From Eledone cirrhosa (lineage: Eukaryota), in the NCBI GenBank assembly GCA_964016885.1, contig OZ024740.1, positions 422,778,001-422,842,000 on the forward strand: DNA of 64,000 bases, in the 5' to 3' direction. A program made the translations under genes and the position numbers. Below the pieces are notes generated by a model, which saw only the letters and a program-made list of their open reading frames with translations, was not told the origin of the DNA and did no database searches. Shown piece by piece: positions 1 to 64,000 of this stretch. The first letter of the stretch is position 1, and the number at the start of each line of letters is the position of its first letter.

Positions 1-3000
1 ATATTGTCGTTAATATTATGATGTTCCCTGCTGTATTAGCGTTAAATTTTCCCTGCTGTATTAGCGATAAATTTTCGAGGGTTTCTCTTAGTAGTTTTTT
101 CATGACGTTATTATTGTTAATTTTACTGATGTAGTATTAACTTATTAACTTGGATATTTACCATGCGGTATTCTAATCCTATTGTATCTCTCTCAGTTAT
201 TTACCATGCGACCCTCAGTTCCTACCCTACCCCCTCTCTATGCACTTCTTTAAGGCTTACTACCCTGTCTTTAACCTAATTCATTCAATCTGAAAATATT
301 GAAGAGATAAGACACTTTCCCATTCTTCTCTGCTAAAATGTATCACTAGAGCTGATTCCAATTTTCCCAGCCATCCATCTAATCTACGAAGGTATTTTAG
401 CCTACATATTGTCGTTAATATTATGATGTTCCCTGCTGTATTAGCGTTAAATTTTCCCTGCTGTATTAGCGATAAATTTTCGAAGGTTTCTCTTAGTAGT
501 TTTTTCATGACGTTATTATTGTTAATTTTACTGATGTAGTATTAACTTGGATATTTACCATGCGACTCTCAGTTCCTAACCCCCCCCCCCCTCTCTATGC
601 ACTTCTTTAAGGCTTACTACCCTGTCTTTAACCTAATTCATTCAATCTGAAAATATTGAAGAGATAAGACACTTTCCCATTCTTCTCTGCTAAAATGTAT
701 CACTAGAGCTGATTCCAATTTTCCCAGCCATCCATCTAATCTACGAAGGTATTTTAGCCTACATATTGTCGTTAATATTATGATGTTCCCTGCTGTATTA
801 GCGTTAAATTTTCCCTGCTGTATTAGCGATAAATTTTCGAGGGTTTCTCTTAGTAGTTTTTTCATGACGTTATTATTGTTAATTTTACTGATGTAGTATT
901 AACTTATTAACTTGGATATTTACCATGCGGTATTCTAATCCTATTGTATCTCTCTCAGTTATTTACCATGCGACCCTCAGTTCCTACCCTACCCCCTCTC
1001 TATGCACTTCTTTAAGGCTTACTACCCTGTTTTTAACCTAATTCATTCAATCTGAAAATATTGAAGAGATAAGACACTTTCCCATTCTTCTCTGCTAAAA
1101 TGTATCACTAGAGCTGATTCCAATTTTCCCAGCCATCCATCTAATCTACGAAGGTATTTTAGCCTACATATTGTCGTTAATATTATGATGTTCCCTGCTG
1201 TATTAGCGTTAAATTTTCCCTGCTGTATTAGCGATAAATTTTCGAGGGTTTCTCTTAGTAGTTTTTTCATGACGTTATTATTGTTAATTTTACTGATGTA
1301 GTATTAACTTGGATATTTACCATGCGACTCTCAGTTCCTACCCCCCCCCCCCCTCTCTCTCTCTCTATGCACTTCTTTAAGGCTTACTACCCTGTCTTTA
1401 ACCTAATTCATTCAATCTGAAAATATTGAAGAGATAAGACACTTTCCCATTCTTCTCTGCTAAAATGTATCACTAGAGCTGATTCCAATTTTCCCAGCCA
1501 TCCATCTAATCTACGAAGGTATTTTAGCCTACATATTGTCGTTAATATTATGATGTTCCCTGCTGTATTAGCGTTAAATTTTCCCTGCTGTATTAGCGAT
1601 AAATTTTCGAGGGTTTCTCTTAGTAGTTTTTTCATGACGTTATTATTGTTAATTTTACTGATGTAGTATTAACTTGGATATTTACCATGCGACTCTCAGT
1701 TCCTACCCCCCCCCTCTCTATGCACTTCTTTAAGGCTTACTACCCTGTCTTTAACCTAATTCATTCAATCTGAAAATATTGAAGAGATAAGACACTTTCC
1801 CATTCTTCTCTGCTAAAATGTATCACTAGAGCTGATTCCAATTTTCCCAGCCATCCATCTAATCTACGAAGGTATTTTAGCCTACATATTGTCGTTAATA
1901 TTATGATGTTCCCTGCTGTATTAGCGTTAAATTTTCCCTGCTGTATTAGCGATAAATTTTCGAGGGTTTCTCTTAGTAGTTTTTTCATGACGTTATTATT
2001 GTTAATTTTACTGATGTAGTATTAACTTATTAACTTGGATATTTACCATGCGGTATTCTAATCCTATTGTATCTCTCTCAGTTATTTACCATGCGACCCT
2101 CAGTTCCTACCCCCCCCCCCCCCCCCCTCTCTATGCACTTCTTTAAGGCTTACTACCGTGTCTTTAACCTAATTCATTCAATCTGAAAATATTGAAGAGA
2201 TAAGACACTTTCCCATTCTTCTCTGCTAAAATGTATCACTAGAGCTGATTCCAATTTTCCCAGCCATCCATCTAATCTACGAAGGTATTTTAGCCTACAT
2301 ATTGTCGTTAATATTATGATGTTCCCTGCTGTATTAGCGTTAAATTTTCCCTGCTGTATTAGCGATAAATTTTCGAGGGTTTCTCTTAGTAGTTTTTTCA
2401 TGACGTTATTATTGTTAATTTTACTGATGTAGTATTAACTTGGATATTTACCATGCGACTCTCAGTTCCTACCCCCCCCCCCCTCTCTATGCACTTCTTT
2501 AAGGCTTACTACCCTGTCTTTAACCTAATTCATTCAATCTGAAAATATTGAAGAGATAAGACACTTTCCCATTCTTCTCTGCTAAATTGTATCACTAGAG
2601 CTGATTCCAATTTTCCCAGCCATCCATCTAATCTACGAAGGTATTTTAGCCTACATATTGTCGTTAATATTATGATGTTCCCTGCTGTATTAGCGTTAAA
2701 TTTTCCCTGCTGTATTAGCGATAAATTTTCGAGGGTTTCTCTTAGTAGTTTTTTCATGACGTTATTATTGTTAATTTTACTGATGTAGTATTAACTTATT
2801 AACTTGGATATTTACCATGCGGTATTCTAATCCTATTGTATCTCTCTCAGTTATTTACCATGCGACCCTCAGTTCCTACCCTACCCCCTCTCTATGCACT
2901 TCTTTAAGGCTTACTACCCTGTCTTTAACCTAATTCATTCAATCTGAAAATATTGAAGAGATAAGACACTTTCCCATTCTTCTCTGCTAAAATGTATCAC

Positions 3001-6000
3001 TAGAGCTGATTCCAATTTTCCCAGCCATCCATCTAATCTACGAAGGTATTTTAGCCTACATATTGTCGTTAATATTATGATGTTCCCTGCTGTATTAGCG
3101 TTAAATTTTCCCTGCTGTATTAGCGATAAATTTTCGAGGGTTTCTCTTAGTAGTTTTTTCATGGCGTTATTATTGTTAATTTTACTGATGTAGTATTAAC
3201 TTGGATATTTACCATGCGACCCTCAGTTCCTACCCCCCCCCCCTCTCTATGCACTTCTTTAAGGCTTACTACCCTGTCTTTAACCTAATTCATTCAATCT
3301 GAAAATATTGAAGAGATAAGACACTTTCCCATTCTTCTCTGCTAAAATGTATCACTAGAGCTGATTCCAATTTTCCCAGCCATCCATCTAATCTACGAAG
3401 GTATTTTAGCCTACATATTGTCGTTAATATTATGATGTTCCCTGCTGTATTAGCGTTAAATTTTCCCTGCTGTATTAGCGATAAATTTTCGAGGGTTTCT
3501 CTTAGTAGTTTTTTCATGACGTTATTATTGTTAATTTTACTGATGTAGTATTAACTTATTAACTTGGATATTTACCATGCGACCCTCAGTTCCTACCCCC
3601 TCTCTATGCACTTCTTTAAGGCTTACTACCCTGTCTTTAACCTAATTCATTCAATCTGAAAATATTGAAGAGATAAGACACTTTCCCATTCTTCTCTGCT
3701 AAAATGTATCACTAGAGCTGATTCCAATTTTCCCAGCCATCCATCTAATCTACGAAGGTATTTTAGCCTACATATTGTCGTTAATATTATGATGTTCCCT
3801 GCTGTATTAGCGTTAAATTTTCCCTGCTGTATTAGCGATAAATTTTCGAGGGTTTCTCTTAGTAGTTTTTTCATGACGTTATTATTGTTAATTTTACTGA
3901 TGTAGTATTAACTTATTAACTTGGATATTTACCATGCGGTATTCTAATCCTATTGTATCTCTCTCAGTTATTTACCATGCGACCCTCAGTTCCTACCCTA
4001 CCCCCTCTCTATGCACTTCTTTAAGGCTTACTACCCTGTCTTTAACCTAATTCATTCAATCTGAAAATATTGAAGAGATAAGACACTTTCCCATTCTTCT
4101 CTGCTAAAATGTATCACTAGAGCTGATTCCAATTTTCCCAGCCATCCATCTAATCTACGAAGGTATTTTAGCCTACATATTGTCGTTAATATTATGATGT
4201 TCCCTGCTGTATTAGCGTTAAATTTTCCCTGCTGTATTAGCGATAAATTTTCGAGGGTTTCTCTTAGTAGTTTTTTCATGGCGTTATTATTGTTAATTTT
4301 ACTGATGTAGTATTAACTTGGATATTTACCATGCGACCCTCAGTTCCTACCCCCCCCCCCCTCTCTATGCACTTCTTTAAGGCTTACTACCCTGTCTTTA
4401 ACCTAATTCATTCAATCTGAAAATATTGAAGAGATAAGACACTTTCCCATTCTTCTCTGCTAAAATGTATCACTAGAGCTGATTCCAATTTTCCCAGCCA
4501 TCCATCTAATCTACGAAGGTATTTTAGCCTACATATTGTCGTTAATATTATGATGTTCCCTGCTGTATTAGCGTTAAATTTTCCCTGCTGTATTAGCGAT
4601 AAATTTTCGAGGGTTTCTCTTAGTAGTTTTTTCATGACGTTATTATTGTTAATTTTACTGATGTAGTATTAACTTATTAACTTGGATATTTACCATGCGA
4701 CCCTCAGTTCCTACCCCCTCTCTATGCACTTCTTTAAGGCTTACTACCCTGTCTTTAACCTAATTCATTCAATCTGAAAATATTGAAGAGATAAGACACT
4801 TTCCTATTCTTCTCTGCTAAAATGTATCACTAGAGCTGATTCCAATTTTCCCAGCCATCCATCTAATCTACGAAGGTATTTTAGCCTACATATTGTCGTT
4901 AATATTATGATGTTCCCTGCTGTATTAGCGTTAAATTTTCCCTGCTGTATTAGCGATAAATTTTCGAGGGTTTCTCTTAGTAGTTTTTTCATGACGTTAT
5001 TATTGTTAATTTTACTGATGTAGTATTAACTTGGATATTTACCATGCGACCCTCAGTTCCTCCCCCCCCCCCTCTCTATGCACTTCTTTAAGGCTTACTA
5101 CCCTGTCTTTAACCTAATTCATTCAATCTGAAAATATTGAAGAGATAAGACACTTTCCCATTCTTCTCTGCTAAAATGTATCACTAGAGCTGATTCCAAT
5201 TTTCCCAGCCATCCATCTAATCTACGAAGGTATTTTAGCCTACATATTGTCGTTAATATTATGATGTTCCCTGCTGTATTAGCGTTAAATTTTCCCTGCT
5301 GTATTAGCGATAAATTTTCGAGGGTTTCTCTTAGTAGTTTTTTCATGACGTTATTATTGTTAATTTTACTGATGTAGTATTAACTTGGATATTTACCATG
5401 CGACCCTCAGTTCCTACCCCCTCCCCCTCTCTATGCACTTCTTTAAGGCTTACTACCCTGTCTTTAACCTAATTCATTCAATCTGAAAATATTGAAGAGA
5501 TAAGACACTTTCCTATTCTTCTCTGCTAAAATGTATCACTAGAGCTGATTCCAATTTTCCCAGCCATCCATCTAATCTACGAAGGTATTTTAGCCTACAT
5601 ATTGTCGTTAATATTATGATGTTCCCTGCTGTATTAGCGTTAAATTTTCCCTGCTGTATTAGCGATAAATTTTCGAGGGTTTCTCTTAGTAGTTTTTTCA
5701 TGACGTTATTATTGTTAATTTTACTGATGTAGTATTAACTTGGATATTTACCATGCGACCCTCAGTTCCTTCCCCCCCCCCTCTCTATGCACTTCTTTAA
5801 GGCTTACTACCCTGTCTTTAACCTAATTCATTCAATCTGAAAATATTGAAGAGATAAGACACTTTCCCATTCTTCTCTGCTAAAATGTATCACTAGAGCT
5901 GATTCCAATTTTCCCAGCCATCCATCTAATCTACGAAGGTATTTTAGCCTACATATTGTCGTTAATATTATGATGTTCCCTGCTGTATTAGCGTTAAATT

Positions 6001-9000
6001 TTCCCTGCTGTATTAGCGATAAATTTTCGAGGGTTTCTCTTAGTAGTTTTTTCATGACGTTATTATTGTTAATTTTACTGATGTAGTATTAACTTGGATA
6101 TTTACCATGCGACCCTCAGTTCCTACCCCCTCCCCCTCTCTATGCACTTCTTTAAGGCTTACTACCCTGTCTTTAACCTAATTCATTCAATCTGAAAATA
6201 TTGAAGAGATAAGACACTTTCCTATTCTTCTCTGCTAAAATGTATCACTAGAGCTGATTCCAATTTTCCCAGCCATCCATCTAATCTACGAAGGTATTTT
6301 AGCCTACATATTGTCGTTAATATTATGATGTTCCCTGCTGTATTAGCGTTAAATTTTCCCTGCTGTATTAGCGATAAATTTTCGAGGGTTTCTCTTAGTA
6401 GTTTTTTCATGACGTTATTATTGTTAATTTTACTGATGTAGTATTAACTTGGATATTTACCATGCGACCCACAGTTCCTACCCCCCCCCCTCTCTATGCA
6501 CTTCTTTAAGGCTTACTACCCTGTCTTTAACCTAATTCATTCAATCTGAAAATATTGAAGAGATAAGACACTTTCCTATTCTTCTCTGCTAAAATGTATC
6601 ACTAGAGCTGATTCCAATTTTCCCAGCCATCCATCTAATCTACGAAGGTATTTTAGCCTACATATTGTCGTTAATATTATGATGTTCCCTGCTGTATTAG
6701 CGTTAAATTTTCCCTGCTGTATTAGCGATAAATTTTCGAGGGTTTCTCTTAGTAGTTTTTTCATGACGTTATTATTGTTAATTTTACTGATGTAGTATTA
6801 ACTTGGATATTTACCATGCGACCCTCAGTTCCTACCCCCCCCCCCCCTCTCTATGCACTTCTTTAAGGCTTACTACCCTGTCTTTAACCTAATTCATTCA
6901 ATCTGAAAATATTGAAGAGATAAGACACTTTCCCATTCTTCTCTGCTAAAATGTATCACTAGAGCTGATTCCAATTTTCCCAGCCATCCATCTAATCTAC
7001 GAAGGTATTTTAGCCTACATATTGTCGTTAATATTATGATGTTCCCTGCTGTATTAGCGTTAAATTTTCCCTGCTGTATTAGCGATAAATTTTCGAGGGT
7101 TTCTCTTAGTAGTTTTTTCATGACGTTATTATTGTTAATTTTACTGATGTAGTATTAACTTGGATATTTACCATGCGACCCTCAGTTCCTACCCCCCCCC
7201 CCCTCTCTATGCACTTCTTTAAGGCTTACTACCCCGTCTTTAACCTAATTCATTCAATCTGAAAATATTGAAGAGATAAGACACTTTCCTATTCTTCTCT
7301 GCTAAAATGTATCACTAGAGCTGATTCCAATTTTCCCAGCCATCCATCTAATCTACGAAGGTATTTTAGCCTACATATTGTCGTTAATATTATGATGTTC
7401 CCTGCTGTATTAGCGTTAAATTTTCCCTGCTGTATTAGCGATAAATTTTCGAGGGTTTCTCTTAGTAGTTTTTTCATGACGTTATTATTGTTAATTTTAC
7501 TGATGTAGTATTAACTTGGATATTTACCATGCGACCCTCAGTTCCTACCCCCCCCCCCCTCTCTATGCACTTCTTTAAGGCTTACTACCCTGTCTTTAAC
7601 CTAATTCATTCAATCTGAAAATATTGAAGAGATAAGACACTTTCCTATTCTTCTCTGCTAAAATGTATCACTAGAGCTGATTCCAATTTTCCCAGCCATC
7701 CATCTAATCTACGAAGGTTTTTTAGCCTACATATTGTCGTTAATATTATGATGTTCCCTGCTGTATTAGCGTTAAATTTTCCCTGCTGTATTAGCGATAA
7801 ATTTTCGAGGGTTTCTCTTAGTAGTTTTTTCATGGCGTTATTATTGTTAATTTTACTGATGTAGTATTAACTTGGATATTTACCATGCGACCCTCAGTTC
7901 CTACCCCCCCCCCTCTCTATGCACTTCTTTAAGGCTTACTACCCTGTCTTTAACCTAATTCATTCAATCTGAAAATATTGAAGAGATAAGACACTTTCCC
8001 ATTCTTCTCTGCTAAAATGTATCACTAGAGCTGATTCCAATTTTCCCAGCCATCCATCTAATCTACGAAGGTATTTTAGCCTACATATTGTCGTTAATAT
8101 TATGATGTTCCCTGCTGTATTAGCGTTAAATTTTCCCTGCTGTATTAGCGATAAATTTTCGAGGGTTTCTCTTAGTAGTTTTTTCATGACGTTATTATTG
8201 TTAATTTTACTGATGTAGTATTAACTTATTAACTTGGATATTTACCATGCGACCCTCAGTTCCTACCCCCTCTCTATGCACTTCTTTAAGGCTTACTACC
8301 CTGTCTTTAACCTAATTCATTCAATCTGAAAATATTGAAGAGATAAGACACTTTCCCATTCTTCTCTGCTAAAATGTATCACTAGAGCTGATTCCAATTT
8401 TCCCAGCCATCCATCTAATCTACGAAGGTATTTTAGCCTACATATTGTCGTTAATATTATGATGTTCCCTGCTGTATTAGCGTTAAATTTTCCCTGCTGT
8501 ATTAGCGATAAATTTTCGAGGGTTTCTCTTAGTAGTTTTTTCATGACGTTATTATTGTTAATTTTACTGATGTAGTATTAACTTATTAACTTGGATATTT
8601 ACCATGCGGTATTCTAATCCTATTGTATCTCTCTCAGTTATTTACCATGCGACCCTCAGTTCCTACCCTACCCCCTCTCTATGCACTTCTTTAAGGCTTA
8701 CTACCCTGTCTTTAACCTAATTCATTCAATCTGAAAATATTGAAGAGATAAGACACTTTCCCATTCTTCTCTGCTAAAATGTATCACTAGAGCTGATTCC
8801 AATTTTCCCAGCCATCCATCTAATCTACGAAGGTATTTTAGCCTACATATTGTCGTTAATATTATGATGTTCCCTGCTGTATTAGCGTTAAATTTTCCCT
8901 GCTGTATTAGCGATAAATTTTCGAGGGTTTCTCTTAGTAGTTTTTTCATGGCGTTATTATTGTTAATTTTACTGATGTAGTATTAACTTGGATATTTACC

Positions 9001-12000
9001 ATGCGACCCTCAGTTCCTACCCCCCCCCCCTCTCTATGCACTTCTTTAAGGCTTACTACCCTGTCTTTAACCTAATTCATTCAATCTGAAAATATTGAAG
9101 AGATAAGACACTTTCCCATTCTTCTCTGCTAAAATGTATCACTAGAGCTGATTCCAATTTTCCCAGCCATCCATCTAATCTACGAAGGTATTTTAGCCTA
9201 CATATTGTCGTTAATATTATGATGTTCCCTGCTGTATTAGCGTTAAATTTTCCCTGCTGTATTAGCGATAAATTTTCGAGGGTTTCTCTTAGTAGTTTTT
9301 TCATGACGTTATTATTGTTAATTTTACTGATGTAGTATTAACTTATTAACTTGGATATTTACCATGCGACCCTCAGTTCCTACCCCCTCTCTATGCACTT
9401 CTTTAAGGCTTACTACCCTGTCTTTAACCTAATTCATTCAATCTGAAAATATTGAAGAGATAAGACACTTTCCTATTCTTCTCTGCTAAAATGTATCACT
9501 AGAGCTGATTCCAATTTTCCCAGCCATCCATCTAATCTACGAAGGTATTTTAGCCTACATATTGTCGTTAATATTATGATGTTCCCTGCTGTATTAGCGT
9601 TAAATTTTCCCTGCTGTATTAGCGATAAATTTTCGAGGGTTTCTCTTAGTAGTTTTTTCATGACGTTATTATTGTTAATTTTACTGATGTAGTATTAACT
9701 TGGATATTTACCATGCGACCCTCAGTTCCTACCCCCCCTCTCTATGCACTTCTTTAAGGCTTACTACCCTGTCTTTAACCTAATTCATTCAATCTGAAAA
9801 TATTGAAGAGATAAGACACTTTCCCATTCTTCTCTGCTAAAATGTATCACTAGAGCTGATTCCAATTTTCCCAGCCATCCATCTAATCTACGAAGGTATT
9901 TTAGCCTACATATTGTCGTTAATATTATGATGTTCCCTGCTGTATTAGCGTTAAATTTTCCCTGCTGTATTAGCGATAAATTTTCGAGGGTTTCTCTTAG
10001 TAGTTTTTTCATGACGTTATTATTGTTAATTTTACTGATGTAGTATTAACTTGGATATTTACCATGCGACCCTCAGTTCCTACCCCCTCCCCCTCTCTAT
10101 GCACTTCTTTAAGGCTTACTACCCTGTCTTTAACCGAATTCATTCAATCTGAAAATATTGAAGAGATAAGACACTTTCCTATTCTTCTCTGCTAAAATGT
10201 ATCACTAGAGCTGATTCCAATTTTCCCAGCCATCCATCTAATCTACGAAGGTATTTTAGCCTACATATTGTCGTTAATATTATGATGTTCCCTGCTGTAT
10301 TAGCGTTAAATTTTCCCTGCTGTATTAGCGATAAATTTTCGAGGGTTTCTCTTAGTAGTTTTTTCATGACGTTATTATTGTTAATTTTACTGATGTAGTA
10401 TTAACTTGGATATTTACCATGCGACCCTCAGTTCCTACCCCCCCCTCTCTATGCACTTCTTTAAGGCTTACTACCCTGTCTTTAACCTAATTCATTCAAT
10501 CTGAAAATATTGAAGAGATAAGACACTTTCCTATTCTTCTCTGCTAAAATGTATCACTAGAGCTGATTCCAATTTTCCCAGCCATCCATCTAATCTACGA
10601 AGGTATTTTAGCCTACATATTGTCGTTAATATTATGATGTTCCCTGCTGTATTAGCGTTAAATTTTCCCTGCTGTATTAGCGATAAATTTTCGAGGGTTT
10701 CTCTTAGTAGTTTTTTCATGACGTTATTATTGTTAATTTTACTGATGTAGTATTAACTTGGATATTTACCATGCGACCCTCAGTTCCTACCCCCCCCCCC
10801 CCTCTCTATGCACTTCTTTAAGGCTTACTACCCTGTCTTTAACCTAATTCATTCAATCTGAAAATATTGAAGAGATAAGACACTTTCCCATTCTTCTCTG
10901 CTAAAATGTATCACTAGAGCTGATTCCAATTTTCCCAGCCATCCATCTAATCTACGAAGGTATTTTAGCCTACATATTGTCGTTAATATTATGATGTTCC
11001 CTGCTGTATTAGCGTTAAATTTTCCCTGCTGTATTAGCGATAAATTTTCGAGGGTTTCTCTTAGTAGTTTTTTCATGACGTTATTATTGTTAATTTTACT
11101 GATGTAGTATTAACTTGGATATTTACCATGCGACCCTCAGTTCCTACCCCCCCCCCCTCTCTATGCACTTCTTTAAGGCTTACTACCCCGTCTTTAACCT
11201 AATTCATTCAATCTGAAAATATTGAAGAGATAAGACACTTTCCTATTCTTCTCTGCTAAAATGTATCACTAGAGCTGATTCCAATTTTCCCAGCCATCCA
11301 TCTAATCTACGAAGGTATTTTAGCCTACATATTGTCGTTAATATTATGATGTTCCCTGCTGTATTAGCGTTAAATTTTCCCTGCTGTATTAGCGATAAAT
11401 TTTCGAGGGTTTCTCTTAGTAGTTTTTTCATGACGTTATTATTGTTAATTTTACTGATGTAGTATTAACTTGGATATTTACCATGCGACCCTCAGTTCCT
11501 ACCCCCCCCCCCCCCTCTCTATGCACTTCTTTAAGGCTTACTACCCTGTCTTTAACCTAATTCATTCAATCTGAAAATATTGAAGAGATAAGACACTTTC
11601 CTATTCTTCTCTGCTAAAATGTATCACTAGAGCTGATTCCAATTTTCCCAGCCATCCATCTAATCTACGAAGGTATTTTAGCCTACATATTGTCGTTAAT
11701 ATTATGATGTTCCCTGCTGTATTAGCGTTAAATTTTCCCTGCTGTATTAGCGATAAATTTTCGAGGGTTTCTCTTAGTAGTTTTTTCATGACGTTATTAT
11801 TGTTAATTTTACTGATGTAGTATTAACTTGGATATTTACCATGCGACCCTCAGTTCCTACCCCCCCCCCTCTCTATGCACTTCTTTAAGGCTTACTACCC
11901 TGTCTTTAACCTAATTCATTCAATCTGAAAATATTGAAGAGATAAGACACTTTCCTATTCTTCTCTGCTAAAATGTATCACTAGAGCTGATTCCAATTTT

Positions 12001-12570
12001 CCCAGCCATCCATCTAATCTACGAAGGTATTTTAGCCTACATATTGTCGTTAATATTATGATGTTCCCTGCTGTATTAGCGTTAAATTTTATTTGCTGTA
12101 TTAGCGATAAATTTTCGAGGGTTTCTCTTAGTAGTTTTTTCATGACGTTATTATTGTTAATTTTACTGATGTAGTATTAACTTATTAACTTGGATATTTA
12201 CCATGCGACCCTCAGTTCCTATCCCCTCTCTATGCACTTCTTTAAGGCTTACTACCCTGTCTTTAACCTAATTCATTCAATCTGAAAATATTGAAGAGAT
12301 AAGACACTTTCCCATTCTTCTCTGCTAAAATGTATCACTAGAGCTGATTCCAATTTTCCCAGCCATCCATCTAATCTACGAAGGTATTTTAGCCTACATA
12401 TTGTCGTTAATATTATGATGTTCCTTGCTGTATTAGCGTTAAATTTTCCCTGCTGTATTAGCGATAAATTTTCGAGGGTTTCTCTTAGTAGTTTTTTCAT
12501 GACGTTATTATTGTTAATTTTACTGATGTAGTATTAACTTGGATATTTACCATGCGACCCTCAGTTCCTA
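1..12570. repeat. Tandem satellite array, ~35 monomers of ~353-365 bp (long variant ~405 bp), open at the window start
   Basis: 34 repeats of the same minus-strand 75/62-aa ORF mark the period. Units differ mainly in poly-C length, a 7-bp TTAACTT duplication, a ~42-bp internal duplication and a few SNPs. Confidence 0.98.
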
Positions 12571-15500
12571 CCTCACAATTTCCCTCCCCCCCCACTCCCA
12601 CACACCACCATAGTCTATTCGACCAATCAAACCTAGCATGCCATTTCCACTGCTGCTGCTACTACCTGCCTAACTAACTCTCTCCTCCTCTGGCGCATCC
12701 CAACACACCCTGCCATTACCCCACCACCACTGTACTTCTAGCCCTCAATTTTCCCGCCATTATGGATGGATGAGCTGGGAATACACGAGCAACTCTGAAT
12801 CAATAGATGAAATATGAATCTGCGAGCTACCAAGCACCCACGTGAAGCGCCAACCCAGAGACCCTCCCCTACGAGTGTCGACAAATGCCCAAAACTCCGA
12901 GTTGGTACCATCAATGTAGGCTCAATGAAAGGAAGAGCAGGAGAAATCGTAGAAATGCTAGAGCGAAAGGAAGTTGATGTATGCTGTGTGCAAGAGACTA
13001 GATGGAGAGGAGGGTCTGCTAGAGTCCTTGTAGGAAAAAGCCAGTGCTACAAATTTTTCTGGGTGGGAAATGACGATGGGATGGGTGGTGTAGGTATACT
13101 ATTAGCTGACAAGTGGGTAGATAAAGTAATCTCTGTGTACAGGGTAAATGCAAGAATCATTAAACTCAGACTAGTCCTGAATAAGACAATTACCACAATA
13201 ATATCAGCTTACGCACCCCAATCGGGGCTGCCAGACGAACTTAAGGATAGGTTTTACGAGTCCCTAATACACACTACTGCTCTAACAGACGACAAGGACT
13301 TCCTAATCATTGCAGGAGATTTTAACGGACACGTAGGTAAACACTGCGACGGCTTCAATAGAGTACATGGAGGCCATGGAGTTGGCACAAGGAATGAGGA
13401 AGGATTCAGACTTCTAGAATTCTGCGACGCCAATGACATGTCGATATGTAACACAAACTTTAAAAAACCCGACAACCACCTGATCACCTATAGATCAGGG
13501 GAGCACTCTAGTCAGTTAGATTTTATCCTCATCAGAGGACGTGACAGATGGACGGTCATAAACACAAAAGCCTTCCCTAGTGAGGAATGTACATCCCAAC
13601 ATAGCTTAGTTGTCAGCGACCTCACGGTCAGAACTAGACGAGCCCTGAAACAGAGGCCAACCTGGAGAAGAAAGATCTGGAAGCTGAAAGTCCCCTCAAC
13701 CAGTAACAGATTTAAAGATATTTTACTCAACGCCTACGACAGTAAAGAAGAACAGATAGAGACATTTAACGTAGAAGAGAACTGGGAGTTCCTAAAAAAT
13801 AACTTACTAGAGGCGACGGATGAGGTTTGTGGCTGGAGTAAGACCTCAAGCAGGAGGAGAGTGACTTGGTGGTGGAACAATAAGGTAGATGAAACAGTCA
13901 AGGCCAAGAGACAGGCATGGAAAGAATGGAAGAACGGGGGGAGCAGGGTACATTACATAGAGACCAAGAGGGAAGCTAGGCGACAAGTATACTTAGCTAG
14001 GAGGGAAGCAGAGGATAGAAAATTCAAGCACGTTTTACAACGTGAGGACCAGAAACAGGAGGTATTCAAGATTGCGAGGCAGTGTGTCAGAGATAGTTGT
14101 GATATCATTGGAGAGAAGTGTATCCGGAATGATAAAGGTGAGCTTGCCCTCACAAGTGCTGAGAAGAAAGATGCATGGAAGAGTCATTATGATAGATTAC
14201 TAAATGAGGAGAATGCATGGGAAGAAGAGACCCTACCCCACGTAGACCCTATAGAGGGACCAGCAGTACAAGTCAGCGGCAGCGTAGTAAGTAAGGCAAT
14301 CAGAGATATGAAGATAGGGAAGGCAACCGGTCCATCGGGTATAGCTGCCGAGATGCTGAAGGCATCTGGGTCTGTAGGTCACACTATAACCACACGTATC
14401 GTTAACCAGGTAATACTAGAGGGGGCCATACCAAAAGATTGGTGCAGTAGCATCATTGTCAACTGCTACAAAGGTAAAGGCGATGCACTAGATAGAGGAA
14501 ACTATAGAGGTATAAAGTTGATGGACCAGGTCATGAAAGTAACAGAAAGAGTTATAGCACAGCTGATTAGGGACCGGGTGAATATAGACGAGATGCAATT
14601 TGGGTTTGTACCAGGGAAAGGCACCACTGATGCCCTCTTCCTTGTGAGGCAATTACAGGAAAAGTACCTAGCTAAAAGTAAGCCACTCTACTTGGCATTT
14701 GTCGACCTTGAGAAAGCCTTTGACAGAGTTCCACGTGCAGTAATCTGGTGGGCTCTTAGAAAACTAGGAGTAGATGAATGGCTTGTGAAAGCGGTACAAG
14801 CCATGTATAGGGGAGCAGTCAGCAAAGTTAGGATTGGCAATGAGTATAGCGAGGAATTTAGCGTACAGGTTGGGGTCCACCAGGGCTCTGTTCTTAGCCC
14901 TCTCCTGTTCATCATAGTCCTGCAGGCAATAACGGAGGAGTTTAAGACCGGATGCCCATGGGAACTCCTGTATGCTGATGACCTCGCACTCATAGCTGAA
15001 TCTATGGTAGAACTAGGGAATAAATTCCAAACCTGGAAGCAGGGACTAGAGAGAAAGGGCCTCAAAGTCAACATGACAAAGACTAAGGTCCTTATAAGTA
15101 GACGAGAAAACAGAACCCAGATCCCCTCAGGGAAATGGCCTTGCTCAGTATGTAGGAAAGGTGTAGGTAGGAACTCCATTCTCTGCCCCAAATGCAAACA
15201 ATGGGTACACAAGAGATGTAGCGGGATCTCAGGAAGCTTAATTAAGAATGTAGGATTCACATGCAGCAGCTGTGCTGAAACAGCAAGCAAACAGCCACAG
15301 GAAACAAGTACCACCAATCTCTGGGAGGGCCCTGTAGAAACAGTAGACAGCTTCTGCTACCTAGGTGACCGAATTTGCAACGGAGATGGGTGCTCAGAAA
15401 GTACAATAACTAGGGTAAGAACGGGATGGAAGAAGTTTAGGGAACTACTACCACTGCTAGCTGCAAAAGGCTTCTCCCTCAGAATGAAAGGCAGACTGTA

Positions 15501-16235
15501 TGATGCGTGTATCCGAACAGCGATGTTGCATGGTAGTGAGACCTGGGCGCTGAAGGTGGAAGACTTACGTAGATTAGAGAGAAACGAAGCCTGCATGCTC
15601 CGATGGATGTGTAACAGTAATATACGTGAACGACAAAGCATAAAGGAATTGAGAGAGAGACTGAGCATAAGAGGAATCAAATGCTGCGTGCAGGAGAGGC
15701 GGTTACGCTGGTATGGACATGTGATGCGTATGAAGGATGACAGCTGCATAAAAAGGTGCAGAGCACTAGAAGTTGATGGAAACCGCGGAGTGGGGAGACC
15801 CAAGATGACTTGGGATGAGGTGATAAAAGCTGACCTTACCCAACTACACCTCTCAAAGTCAATGACACACGACCGTGACTTCTGGCGTCACGCAGTAATA
15901 CAGGGTACCCGACCTCCCATGGGTACATGCTGAAGCATATAAACAATATGCCCCCACTCCCCCCACCGCAAGGTGGTCGTGGAGGTGCCACGGCAAAAAA
16001 GCACCCAGCCCACACTGTAAAGTGGACGTGTAGGCGCCACGAAAAAGCACCCAGCACTCACTGTAAATGAGGTTGGTGTTAGGAAGGGCATCCAGCTGTA
16101 GAAATCAAGCCAGATCAGTTCCTGTATGAGCAAGGCATGGTCAGCCGACCAGACACTGCCCACAACAGGACAACCCGTCTAACCCATGCTAGCGTGGAAG
16201 AACGGACGTAAAACGGTGATGATGATGATGATGAT
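12571..16235 (+). mobile_element. Apparently full-length RTE-clade non-LTR retrotransposon: 5' leader, single ORF, 3' UTR, (GAT)n tail
   Basis: Single APE+RT ORF. The 3' UTR ends ...GGACGTAAAACGGTGATGATGATG, followed by (TA)n. A single ORF with a short-repeat tail is typical of RTE. Confidence 0.93.
12814..15933 (+). CDS. Intact RTE ORF, 1039 aa: AP-like endonuclease, reverse transcriptase, PHD-like zinc-finger insertion
   Basis: APE motifs GTINV, CCVQET, SAYAP, GDFNGH, LDFIL, SQHSLV. RT motifs [48 protein letters not shown]-type C-terminus RLRWYGHVMR...GRPKMTW. Confidence 0.95.
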   Translation: MNLRATKHPREAPTQRPSPTSVDKCPKLRVGTINVGSMKGRAGEIVEMLERKEVDVCCVQETRWRGGSARVLVGKSQCYKFFWVGNDDGMGGVGILLADKWVDKVISVYRVNARIIKLRLVLNKTITTIISAYAPQSGLPDELKDRFYESLIHTTALTDDKDFLIIAGDFNGHVGKHCDGFNRVHGGHGVGTRNEEGFRLLEFCDANDMSICNTNFKKPDNHLITYRSGEHSSQLDFILIRGRDRWTVINTKAFPSEECTSQHSLVVSDLTVRTRRALKQRPTWRRKIWKLKVPSTSNRFKDILLNAYDSKEEQIETFNVEENWEFLKNNLLEATDEVCGWSKTSSRRRVTWWWNNKVDETVKAKRQAWKEWKNGGSRVHYIETKREARRQVYLARREAEDRKFKHVLQREDQKQEVFKIARQCVRDSCDIIGEKCIRNDKGELALTSAEKKDAWKSHYDRLLNEENAWEEETLPHVDPIEGPAVQVSGSVVSKAIRDMKIGKATGPSGIAAEMLKASGSVGHTITTRIVNQVILEGAIPKDWCSSIIVNCYKGKGDALDRGNYRGIKLMDQVMKVTERVIAQLIRDRVNIDEMQFGFVPGKGTTDALFLVRQLQEKYLAKSKPLYLAFVDLEKAFDRVPRAVIWWALRKLGVDEWLVKAVQAMYRGAVSKVRIGNEYSEEFSVQVGVHQGSVLSPLLFIIVLQAITEEFKTGCPWELLYADDLALIAESMVELGNKFQTWKQGLERKGLKVNMTKTKVLISRRENRTQIPSGKWPCSVCRKGVGRNSILCPKCKQWVHKRCSGISGSLIKNVGFTCSSCAETASKQPQETSTTNLWEGPVETVDSFCYLGDRICNGDGCSESTITRVRTGWKKFRELLPLLAAKGFSLRMKGRLYDACIRTAMLHGSETWALKVEDLRRLERNEACMLRWMCNSNIRERQSIKELRERLSIRGIKCCVQERRLRWYGHVMRMKDDSCIKRCRALEVDGNRGVGRPKMTWDEVIKADLTQLHLSKSMTHDRDFWRHAVIQGTRPPMGTC

Positions 16236-16258
16236 TTATATATATATTTATATATATT

Positions 16259-16291
<33 letters not shown>

Positions 16292-16294
16292 ATA

Positions 16295-16325
<31 letters not shown>

Positions 16326-16327
16326 TT

Positions 16328-18430
16328 ATCATCATCATCATCATCATCAACGTTTAACGTCCGTGTTCCACGCTTGCATGGGTTTGGACGGGGGTAGTCC
16401 CACTTGAGGCAAGAATGATTGTCTTGCTCGCATAGGACTGTCTGGCAGGTTTTCTACAGTTGGATGCCCTTCCTAACACCAACCACATTTACAGTGTGGG
16501 TCTGGGAGGTTTTTACCGTGTTGCCTACACGGCCACATTACAGCGTGGACTGTGTGTTTTTTTGTCGTGACACCTACACGATCTCATTTGTTTCGGCCTC
16601 GATGGCGCGGCACCAACATAACTTTACATAGAACGGGGTGGTGTGGATGGGGTGGGGGTGGTGGTGGTGGGACGGGGTGTATTTTATTAGAGATGCCTAC
16701 TGGCTGGAGTAGGTTTTACTATATATTTAGGTAAGGCGGGTCTTCTCTGTTACTGAGTACCGCCAAAGGTCTCGGTCCAGTGACATTGTCTTGGAGAGGT
16801 GTAAGTGTGTGATGTCGGAGTTTATCAGCTCGTCCCAGGTTTTTCTAGGTCTGCCTATTCCGTGACTACCGTCTATCTTTATTGCCCTGCACTTTGTTAT
16901 ACAGCTATCGACTTTCATGCGCATCACGTGTCCATACCAACGTAGCCTTCTCTCGAGTAAACATCTGATCCCTCTTATCTCTAATTTTTTCCTTAGTTCG
17001 TTTATGCTTTGCCGTTCACGTATATTACTGTTACACATCCAGCGGAGCATGCAAGCTTCGTTCCTCTCTAGTCTGCGTATATCCTCTGCACACAATGCCC
17101 AGGTCTCACTGCCATGCAGCATTGCTGTTCGTATGCAGGCATCGTACAACCTGCCTTTCATTTTTAGTGAGAACCCTTTAGCAGCTAATAGTGGTATAAG
17201 CTCTCTGAACTTTTTCCAACCAGTTCTGACTCTAGCTACAGTACTTTCAGAGCACCCTCCCCCACTGCTGATTTTATCGCCCAGGTAACGGAAGCTGTCC
17301 ACTATTTCTATAGTACCCTCTGCGCAATTGAAAGAGCTAGTATTTTGTGGGCACTTGCTGCTACTTATTGCACCAGAGCACCGGCCACATGTAAAATCTA
17401 TGTTCTTAGTTAGCTTACCTGTGATCCCACTACATCTTTTATGCACCCATACTTTGCATTTAGGACATAAAATGGAGTTTCTACCTACGCCTTTCCTACA
17501 CACCCAGCACGACCATTTTCCAGAAGGGACCGCCGCCTTGTTTTCTTTCCTACAAACTAGTACTTTGGTCTTAGCCAGGTTAATTTTAAGTCCTTTTGAC
17601 TCTAGGCCGTGCTTCCATGTTTGGAATTTCTTCTCTAGCTCGGCCATTGATTCCGCTATGAGTGTCAGGTCGTCTGCGTATAGGAGTTCCCATGGGCAGC
17701 CTGTCTTGAACTCCTCTGTTATAGCCTGAAGGACAATAATAAATAGTAGTGGGCTGAGAACAGAGCCCTGATGGACGCCAACTTTTACGCTAAACTCTTC
17801 ACTATATTCGTTGTTAATTCTAACCTTGCTGACTGTTTCTTTATACATGGCTTGTATAGCCCTCACAAGCCATTCGTCAACGCCTAGTTTTCTAAGAGCC
17901 CACCAGATAATGGAGCGGGGGACTCTGTCGAAGGCTTTCTCCAAGTCGACAAAAGCTAAGTAGAGGGGTTTACCTTTAGCTAGGTACTTCTCCTGTAGTT
18001 GTCGTACTATGAAAAGAGCGTCTGTGGTACTTTTGCCTGACACAAACCCGAACTGCATTTCATCTAGGTCAATTCTCTCTCTGATTAGTTGCGCTATTAC
18101 TTTTTCCGTGACCTTCATGACCTGGTCGATTAATTTAATGCCTCTATAGTTACTCCTATCTAGGGCGTCTCCTTTACCCTTATAACAGTTAACGATGATG
18201 CTGCTATGCCAGTCCTTCGGAACAACCCCATTCTGTACGACTTGGTTAACTATGCGGGTGACCATGGTGTGTCCCACCGTGCCAGATGCCTTCAGCATCT
18301 CAGCAACTATTTCCGAAGGCCCAGCCGCCTTACCCGTCTTCATATCCTTGATTGCCTTACTTATTATACTCCCCTCGACTAACACTGCTGGTCCCTCTAT
18401 TGGGTCGATATGGGGGAGACTGTCTTTCTC

Positions 18431-18432
<2 letters not shown>
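16328..18432 (-). mobile_element. 5'-truncated RTE copy (second subfamily), tail-to-tail with the intact element across (TA)n
   Basis: ORF 16727-18385 has RT motifs and the same PHD-like insert. (ATC)n tail at 16328; (TA)n on both sides. Confidence 0.93.
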
Positions 18433-18464
<32 letters not shown>

Positions 18465-18465
<1 letters not shown>

Positions 18466-18568
18466 CATCATCATCGTTTTACGTCCTTTCTTCCATGCTA
18501 GCATGGGTTAGAAGGGTTGTCCTGTTGTGGGCAATGCCAGGTCAAGTGACCATGTCTTGCTCATATGT
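18465..18568 (-). mobile_element. Isolated RTE 3'-tail fragment
   Basis: Reverse complement matches the RTE tails at 16125-16230 and 63895-63990. Confidence 0.7.
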
Positions 18569-18878
18569 ATCATCATCATCATCATTTTTACGTCCGCTTT
18601 TCCCTGCTTGCAAGGGTGGGACAGGAGCTGGTTCTGGCTTGATTTCTACAGCTGGATGCCCTTCCTAACACCAACATCATTTACAGTGAGTGCTGGGTGC
18701 TTTTTTGCTGTGGCACCTACACAACCATTTTCCAGTGGAATGATATGGACCCCAGTCCCTATCATCTCATTTCTACAGCTGAGTAAACTGGAGCAATGTG
18801 AAATAAAGTGTCTGAGAATTGAACTCACAACCTTTCGATTGCAAGGCCAATGCTCTAACCACTAAGCCATGTGCCTCC
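18569..18878 (-). mobile_element. tRNA-headed SINE (family A) with RTE-derived 3' tail
   Basis: Reverse complement of the 53520-53856 copy, with an internal deletion. Confidence 0.85.
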
Positions 18879-19071
18879 ATTTAGTAGTATGTCTATATAT
18901 AGATAGATGGCTACATACATATATAACAGCATCTTCTTTACTCATGCTTAGATTGATATATGTCTGTGTGCGTGTGTGTGCACGAAAAGTCAACGGAAAA
19001 CAATAAAGCAACAGTACAGTACAATGAAGATATATATTAGTTTAATGCTTGCTATAGTAAGAAACAAGTCG

Positions 19072-19114
19072 GAACGTTTCAGACGCTAGTCCTTCATCAG
19101 ATGATAGAATGAGA
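19072..19114 (-). ncRNA. Degenerate hammerhead-like motif, probable Penelope-like remnant
   Basis: Minus strand reads CTGATGA-AGGAC TAGC GTCT-GAAA-CG-TT. Stem I does not pair well. Confidence 0.4.
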
Positions 19115-19738
19115 AATAAAAGAAGAAATAGAAAGATTAGAAGAGTGAGAAAAGGAAGAAACAGTGAGAAAAAGCATGTGTATCTGTTGAACTGTTTTAC
19201 TGGTTTCACTCATTGGACTGTGGCAATGACCAAATGAGGTTTATATTTCAACATACTCCCTGGAAAGAAACAATGCAGTTATTAAGAAGAAGAGTTGAAA
19301 TTAATGCATTCAAGATTTCACAACTCTAGCATCATTCCTTCATAGTCAGCCTATCAACTTTTTAGCCCACCCTTGTAATTTAGCTGTAAGTATTGAAAAA
19401 TGTTTCATCTCCAAAGATAAGATTAATTAAGCCAGAAATTATAATCTTATTTAATAATGACTCATCTTAAGATAATTGATTTCTATTAATGGGATTACAT
19501 CGTATTTCATTATTAGTAAAGAACAGAAATACTTGGTTCCTTGTCTTTGTAGAGAAAACTAACTTGTATTGCATATAATATAAAAATCTCACATTGTTGC
19601 AGATATATGCTGTGAAGTTAGCTTTTTGGTCAAGAAAATATATTTCTTCTGCCATATGTTTTAGCAGATCTTGTTGGTATAAGATCTTCATAACTAATAT
19701 TACTTATACATCATCGTCATTACTGTTTAACGTATATA

Positions 19739-20394
19739 CAGTGCATCTTCGCTTATCCGGATATCGTTTTTCCAAAATTCGATTTACTGGATGGCTATTT
19801 CTATACTACCTCCGGATGAGGAGGACTTGATTTCGGCAGACGGACAGAGTCGGGCAGCATTTCTTCCGGCGAACGTTACGTCACTTATTCAGCCAATGGA
19901 CCAGGGAGTTCTGGAGACACTAAAGCGGATTTACAGAAAACAATTGCTGCGGGATTTGATTGGAAAAAGGGACACGGGAATGATTCCATTTTTACGTGCG
20001 ATAAACATGAGGGAGGTGGTTGACCGTTCAGCTGTTGCGTGGAAATGGTAGCGGAACGATGAGCTTCGGCACGAAAACAATCTTCTATTTATTCATTTTT
20101 AAAAAAGTACTAACTTTTTATGGTTTGACTCAATTCAGTTTTACCAAGTTTTTAGTTATTCTTATGTTTGTTTAATTAATTTTTTTATAAATTCTAGCTG
20201 TTCTTTTGTTATTCTAATAAACTTTCTTTATTTAGCATTTATCTTTTATTTTGACTAAAAGAAGCCAAAACATTAGAAACCACGAGCATTATGTAACAAT
20301 GGGATTTTAGAATTCACTTATCCGGATATTTCACTTAACCGGATCTTTTTCTAACTGTTTGGTTTTGACCGTTCGGATAAGCGAAGATTCACTG
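19739..20394 (+). mobile_element. Internally deleted pogo/Tigger-like (Tc1/mariner superfamily) DNA transposon
   Basis: TA|CAGTGCATCTTCGCTTATCCG ... CGGATAAGCGAAGATTCACTG|TA, i.e. TIRs with a TA duplication. Internal DDE_1-type peptide FLPANVTSLIQPMDQGVLETLKRIYRKQLL (ORF 19791-20051). Confidence 0.9.
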
Positions 20395-20436
20395 TATGTG
20401 TTTAGACTATGGCTAGGTAGTCTTAGATTCTGTTTA

Positions 20437-20765
20437 GCTCATTAATATTTTACTGTGTGGGGCGATATATTTGACAAGGTACCCCATTAATATTTTACTG
20501 TGTGGGGCAATATATTTGACCAGGTATCCCATTAATATTTTACTGTGTGGGGCAATATATTTACCCAGGTATCCCATTAATATTTTACTGTGTGGGGCAA
20601 TATATTTAGCCAGGTATCCCATTAATCCCTTAAGTGTGTGGGTCAATATATTTAGCCCATTAATCCCTTAACTGCGTGGGGTTTATATTTAGCCCATTGA
20701 TCCCTTACTGTGTGGGGCAATATATTTAGCCCATTAATCCATTACTGTGTGGGGCAATATATTTT
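20437..20765. repeat. Minisatellite, ~45-bp unit decaying to ~37 bp
   Basis: Repeats of CATTAATATTTTACTGTGTGGGGCAATATATTT. Confidence 0.9.
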
Positions 20766-21931
20766 AACCCAGAATTGGCATTCTTTTTATTTATTAGCCT
20801 GAAATGTTTGCCTGGAGTTGAAAATAAAAAAGGATAAATTCTTGCAAAGAATGAAATATGTGATATAAAATATAGATAGAATCCTGTGATTATCTTGTGA
20901 TCTTAGTCATAACCCTCCCACACATACACACACACACTTATGTACAGACATACACTTACATACAGACATACACACACACATATATATATACACTGACACA
21001 TACACACTCACACACACACAGACAATGTATCCTAGAGAGATTGCTGTAAAAGATAAAAGCTATGTAATGATACTGAGGTCGGGGTGTAGTAGAAGAATGT
21101 CTTTGATATCAATTATGTCTTCTCATATATCAAGTGGGGTCCATTCTTTCTGAAGATGGTAGGGTATGATGTGAGGGAAATTGTGCTGTTATTTCTATAA
21201 GATCAAGTGACCACATAGGGGAGGCTCCATTGTTGGTTTGAAAAGCAACATATATAGAGGAGTAGAAGAATTTAGACTTGGTGAAATAGATTTTTCAAGA
21301 ATAATTAACAGTCATCTAAGTAGATTAAATTGGTTTGAACTGTGAACTGTGAAATCAACTCAACTTGGTTTGCTGAAAGTTTGCCATTTATTTTATGGTG
21401 TTCTTTAAGATACAGTTTACTTACTGTATATACTTGAATATAAACTGAGGAATATGTGACCAAAAAATCAATGGTAAGAGGTTGGCTTATATTTGGGGGT
21501 CAATATTTTCACCAACTTCAAATTCTACATAAATAAAGTTTGGATTTTTTGCTCATTTCTCAGACATAAAATAGTAAGGTCAGCTTATATTTATATCAGC
21601 TTCTATTTGAGTATATACGGTAATTATTCATCTTCTGGAATTCTTTCTCTGCCTACATTTTATTGTAGACATTAATCTACAGTACTTCAAATTGAACACC
21701 AACTGTATCAATCTTGAGACTCTCAGACATTCTACAGATATCTGACAGATAATATCTTCCTTAAATCTTTTGAGTTTTTTTTTCATAACTTTTGCAATAC
21801 CAATCCCACCAAAAGCACCACTTGCCCCTTGTTACAATCCTATCTATATGACGCCTCCCACCTGGTTGTATTCTAGTTTAAAATCTCAACTGGGAAACCT
21901 TTAAATCACTTGAATTCTAAGTTGCTCTAAC

Positions 21932-22666
21932 AAATACTAATTTAATATACCAATAAATACTAGTTTAATATACCAATAAATACTAATTTAATATACCAAT
22001 AAATACTAGTTTAATATACCAATAAATACTAATTTAATATACCAATAAATACTAGTTTAATATACCAATAAATACTAATTTAATATACCAATAAATACCA
22101 GTTCAATATACCAATAAATACTAATTTACTATACCAATAAATACTAATTTAATATAATATACCAATAAATATTAGTTTAATATACCAATAAATACTAATT
22201 TAATATACCAATAAATACTAATTTAATATACCAATAAATACTAGTTTAATATACCAATAAATAGTTTAATATACCAATAAATACTAATTTAATATACCAA
22301 TAAATAGTTTAATATACCAATAAATACTAATTTAATATACCAATAAATACTAGTTTAATATACCAATAAATACTAGTTTAATATACCAATAAATACCAGT
22401 TTCATATACCAATAAATACCAGTTTAATATACCAATAAATACCAGTTTAATATACCAATAAATACCAGTTTAATATACCAATAAATACCAGTTTAATATA
22501 CTAATAGATACTAGTTTAATATAATATACCAATAAATACTAGTTTAATATAATATACCAATAAATACTAGTTTAATATAATATACCAATCAATACTAGTT
22601 TAATATAATATACCAATCGATACTAGTTTAATATACCAATAAATACTAATTTAATATACCAATAAA
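21932..22666. repeat. AT-rich minisatellite, 23-bp unit
   Basis: (AAATACTAATTTAATATACCAAT)n with variants. Confidence 0.95.
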
Positions 22667-22759
22667 TGAAACCAGTTACTGTTAGTTTACTAATCTTGTG
22701 CAAACTATTGATTATTTTGAAAACTTATTGGCAACTCGTAGATAGTCAATCATTATTAT

Positions 22760-22870
22760 CCCGCCGAGGTTAACTTTGCCTTTCATCCTTACGGGGTCGA
22801 TAGAATAAAGTACCAGTAGTGTACTGGGTAATTGCTGGCCTTGTGCCAAAAGTAGAAACAATTATTAGAA
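22760..22870 (+). mobile_element. Partial SINE, family B
   Basis: Matches the 3' half of the 35314-35505 copy. Confidence 0.7.
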
Positions 22871-23059
22871 TTATGATTACAAAAGGGATGAAGGTTATTG
22901 AACTAAAGAGAATGTTTAATTATTTGAAATATGTTTTTGTTGTGACTTCCCCCCTCCTCTCTCTCCTTGTACAATTTTGTTGTTGTTTAGCCTCTGTTCT
23001 GCCCTAGATTCAGCCATGATTATTCTACCTGTTTGTATATAGAATATAAAAACCCCTTC

Positions 23060-23375
23060 CGCCATGAATGTCCATGGATTTTCACCTAGGAAGTTCCTCT
23101 CTGAGACAAGTCTGGGCAAGGTTGTTTGTGGAAAACCAACAGTGACCCATACCAGTCTCTCCTCTCTCCGTGTCACCGATGTTGTCCAAGGGAAAGGCAA
23201 TGACTGATACAGCTGAGCACCAGTGACGTTGCAACTCATTTCTACAGCTGAAGGAACTGGAGCAACATGAAATAAAGTGACTTGCTCAAGGACACAACAC
23301 AAAGCCTGGGAATCAAACTCACAACCTCACGATTGTGAATCTGACTCTCTAACCACTGAGCCACCCACCTTCACA
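23060..23375 (-). mobile_element. tRNA-headed SINE related to family A in head and core, with a different tail
   Basis: Minus strand has GGCTCAGTGGTTAGAG (A box), GAGTTTGATTCC (B box) and CCTTGAGCAAGTCACTTT (core). Confidence 0.7.
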
Positions 23376-24274
23376 TATAGAATACAGGGTTATATTAATG
23401 TGTTAATGTTTATAAAACATGGAATGGTGTGTTTTGAGGATATCTACTTGTTATTTCTAGCAGGTCAACCATCCACATAGCGGGTCCCTTATTGTGTTAG
23501 TCTTGTCTAAGTATTGCATTTGTTTGTTTTCACACATTTGCTGTTACCGCATGTGTGTATGTGTGTGTGACTCTTGTAATATGTATCTGTGTGTTTGCTG
23601 GAATTTATTTTCAGCAAAAGAATATATTTAAGGCTAAATAAATGTAAATATTTTTTAGGGTAGAATGGATTGTTTGAGCTACATTTAACTTACAAACAAA
23701 CTGACAGACATATGGGAGTTTTAGTATTTATATAGATTAGCTCTGTAATTGCTTACTAACATTCTGTTTATATTTCTGCCAGTCTGTCATGTAGTATTAT
23801 CATACTATCATTTCGTTACCATAGCAGCAGTAATTCTTCAACTCTGATTGAAGCATTCCATCAACCTTTGCCTTTATTTAGTTGCTTTTCTGCTAGAAAT
23901 AGCAGCCAAATCTCCTGCAAATCCCTACCATTTTAAATAAGGAAAGGACACATTAGCTAATGTAGTGTTAGCAACACATAACACTACAGGATGGTTGATC
24001 ATGGTTGGAATACATTTCATCAGGGCTGACCTGTGGCTAAACAACAATAACCACTGTTATTTCAACAGTTACTTTTTGCACACCAACTTACTTGCTCAAT
24101 TGGATCTTGTTATTAAACTGCGAGGGAGCTGCACGGCCACTTGACTTGCTACAAGAAGCAGCTATCAGATCACACCCTACAATTTAAAAAGAATAAAAGG
24201 GACACATTGAATAATGTCCTTAATATAGTAAACCCTAGTAAAACACAATACAGGAAGATTACACTGTAATAATT

Positions 24275-24456
24275 GTTTCTACTTTTGGCACAAGGCCAGC
24301 AATTATCCCAGTGTATGACTGGTACTTTATTTTATCAACCCTGTAAGGATGAAAGGCAAAGTTAACCTCAGCTAGATTTGAACTCATAATGTAAAGGGCC
24401 ATAACTCTATGCTGCAAAGCATGGTGTCTGATGCTCTACCGATACTGCCAATCCAC
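24275..24456 (-). mobile_element. SINE family B
   Basis: Reverse complement of the 35314-35505 copy. Confidence 0.75.
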
Positions 24457-24565
24457 TGTTATAACATCCTTTGATCTTAGGTCTGTGCTTTAGTGATGAG
24501 TTTTCTCAATTTTATATGTATTCAAATACACTCTTGCTTCGTCTCGATCAGAGACAACATTGTTT

Positions 24566-24624
<59 letters not shown>

Positions 24625-25349
24625 ATACATTAACAGAGAAAGCCTTGATACTCTGACCAACTCCATCTCACTCAACAAACATTAGGATATACCTAAGTAT
24701 TTTCCCAATTTAGTGTTTGGGGTGCTAACTAATCAGTATTTCGTGGATAGCTGGTTGTATTATTTTATATAAGACATAAATAAATATCTCTTTCCTTCCA
24801 GACGGCTGTTTCGTTATAAGATTTCTACAATTTGGGATAAATAATTTCCAGGTTATGTAGAAACTTGTATATAATCCATAGTTTTATACACAAGCGGGCT
24901 CTTATAAACCCATCAGTGGATGCCCAAATATATATATATGTGTGTATATATATGAATGCATAAATATATATAAACAGTGTATGAAAGCCCCAGTTTGTCA
25001 TTGTTGTGAATGTGTTAGCTACTAAAGTTGTACATTAGTAGACTGTTATTGTCCAGATTTAAGTGGGAACTGTTGTCAATATAACCTGTTGTCTTTAATC
25101 AAAATTGAAATACTGTCTCAACTGTTGTAATGTATTTGGTATGACACTAGTGAGAATATATTGTGGAGTAGAAGTGATGGTAGATTTAGTAGACTACTAC
25201 TACTACTACCATATATAGTTATGTCTCTATCCACAGTTGATATCCCCTTTATCTTCCAGCCTCCCATCAGTGTAATATTGACTATATCCTCCTCCTCCTC
25301 CTCTAAATTGCTGGCCTTGTGCCTAAATTAGATATCATTATTATTAAGA

Positions 25350-25525
25350 CGGTGGATTGGCAGTATCGGTAGAGGGTCGGACGCCATGCTTTGTGGCATA
25401 GTTACGGCCCTTTATGTTCAGAGTTCAAATCCCATCAAGGTTAGCTTTGCCCGTCATCCATATGGGGTTGATAAAATAAAGTACCAGTAACATACTGGGG
25501 TTGATTTAATCGACTTTCCTCACTC
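25350..25525 (+). mobile_element. SINE family B
   Basis: GGTGGATTGGCAGTATCGGTAGAG head and GAGTTCAAATCCC B box. Confidence 0.75.
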
Positions 25526-25656
25526 CTCAAATAATTTAAAAGAAATAGAGAGAAAATGATGTCCGAAAGAGTATCGTCCACTTCCCACTAACTTCCCCTC
25601 CACCTCTGGCTCCCAGATTCTCTCTAACATTATAACTACATCACTACATTAATAGC

Positions 25657-27075
25657 TATATACTATACACTACTACAGGTGTTCTACTCTATATACTATA
25701 CACTACTACAGGTGTTCTACTCTATATACTATACACTACTACAGGTGTTCTACTCTATATACTATACACTACTACAGGTGTTCTACTCTATATACTATAC
25801 ACTACTACAGGTGTCTACTTTATATACTATACACTACTACAGGTATTCTACTCTATATACTATACACTACTACAGGTGTTCTACTCTATATACTATACAC
25901 TACTACAGGTGTTCTACTCTATATACTATACACTACTACAGGTGTCTACATTATATACTATACACTACTACAGGTGTTCTACTTTATATACTATACACTA
26001 CTACAGGTGTTCTACTCTATATACTATACACTACTACAGGTGTTCTACTTTATATACTATACACTACTACAGGTGTTCTACTCTATATACTATACACTAC
26101 TACAGGTGTCTACTTTATATACTATACACTACTACAGGTGTCTACTTTATATACTATACACTACTACAGGTGTTCTACTTTATATACTATACACTACTAC
26201 AGGTGTTCTACTCTATATACTATACACTACTACAGGTGTTCTACTCTATATACTATACACTACTACAGGTGTTCTACTCTATATACTATACACTACTACA
26301 GGTGTTCTACTCTATATACCCTACACTACCACAGGTGTTCTACTCTATATACTATACACTACTACAGGTGTTCTATTCTATATACTATACACTACTACAG
26401 GTGTTCTACTCTATCTACCCTACACTACTACAGGTGTTCTACTCTATATACCCTACACTACTACAGGTGTTCTACTCTATATACTATACACTACTACAGG
26501 TGTTCTACTCTATATACCCTACACTACCACAGGTGTTCTACTCTATATACTATACACTACTACAGGTGTTCTATTCTATATACTATACACTACTACAGGT
26601 GTTCTACTCTATCTACCCTACACTACTACAGGTGTTCTACTCTATATACCCTACACTACTACAGGTGTTCTACTCTATATACCCTACACTACTACAGGTG
26701 TTCTACTCTATATACCCTACACTACTACAGGTGTTCTACTCTATATACCCTACACTACTACAGGTGTTCTACTCTATATACTATACACTACTACAGGTGT
26801 TCTACTCTATATACTATACACTACTACAGGTGTTCTACTCTATATACTATACACTACTACAGGTGTTCTACTCTATATACCCTACACTACTACAGGTGTT
26901 CTACTCTATATACCCTACACTACTACAGGTGTTCTACTCTATATACCCTACACTACTACAGGTGTTCTACTCTATATACCCTACACTACTACAGGTGTTC
27001 TACTCTATATACTATACACTACTACAGGTGTTCTACTCTATATACCCTACACTACTACAGGTGTTCTACTCTATA
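25657..27075. repeat. Minisatellite, 33-bp unit, ~43 copies
   Basis: (TATACTATACACTACTACAGGTGTTCTACTCTA)n. Confidence 0.97.
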
Positions 27076-27437
27076 TTCTATGTGACATTTCCTATTCGGT
27101 AGAGGAAAGTTATAAAATCTGACCAACCTTGACTTAAAAATATAATTTTAAGAGGTTAAAAGAGAGATAAAGACGAAATATTGTGAATTACTGGACTGTA
27201 CAGCAGTTGTTATATGACTTCCTGATTTTGACCTTGATGTGTGTGTATGTACGCACACACACATATATGTATATATACATGCATATGCATACATACGCAC
27301 ACACACATATATGTATATATACATGCATTTGCATACATACACACACACACACACATATAAGTATGAGTCATTGACATTATAATGGTGTAATGATCTATAA
27401 TAGTTTATAGTTTGTGTTGGTATTTTACATCATCTTA

Positions 27438-27472
<35 letters not shown>

Positions 27473-27473
<1 letters not shown>

Positions 27474-27969
27474 TAGCCGAATTACCCGCGCCTTGCTGCG
27501 TTTCACACATTTTTTTTGTAAGAAAATGATGGTTGATTTTAAATCAGTGATATAATTTATGGAGAAAAACTCTGCATTTCAATATTGCTCAATGTAAAAT
27601 GTAATGCAGGAAAAATTGGAAAACATTATTTTTTGTAATATATCAAATCAAAATTACATTATTAAATCTTATTCTTATTTTGTTTCTTGTAAATAGTTTT
27701 TTTCAAAATATCAATTGAAAGCTTTTGTGAATAGGCATCATATCTTGTCATTTACCTATGGTTTAAATTTCATATAAATCAAAGGGAAAACATTTTCAGC
27801 AGGGGTTTATGCTCCCGGGGAACTTTTGATTAAAATGAAATATACTTATAGAAGTACCCTGGGCAATGTAGTTTCAGAATATATATGGTTATGGGGGTCT
27901 ATCTCCAAAACCATAGGAGGAGTTCGTGGACAAACAAACAGACAGGAACTACAACTTTATATATATAGA
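27473..27969 (-). mobile_element. Non-autonomous Helitron-like element
   Basis: Minus strand starts TCTATATATATAAAG and ends in a GC-rich hairpin-like stretch (CGCAGCAAGGCGCGGG) followed by CTAG|T. Confidence 0.6.
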
Positions 27970-28269
27970 AATATCTGTATATATCTATATATATCCTGTC
28001 AGTGGCTTTATAACAGTTCTACATCATCTTACTGTATATATCTATAAAATATATGTATATATCTATATATATCTATATACCTGTATATATCCTGGCAGTT
28101 GCTTTATAACAATTCTACAGTGGTAAACCAATAATAATAATTGTTTCTATTTTAAAGTAGGTCCATTCACTTGGACTATCCTTGCTACATTCATTTCGGC
28201 CATCCTTGCTACATTCACTTGGTCTATCCTTGCTACATTCACTTGAGCTATTTTAACAAATATACTGGA

Positions 28270-29620
28270 GGTGGGGGATTGCCCTCTCCACTCTCACCTT
28301 CCTTTCCAAGAAGATTTTGAAAAAGTTGATGGAGGCTTAGTCGTAGAGGAATGTGTCTGTCTTCAATCCTTTCAGCCTTGTCCTCCACACAACCTCTTTT
28401 GCCACTAGACAGAAGAAAACTGTCTGCTCTTCTTGGCCAAAAGAATGGGGTGGGTTGATCTTCACTATGAAGTCAGCTGATAATCTGATCACATGACAAC
28501 AGCTGTTCAACAAAACTATTCCACAAATCAACATTACACAGACACTAGACGTGTGTGGGCAGAATAGTTTCATTTCTCTGTGTGTATCTCAAATATGGCC
28601 ATCTGACAAAGTTTCTGTGCCTGTAGAGTTTCTCTTGAAATGGCAGTTCCCAATGGTAGTACTGTCAGGCCATAGATTTTTGGAAATTATCCATAATCCT
28701 TGTGCCAAAAGTCCTCTGGAATGGACCAATCGATTCATCCAGGTTGACGACTGGAATTTTTCCAAGAACATCATCGCTCTTGACTACCGCTGGTCCTCTA
28801 TAGAACGTGGTGGTGTGTGGCCTAGTAGTAAGGGTGTTGGGCTTACAATTATAATGCCGCGGGTTGGATTCCTGGACTGGGTTGTGTGTTGTGTTCTTGA
28901 ACAAAACACTTCATTTCAGGTTGCTCCAGTATACTCAGCTGAAAATGAGTACCAGCAATGGACTAGTGTCCTGTTCGGGGGAGTGGGGGGGGGGGGGGTT
29001 CTTGTACTCTGTCACTTCACACCATGAAACTGGGATAAGCACCGGCCTGACGGGCATCTTGGCTTGAAACAAACTTTAGAGACTAGAATCTATAGATTGC
29101 TAATATGGAATTTTTACCAACTATATCCAACTGGTAGAAGGCTGTGAACATTTCATGATAATGTTCCAGATGCCAGGTGTCCTGTCACAGTCATCGCTTG
29201 ACCAACGACTGCAGCTCAGTCAAAGGAACAAGCTGTAATCATCTCTTGACCAATTACTGCAGCTCTGTCAAAAGAACAATCTGTAATCATCTCTTGACCA
29301 ATGACTGCAGCTCTGTCAGAGACAAGCTGTAAAAAGAGGTACCTGATAAAAGGTGACCACACCTATTCAACATCTAGGAACTTTTGAGCATCAATAATCC
29401 CATCTTGCTGAGCCCTCCACACAAAGGCTGTTGGCAACAGATCGATGACCTTGACCAGTTGAACATGTCCTTTCCACAAGAGATGAAAGTGGAGACACTC
29501 CAATTTGATGAGACAAGGACTCAGGTAATATATGATAGAGGTGATGTATGCCTCCACCACTTCTTCCTGCTATTTCAGGGATAGATTCATCTCAGCTCTA
29601 GGTGAGATTAACTACCTTGT
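28270..29620 (-). pseudogene. Possible decayed LINE 3' coding remnant (L1/Tx1-like), interrupted by a SINE at ~28805-29070
   Basis: Higher-complexity stretch. The peptide FFCLVAKEVVWRTRLKGL resembles L1/Tx1 ORF2 C-termini. No catalytic motif seen. Confidence 0.3.
28805..29070 (+). mobile_element. Diverged tRNA-headed SINE
   Basis: GTGGCCTAGTAGTAAGG A box, GGTTGGATTCC B box and TTCTTGAACAAAACACTT core. Confidence 0.6.
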
Positions 29621-29664
29621 TTCTTACATTGTATCAGTTCCTGTACATTTTGGGGTTCTTCTGT

Positions 29665-29900
29665 CTACTACTACTACTACTACACCACAACCACCACTAC
29701 TACCACACCTACCACTACTACTACACCACCACCACCACTACTACTACTACTGCCACTACTACTACTACTGCCACTACTACTACTACCGCCAATACTACTA
29801 CTACTGCTGCTGCTATCACTATCACTACTATTACTACCACCACTACTAGTGTTACTCCTGACACTACCACCACTGTTACTACTGGCACCACTACTACCAA
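29665..29900. repeat. (CTA/CCA)n trinucleotide low-complexity tract
   Basis: Seen directly. Confidence 0.9.
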
Positions 29901-29997
29901 ACACACACACCATGCTAGCACCAGATATTACAGGTTGTTGACATATTTGTGGCTGAAAACCATTCAACTGTGAAGAAGTGAAAATTGTAGTCCAGTC

Positions 29998-32640
29998 ATG
30001 TAGTTTGGTGTGTGAAACAGTTACTAAGTGACTAACTTAGTATATACTATATAGTATATGTAGTCCATTGGTTGTAGTGTAGTTTGGTGTGTGAAACAGT
30101 TACTAAGTGACTAACTTAGTATATACTATATAGTATATGTAGTCCATTGGTTGTAGTGTAGTTTGGTGTGTGAAACAGTTACTAAGTGACTAATTTAGTA
30201 TATACTATATAGTATATGTAGTCCATTGGTTGTAGTGTAGTTTGGTGTGAAACAGTTACTAAGTGACTAACTTAGTATATACTATATAGTATATGTAGTC
30301 CATTGGTTGTAGTGTAGTTTGGTGTGAGAAACAGTTACTAAGTGACTAACTTAGTATATACTATATAGTATATGTAGTCCATTGGTTGTAGTGTAGTTTG
30401 GTGTGTGAAACAGTTACTAAGTGACTAACTTAGTATATACTATATAGTATATGTAGTCCATTGGTTGTAGTGTAGTTTGGTGTGTGAAACAGTTACTAAG
30501 TGACTAACTTAGTATATACTATATAGTATATGTAGTCCATTGGTTGTAGTGTAGTTTGGTGTATAAAGCAGTTACTAAGTGACTAACTTAGTATATACTA
30601 TATAGTATATGTAGTCCATTGGTTGTAGTGTAGTTTGGTGTGAAACAGTTACTAAGTGACTAACTTAGTATATACTATATAGTATATGTAGTCCATTGGT
30701 TGTAGTGTAGTTTGGTTTGAGAAACAGTTACTAAGTGACTAACTTAGTATATACTATATAGTATATGTAGTCCATTGGTTGTAGTGTAGTTTGGTGTGTG
30801 AAACAGTTACTAAGTGACTAACTTAGTATATACTATATAGTATATGTAGTCCATTGGTTGTAGTGTAGTTTGGTGTGTAAAGCAATTACTAAGTGACTAA
30901 CTTAGTATATACTATATAGTATATGTAGTCCATTGGTTGTAGTGTAGTTTGGTGTGAAACAGTTACTAAGTGACTAACTTAGTATATACTATATAGTATA
31001 TGTAGTCCATTGGTTGTAGTGTAGTTTGGTGTGTAAAGCAGTTACTAAGTGACTATCTTAGTATATACTATATAGTATATGTAGTCCATTGGTTGTAGTG
31101 TAGTTTGGTGTGTGAAACAGTTACTAAGTGACTAACTTAGTATATACTATATAGTATATGTAGTCCATTGGTTGTAGTGTAGTTTGGTGTGTAAAGCAGT
31201 TACTAAGTGACTAACTTAGTATATACTATATAGTATATGTAGTCCATTGGTTGTAGTGTAGTTTGGTGTGAAACAGTTACTAAGTGACTAACTTAGTATA
31301 TACTATATAGTATATGTAGTCCATTGGTTGTAGTGTAGTTTGGTGTGAGAAACAGTTACTAAGTGACTAACTTAGTATATACTATATAGTATATGTAGTC
31401 CATTGGTTGTAGTGTAGTTTGGTGTGTGAAACAGTTACTAAGTGACTAACTTAGTATATACTATATAGTATATGTAGTCCATTGGTTGTAGTGTAGTTTG
31501 GTGTGTAAAGCAGTTACTAAGTGACTAACTTAGTATATACTATATAGTATATGTAGTCCATTGGTTGTAGTGTAGTTTGGTGTGAAACAGTTACTAAGTG
31601 ACTAACTTAGTATATACTATATAGTATATGTAGTCCATTGGTTGTAGTGTAGTTTGGTGTGAGAAACAGTTACTAAGTGACTAACTTAGTATATACTATA
31701 TAGTATATGTAGTCCATTGGTTGTAGTGTAGTTTGGTGTGTGAAACAGTTACTAAGTGACTAACTTAGTATATACTATATAGTATATGTAGTCCATTGGT
31801 TGTAGTGTAGTTTGGTGTGTAAAGCAGTTACTAAGTGACTAACTTAGTATATACTATATAGTATATGTAGTCCATTGGTTGTAGTGTAGTTTGGTGTGTA
31901 AAGCAGTTACTAAGTGACTAACTTAGTATATACTATATAGTATATGTAGTCCATTGGTTGTAGTGTAGTTTGGTGTGTGAAACAGTTACTAAGTGACTAA
32001 CTTAGTATATACTATATAGTATATGTAGTCCATTGGTTGTAGTGTAGTTTGGTGTGTAAAGCAGTTACTAAGTGACTAACTTAGTATATACTATATAGTA
32101 TATGTAGTCCATTGGTTGTAGTGTAGTTTGGTGTGTAAAGCAGTTACTAAGTGACTAAATTAGTATATACTATATAGTATATGTAGTCCATTGGTTGTAG
32201 TGTAGTTTGGTGTGTAAAGCAGTTACTAAGTGACTAACTTAGTATATACTATATAGTATATGTAGTCCATTGGTTGTAGTGTAGTTTGGTGTGTGAAACA
32301 ATTACTAAGTGACTAACTTAGTATATACTATATAGTATATGTAGTCCATTGGTTGTAGTGTAGTTTGGTGTGTAAAGCAGTTACTAAGTGACTAACTTAG
32401 TATATACTATATAGTATATGTAGTCCATTGGTTGTAGTGTAGTTTGGTGTGTAAAGCAGTTACTAAGTGACTAACTTAGTATATACTATATAGTATATGT
32501 AGTCCATTGGTTGTAGTGTAGTTTGGTGTGTGAAACAGTTACTAAGTGACTAACTTAGTATATACTATATAGTATATGTAGTCCATTGGTTGTAGTGTAG
32601 TTTGGTGTGTAAAGCAGTTACTAAGTGACTAAATTAGCTA
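29998..32640. repeat. Minisatellite, 79-bp unit (77-bp variants), ~33 copies
   Basis: Unit TAGTTTGGTGTGTGAAACAGTTACTAAGTGACTAACTTAGTATATACTATATAGTATATGTAGTCCATTGGTTGTAGTG. A degenerate unit resumes at ~32833-32915 after a SINE. Confidence 0.97.
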
Positions 32641-32654
32641 TATAGTGGTTTCTC

Positions 32655-32830
32655 AGCAATTTTGTGGTAGGGGAAAGTCAAGGAAATCGACCCCAGTGCG
32701 TGACTGGTACTTTATTTTATTGACCTTGTAAGGATGAAAGGTTAAGTTAACCTCGGTGAGATTTGAACTCACTAGGTAAAGGGACGTAACTCTATGCCGC
32801 AAAGCATGGTGTCCGACGCCAATCCACCTT
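32655..32830 (-). mobile_element. SINE family B at the edge of the 79-bp array
   Basis: Reverse complement of family B. Confidence 0.75.
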
Positions 32831-33021
32831 CCTAGTATATAGTCCATTGGCTATAGTGTAAATTTAGTCATGTGGTTTGGTGTGTAAAGCAGTTACTAAG
32901 TGACTTATATACTATACAGACCATTTGCTGATTTGTAAATTGTTCATAAGTCCATGAGTTTCATTTCACAGCCATTCCATCTCTTAACAGTAATATTAAC
33001 AATAATTATTAAAGGACATTT

Positions 33022-33212
33022 GTGGTCGATTGGCAGTATCGGTAGAGGGTCAGACGCCATGCTTTGCAGCATAGAGGTACGGCGCTTTGTGATCTGAGTT
33101 CAAATCCTGCCGAGGTTAACTTTGCCTTTCATCCTTACGGGGTCGATAAAATAAAGTACCAGTAATGTACTAGGGTAATTACTGGCCTTGTTCCAAAAGT
33201 AGAAACAATTAT
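33022..33212 (+). mobile_element. SINE family B
   Basis: Near-identical to 35314-35505, flanked by the direct repeat TTATTAAAGGACATTTG (TSD-like). Confidence 0.8.
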
Positions 33213-33604
33213 TAAAGGACATTTGATTGGCTTACAGTATTTCTACCATCTCTTTATTTTCATTTCAAATCTTACCATGGTTAACTTTGTCTCTCATCCT
33301 TCTGGGGTAAATAAAATAAACTAAGAATGGTGTACCTAGGGTGTGGCACCCATAGCACATACCATAGGACTTGGACTAGGAATACTTTCTATTAAAATCA
33401 AATAAGTTATCATTGGAGAGTGAAAAAAAGGAACTTCTTCAGGTGTATGATCTGTCTTTGATTATCATGGGTGAGAAACAGTAATACACTGGGGTCAGTT
33501 TAATCGACTTTCACCTACCCCCAAATTGCTGGCCTTGTACCTAAATCAGAAACCATTATTATAAATAAACAATTGAGGCAGTGATGGACAAAATACATAA
33601 GTGG

Positions 33605-33985
33605 TCATCATCATCATCATTTTACGTCCGCTTTTCCCTGCTTGCAAGGGTAGGACGGGTCCTATTTAGCACAGCATCTCTCCACTTGTCACGGTCCTTC
33701 GTCATCTCCTCCGTGACCCTCAGCGATCTGAAGTCTGCTCTCACCACCTCCGCCCGTGTTTTTCATGGTCTTCCTTCTACTGGCATTTCTTGGCACTTCT
33801 TTACCCAGCGGTCATCCTCTATGCGCATCACAGTCCATACCATCTCAGTCTTCTCTCCTGCACACTACAACTTATCCCTCTTATACCCAGTTTCTCAACA
33901 TATCCATGCTCGGTTGCTCACGCACATTGACATCGCATATCCTCCACAGTTGCTGCCCATGTCTCACTACCATGCAGTGGTATTA
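33605..33985 (-). mobile_element. Old RTE 3' fragment
   Basis: (ATC)n tail and RTE terminal sequence, with decayed C-terminal coding similarity on the minus strand. Confidence 0.65.
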
Positions 33986-34364
33986 GTTTATATTCTGAGT
34001 TCAAATACTATCGTTGCCAACTTTGCCTTTCACCCTTCCACAGTTAAGACATTGTGGTATTTGGCTACATCCCTTTACATTCTGTGTTGTAATCCTGTTA
34101 ACATCCACCACATCATTAGACCATATAGTGTAATTTCTTCCTCATTTACACCTGTCAAAATACAATAAGTAGGTCATGAGAGTCACCTTCATTTAGTTAG
34201 AATACATAATTTTCACCTTTATTATATTTGAAATTTGGCAGTTTTAATTACTTCATTCTTGTTGTCTCAACTTTTGATTATTTTCAATCACTATAGAAAT
34301 TATTTTCATTAGTTTAATGAAAACATATTGATACAGATTTCAGAGAGTATTGAAACAGATTTAA

Positions 34365-34564
34365 CCCTTTAGCATTTAAACCAGCTATATCCAGCTAGAA
34401 TTCTCTCACCTCTTTCTGTCCAAAGCGGCTGTAACCGGCCAATCATACTGATGTTAAGGTACTGTTCTCAAAATAAATCATATCAAAATCTCATAGATTC
34501 AACAATATGTGAGTTAAAGTCTTTACTGTAAAAATATAATAGTAAATATAGAGATGGTAAAGGG
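34365..34564. mobile_element. piggyBac-type MITE
   Basis: TTAA|CCCTTTA ... TAAAGGG|TTAA. A related copy lies at ~56470-57343. Confidence 0.75.
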
Positions 34565-34768
34565 TTAAGAGATTCTTGAAAGAGATTCTAGAGATTTTGT
34601 ACCTCTTAGAAAAGATAATTTTCTTTTTTCTTCTTTTCTCTTTTTTTTTTTCCATGTTTAAAAAGTGATAATTTTAATCACTTATGTTCTCTGAAAATAT
34701 TAAATTTTAAAAATACACCACCTGCACTTATAAAAGTTCATATTTGACTATATTAATAACTAAAGGAC

Positions 34769-35124
34769 TGTCTTTTTTTAATGTATCATGGATTACATTA
34801 CTGATTACATAAGACAGTGTAACGCAGTCTTTGTACAATTTCTGTGTATATTGTCAATTATGATTTTATTTGATCATATCCACATGCATATATACTTGCG
34901 TATAATATCAATATACACACTACACATTCTAGCAGAAAACCACCCTCGGGTGGTTTTCTGCTAGAATGTGTAGTGTGTATATTGATATTATACGCAAGTA
35001 TATATGCATGTGGATATGATCAAATAAAATCATAATTGACAATATACACAGAAATTGTACAAAGACTGCGTTACACTGTCTTATGTAATCAGTAATGTAA
35101 TCCATGATACATTAAAAAAAGACA
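34769..35124. repeat. Perfect palindrome, 177-bp arms, 2-nt loop
   Basis: Centre GCAGAAAACCACCC-TC-GGGTGGTTTTCTGC. Arms are complementary out to TGTCTTTTTTTAA / TTAAAAAAAGACA. Confidence 0.95.
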
Positions 35125-35313
35125 ATATTATATATAAAGTGCATTAGGAGAAAATTAGTGACAGAAATATATGTTTATTTAAACGATCGCTAACCGGAAG
35201 TGTTGACATTTGAAAATTAAAGAAGTGAATCTTTAAATAAACAAAATATATTTAATGAACAGCCATGAAATTTAGTAGATACATTATGTAATATTCATTC
35301 ATTATTTATTCAA

Positions 35314-35690
35314 AGGTGGTGGATTGGCAGTATCGGTAGAGGGTCGGACGCCATGCTTTCCAGCATAGTTACGTCCCTTTACGATCTGAGTTCAAATCCC
35401 GCCGAGGTAAACTTTGCCTTTCATCCTTACGGGGTCGATAAAATAAAGTACCAGTAATACACTGGGTAATTGCTGGCCTTGTGCCTAAAGTAGAAACAAT
35501 TATTTATTCAAAGTAGAGAGTCGGACACCATGCTTTGAAGCATAGAGTTACGTCCCTTTATGATCTGAGTTCAAATCCCGCCAAGGTTAACTTTGCCTTT
35601 CATCCTTACGGGGTTGAAAAAATAAAGTACCAGCAATGCACTGAGTAATTGCTGGCCTTGTGCCTAAAGTAGAAACAATTATTTATTCAA
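35314..35690 (+). mobile_element. Tandem pair of family-B SINEs (tRNA head, Meta-domain-like core)
   Basis: Core TTTGCCTTTCATCCTTACGGGGTCGATAAAATAAAGTACC resembles the MetaSINE/Sauria central domain (recalled, not searched). The second copy is 5'-truncated. Confidence 0.75.
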
Positions 35691-36742
35691 AGTAATCCAA
35701 CTTATTTTACTAATGGGATAAAAAATTATAAACCGTACGCAGTCCCGCGCTTCTTATTTTATTATAGTTTAGATATCTGTCCTTTAGTTATTTATAACTA
35801 AAGGACTGTTGTCTTGATATATATAACAAATATTTGTTATAGATATATAACATATATTTGTTATATATCTGTCCTTTAGTTATTAATAACTAAAGGACTG
35901 ACTTGACAAATATATAACAAATATTCAAAACAAAATAAAACTAATTTAAAATTCAAAACATTTGGTGAGATGTTAAAATATTACAGCTTGTTGTTGTCAT
36001 TGTTTTTCTTCTTCTTCTTCTTTTTCTTTTTCTTTTTTTTCTTGTTCTTCTTTATTCTACCCCCCCCCCCCCCTTCCTCCTGTGAATAAATCGCCATCTA
36101 ATTAATGTGTTAATTAACTTTAGCTGCCTTGGCTTATAAACGGGGTTTGGATTTTTTTTTAATCATTTCTCAGACTTAAAAGTGTGGTGGTGATCTTATA
36201 TTCGGATTCTCAGACTTAAAAGGGTGGTGGGGGTCTTGTATTCGAATCCTCAGACATAAAGTGGTGATGGTGGTGTCTTATATTTGAGTATACACAGTAG
36301 TTATGTTCTTATTTAGTCTCTGGTAAACCCTGATAGAGCAGATCAGGTCTATGATCAGAGAAGTTCCAGCTGTGATCAACTCATCTCTTTTTAAGATGAT
36401 ACGGTGTGATTAGAGAATGATTTGGCTGCTATGTCAGGCTCTCTCATTTGCTGATCCACTTTATGTTTACAGAAGGGGTGGGTGCTAGAGTGTGTGCCAC
36501 CCGAGATAGCCCTCAAGTCCTCCCTTCTCACAGACACCAAAAAGTGCCACCTGGTGCTGTCTGCTCCCCTACCCCCCTCTACACCACTGGGGGGTTGAAT
36601 CTTGAGACATTCCTTGTTTATCCCTCTCTCATTAAATCTATGTCATCTGACTACTTTACAGTGACTTTCAGGGTACAGAACTATGAAATTGGCATCACAA
36701 CCATCAGTAGAATTACATGATACTAGTGCTAGACCAGTGCTT

Positions 36743-36772
<30 letters not shown>

Positions 36773-36776
<4 letters not shown>

Positions 36777-38986
36777 TTAAGGATACTATTTATGGTTATG
36801 TATACACTAAAACCTTTTATAGTTATATATATTTTAAACCCTAAATAGTGAAAGACAGTAATTTATTACTATCTTATTACCAGTAAAATAAATAGCTCAA
36901 TGTAACAACATCAGTTGTTTTACAGAGCAGTTATATAGAAATTACATGAATCAAAGTTCTGTTTAAATCATTTCTTCCAAACCGAGGTTTGGAGTCTTCG
37001 GAGCAATTATTCAGTGATTTTTTACATACTTGACCTCCTTTTCAATACAAGAGACATACAGAAACATATGTATATATTGACCCACAGTGGGTTGACATCC
37101 ATTATAATAATATAGCATGGCAATTGACATACAAAGATTACAGTCATATTAAAGGACAAAATTAAAGTTAAAGTTAAAATAAAACATTGGCAGTTTACGA
37201 AGATAAAGCAAGAGGAAAGTTTGGAGTAGTCAGTGTATGCAACAATCACACGTGAGGCATGCACGTGTGTCCTATTTATACATGTAAAACAAGCAGTCAA
37301 AGCAGGCAATCAAGAGCATCATGGGGGCTGTACTGGTAAAGCATTTTTCACACACACCTGTACGATATAGAAGCCCGTGTGTAGAGAAACACCAAAAATA
37401 TCAAAAATATTACAAATGAGAAGCAAAACAGCACCACTGTCCTCGTACACACCACCACTCTCACAATCCAGGAAACGCAATTTATAGACTACATGTCCAT
37501 CACACAATCCACGATGATTCAACATTGGGTGCCTGGTGAACCATGCTAGAACATCACAGCTTATCGTTCTCTAATTCGATTCTATAGAGCAGGTTGTTTT
37601 TGTTGTGAGAGTTGACATTGTATTATATTCCGGAAGTGTGTGTGTGATTAAGGGGAGTTAATGCGTAAGGGGAGGTAACTAGCTGATTTCTATAGCTAAA
37701 TTTATTATCCTAAAGTACATTAATGGTGTCTCAAATGAGTCCCTATCATATAAGGTTATAAACAATTTCTAAATTTAAGTATCTTATCTATAAACTACAG
37801 TGTAGTCTATCAAGAAGTACTAAAGGTGTTTACCTTCTATCATAGAGTGCCACAACCGAAAATTCTACATGAAGAGTCAGATCTCTAAATCAATGATCTT
37901 TGTAAGTGTAGTCCACCCGCAGAACCTGACAGGGTCTTATTAGAATCACTTCTATATATGACTCCTGGTAAGCTCTGGGTCATTGCATGTCTGATTGCAT
38001 GGCAAAGTTAAATATCACTAGGGTAGTCCAGAGATCAATTCTCACTTACAAAGACACTAATCTGACCAAGTCATACATGTATTTATAACTCATACATCAC
38101 CTGTACATAATTCATTGCACTCAGCATATAGATTATATAGCTCTTTTATGTTAATAAATTAATTACTTAATCTTCCATTAATGTACTTTAGGATAATAAA
38201 TTTAGCTATAAAAATCAGCTAGCTACCTCCCCTTACGCATTAACTCCCCTTAATCACACACACACTTCCGGAATATAATACGATGTCAACTCTCACAACA
38301 AAAACAACCTGCTCTATAGAATCGAATTAGAGAACGATAAGCTGTGATGTTCTAGCATGGTTCACCAGGCACCCAATGTTGAATCATCGTGGATTGTGTG
38401 ATGGACATGTAGTCTATAAATTGCGTTTCCTGGATTGTGAGAGTGGTGGTGTGTACAAGGACAGTGGTGCTGTTTTGCTTCTCATTTGTAATATTTTTGA
38501 TATTTTTGGTGTTTCTCTACACACGGGCTTCTATATCGTACAGGTGTGTGTGAAAAATGCTTTACCAGTACAGCCCCCATGATGCTCTTGATTGCCTGGT
38601 TTGACTGCTTGTTTTACATGTATAAATAGGACACACGTGCATGCCTCACGTGTGACTGTTGCATACACTGACTACTCCAAACTTTCCTCTTGCTTTATCT
38701 TCGTAAACTGCCAATGTTTTATTTTAACTTTAACTTTAATTTTGTCCTTTAATATGACTGTAATCTTTGTATGTAAATTGCCATCATGCTATATTATTAT
38801 AATGGATGTCAACCCACTGTGGGTCAATATATACATATGTTTCTATATGTCTCTTGTGTTGAAAAGGAGGTCAAGTATGTAAAAAATCACTGAATAATTG
38901 CTCCGAAGACTCCAAACCTCGGTTTGGAAGAAACAATTGTAAGCAAATAAATGATTTAAACAGAACTTTGATTCATGTAATTTCTA
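36773..38986 (+). mobile_element. Non-coding element with ~800-bp inverted arms (~36925-37725 and ~38175-38986) and a hammerhead motif; Penelope-like non-autonomous candidate
   Basis: Mirror-image ORFs 37022-37525(-) and 38376-38882(+), ~450-bp spacer, (TA)n on both sides. Confidence 0.75.
38898..38946 (+). ncRNA. Minimal type-I hammerhead ribozyme, CCGAAGA core variant
   Basis: TTGCT-CCGAAGA-C-TCCAAACC TC GGTTTGGA-A-GAAA-CAATTG-TA-AGCAA. Stems I and II pair; stem III is palindromic. Confidence 0.7.
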
Positions 38987-39624
38987 TATATATATATATA
39001 GTAGAATAATCGAGTATCGAAAAATCGGCGTACGAGTTCACGATAAACAAAATTCGAGATGAGCGGCAGAGGGCTCTATAATCAAATAAATCAGAGCTAT
39101 AACTATCGTTAAAATACCGTCACACGTAGAATATGTCTACAATCAACCAAATAACCGAAAAATTCGATATGGAAGATTCGGGACACTCAGATAAATTATC
39201 AATAAATCAATAAATGAAATGAATGTAAAAAGCATACCCGGACCCACTAGAGAGATGGAATATCTAGCTTCTTGGGTTTCTGTAAATCCTTAAACCGTCA
39301 TCTATCAGCTCACATAAAAATATAAGACTTACAGACAAACGGGGGACTGGAGTTACTTCATCAACGAGCTTTGTCCGAATGGATGAAAAGACAAGACCCA
39401 GGCTAAAAATACGCACATGATATATAGTTATACTTGGGGAGGGTCATATTTGTGTAATAATATTGCCAGAATTAATAACAGAACACACTCACTGTTTGGT
39501 TGGTTTTCGCTTCTGTGTCTTTTATATCGGTTAATTTAATTTATTTGGTCCTCAATGTTGCTATTGACTGACCAACGGTCAAAAATACAGATATAATATA
39601 GACACAAACACATATATATAGTCT

Positions 39625-39667
39625 ATCAAAGATCTTTCGTTGCACATCTGCAACATCGTCAGTGTTG
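39625..39667 (-). ncRNA. Hammerhead-like motif in the PLE pseudo-LTR; inverted copy at ~41018-41060 (+)
   Basis: CTGACGA-T-GTTGCA GATG TGCAAC-GAAA-GATC-TT. Stem I is weak. Confidence 0.6.
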
Positions 39668-40097
39668 CTATTATGTTTCCTCCCGTTGCATTGTATGCTT
39701 ACGCCATCTTTATTTAGTGTTTATTTATTTATTTATTTGTTTATATTTTTTTTTTTTCGTCTTCTCTGCGCATGCGTTTGTGTATAGTGTTTTGTTTGAT
39801 GTGTGTTCTTGTTTGGGTGACTGTGTATTGGTTAATGTATTCTATCTTAGTTTACTAGTGTGTGTTTATATGTGTTTGTTGTTATTGTGCTTGTGTATGT
39901 ATGTATTTATTTATTTATTTATTTATACTTCTCTTAGGTCAGTGTTGTTTGTTTGGGTGTTGTTGTTATTCCATTCATTTTTTCTGTTTAGCCTTGGCCT
40001 TCTAAGTTCTATTTCACTGGCCTCTCTGATTTGCCTATCTGCTGGGTCATTTCTATGTTTAGATATTATTCTAATTTCTATGTTGTCTATGTTACCG

Positions 40098-40980
40098 TCA
40101 TGTTGTCTGGCATGTTCGTATAGTACTGAACCGTTTTTTTCGTCCTTTTAGTTCCCCCCAGTGTTGGTCTATCCTTTCACCTATGCTACGAGCTGTCTCG
40201 CCTATGTATGTTGTTGTCATGTTTCTGCAAGTACCCTCTGTACATCTTATGCTATAGACGACGTCCCTAGTTTTACAGTTTATCCGGGGGTTTACTCTAC
40301 ATATGATACATTTCCTATTAGTACAGTGGGTTTTCTTAAAAGGGTAGGTTTTGCTGATCAGGGATTCTATGGTGGTTCCTGGCTTTTCTACCACCTTAAT
40401 CTTTAAGTGGGTCTTTCTCAGGGCCTTTCTACACTGGTTAGCTAATTTCCCTCCAGGGGTAGCATCCACGAACATGACACTCTGATATCTCTGGTTGTCG
40501 TACCATGAGGTGGCTTTCCCTATCTTATGTCTAGTCCTATCTAAGCTATTCCATGATTTGCTCCTGTATAGTGGGCAAATTCCTTTCATGTCCAGTTCTA
40601 TGAGGGTCTTATACTTCTCCGTGGCTCTTTCGTATACTCTGACTCTGTCTCTTTGGTTGTAGCCAGAGAACTGCATGCGGTTGATGAAGTGTTGGATGTG
40701 TCTTTCCATTTTTGTTGGGTTGCGCATGCGGGACATGTTCTTCATCACTCGTACCAAGTCTGCGATCAGAATATTAAACTTAGCACTACTGGACATTGCT
40801 GAGTTTTTGAGTATCAGGTATTTGGAGGCCATGGGTTTAGCATAGTGTGAGTGGAGAATTTAGGCTCTCTCGTCTATAGCGTTAATCCAGAGTTCCGTGT
40901 CTAATTCAGGTAGTCTATTGTTAGGATGTTTAGTTACAGTTATATTCTGGTGTATGGAATTAGCTATCTGCTGGATGCTT
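40098..40980 (-). pseudogene. Penelope-like RT thumb and GIY-YIG endonuclease, disrupted
   Basis: RLPELDTELW...HYAKPMAS...SGY, Cys cluster CTNRKCIIC, then VVYSIRC...YIGETARSIGERIDQH. Confidence 0.85.
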
Positions 40981-41307
40981 TCCGTAAGCATACAATGCAA
41001 TGGGAGGAAACATAATAGCAACACTGACGATGTTGCAGATGTGCAACGAAAGAACTTTGATAGACTATATATATATGTGTTTGTATCTGTATTTTTGGCC
41101 GTTGGTCAGTCAATGGCAACATTGAGGACCAAATAAATTAAATTAACCAATATAAAAGACACAGAAGCGAAAACCAACCAAACAGTGAGTGTGTTCTGTT
41201 ATTAATTCTGGCAATATTATTACACAAATATGACCCTCCCCAAGTATAACAATATTTGTTTCGACACACGATTTCATATAAAAAACCTCGCAAAACTATA
41301 TATATAT

Positions 41308-41643
41308 ATAATATAAAATCAAAAGATGGTTAAAAGAGTTCCATGTATTTTATTATGCGCATTTCAAAAACAAATATCATCATGGGATGATATTTGCGTT
41401 CTCATCAGATAAAATAGGGAGACATGATATGAAGCTTAAAAAACACTTGCGAGCAGTGAAGTGTTAAATCAACATATGTTGATTTAACACTTCACTGCTC
41501 GCAAGTGTTTTTTAAGCTTCATATCATGTCTCCCTATTTTATCTGATGAGAACGCAAATATCATCCCATGATGATATTTGTTTTTGAAATGCGCATAATA
41601 AAATACATGGAACTCTTTTAACCATCTTTTGATTTTATATTAT
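41308..41643. repeat. Perfect loopless palindrome, 168-bp arms, formed from a hammerhead-bearing repeat
   Basis: Centre TTAAATCAACAT|ATGTTGATTTAA. The right arm continues into the element end ...AATAAAACTCACCTCCTAC at ~41730. Confidence 0.95.
41535..41605 (+). ncRNA. Minimal type-I hammerhead ribozyme; mirror copy at 41346-41416 on the - strand
   Basis: TATTTTAT-CTGATGA-[GAACGCAAATATCATC CCAT GATGATATTTGTTTTT]-GAAA-TGCGCA-TA-ATAAAATA: 8-bp stem I, long stem II, palindromic stem III. Confidence 0.85.
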
Positions 41644-41752
41644 TTATACTCCAGTCCTATAAACTGTTGAGTGCTACTTATCCGATATTTGCATTGCTTT
41701 ATTGTGCTACAATAAAACTCACCTCCTACATATACATACATATATATATATA

Positions 41753-43200
41753 GTTTTAATATAGATGAGATTCTACAGGACTAGAACTGTTTCATTCTTT
41801 AGAAATCATCAGGAATCTGGGTATCAAAAAATAAATATGGTATTTATAGGCCTCTTCGGGTGGTAGGAGAGGGTAGGGAGTGGGATGGGTAGAGGTCATT
41901 GGTTGATAGAAAAGGGAATTCATTAAAAGCTAATTCTTTAAAGCTATAATTTATATTTAGAGTAACAAAGGCAGAAAGGATTCTATAAACAAGTTCAGAA
42001 TGGGGTGCCACTCCTTATTTTTAAGTTTCTCTTAAGCTAACAATGCCTATATTTCAGGTGTCTATAAGATCATTGGGGGTCAGTCATGGTTGATGGATTT
42101 AAAGAAAAGGGAAATTCTTTAAAAGCTAATTCTTTAAGGTTCTACTTAGTGACAAAGGCCTAGAGAATTCTAACCACCCCAAAAACATCACTGATAACTT
42201 AGTAAAAAGCGTCTCTATTAGAATCTCTGGCCTCTCTGCCAATGAAGATATTTTTAGCGCCTCTGCCTCCTACTACAATGATGCCCTCGCCCGCAGCGGA
42301 TTTAAAGAAAAGATAACCTACCTAGAAACCACCGCAAGACTGCATAGGAGGAATAGGCATAGGCAGATTAGCTGGTACAACCTTCCCTTCAATAGAGAGG
42401 TCTCTACACCGATAGCTAGGATTTTCTTCACTTTGCTGAAAACACACTTCCCCATACAACATAGGTACTACACCATCTTTAATAAGAACACAATAAGACT
42501 CTCCTACTCCACCACACCTAACCTAGCTAGGAATATAGCCAACCACCTCCGAACCCAATCCCCGAACTGGGGCCTTGTGTAATTGCCTAAATAAGGAAGC
42601 CTGCCCACTTGAAAACAAATGCCTGACAAATAATATCGTATACAAATGCGATGTCATCTCAGGCACCGATGATTGCAATAACAAAAAGACTTACATCGGC
42701 ATGACTTCCAATAACTTTAAGACCCGTTGGTATGCCCATACCCACTCCTTCAGAAGACCGGACAAATCAAACCAAACAACACTCGCCTCCTATGTTTGGG
42801 ACCTCAAAAGGAACCCCACCACCTTCACGCTTAAATGGAAAATACTCCAGAAAGCGCGCTCTTACAATGGAAGACACAAGGGCTGCGACCTTTGTATCTC
42901 AGAGAGTTATAAAGTTTTATTCGCCAAGGGCCCGCTACTGAACAAACTCTCTGAACACTGCCCGAACTGCATGCACAAGAACTTTGCAACTTTCAAACAC
43001 CTTAAGCCAGTGTTAAAGCCCAATGGCTAAAAACGACTTCCCCCGTTTAGCCCCTCTACCTCCTTCCCACCCCACCAACACCCCTCCTCGACCTGAAATA
43101 CGGCTACTATGGTTATGTGAGTACCTCTTACCTATCTGCTTTTTCTGCCTGTAGAGCTGTTTTTATGTGCCTGTGTATATGCGTATATTTATTGAGTACT
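41753..43200 (+). mobile_element. Second 5'-truncated Penelope-like element with an inverted terminal repeat at its 5' side
   Basis: 41753-42173 is the reverse complement of 54040-54448, which carries a degenerate hammerhead. The coding remnant follows. Confidence 0.8.
42169..43030 (+). pseudogene. Penelope-like RT thumb/linker and GIY-YIG, frameshifted near 42575
   Basis: SNHP...YNDALARSGF...ISWYNLPFN...IFNKNTIRLSYS, then CNC..CPL..KC..NIVYKCDV...YIGMTSNNFKTRW...H...CDLC. Confidence 0.87.
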
Positions 43201-43253
43201 TATTTGTATATATATATGTTTGTGTGTGTATATGTATGTATATATATATATAT

Positions 43254-43584
43254 ATCATCATCTTTACGTCCGCTTTTCCCTGCTTGCAATGGTGGGACAG
43301 GAACTGACTCTGGCTTGATTTCTACAGCTGGATGCCCTTCCTAACACCAACCTCATTTACAGTGAGTGCTGGGTGCTTTTTTGCCGTGGCACCTCCACGA
43401 CCACTTTGCAGTGGAATGATATGGACCCCAGTCCCTATCATCTCATTTCTACAGCTGAGTAAACTGGAGTAATGTGAAATAAAGTGTCTTGCTCAAGGAA
43501 ACAACACATCACCTGGTCTGAGAATTAAACTCACAACCTTTCGATTGCAAGGCCAATGCTCTAACCACTAAGCCATGTGCCTCC
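43254..43584 (-). mobile_element. SINE family A, full length
   Basis: Reverse complement of 53520-53856. Confidence 0.88.
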
Positions 43585-43585
43585 A

Positions 43586-43620
<35 letters not shown>

Positions 43621-44455
43621 GTGTGTATGTATGTGTATATGTATATTTATGTGTGTGTATTTATATATGTATATATATGTGTATTTATATATGTATATAT
43701 ATGTGTATATGTATATATATATGTGTGTATATCTATATGTATATATATATATATATGTGTATATGTATATATATATATGTGTATATGTATATATATATGT
43801 ATATATATATGTGTATATGTATAAATATATATGTGTATATGTATATATATATGTGTATATGTATATATATATATATGTATGTATATGTGTATATGTATAT
43901 ATATATGTATGTATATGTGTATATATGTATGTATATGTGTGTATATATGTATATGTGTGTATGTGTGTATATATGTCTATGTATATATTTATTTTTATAT
44001 ATATATATTTATATATGTGTGTGTATATATATGTGTATGTTTGTGTACATGTGTGTATATGTGTGTGTGTATGTGTATGTATTTATATATGTGTGTGTGT
44101 GTGTATATGTGTATGTGTGTATATATGTATATATATGTGTATATATGTGTATATGTATATATGTATATATATGTGTATATGTATATATGTATATAAGACC
44201 CGATGCTGAATAAGACCCGTACCACCCTTGCAAGCAGGGAAAAGCGGACGTAAAATGATGATGATGTATATGTATATATATATATGTATATGTGTGTATA
44301 TATATATATATATGTGTATGTATATGTATATATATATGTATGTGTATATATATGTATATCTGTATATATATATGTATATGTATATATATGTATGTGTATA
44401 TGTATGTATGTCTGTATGTGTGTATATATGTATATGTATATATATATATATAAGT
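43585..44455. repeat. (TA/TG)n compound microsatellite containing a short SINE/RTE tail at ~44196-44265
   Basis: Seen directly. Similar tracts at 46900-47138, 50822-51155, 53164-53519, 54520-54580 and 61605-61810. Confidence 0.9.
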
Positions 44456-45179
44456 ATGTACACGTACATATATATATGTACGTATGGATTCACCGAACAT
44501 TTATTATAATGCTCGGTGTGTTTGCAAACAAACATCCCGTATTAAGCCGTAGTGTCTAGCAACCATCGTTACTCGTTTGTTCAACACTGACAAAGGAATG
44601 CTGTACTAGTTTCAAGCTCATTAGCTATCGTCAGCAACGTATACCTTCCTGCCAGGAAGGTATACCTGTGCATGTATGTATATATACATACTACTGTACG
44701 TCTGTATACATATATGTATGTACGTGTACATACTTATATTTAAGTAACAGCCGTACTGGGAGTGGAAATGATATTTCGTTTCATTTTTTCCGTTTATCGT
44801 TTTCGGTGCACCCGGCCGATTAACTCACTCGATATGCAAATTGGGCTACTCAGCCGTTAATATGCATAAGGTAAGTAAGTATATACGTTCAACAATCTGG
44901 CAGGAAGGTATACGTTGCTGACGATAGCTAATGAGCTTGAAACTAGTACAGCGTTCCTTTGTCAGTGTTGAACAAACGAGCGACGATGGTTACTAGACAC
45001 TACAGCTTAATACGGGATGTTTGTTTACAAACACACCGAGCATTATAATAAATGTTCGGTGAATCCATATGTACATATATATATGTGTGCATGTATATAT
45101 GTATATGTATGTACGTGTACATACTTATATTTAAGTAACAGCCGTACTGCGAGTGGGAAATGAAATTTCGTTTCGTTTT

Positions 45180-45182
<3 letters not shown>
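44455..45182 (+). mobile_element. Small non-coding hammerhead element (retrozyme or non-autonomous PLE-like) with an inverted 5' repeat and ~400-bp direct periodicity
   Basis: ~44480-44655 is inverted to ~44897-45070. ~44715-44790 is directly repeated at ~45107-45182. Confidence 0.72.
44912..44954 (+). ncRNA. Minimal type-I hammerhead ribozyme; mirror copy at 44598-44640 on the - strand
   Basis: ACGTTG-CTGACGA-T-AGCT AATG AGCT-T-GAAA-CTAG-TA-CAGCGT. Confidence 0.82.
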
Positions 45183-45217
<35 letters not shown>

Positions 45218-45218
<1 letters not shown>

Positions 45219-46530
45219 GTAGGAGGTGAGTTTTATTGTAGTACAATCCTTCATAACATATACATTTGTTTTTTTTTTACGTTAGAATATTCATCCGCAA
45301 TTATTATTTTTTTCTCTCCATCATCAAACTTTAATATCAATACATTAACTCCCTCTCCTTCTTTTGACGCTAGAATATTCATTCTTAATACATATTAACT
45401 CTTTCTTTGCACAAATTATCAATTCCTTCAATATACAAACCTTAACTTCACATTATTTTTCTCAAATCATCTAATACACAAACCTTAATAATTTTTTAAT
45501 ACATATTAACTCTTTCTTCGCACATATCAATTCCTTCAATATACAAACTTTAACTTCACATTATTTTTTCTCAAATCCTTCAACACGCAAACCTTAATAA
45601 TTTTTTCTCTTCATTAATTTTGAAATTGCCATAATACTTATAAACACACCCTTTTGACGTTAGAATATTCATCCGCAATTATTTTTTTTCTCTCTATTTT
45701 CAAACTTTTTAATCCCTCTTTCCTCGTACATATTTTTTTCCCTTCGTTAATTTTCAAATTCTTTTAATTTATACATTATCTTCCAACGGTTCTCAACCTC
45801 TCTATGTAAAACAATATATCTTTTCTCAGTTATAAAAACTATCTCTTTCTCTCTATCACCCATCTCTCCCTCTCCACTTTCACTCTCATCTCCTCCCCTT
45901 TTTTCATCCTTTCCACCCCCCCCTCTCTAAATAAAATGTTTGTTTTTTCCTCGTACATATTTTTCCCTTCGTTAATTTTCAAATTCTTTTAATTTATACA
46001 TTATCTTCCAACGGTTTTCAACCTCTCTATGTAAAACAATATATCTTCTCTCAGTTATAAAAACTATCTCTTTCTCTCTATCACCCATCTCTCCCTCTCC
46101 ACCTTCACTCTCATCTCCTCCCCTTTTTTCATCCTTTCCACCCCCCTCTCTAAATAAAATTTTTTTTTTCCTCGTACATATTTTTCCCTTCGTTAATTTT
46201 CAAATTCTTTTAATTTATACATTATCTTCCAACGGTTTTCAACCTCTCTATGTAAAACTATATCTTCTCTCAGTTATAAAAACTATCTCTTTCTCTCGAT
46301 CACCCATCTCTCCCTCTCCACCTTCACTCTCATCTCCTCCCCTTTTTTCATCCTTTCCATCCACCCCCCCCCCTCTAAATAAAATATTTTTCCCAATATC
46401 ACACATCAATCTAAAACTACTTTTCATATGTGTTTTTTAGCCTTCATATCATGTTCTCCTGTTTTATCTGATGAAAACACAGATATTATTGCATGATGAT
46501 GTTTGTTTTTGAAATGCGCATAATAAAAAA
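45218..46530 (+). mobile_element. Non-coding pyrimidine-rich element of the 41.5-kb hammerhead family, with three ~220-bp internal tandem units (~45720-46390)
   Basis: Begins with an inverted copy of the family 3' terminus (GTAGGAGGTGAGTTTTATTGTAGTACAAT) and ends just after the hammerhead. Confidence 0.7.
46462..46528 (+). ncRNA. Hammerhead ribozyme motif, same family as 41535-41605
   Basis: TTTTAT-CTGATGA...GAAA-TGCGCA-TA-ATAAAA. Stem II is more degenerate. Confidence 0.65.
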
Positions 46531-46553
46531 AAAATATATATATATATATATAC

Positions 46554-46900
46554 GGAGGCACATGGCTTAGTGGTTAGAGCATTGGCCTTGCAATCGAAAG
46601 GTTGTGAGTTCAATTCTCAGACCGGGTGATGTGTTGTTTCCTTGAGCAAGACACTTTATTTCACATTTCTCCAGTTTACTCAGCTGTAGAAATGAGATGA
46701 TAGGGACTGGGCTCCATATCATTCCACTGCAAAGTGGTTGTGGAGGTGCCACAGCAAAAAAGCACCCAGCACTCACTGTAAATGAGGTTGGTGTTAGGAA
46801 GGGCATCCAGCTGTAGAAATCAAGCCAGAATCAGTTCCCGTCCCACCCTTGCAAGCAGGGAAAAAGCGGATGTAAAATGAAATGAATTGAAAATGATGAT
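46554..46900 (+). mobile_element. SINE family A, full length
   Basis: tRNA-like head, core and RTE-type tail. Confidence 0.88.
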
Positions 46901-47085
46901 ATATATGTGCATACGTGTGTATATATGTATATATGTGTGTATATGTGTATATATGTGTATGTATGTATATGTATGTATATGTATGTATATGTATGTGTGT
47001 GTATATATATATGTATGTATGTATATGTATCTATGTGTGTGTATATATATATATATGTATGTATATATGTATGTGTGTGTGTATG

Positions 47086-47120
<35 letters not shown>

Positions 47121-47138
47121 ATGTATATATATATATAT

Positions 47139-50100
47139 CCTATAATTCTGTCTGGTTGTTTCTAAATAATCTTGTATTTTAAAACCCCATTATTCGCTTA
47201 TTATTACTGTTATATGCTTGTCCAATTATGCCCCAAATTCGAAGATTTCATTTAAACCCTCTCGTAAAATGCCCCTCTAAAATAACAATCTTGTTTGTTT
47301 AATTTTGGCCGAAAATTCTAGGATTTATAAAATGGCCTCATTGTCCCTCTCAATCTTTACCCCCCCCCCCCCCCCCACCCACTGTATCTTATTATTCACC
47401 GGCTTACTATTCACCCTTTCAATCACTTCCTTCTCTCACCAAATATGAATAAACCTGTTACGAGGTACGAATCTCAGAATTTGTCAACGCTTATTAATGG
47501 TCAGACCTCATCGTCCCCTGTGAAGTGTAATGTAAATGCCATTTTTCTTATCTCTCTCCAACCTATCGGTCCATTCATTCATATATCCGTATCATCGCCC
47601 AGAATCCAATCTTTTGCTCTCTCTCAATGCTATTCTATAATTCGGTTTGGTTGTTTCTAAATAATCTTCTTGTATTTTAAAACCCCATTATTCGCTTATT
47701 ATTACTGTTATATGCTTGTCCAATTATGACCAAAATTCGAAGATTTCATTTAAACCCTCTCGCTAACTACCCCATACCCCTCTCACCCGCCCCCACTCTC
47801 CACCATTATTATTAGGACCAATCATAACTCAGCGGCCTATGCTATCACTTCTGGTTGTTTGCCGATATGATGGATGAACTATGGAATTCTGGAGAGTCTG
47901 AAAAAATCTGGACACTCAGTGACAATGCCAAAGATAAAGGCAAATTCACCACATGCTGCCGGACGAAAAGACAAGGACTCCTCCTCTTTGTTTCGGCAGC
48001 GGATGGCCAAGATAACCCCAACCCCATCCCCCTCACCCCTCCCCATGCCCCACCGTTCCCACCTACCAAACGCAATCCAAAACTTCAGAGTTGGTACCAT
48101 GAATGTAGGCACCTTAAAAGGTCGCTCTAACGAGGTTGTAGAAATGCTTGAACGTAAGGAGGTTGATGTTTGCTGTATCCAAGAGACCAGGTGGAGGGGT
48201 GGGTCTGCTAGATTCATTGTGGGTAAAAAAACGATGCTATAAGCTTTTCTGGGTGGGAAATGAAAATTGGCTGGGTGGGGTAGGAATCATGTTAGCAGAA
48301 AAATGGGTAGATAAGATAATAGACGTAAATAGAGTGAACGACAGAATAATTAAAATAAGACTTGTCCTAAATAGAACTACTGTGACAGTAATATCTGCGT
48401 ATGCACCCCAATCCGGACTGCCTGGCACTATAAAAGACAGATTCTATGAGACATTGATGCTCACTACCTCCCAAATAACCGACAGTGACTACATAATTAT
48501 TGCTGGCGACCTAAATCGTCATGTTGGACAACATTGTGATGGCTATGACGGAATCCATGGAGGCTATGGGTTTGGTACTAGAAATGAGGAAGGCTCCAGA
48601 ATCCTGGAATTCTGCGACGCAAATAATCTAACTATCTGTAACACTAACTTCAAAAAACGAGACAATCACTTGATCACCTATAGATCAGGGGAACACGCCA
48701 GTCAGATAGATTATATCCTTACCAGAAGACGTGATAGAGTGTCTGTTGTAAACACTAAATCCCTCCCCCATGAAGAATGCACCTCCCAACATAGACTCAT
48801 AATCAGCGACCTCATAGTCAGGACAAGACGTACTCAACAACAGAGGAGGATTATCCTCAGGAGAAAAATATGGAAACTAAAGGACCCCACAGCCAGTAAT
48901 AAATTTAAAAGCATATTACTTGATGCTTTCGACAGTAAGGAAGAGCAATTAGAGTCGTACAATATAGAGGAACAGTGGGAATTCCTGAAAGCTAACCTGC
49001 TGAAGGCGGCAGATGAAGTCTGTAGCTGGAGCAGGCCTATAGGCAGGAGGAGAGTAACGTGGTGGTGGAACAGTAAGGTGGAGTCAATTAAGGCCAAAAA
49101 GCAGGCTTGGAAAGTATGGCGGGATGGGGGAAATAGAGAAGACTATCAAGTGGCCAGGAGGGAAACTAGGAGACAAGTGTACTTCGCAAGAAGGGAAGCA
49201 GAGGAAAGAAAGTTCAAGCATGTTCTACAACGCGAGGACCAAAAACGTGAGGTGTTCAGGATTGCTAGGCAATGTGTCAAGGAAAACCATGATATTGTCG
49301 GGGAGAAGTGTGTCCTTAATGATGATGGTGTACTTGCCATCACTGACGCTGATAAGGTAGCTTGGAAGTGTCACTACGAAAGGCTACTAAATGAGGAGAA
49401 TAAATGGGAGAAAGACAGTCTCCCCCCACATCGATCCAATAGAGGGCCCAGCAGTGCTAGTTGAAGGTAGTATAATAAGTAAGGCAATCAAAGATATGAA
49501 GATGGGTAAGGCGGCTGGGCCTTCGGAAATAGTTGCTGAAATGCTGAAAGCATCTGGAACTGTGGGACACACTATGGTCACCCGGATAGTAAACCAAGTC
49601 ATACAGAATGGGGCCGTTCCGAAGGACTGGCATAGCAGCATCATCATTAACTGCTACAAGGGTAAAGGGGATGCTCTTGATAGGGGTAACTATAGAGGCA
49701 TTAAATTAATCGACCAGGTCATGAAGGTCACAGAAAAAGTAATAGTGCAACTAATCAGAGAACGAATTGATCTAGCTGAAATGCAGTTCGGGTTTGTGTC
49801 AGGTAAAAGTACCACAGACGCTCTTTTCATTGTACGACAACTACAGGAGAAGTACCTAGCTAAAAGTAAACCCCTATACTTAGCTTTTGTTGACTTGGAG
49901 AAAGCCTTTGACTGAGTTCCCCGCTCCATTATCTGGTGGGCGCTTAGAAAACTAGGTGTTGATGAATGGCTTGTGAGAGCTATACAAGCCATGTATAAAG
50001 AAACAGTCAGCAAGGTTAGAATTAATAGCGAATATAGTGAAAAGTTTAGCGTAAAAGTTGGTGTTCATCAGGGCTCCGTTCTTAGCCCCCTACTATTTAT

Positions 50101-50404
50101 TATTGCCCTTCAGGCTATAACAGAGGAGTTCAAGACCGGCTGCCCATGGGAACTCCTATATGCAGATGATCTAACGCTCATAGCTGAATCAATGGCTGAA
50201 CTAGAGAAGAAATTCCAAACATGGAAGCATGGCCTAGAATCAAAAGGCCTTAAAGATAACTTGTCTAAGACTAAAGTTCTAATATGTAGGAAAGAAAATA
50301 GGGCACTGGTCCCATCTGGGAAATGGCCATGCTCAGTGTGTAGGAAAGGAGTAGGCAGAAACTCCATTTTATGTCCCAAATGCAAAGTGTGGGATCACAG
50401 GTAA
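47139..50404 (+). mobile_element. RTE copy retaining its 5' end; frameshifted and 3'-interrupted
   Basis: ORF pieces 47874-48242, 48148-49464, 49391-49915 and 49973-50404 are colinear with the intact ORF. The sequence breaks inside the PHD-like finger. Confidence 0.9.
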
Positions 50405-50823
50405 GATATCTTTTCTCAGTTATAAAAACTATCTCTTTCTCTCTATCACCCATCTCTCCCTCTCCACCTTCACTCTCATCTCCTCCCTTTTTTTCATCCT
50501 TTCCACCCCACCTCTCTAAATAAAATATTTTTCCCAATATCACACATCAATCTAAAATTACTTCTCATATGTTGATTTAAAACTGCACTATCCACAAGTG
50601 TTTTTTAGCCTTCATATCATGTCCTCCTGTTTTATCTGATGAAAACACAAATATTATTGCATGATGATGTTTGTTTTTGAAATGCGCATAATAAAATACA
50701 TGGAACTCCTTAACCATCTTTTGATCTTATATATTATGTATACTCCAGTCCTACAAACTGTAGAGTGCTTCTTATCCGATATCTGCATTGCTTTATTGTA
50801 CTACAATAAAACTCACCTCCTAC
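50405..50823 (+). mobile_element. 3' part of the hammerhead-bearing element (ribozyme motif 50628-50698), joined to the broken RTE
   Basis: Matches 46260-46528 and 41470-41730. TGTTTTAT-CTGATGA...GAAA-TGCGCA-TA-ATAAAATA. Confidence 0.78.
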
Positions 50824-50940
50824 ATATGTATATATATATATATGTATGTATATGTATATATATATATATATGTATGTATATGTATGTATATGTATATATA
50901 TATATATATGTATGTATATGTATATGTATATATATATATC

Positions 50941-50999
<59 letters not shown>

Positions 51000-51044
51000 A
51001 TGTATATATGTATATGTATATATGTATATGTATATATGTATATG

Positions 51045-51075
<31 letters not shown>

Positions 51076-51153
51076 GTATGTATATGTATATATGTGTGTG
51101 TATATGTATATATATATATATGTGTGTATATGTATATATATATATATATATGT

Positions 51154-53165
51154 GTGTTAGTCGAGGGGAGTATAATAAGTAAGGCAATCAAGGATATGAA
51201 GACGGGTAAGGCGGCTGGGCCTTCGGAAATAGTTGCTGAGATGCTGAAGACATCTGGCACGGTGGGACACACCATGGTCACCCGCATAGTTAACCAAGTC
51301 GTACAGAATGGGGTTGTTCCGAAGGACTGGCATAGCAGCATCATCGTTAACTGTTATAAGGGTAAAGGAGACGCCCTAGATAGGAGTAACTATAGAGGCA
51401 TTAAATTAATCGACCAGGTCATGAAGGTCACGGAAAAAGTAATAGCGCAACTAATCAGAGAGAGAATTGACCTAGATGAAATGCAGTTCGGGTTTGTGTC
51501 AGGCAAAAGCACCACAGACGCTCTTTTCATAGTACGACAACTACAGGAGAAGTACCTAGCTAAAGGTAAACCCCTCTACTTAGCTTTTGTCGACCTGGAG
51601 AAAGCCTTCGACAGAGTCCCCCGCTCCATTATCTGGTGGGCTCTTAGAAAACTAGGCGTTGACGAATGGCTTGTGAGGGCTATACAAGCCATGTATAAAG
51701 AAACAGTCAGCAAGGTTAGAATTAACAACGAATATAGTGAAGAGTTTAGCGTAAAAGTTGGCGTCCATCAGGGCTCTGTTCTCAGCCCCCTACTATTTAT
51801 TATTGCCCTTCAGTCTATAACAGAGGAGTTCAAGACAGGCTGCCCATGGGAACTCCTATACGCAGACGACCTGACACTCATAGCGGAATCAATGGCCGAG
51901 CTAGAGAAGAAATTCCAAACATGGAAGCACGGCCTAGAGTCAAAAGGACTTAAAATTAACCTGGCTAAGACCAAAGTTCTAGTTTGTAGGAAAGAAAACA
52001 AGGCGGCGGTCCCTTCTGGGAAATGGTCGTGCTCGGTGTGTAGGAAAGGCGTAGGTAGAAACTCCATTTTATGTCCTAAATGCAAAGTATGGGTGCATAA
52101 AAGATGTAGTGGGATCACAGGTAAGCTAACTAAGAACATAGATTTTACATGTGGCCGGTGTTCTGGTGCAATAAGTAGCATCAAGTGCCCACAAAATACT
52201 AGCTCTTTCAATTGCGCAGAGGGTTCTATAGAAATAGTGGACAGCTTCCGTTACCTGGGCAGTGGGGGAGGGTGCTCTGAAAGTACTGTAGCTAGAGTCA
52301 GAACTGGTTGGAAAAAGTTCAGAGAGCTTATACCACTATTAGCTGCTAAAGGGTTCTCCCTAAAAATGAAAGCAGGTTGTACGATGCCTGCATACGAACA
52401 GCAATGTTGCATGGCAGTGAGACCTGGGCATTGTGTACAGAGGATATACGCAGACTAGAGAGGAACGAAGCTTGCATGCTCCGCTGGATGTGTAACAGTA
52501 ATATACGTGAACGGCAAAGCATAAACGAACTAAGGAAAAAATTAGAGATAAGAGGGATCAGATGTTGTTTACTCGAGAGAAGGCTACGTTGGTATGGACA
52601 CGTGATGCGCATGAAAGTCGATAGCTGTATAACAAAGTGCAGGGCAATAAAGATAGACGGTAGCCACGGAATAGGCAGACCTAGAAAAACCTGGGACGAG
52701 CTGATAAACTCCGACCTCACACACTTACACCTCTCCAAGACAATGTCACTGGACCGAGACCTTTGGTGGTACTCAGTCACAGAGAAGACCCGCCTTGCCA
52801 GTAGGCATCTCTAACAAAATACACCCCGTCCCGCCACCACCCCCACCCCATCCACACCACCCCGTTCTATGTAAAGTTATGTTGGTGCCGCGCCATCCAG
52901 GCCGAAACAAATGAGATCGTGTAGGTGTCACGACAAAAAAACACACAGTCCACGCTGTAATGTGGCCGTGTAGGCAACACGGTAAAAACCTCCCAGACCC
53001 ACACTGTAAATGTGGTTGGTGTTAGGAAGGGCATCCAGCTGTAGAAAACCTGCCAGACAGTCCTATGCGAGCAAGACAATCACTCTTGCCTCAAGTGGGA
53101 CTACCCCCGTCCAAACCCATGCAAGCGTGGAACACGGACGTTAAACGTTGATGATGATGATGATG
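51154..53165 (+). mobile_element. 5'-truncated RTE copy, near-identical to the minus-strand copy at 16328-18432
   Basis: RT plus PHD-like insert, frameshift near 52372, same 3' UTR and (GAT)n tail. Confidence 0.92.
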
Positions 53166-53456
53166 TGTATGTGTGTATATGTATATATATATATATATGT
53201 ATGTGTGTATATGTATATATATATATGTGTATGTGTGTATATGTATATATATATATGTGTATGTGTGTATATGTATATATATGTATGTGTGTATATGTAT
53301 ATATATGTATGTGTGTATATGTATATATATGTATGTGTGTATATGTATGTGTGTATGTGTATATGTATGTGTGTGTATATGTATGTGTGTGATGTATATA
53401 TATATATGTATATGTGTGTATGTATATATATATGTATATATGTATATGTGTGTATG

Positions 53457-53491
<35 letters not shown>

Positions 53492-53519
53492 ATATGTATG
53501 TATATATATATGTATATAT

Positions 53520-53856
53520 GGAGGCACATGGCTTAGTGGTTAGAGCATTGGCCTGGCAATCGAAAGGTTGTGAGTTCAATTCTCAGACCAGGTGATGTGT
53601 TGTTTCCTTGAGCAAGACACTTTATTTCACATTACTCCAGTTTACTCAGCTGTAGAAATGAGATGATAGGGACTGGGGTCCATATCATTCCACTGCAAAG
53701 TGGTCGTGGAGGTGCCACGGCAAAAAAGCACCCAGCACTCACTGTAAATGAGGTTGGTGTTAGGAAGGGCATCCAGCTGTAGAAATCAAGCCAAAATCAG
53801 TTCCCGTCCCACCCTTGCAAGCAGGGAAAAAGCAGACGTAAAATGAAATGATGATG
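53520..53856 (+). mobile_element. SINE family A reference copy: tRNA head, CORE-like segment, RTE 3' tail
   Basis: TGGCTTAGTGGTTAGAG (A box), GAGTTCAATTC (B box) and CCTTGAGCAAGACACTTT. 53690-53800 matches the RTE 3' UTR at 15965-16120. Confidence 0.9.
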
Positions 53857-53964
53857 TATATATATATATATATATATATGTGTATATGTATGTATATATA
53901 TATATATATATATGTGTGTATATATATATATATATATGTATGTGTGTGCTTGTGAATATGTCTG

Positions 53965-54513
53965 TTAACATTTGGAATATAGCTTAAGAGAAACTTGAAG
54001 ATAATGGTATGATAGGCACTCAATATTTTGAACTGGTCTATAGAATTCTCTAAGTAGAACCTTAAAGAATTAGCTTTTAAAGAATTTCCCTTTTCTTTAA
54101 ATCCATCTACCAATGACTGACCCCCAATGATCTTATAGACACCTGAAATATAGGCATTGTTAGCTTAAGAGAAACTTAAAAATAAGGAGTGGCACCCCAT
54201 TCTGAACTTGTTTCTAGAATGCTTTCTGCCTTTGTTACTCTAAATATAAATTATAGCTTTAAAGAATTAGCTTTTAATGAATTCCCTTTTCTATCAACCA
54301 ATGACCTCTACCCATCCCACTCCCTACCCTCTCCTACCACCTGAAGAGGCCTATAAATACCATATTTATTTTTTGATACCCACATTCCTGATGATTTCTA
54401 AAGAATGAAACAGTTCTAGCCCTGTAGAATCTCATCTATATTAAAACTTTTATACTCTGCTATGTATTGAGTACCTTACTTACTGTGGTTACATCCGATT
54501 CAACCCGGTATAA

Positions 54514-54518
<5 letters not shown>
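53965..54518 (+). mobile_element. Solo Penelope-like terminal repeat with a degenerate hammerhead (54384-54420)
   Basis: Inverted match to 41753-42173. CTGATGA-T-TTCT AA AGAA-T-GAAACAGTTC. Ends at (TA)n. Confidence 0.65.
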
Positions 54519-54585
<67 letters not shown>

Positions 54586-54696
54586 TGTAATTGATCAAAA
54601 GAACATCTATTTTATTAATATTTATATTTTAATATTAATAACTCCGGAAAATTATTTTTTGACATACTCATTGAATATTGTTTAACACTTTAATTC

Positions 54697-54729
<33 letters not shown>

Positions 54730-54983
54730 AAATGAAGTAATTCCGTCGGAAAGGTACATGAAAAAAGAGTACTCTATGTAGGTTACAGAGCTTATTAGTC
54801 ATGTAATAAACAGCATAAGGCAGATATATCTACTTTCAAGAAACCACTGGTAAATGAAATAATTGCCTTATGCTGTTTATTACATAACTAAATATACATA
54901 TATATAATGAAGGAAGTGAGGTAAGGAACCAGACGGACCATCACACAGCAGAGTACTCAATACTTAGGGTAGTAGAGTGGGTA

Positions 54984-55071
54984 ATAGGAAAATGTTCAAG
55001 AGCCCGACGGCAGCGCTCAAGCCGTCGAAACGGCTTGAGCTCTGCCGTCGGGGTCTTGAACATTTTCCTAT
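54984..55071. repeat. GC-rich hairpin, 42-bp arms, CGAA loop
   Basis: ATAGGAAAATGTTCAAGAGCCCGACGGCAGCGCTCAAGCCGT-CGAA-ACGGCTTGAGC...CATTTTCCTAT, with 2 mismatches. Confidence 0.9.
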
Positions 55072-55104
55072 ATATATATATATATATAATCATTAGAACA
55101 TCTG

Positions 55105-55220
55105 AAGCATGTGGCTGAGTGGTTAGAGAATTGGATTCGCAATCGTGAGGTTATGAGTTCGATTCCCGGACTAGGCGATGCGTTATGTCCTTGAGCAAGA
55201 CACTTTATTTTACGTTGTTC
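55105..55220 (+). mobile_element. SINE head fragment (tRNA-like plus core)
   Basis: TGGCTGAGTGGTTAGAG, GAGTTCGATTCCC and CCTTGAGCAAGACACTTT. Confidence 0.7.
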
Positions 55221-55775
55221 CTTCTACCTGGAGTTGCGACCGATAAATAGTTTTAGTAATTGGACAGACTAATGGAAACATTGTTTCCTAGTTCCGATTT
55301 GACGAAAGTTGATCGTTCCTTTTAGAACAGCTGACTGATAAAATGTCAAGTCAGTTAATCATATAGGTGTCCTCCCCACAGCCTCGGCGGGCAGAATGGA
55401 GAAGACATTTCCCCGGAGGACGGCAAGGTAGACTTTGGAGTTAGTTTTCTCCACATTAGTTTCAGGTTTCTGTTGGGTCAGCAACCTTTTATGATGAAAA
55501 TTTCTCAAGGAATTAAACTGATCCTGTATGTTAGTGAAATATATCTCAACTGTTTTTGTTCTACTGTCACAATCTTTGTACATATTAAAACAGGATGGAC
55601 AACAAGGTGGACAAAACATGTTTAAATTGTTAATAAACTACTGCTACTACTGCTGCTGCTACTACTACTACTGCTAGTACTGCTGCTGTTGCTACTACTG
55701 CTACTACTACTACTACTACTGCCTCCTCCATGGAAAATAAACATTAAATATTGATGATATATATATATATATATT

Positions 55776-56338
55776 GGTGGTAGTTACGGAGTAGGTAGAC
55801 CCAGAAAAACCTGGGACGATCTGATAAATTCCGACCTTACACACTTGCGCTTCTCTAAGACAATGTCACTGGACCGAGATCTTTGGTACTACGCAGTAAT
55901 ACAGAAGACACGCCTTGCCTATGTACAAAGCGAAACCTACAGTCAGTAGGCACCTCCTATCCAAATATACACCCAAATCCACTACCCCTACCCTATCCTC
56001 CCACTCCCACCAACACCACCCTCTCTCTGTAAAGTTGGTACCACAACATCCAGTTCAAATAAATGAGATAATGAGATTGAGATTGTGTAGGTGTCACGAC
56101 AAAAAAAAAAAAAAAAAAAATACTCACAGTCCATGCTGTAAATGTGGCCGTGTAGGTAACACGGTAAAAAGTTCCCAGGTCCACACTGTAAATGTGGTTG
56201 GTGTTAGGAAGGGCATCTAGCCGTAGAAAACCTGCCAGGTAGTCCTATACGAGCGAGACACAGTCACCTGACCAAACCTTGCCTCAAGTGGGACAACTCC
56301 CGTCTAACCCATGCTAGCGTGGAAGATGGACGTTAAAC

Positions 56339-56371
<33 letters not shown>
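55776..56371 (+). mobile_element. RTE 3' fragment
   Basis: GRPRKTWDDLINSDL coding end, 3' UTR and (GAT)n. Confidence 0.85.
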
Positions 56372-56599
56372 ATATACATATATATAGATGTGTGTGAGAG
56401 TTAAGTTTTATCAAATATACAAACTGTCCCCTATCTACAGACTACTTTCTCCATTTATATTTTCCAATGGTATCTGGCCAGAATTCTCTCACCTCTTTCT
56501 GTTCAAACCTGGCTTCTCAAAATAAATAACAAAATCTCATAGATTCGATATTATGTGAGATAAAGCCTTTACTGTGAAAATATAATAGTAAAAATTACA

Positions 56600-57274
56600 A
56601 TAGTAAATTATTTATTTTTTACGACTTTCATTGGTTAAATATTAATATGACAACACCCATAGTGTTGTACTTCTGGCAATCCTGCCGAATACACTGCCAA
56701 GGATGAACCTTTTCCCCTTGGCGTCAGATATCCCGTTCGATTTCCGGCGATCCCAGTTCCCGGTGAGACCATGTTTTGCCATGTCCATTAACAAGTCACA
56801 AGGGCAAACATTGTCGGTGGCGGGCATCCATTTGGGGGAGCCATGCTTCTCCCATGGCCAACTTTATGTTGCCTGTTCCCGCATAGGGAGCAGGAATGGA
56901 CTTTTTGCTTACACTCCTCAAGGGATGACACGCAATATCATCTACAAAGAGGTGCTATAGATGTTGGTGCAGGTGTTGAAGCTATGCCGTCTGGAAAACT
57001 ATTTCCTGGTAGGGTCACCCATGGCAGACAGATCTGACACCCAGCAGCATCAGGGCCACCATCTTGCAACTTTGGTCTGCTAAATTCGCTATTGGAAGAT
57101 TATTAACCCATCATTGATTGTCCAAAATGCTAATTGGTTCGTAACTTTTAATAACTGGTTCAACTGCTTTATGCACTTAATTGATAAGCTTATTCGCTTT
57201 CAAGCCACGTTTACTTGTATGTTACTTTTCATAGCAAATGAACAAACCCGAGCAACGCCGGGCTAAACTACTAG
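56600..57274 (+). mobile_element. Helitron 3' fragment: PIF1-like helicase C-terminus and terminal hairpin/CTAG
   Basis: ORF 56703-56960 RRSQFPVRPCFAMSINKSQGQTL...FSHGQLYVACSR...NIIYKEVL. End CCCGAGCAACGCCGGG...CTAG|T. Confidence 0.88.
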
Positions 57275-57344
57275 TGTGAGATAAAGCCTTTACTGTGAAA
57301 ATACAATAGTAAATACAGAGTAATGTAAATGTTAAAGGGTTAAT

Positions 57345-58008
57345 CAGTAGCAGAGGAGGGTGTTCTGAATGCATACTGGCTAGAATAAGGGTAAGATGGA
57401 AGAAGTTTAGTGAGCTACAATCCCAATGATGACTATAATAGGTTTCTCCCTACGTACAAAAGGACGACTGTATGATGCCTGTGTGGAAAGTGTGATGCTG
57501 TATGATGCTCGTGTGCAAAGTGTGATGCTGTATGATGTCTGTGTCAAAGTGTGATGCTCCCTAGTAGTGAAACATGGGCTGTGACTGCAGAGATCATGTG
57601 TAGACTGGGGAGAAATGAAACAACCATGGTTCGTTGGATGTGAAGTGGAAATGTGAGAGAAAGGCAGGGCTTGGATGAACTGAGGGAGAAGCTGGGTTTA
57701 AGAGGAATCTGAGGTGGTGTACAGGAGAGAAGACTGCATTTGTATGGACATGTGATGCACATGGGTCATGAGTGTTGGGTGAAGAAATATCAGGAAATGA
57801 CAGTGGAAAGAAACTGCACAAGAGGTAGACCAAGAAAGACCAGGGCAGAGGTGGTGAGGGATGACCTCAAATTGCTGATATTCACAGAGGAGATGATGAA
57901 GAAACGCAGTGAGTGGAGAGATGCTGTGCTAAAAAGGACCCCTCCAACTTATGCAAGCATGGAAAAACAGACATTAAAATGATGATAGTGATGATAATGG
58001 TGATGATG
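57345..58008 (+). mobile_element. Old decayed RTE 3' fragment
   Basis: YGHVMHM...RGRPRKT peptide and a degenerate (GAT)n tail. Confidence 0.8.
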
Positions 58009-58577
58009 TTTATTGTCTTCTATGATAAGTAAAAAGTGAAGTTAGTCTCAATTGGATTTAATTTTAGACTAGCAAGATTCTTGGTTTAAGTTAAAGCCAT
58101 CAAAAGGGATCTATATTTGATTGAGTTGATTCAATATATTACTGGTACTTTCTATTGAGTTGCGTGAATAAAAAGTAAGGTTGACCTCGGTTTTTAAATT
58201 TAAAATAATGTCAAGCTTAATTAGAAACACAAAAATCCATTCCAACAGTAAAAATGGAATGTCTAATTAGTTGGTTGTCTCTGATGCTGCAAAGAAGGAT
58301 TGTTTCATGAACTAATTCTATATTGTTCAGTTTCAGTATTTTAATAAGTTTATTATGTCATTGAATTTCTTAAAGAGGAAGGTAGGAGAGAGAGAGGGGG
58401 AAAGACTGGTGGAGTAAAGAGAGGGAGAGAGATAAAATGCTATCTATAGAAGGAATGTTAATAATATAAAAGCCATTGTGTTGTGTTGAGAGTTCAACTT
58501 TTTGTATCCATGGTAAATGAAAAAGTTTCAAAATAAATCGGTATCAATGCGATCTTTACTTGAATATACGTATGTCT

Positions 58578-59093
58578 TTACCTTACAGTGAGGACCAAGT
58601 GCTCTTTTGTCATGTTACGTTACAGGGAGGACTAGGTGCTCTTTTGTCAGGTTACCTTACAGTGAGAACTAGGTGCTCTTTTGTCATGTTACCTTACAGT
58701 GAGAACTAGGTGCTCTTTTGTCATGTTACTTTACAGTGAGAACTAGGTGCTCTTTTGTCAGGTTACCTTACAGGAGGACTAGGTGCTCTTTTGTCAGGTT
58801 ACTTTACAGGGAGGACCAGGTGCTCTTTTGTCATATTACATTACAGGGAGTACTAGGTGCTCTTTTGTCAGGTTACCTTACAGTGAGGACTAGGTGCTCT
58901 TTTGTCAGGTTACCTTACAGTGAGGACTAGGTGCTCTTTTGTCAGGTTACCTTACAGTGAGGACCAGGTGCTCTTTTGTCAGGTTACCTTACAGGGAGGA
59001 CCAGGTGCTCTTTTGTCAGGTTATGTTACAGGGAGTACTAGGTGCTCTTTTGTCATGTTACCTTACAGGGAGAACTAGGTGCTCTTTTGTCAT
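58578..59093. repeat. Minisatellite, 37-bp unit, ~14 copies
   Basis: (TTACCTTACAGTGAGGACTAGGTGCTCTTTTGTCAGG)n. Confidence 0.93.
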
Positions 59094-59976
59094 GGCACTA
59101 ACATGAACACCTTACATGGTGGACCTTTGTTGTGTTGCCAGCGTGACCTCCTTATGGGGTAGACTGGGAGCTTTTAACCATTTCAGCAACATTGTGGGAG
59201 AGCGTGTTCATCTTTCCATGCTTGTATACTTGGGTTGGTCAAGGGAAGCTCCTCAGAAGTGGAGATTGCAAGTGGTGGGGTGTATGTACGTGTCCAACTC
59301 TTTCCCCTCTGCTTCAGTACTGACTTGGTCTAGGTAGACTTGTCCAACCCTTGCTAGCAAGGAAAGCAGGCATTGAATGATGATGATGTATCTAAGACTA
59401 AATTAACCAAGCTGTATTTTTTGTTTTAAAACAGTCAGATGTAATTTAAGGGAGATTTGGCTGTGATTTCATAGAGGCTCCTTCGCTGGTTTATTAATCT
59501 CGTCTTTTATAAGCCTGCAGAAGAGCTATATAATTCACAGTTAAGGAACCAAATTTTAAAATTGGTTCAAAATCTTTGGACAAAATCTTCCTCCTCTGAA
59601 ATAAACTGATGAAAATATTCCATTTAATTGACCTCTGCTCTGACATAGATCTGAGCTGACCAATTCCAAGAACCGCCTTTAGTATTCTTTTGCTGTTATC
59701 TATATAAGGAAGTTATTATTGTTTAGCCCTTGGTCAACTCTGATTTAGAAGATCTTAAAGGCCTTCTGTGTCCAGCCCATTCTTCTGTTGGACATTGCAT
59801 ATTTAGAACTACATTATTTAATGTGTCCCTTCTTTGTTGAGAGAGTTGAGTGTACTATGATAAGATACTTGGCTGCTATTTCTAGTGACAATGTAAAGGC
59901 TTCCTCACAGGTTCAATTGTGTAAAAAGGAAAAGGTAATGGTTGGTATATGAGAAGATTAAGATCAACAGTAATGA

Positions 59977-60207
<231 letters not shown>

Positions 60208-60217
60208 TAATGTAAAC

Positions 60218-60490
60218 CTTCAGACCTTAGAGAGCTACTCCTCAGGTATTAAGTTCTCTTCAGACCTTAGAGAGCAACAACTCAGGATATTAAATTATCT
60301 TCAGGCCTTAGAGAGCAACACACCAGGTATTAAGTTATCTTCAGACCCTAGCGAGCAACACCTCAGTATATTATCTTCAGACCTTAGAGAGCAACACCTC
60401 AGTATATTATCTTCAGACCTTAGAGAGCAACACCTCAGTATATTATCTTCAGACCTTAGAGAGCAGCACCACCTTAGGATATTAAGTTAT
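60218..60490. repeat. Intronic minisatellite, ~36-39-bp unit
   Basis: CTTCAGACCTTAGAGAGCAACACCTCAGTATATTAT repeats. Confidence 0.85.
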
Positions 60491-60561
60491 CATTAGACCT
60501 GTGATCTGGTCCTAATGTTGGCATTAGAGTGAGCTCTTCATCTTAGGCCCTCAAGTACTAA

Positions 60562-60927
<366 letters not shown>

Positions 60928-61054
60928 ACCACATCTATTCTCATTAGCTCTGGACCTGTTCGTGTCGATGCTAGTCATTCTATTCTTGACTGTTGCATCA
61001 TATCAACATTCAGTACTTATTTAGAGACCAGCCATTTTTTGATTAACCTCTCTC

Positions 61055-61060
61055 AATAAA
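61055..61060 (+). promoter_or_regulatory. Candidate polyadenylation signal
   Basis: First AATAAA, ~130 bp after the stop. Others occur downstream. Confidence 0.35.
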
Positions 61061-62867
61061 CAAATCAACTAAAACAACAAAGAAAGAACAACAACAACAA
61101 AAATGTTTTTAAAAAATAATTAAGACAAGAAAAAAAGAAAAACTTTTTAAAAAATTGACTTAATAAAAAAAATGTATGTATTTGAGCTGACATAAAATTT
61201 CTAACTTTACAAACTTGCCCCAGGAATTTAAGAGAATTAATTGCATAAATAATTACATAATTCCATATATAAATACATAAAATAAACAAAAAGACACATA
61301 ACCCCAAATATGGTCATGGAAACAAAACATAATTTGTAAGTTACAATGATGATGACACAAAAATACTTATCTTGAAATATATAACATTGGGAAAGCAAAG
61401 AAGGGGGAGAAAGAACCAGAGTGAAATTCCTATTGTGGGGAAGGGGGCTACTATTTTGGACCTTTTACAAAATGGAAAGGACAAGAATTCCTTTAAAAAT
61501 TAAATAAAATAAAAATAAAAATAAAAAATACTCTAAATTGTTGGGAGAAAAGAGAACTTCAATAACCACTTTAAGCTAAAAGAAAAAAAATCTAAAAACG
61601 TCTGAATGTGTATATATATATGTGTGTGTGTATATATATATATATGTGTGTGTATTTATATATATATGTATATATATATATATAAATACACACACACACA
61701 CATATATATATATAATATTTGTGTGTGTGTATATATATATGTATATGCATATATGTGTGTGTATCCTTATCCCCATTATGTAAGTATATATATATATGCA
61801 TACATATGTATAATTTAGGTGTATTGATTTTATTTCATTTATATATTTAGTTGGGTAATCAGTGGTTTTTATTTATTTTTTCTTGATTTCTTCCTTTTTT
61901 TGAATAATATAAAATATACCTAAAATAAAAAAAAGAAGACGAAACCCCCCCCCCCCCCCCCACCACCACCACCACCACCACCACCACCACCAATAAAAGA
62001 AGACCTCTAAATCCCTTGTACTACAAGCTGATTGTATAAAATTGAGTGTGTGATTAGTTGTCAGTTGTAGTTTAACACAAAAAAGAAAACTTTCCTTCCC
62101 ATCTGTCATTGACATTTCAATATCAACTCTGCTTAATTTGGATCAGTTTAACATTTTTCTAGGTTGAGCATATATTTTTTTACTTCTTCCTCTACTTCCT
62201 CTTCTTCTTCTTCCTCTCCTTCCTCTTCCTCTTTTGTCCTCACCATTATCATTATAACAACCATTATTTTTATTGTTTCGTTTATTGTAATAACAACAAT
62301 AATAATAATAATAATAACTACAAATATTATTATTATTGTTGTTATTACTATCATTATCATTATTACTATTTTATTGATTTCTATCTCCACAATCTACATA
62401 ACAATTGAGCCGTTTACATTTCTTTTGGAAAAAACAAAAATGTGTAAGAATAATAAAGACAAAAACAAAACAATAAATAAATTTGTCCATGATCTTCTCC
62501 TGTTTATTGATTAATTGGTGATTGAATATTTTCTAATATTTAACAATGTTCAATAATGTGAAATGTAATATGGATTCCTCTCACTATAACATATTATTTG
62601 TGTTTCTCTGGACGATACAAGGGTCAGCTGAGAACTTCATAGATTGACCGTGATACTCTCATGGAATGACCAAATTAGGTTTATTTTTAATAAAGTTATT
62701 AATAAGAAGAGTTGAAATTAATGCATGCAACATTTCACAGCTCTAGCATCACTCCTTCATAGTCAGCCTACAAACTTTTCAATTCACCCTTGTATGTATA
62801 TATCATCATCATCATCGTTTTACATCCGTTCTTCCACTATATATACACACACACACACACACACATA

Positions 62868-63994
62868 AACAGGGACTAGAAAAAGGGGTCTCAAAGACTA
62901 AGGTCCTTGTAAGTAAAAGAGAAAACAGAACCCAAATCCCCTCAGGAAAATAGCCTTGCTTAGTATTTAGGAAAGGTGTAGGTAGAAATTCCATTCTCTG
63001 CCCCAAATGCAAATAATGGGTACACAAGAGATGTAGTGGGATCTCAGGAAATTTAGTTAAGAATGTAGGCTTTGCATGTAGCAGCTGCACTGGGACAGTA
63101 AGCAGCAAATGACTGCAGGAAACAATCACTACCAAATTCTGGGAGGTTCTGTAGAAACAGTAGACAGCTTCTGCTACCTAGATGACCAAATTAGCAACGG
63201 AAGTGGGTGTTCGGAAAGTACAGTAGCCAGAGTAAGAACAGGATGGAAGAAGTTCAGGGAGCTACTGCCACTGTTAGCTGCAAAAGGCTTTTACCTCAAA
63301 ATGAAAGGCGGACTGTATGATGCGTGTATACGAACAGCAATGTTACATGGTAGTGAGACCTGGGCGCTGTCTGTAGAAGACTTGCGTAGATTAGAAAGAA
63401 ACAAAGCTTGTTCCGATGGATGTGTAATAGTAATATATGCAAACAGCAAAGTATAAACAAATTGAGAGAGAGACTAAGCATAAGAGGAATCAAATGTTGT
63501 GTGCAGGAGAGGAGATTACGTTGGTATGGACATGTGATGCATAGGAAGGATGACAGCTGCATAAAAAGGTGCAGAGCACTAAAAGTTGATGGAAGCCTTG
63601 GAGACCTAAGAAGACCTGGTATGAGGTGATAAAAGCTGACCTTGCCCCAATTGCACCTCTCAAAGATGATGACACAGGACTGAGACCTTTGGCGTTACAC
63701 AGTAATACAAAAGACCCGACTTCCCACGGGTACAAGTCGAAGCTGAAACATATAGACAGTATGCTCCCACCCTTCTCCCACTGCAAAGTGGTCGTGTAGG
63801 CGCCATTGTAAAAAAGCACCCAGTATTCACTGTAAATGAGGTTGGTGTTAGGAAGGGCATCCAGCTGTAGAAATCAAGCCAAAATCAGTTCTGTATGAGC
63901 AAGACAAGGTCACTTGACCTGGCATTGCCCACAACAGGACTATCCGTTTAACCCATGCTAGCGTGGAATAATAGACGTAAAACGATGATGATGA
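62868..63994 (+). mobile_element. 5'-truncated decayed RTE copy of the intact element's subfamily
   Basis: Colinear with 15040-16235, with stops and frameshifts. (GAT)n tail. Confidence 0.9.
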
Positions 63995-64000
63995 TATATA

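What the first reader, a model, noticed from the sequence alone, without database searches (positions are those of the whole stretch)
1..12813. Satellite array fused to the 5' end of an intact RTE LINE: candidate tandem 5' monomers expanded into satellite DNA
Seen: ~35 near-identical ~355-bp units run with no spacer, TSD or (TA)n into the ~240-bp leader of the only intact RTE ORF; most other element junctions here are (TA)n. The other RTE that keeps its 5' end (47.1 kb) has a recognisably similar leader (C-rich, GACCAATCA, ATGGATGA.CT..GAAT) and is also preceded by a direct repeat, of unrelated sequence but also with a poly-C run. Known: mouse L1 uses exchangeable tandem 5' promoter monomers; I do not know this as standard for RTE. 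Inference: this lineage may carry swappable tandem 5' monomers that can amplify into multi-kb satellites.
Basis: partly seen in the sequence, partly recalled or inferred. Interest (0 to 1): 0.75.

Follow-up and report, generated by a model that had tools for sequence, protein, structure and literature searches.

The report
LINE's front-end repeats grown into satellite
The satellite is the repeated front end that hundreds of copies of a young, likely RTE-type jumping gene carry across this genome; at this copy it is 63,000 bases long and likely grew in place after insertion, and the repeats likely act as renewable promoters, as in mouse LINE-1, though no transcription start has been measured.

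Summary
Observation confirmed and larger than reported: the ~355/405-bp array runs 50.7 kb beyond the window (63.2 kb, 169 units) and joins the leader of an intact endonuclease-RT ORF. It is no chance neighbour: the exact junction occurs 389 times genome-wide, 83 of 90 leader-anchored copies carry monomers, all 30 listed monomer clusters touch this element, monomer variants track ORF variants, and three array-plus-element units split another repeat cleanly. Copies end at random phases, at about the truncation rate of the ORF, with no shared 5' cap. This array has private variants and a repeated 17-unit block, so it likely grew in place; no sampled copy descends from it. The sister family at 47 kb has its own 495-bp monomer (30 of 30 copies). 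Swapping is not shown: monomers change about five times faster than the ORF, enough to erase homology. Promoter activity is inferred only. Architecture matches rodent L1 monomers plus tether; nine literature searches found no RTE case. The scan already reported this architecture several times in this genome; new here are the size, truncation-rate test and rate-based alternative to swapping.

The parts
1..12572 (+). 3' fifth of the family-A 5' monomer array (34-35 of 169 units; whole array 63.2 kb from G000:C1:422727333)
12213..12572 (+). last monomer (M1), short type, the type usually found next to the leader
   Evidence: M1 short in 29 of 43 typed loci; upstream units long in 99 of 101 typed at other loci
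12561..12566 (+). TCAGTT, matches an initiator-like consensus (consensus recalled); present once or twice per unit; function untested
   Evidence: sequence; motif scan of the unit
12573..12813 (+). unique C-rich leader (tether equivalent) between array and ORF
   Evidence: 497 exact copies of a 30-mer
12621..12629 (+). GACCAATCA, CCAAT-box consensus match (consensus recalled), kept in families A and B
   Evidence: (28 of 30 family-B loci)
12766..12798 (+). 10-codon upstream ORF in frame with, but stopped before, the main ORF
   Evidence: same arrangement in most copies
12814..15933 (+). single ORF, 1039 aa: AP endonuclease, reverse transcriptase, PHD-like finger
15934..16235 (+). 3' UTR ending in (GAT)6
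16236..16329 (.). (TA)n with TTTA interruptions, same type as the AT run before the array's first unit: likely the target microsatellite
47139..47762 (+). family-B 5' monomer, 495-bp period, 1.3 copies
47763..50402 (+). family-B leader (CCAAT match at 47816) and broken, 3'-truncated ORF, 74% identical to family A over the first kb

Best explanation
The array is the variable-length tandem 5' end of a young, likely RTE-clade LINE family, copied with the element, and at this locus it likely grew in place to 63 kb; the units likely carry the element's promoter so that any copy keeping about one unit would stay transcribable. SHOWN: the monomer is terminal, sits at one fixed junction in hundreds of copies, is inherited with the ORF, and is inserted with it as one piece; 5' ends fall anywhere in the unit at about the body's truncation rate. 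INFERRED: templates are several units long and reverse transcription stops at random, so arrays shorten at each jump; tandem DNA exchange or slippage then regrows them (private variants repeated within arrays), and a runaway of that regrowth makes satellite-sized arrays such as this one. INFERRED BY ANALOGY ONLY: RNA polymerase II starts within the monomers.
For: Junction 35-mer 389 exact copies, leader 30-mer 497, monomer 31-mer 1094, reversed controls 0. 26 of the first 30 and 57 of the next 60 leader-anchored C1 copies have a monomer block; the other 7 end in a stub, at the junction or inside the leader. ORF-start-anchored sample: 21 of 30 reach the leader start, 18 with monomer, 2 with stubs, 1 ending at the junction. 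30 of 30 monomer clusters are attached to the element, 29 at the leader. No shared sequence caps the array in 86 flanks, beyond common host repeats and one duplicated locus. L139, L144 (2 of 8 complex-flank loci, control 2 of 56) and L149 split another repeat cleanly; flank-to-flank matches average 8.3 bp vs 4.8+/-0.6 in shuffled pairs. Monomer and body distances correlate (rho 0.56, p 0.0003, n 28). Ending rate in the array 0.65/kb (0.50-0.80) vs 0.52 and 0.97/kb in the ORF. 41 of 57 full-length copies have an open ORF and bodies differ by 0.4-0.5%. In-place growth: substitutions in 17, 14 and 10 of this array's units are absent from 151 units elsewhere; 111 of 169 units are the short type that elsewhere is almost confined to M1; a 17-unit block recurs (shuffled maximum 5); 8 of 19 other arrays have private variants in several units. 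Family B has the same layout with its own unit, up to 6.2 kb.
Against: No transcript, start site or reporter evidence. 5' ends of 77 copies beyond M1 do not cluster at any position (Rayleigh p 0.05; best window p 0.06-0.96), so there is no footprint of a fixed start site. The monomer is AT-rich (36% GC, 8 CpG), unlike CpG-island rodent monomers (PMC5381506). The best conserved promoter-like motif (CCAAT) lies in the leader, not the monomer. The broad empty-site test was uninformative (22 of 50 vs 17-26 in controls). Exact-pattern counts mix subfamilies of different age, so the body truncation rates are rough. None of the sampled copies carries this array's private variants, so the idea that long arrays serve as source elements is not supported here. 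Array length rests on the assembly alone.
Confidence: 0.68

Rival explanations
1. The monomers are an inherited but non-promoter 5' buffer or passenger; transcription comes from host read-through or from a promoter centred on the leader's CCAAT box, and the array only absorbs 5' truncation.
For: No clustering of 5' ends; CCAAT match conserved in both leaders while monomers are not alignable; monomer changes fivefold faster than the body. The RTE element Perere-3 is described as transcribed from host promoters (PMC8501958, passages).
Against: Two families with 74% ORF identity both keep a terminal tandem unit at the same boundary of the leader, which is hard to explain without a role; read-through transcripts without a ribozyme should carry flanking DNA, yet no shared upstream flank was found in 86 copies.
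Confidence: 0.22
2. Arrays are rebuilt at each insertion by repeated template jumps of the reverse transcriptase on one unit, not inherited as multi-unit templates and regrown in DNA.
For: Units within a locus are more alike (0.45%) than between loci (1.6%); 8 of 19 arrays have private variants in several units.
Against: M1 is mostly the short type and upstream units almost always the long type, so at least two units are inherited; the ending rate is flat over the first 3 kb and like the body's; a 63-kb array with 12- and 24-unit periodicity fits unequal exchange better than one reverse-transcription event.
Confidence: 0.12
3. Families A and B acquired unrelated monomers by 5' replacement (true swapping, as in rodent L1). 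Compatible with the best explanation; confidence refers to this sub-claim.
For: A versus B monomers score no better than shuffles (z 0.3-2.0) while leaders and ORFs align.
Against: Within lineage A, subfamilies with 95-98.5% ORF identity already have monomers only 75-91% identical with many gaps, so 74% ORF identity would erase the signal anyway; a weak 93-bp, 63% match around the poly-C run and equal base skew hint at common descent; no chimera seen.
Confidence: 0.3
4. An RTE inserted by chance at the edge of an existing satellite, or the 63-kb length is an assembly artefact.
For: The length is an outlier (next longest seen 10.5 kb) and was not checked with long reads.
Against: 389 identical junctions; matching microsatellite on both outer sides; structured, non-identical units without N; an independent-looking DNA run holds monomer and leader (contigs only).
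Confidence: 0.04

Closest known systems
Mouse L1Md (A, Tf, Gf) and rat L1 monomeric 5' UTR with tether (PMC9022269 passages; PMC5381506 passages)
   Same: Terminal tandem monomers of variable number, partial outermost unit, ~240-bp unique tether that is more conserved between families than the monomers, position preference of monomer types, mean about 3-4 units in the youngest families.
   Different: Different LINE clade (single ORF, (GAT)n tail, no ORF1); AT-rich, CpG-poor units of 355-500 bp; far longer tail of array sizes (mouse: 7 of 5765 loci above 10 units; here at least 7 of 88 above about 4.8 kb, one of 169 units); promoter activity and replacement are proven in mouse, not here.
Dictyostelium TRE5-A A-module (PMC3159450 passages)
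   Same: A ~200-bp 5' module of a non-LTR element with promoter activity; that it occurs in tandem copies is recalled, not seen in the passages read.
   Different: Different clade, two ORFs, tRNA-gene targeting; no satellite-scale arrays known to me.
RTE-clade elements Perere-3 (PMC8501958 passages) and octopus RTE-2_OV (PMC9115989 passages)
   Same: Single endonuclease-RT ORF of similar size, microsatellite 3' end.
   Different: Perere-3 defines its 5' end with a twister-variant ribozyme at a fixed distance; RTE-2_OV is described with a ~600-nt 5' UTR and the words 'tandem' and 'monomer' do not occur in that main text. Here no ribozyme was found and there is no fixed 5' end. Sequence identity to either was not tested.
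Satellites derived from transposable elements (review PMC6947457 passages); 5' VNTRs of fungal FoTeR elements (PMC12857005 passages)
   Same: Part of a retroelement amplified in tandem; variable repeats upstream of an RT ORF.
   Different: Here the unit is already the normal repeated terminus of an active family and the satellite is still joined to an intact parent; FoTeR repeats are short VNTRs in a telomeric REL-endonuclease clade.

Membership tests
RTE-clade non-LTR retrotransposon | single ORF with N-terminal AP endonuclease and RT, no long ORF1 | tested here: met
   Pfam Exo_endo_phos and RVT_1 in one 1039-aa ORF; only short upstream ORFs in the leader
RTE-clade non-LTR retrotransposon | 3' end in a short tandem microsatellite, frequent 5' truncation | tested here: met
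   (GAT)n tail in 57 of 60 copies; counts fall 6147, 3353, 998 towards the 5' end
RTE-clade non-LTR retrotransposon | RT phylogeny groups with named RTE elements | not tested
   449 homologues at 44-54% identity among the 120 listed, none named as to clade; solved structures offer only distant L1 and R2. The RTE label rests on architecture and recall.
Rodent-L1-type monomer promoter | terminal tandem units of variable number ahead of a unique tether | tested here: met
Rodent-L1-type monomer promoter | units retrotranspose with the element | tested here: met
   split host repeats; co-varying variants
Rodent-L1-type monomer promoter | monomers drive transcription, more units give more activity | not testable with these tools
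   needs start-site mapping and reporters
Rodent-L1-type monomer promoter | CpG-island, GC-rich monomers | tested here: not met
   36-41% GC, 7-12 CpG per unit
Rodent-L1-type monomer promoter | replacement by non-homologous monomers between subfamilies | tested here: inconclusive
   A vs B not alignable but fast change by descent suffices; no chimeras
Rodent-L1-type monomer promoter | host element is an L1 (ORF1 plus ORF2, poly-A tail) | tested here: not met
   single ORF and (GAT)n tail; so it works like, but is not, a rodent L1 5' UTR
Ribozyme-headed LINE (Perere-3, R2 type) | self-cleaving ribozyme fixing the 5' end | tested here: not met
   no Rfam hit near gathering; no hammerhead core or crude HDV-like candidate, fold z between -1.3 and 0.8, and no fixed 5' end
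Satellite DNA | long homogeneous head-to-tail array with higher-order structure | tested here: met
   63.2 kb, 0.46% within-array divergence, repeated 17-unit block
Satellite DNA | heterochromatic or centromeric location, independence from the parent element | tested here: inconclusive
   all arrays examined remain joined to the LINE; chromatin not testable

The most novel reading that the evidence does not exclude
An RTE-type LINE lineage has independently evolved a rodent-L1-like renewable promoter made of terminal monomers, kept alive by a cycle of truncation at each jump and tandem regrowth in the genome; the same regrowth routinely overshoots, so active LINE promoters are a standing source of new satellites (here 63 kb, still fused to an intact element), and long arrays may be stronger source elements.
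Probability: 0.45. Interest if true: 0.75.

Novelty: new variant of a known kind. Interest (0 to 1): 0.55.

Why it matters
Monomer-plus-tether 5' ends have been treated mainly as a rodent L1 feature; finding the same layout in two sister families of another clade would be a clear case of convergence and a second system for asking how a LINE keeps a promoter that each round of copying erodes. The family is young, has many intact copies and arrays from a fraction of a unit to 169 units, so unit number versus activity, and the birth of a satellite from a living transposon, can be tested directly. It also means repeat annotations will split this element into a 'satellite' and a 'LINE'.

Tried and rejected
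Ribozyme in monomer or leader: Rfam, descriptor search and fold z-scores gave nothing. RNA evidence: no RNA holder listed; four contig runs were laid and only show that monomer, leader and ORF are present as DNA-type contigs. Broad empty-site test swamped by (TA)n flanks; a first Mantel test was inflated by indels (rho 0.32) and redone on the 5' 250 bp of the unit. Simple periodicity above 0.3 was not found in the array; the best lags were 49 and 12 units. Fixed start site in the monomer: not supported. Origin of either monomer from other sequence in the window: no match. A third RTE-like family (C) was tested for the same layout: its 89-bp and 114-bp repeats are internal, with shared unique sequence upstream, so the terminal layout is not general to all such families here. 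This locus as a source element: its private variants are absent from 151 units at other loci. Literature: nine searches found no paper describing tandem 5' monomers in an RTE element; Repbase reports, subscription journals and supplements were not seen and may hold such a description. Search of earlier findings by sequence returned nothing.
Full report
Observation. The window opens with a head-to-tail array, period about 357 bp, 34 copies to position 12572. Units are short (349-365 bp) or long (400-408 bp), 98.7% identical on average. The last unit runs directly into a 241-bp C-rich leader and a 1039-aa ORF with AP-endonuclease, RT and PHD-like domains, followed by a 3' UTR and (GAT)6. The window is G000:C1:422778001-422842000. 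The array continues upstream to C1:422727333: 63.2 kb, 169 units, no N. It begins in a 774-bp AT run with TTTA interruptions, the same type as the run after the element's tail, as expected if array and element sit in one microsatellite target.

The monomer belongs to the element. Exact whole-genome counts: leader 30-mer 497, junction 35-mer 389, monomer 31-mer 1094, reversed controls 0. A search with the junction itself gave 39 full-length hits among 39 scored candidates, but that query is biased, so I sampled by leader alone: of the 96 C1 places listed, I examined 90 plus the window (the last five were not fetched). 26 of the first 30 and 57 of the next 60 have a monomer block against the leader; the other seven stop in a stub, at the junction or inside the leader. 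Sampling by ORF start, 21 of 30 copies reach the leader start: 18 with monomer, 2 with stubs, 1 ending at the junction. Conversely, the first 100 monomer hits form clusters of which 30 were paired: 29 lie 270-670 bp before a leader or ORF-start mark in the same orientation, and one is fused to the middle of the ORF by an internal deletion. No unique cap is shared among 86 upstream flanks; 56 of 86 are microsatellite. The array is therefore terminal.

Inserted as one piece. Joining the two outer flanks restores another repeat for L139 (1.5-kb array) and L144 (2.5 kb): 2 of 8 complex-flank loci against 2 of 56 mismatched pairs; L149 shows the same at 97% identity. The version of this test on all 50 loci was uninformative (22 vs 17-26). 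Exact flank-to-flank matches average 8.3 bp against 4.8+/-0.6, maximum 6.4 in 200 shuffles. Monomer variants follow body variants (rho 0.56, p 0.0003, 28 copies). The family is young: bodies differ by 0.4-0.5% and 41 of 57 full-length copies keep an open ORF.

No natural 5' end. With three likely duplicated loci dropped, 81 of 88 copies enter the array, 62 pass one unit, 25 pass 1.85 kb and 6 pass 5.8 kb. The ending rate over the first 4 kb is 0.65 per kb (0.50-0.80), flat to 3 kb; in the ORF, counts of 6147, 3353 and 998 give 0.52 and 0.97 per kb (rough, since exact patterns mix ages). The phases of 77 ends beyond M1 are close to uniform (Rayleigh p 0.05; best window p 0.06-0.96). I infer that templates carry several units and copying stops at random. 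A self-cleaving ribozyme would fix the end; none was found.

Growth in place. Other long arrays measured 4.8, 6.9, 7.0, 7.5, 7.6 and 10.5 kb; this one holds 168 of the 1094 exact monomer marks. At about 0.7 per kb a 63-kb cDNA is not credible. Substitutions found in 17, 14 and 10 of its units are absent from 151 units elsewhere; 111 of 169 units are the short type, which elsewhere is typical of M1 (29 of 43 typed) and rare upstream (2 of 101 typed); a 17-unit block recurs 24 units later, against at most 5 in shuffles. 8 of 19 other arrays also repeat a private substitution, so local duplication is common, though inheritance from unsampled parents cannot be excluded. Against a special role for this locus: no sampled copy carries its private variants.

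Sister families. Family B (47 kb; 74% ORF identity, homologous leader) has its 495-bp unit against the leader in 30 of 30 top-scoring copies; five clusters picked from 168 exact marks are arrays of 1.0-6.2 kb, all abutting leader B. Monomers A and B do not align better than shuffles (z 0.3-2.0), apart from a weak match around the poly-C run. But older A subfamilies with 95-98.5% ORF identity have monomers 75-91% identical with many gaps, and among young copies the unit differs by 2.1% against 0.38% for the body. Fast remodelling can thus explain the difference; swapping is possible, not shown. A third family has internal, not terminal, repeats.

Function. Promoter activity is inferred from the layout and from the logic that a repeated promoter survives truncation. 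Sequence hints are an initiator-like TCAGTT at the unit end and a CCAAT match in both leaders (28 of 30 B loci); both consensus labels are recalled. The AT-rich units and the unclustered ends give no direct support, and a leader-centred or host promoter remains a live rival.

Comparison. Mouse and rat L1 have monomers plus tether with proven promoter activity, 3-4 units on average and only 7 of 5765 loci above 10 units (PMC9022269, PMC5381506; passages). TRE5-A has a 200-bp promoter module (PMC3159450, passages). Known RTE 5' ends include a twister ribozyme (PMC8501958, passages); octopus RTE-2_OV is given a ~600-nt UTR with no mention of tandem units (PMC9115989, passages); a recent octopus repeat annotation does not use the words satellite or UTR (PMC13282606, passages). 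I also read passages of PMC6947457, PMC10257491 and PMC12857005; other papers were seen as search listings only. The host taxon was not established by my calls; octopus papers were chosen on a recalled resemblance. Nine searches found no RTE with tandem 5' monomers, within a library lacking Repbase reports and most subscription journals. RTE membership rests on architecture; homologues were unnamed.

Earlier notes. The scan has described this architecture at least six times in this genome, one of them at the locus I fetched as L144; these are unreviewed and not independent support. My reading was formed before seeing them.

Verdict. Real, reproducible across the genome, a new variant of a known design, with an unusually large in-place expansion; mechanism of expression untested. 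Interest 0.55.

Noticed in passing
L222, L224, L238, L240, L247, L250 (family C, about 950-1580 in element orientation): A third RTE-like family has an internal 89-bp repeat (up to 5 copies) and a 114-127-bp repeat (up to 4.7 copies) in its 5' UTR; the 89-bp unit and the sequence after it resemble the 3' UTR of family A (75-86% over 30-50 bp).
   Followed up: partly
L115, L117, L132, L135, L139, L145, L169 and others: One family-A subfamily has extra ~99-bp sub-repeats inside each monomer, giving 500-600-bp units; it co-varies with body variants.
   Followed up: partly
L213 (G000:C1:8878001-8888000), 3831-5754: One monomer fused straight to the middle of the ORF (internal deletion of leader and endonuclease), followed head-to-tail by a full-length copy with a monomer stub.
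   Followed up: partly
L184, L186, L193: Three of nine copies truncated inside the leader start within 5 bp of each other at the ORF start codon; small numbers, may be microhomology.
   Followed up: no
L151, L152 (G000:C1:341.37 and 342.12 Mb); L136/L137; L172/L173: Pairs of copies with identical flanks, likely segmental duplications; L151/L152 have a ~220-bp foreign insert inside the monomer array.
   Followed up: partly
window 45719-46391 and 50403-50820: A 225-bp, pyrimidine-rich tandem unit (3 copies) whose unit and downstream sequence recur right where the family-B ORF is cut off; likely another mobile element.
   Followed up: no
window 25656-27081, 29999-32644, 21932-22667, 58578-59092: Further homogeneous minisatellites (33, 79, 23 and 37 bp), showing a general tendency to tandem expansion in this region.
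   Followed up: no
window 16236-18478 and 51150-53160: 5'-truncated family-B copies, one tail-to-tail with the family-A element across the (TA)n.
   Followed up: no
window 40098-40859 and 42130-43030: Open frames that look like RT and GIY-YIG parts of Penelope-like elements (recalled resemblance, not searched).
   Followed up: no
window 13000-15400 (ORF residues 777-820): A PHD-like finger after the RT domain, shared by many of the unnamed homologues.
   Followed up: partly
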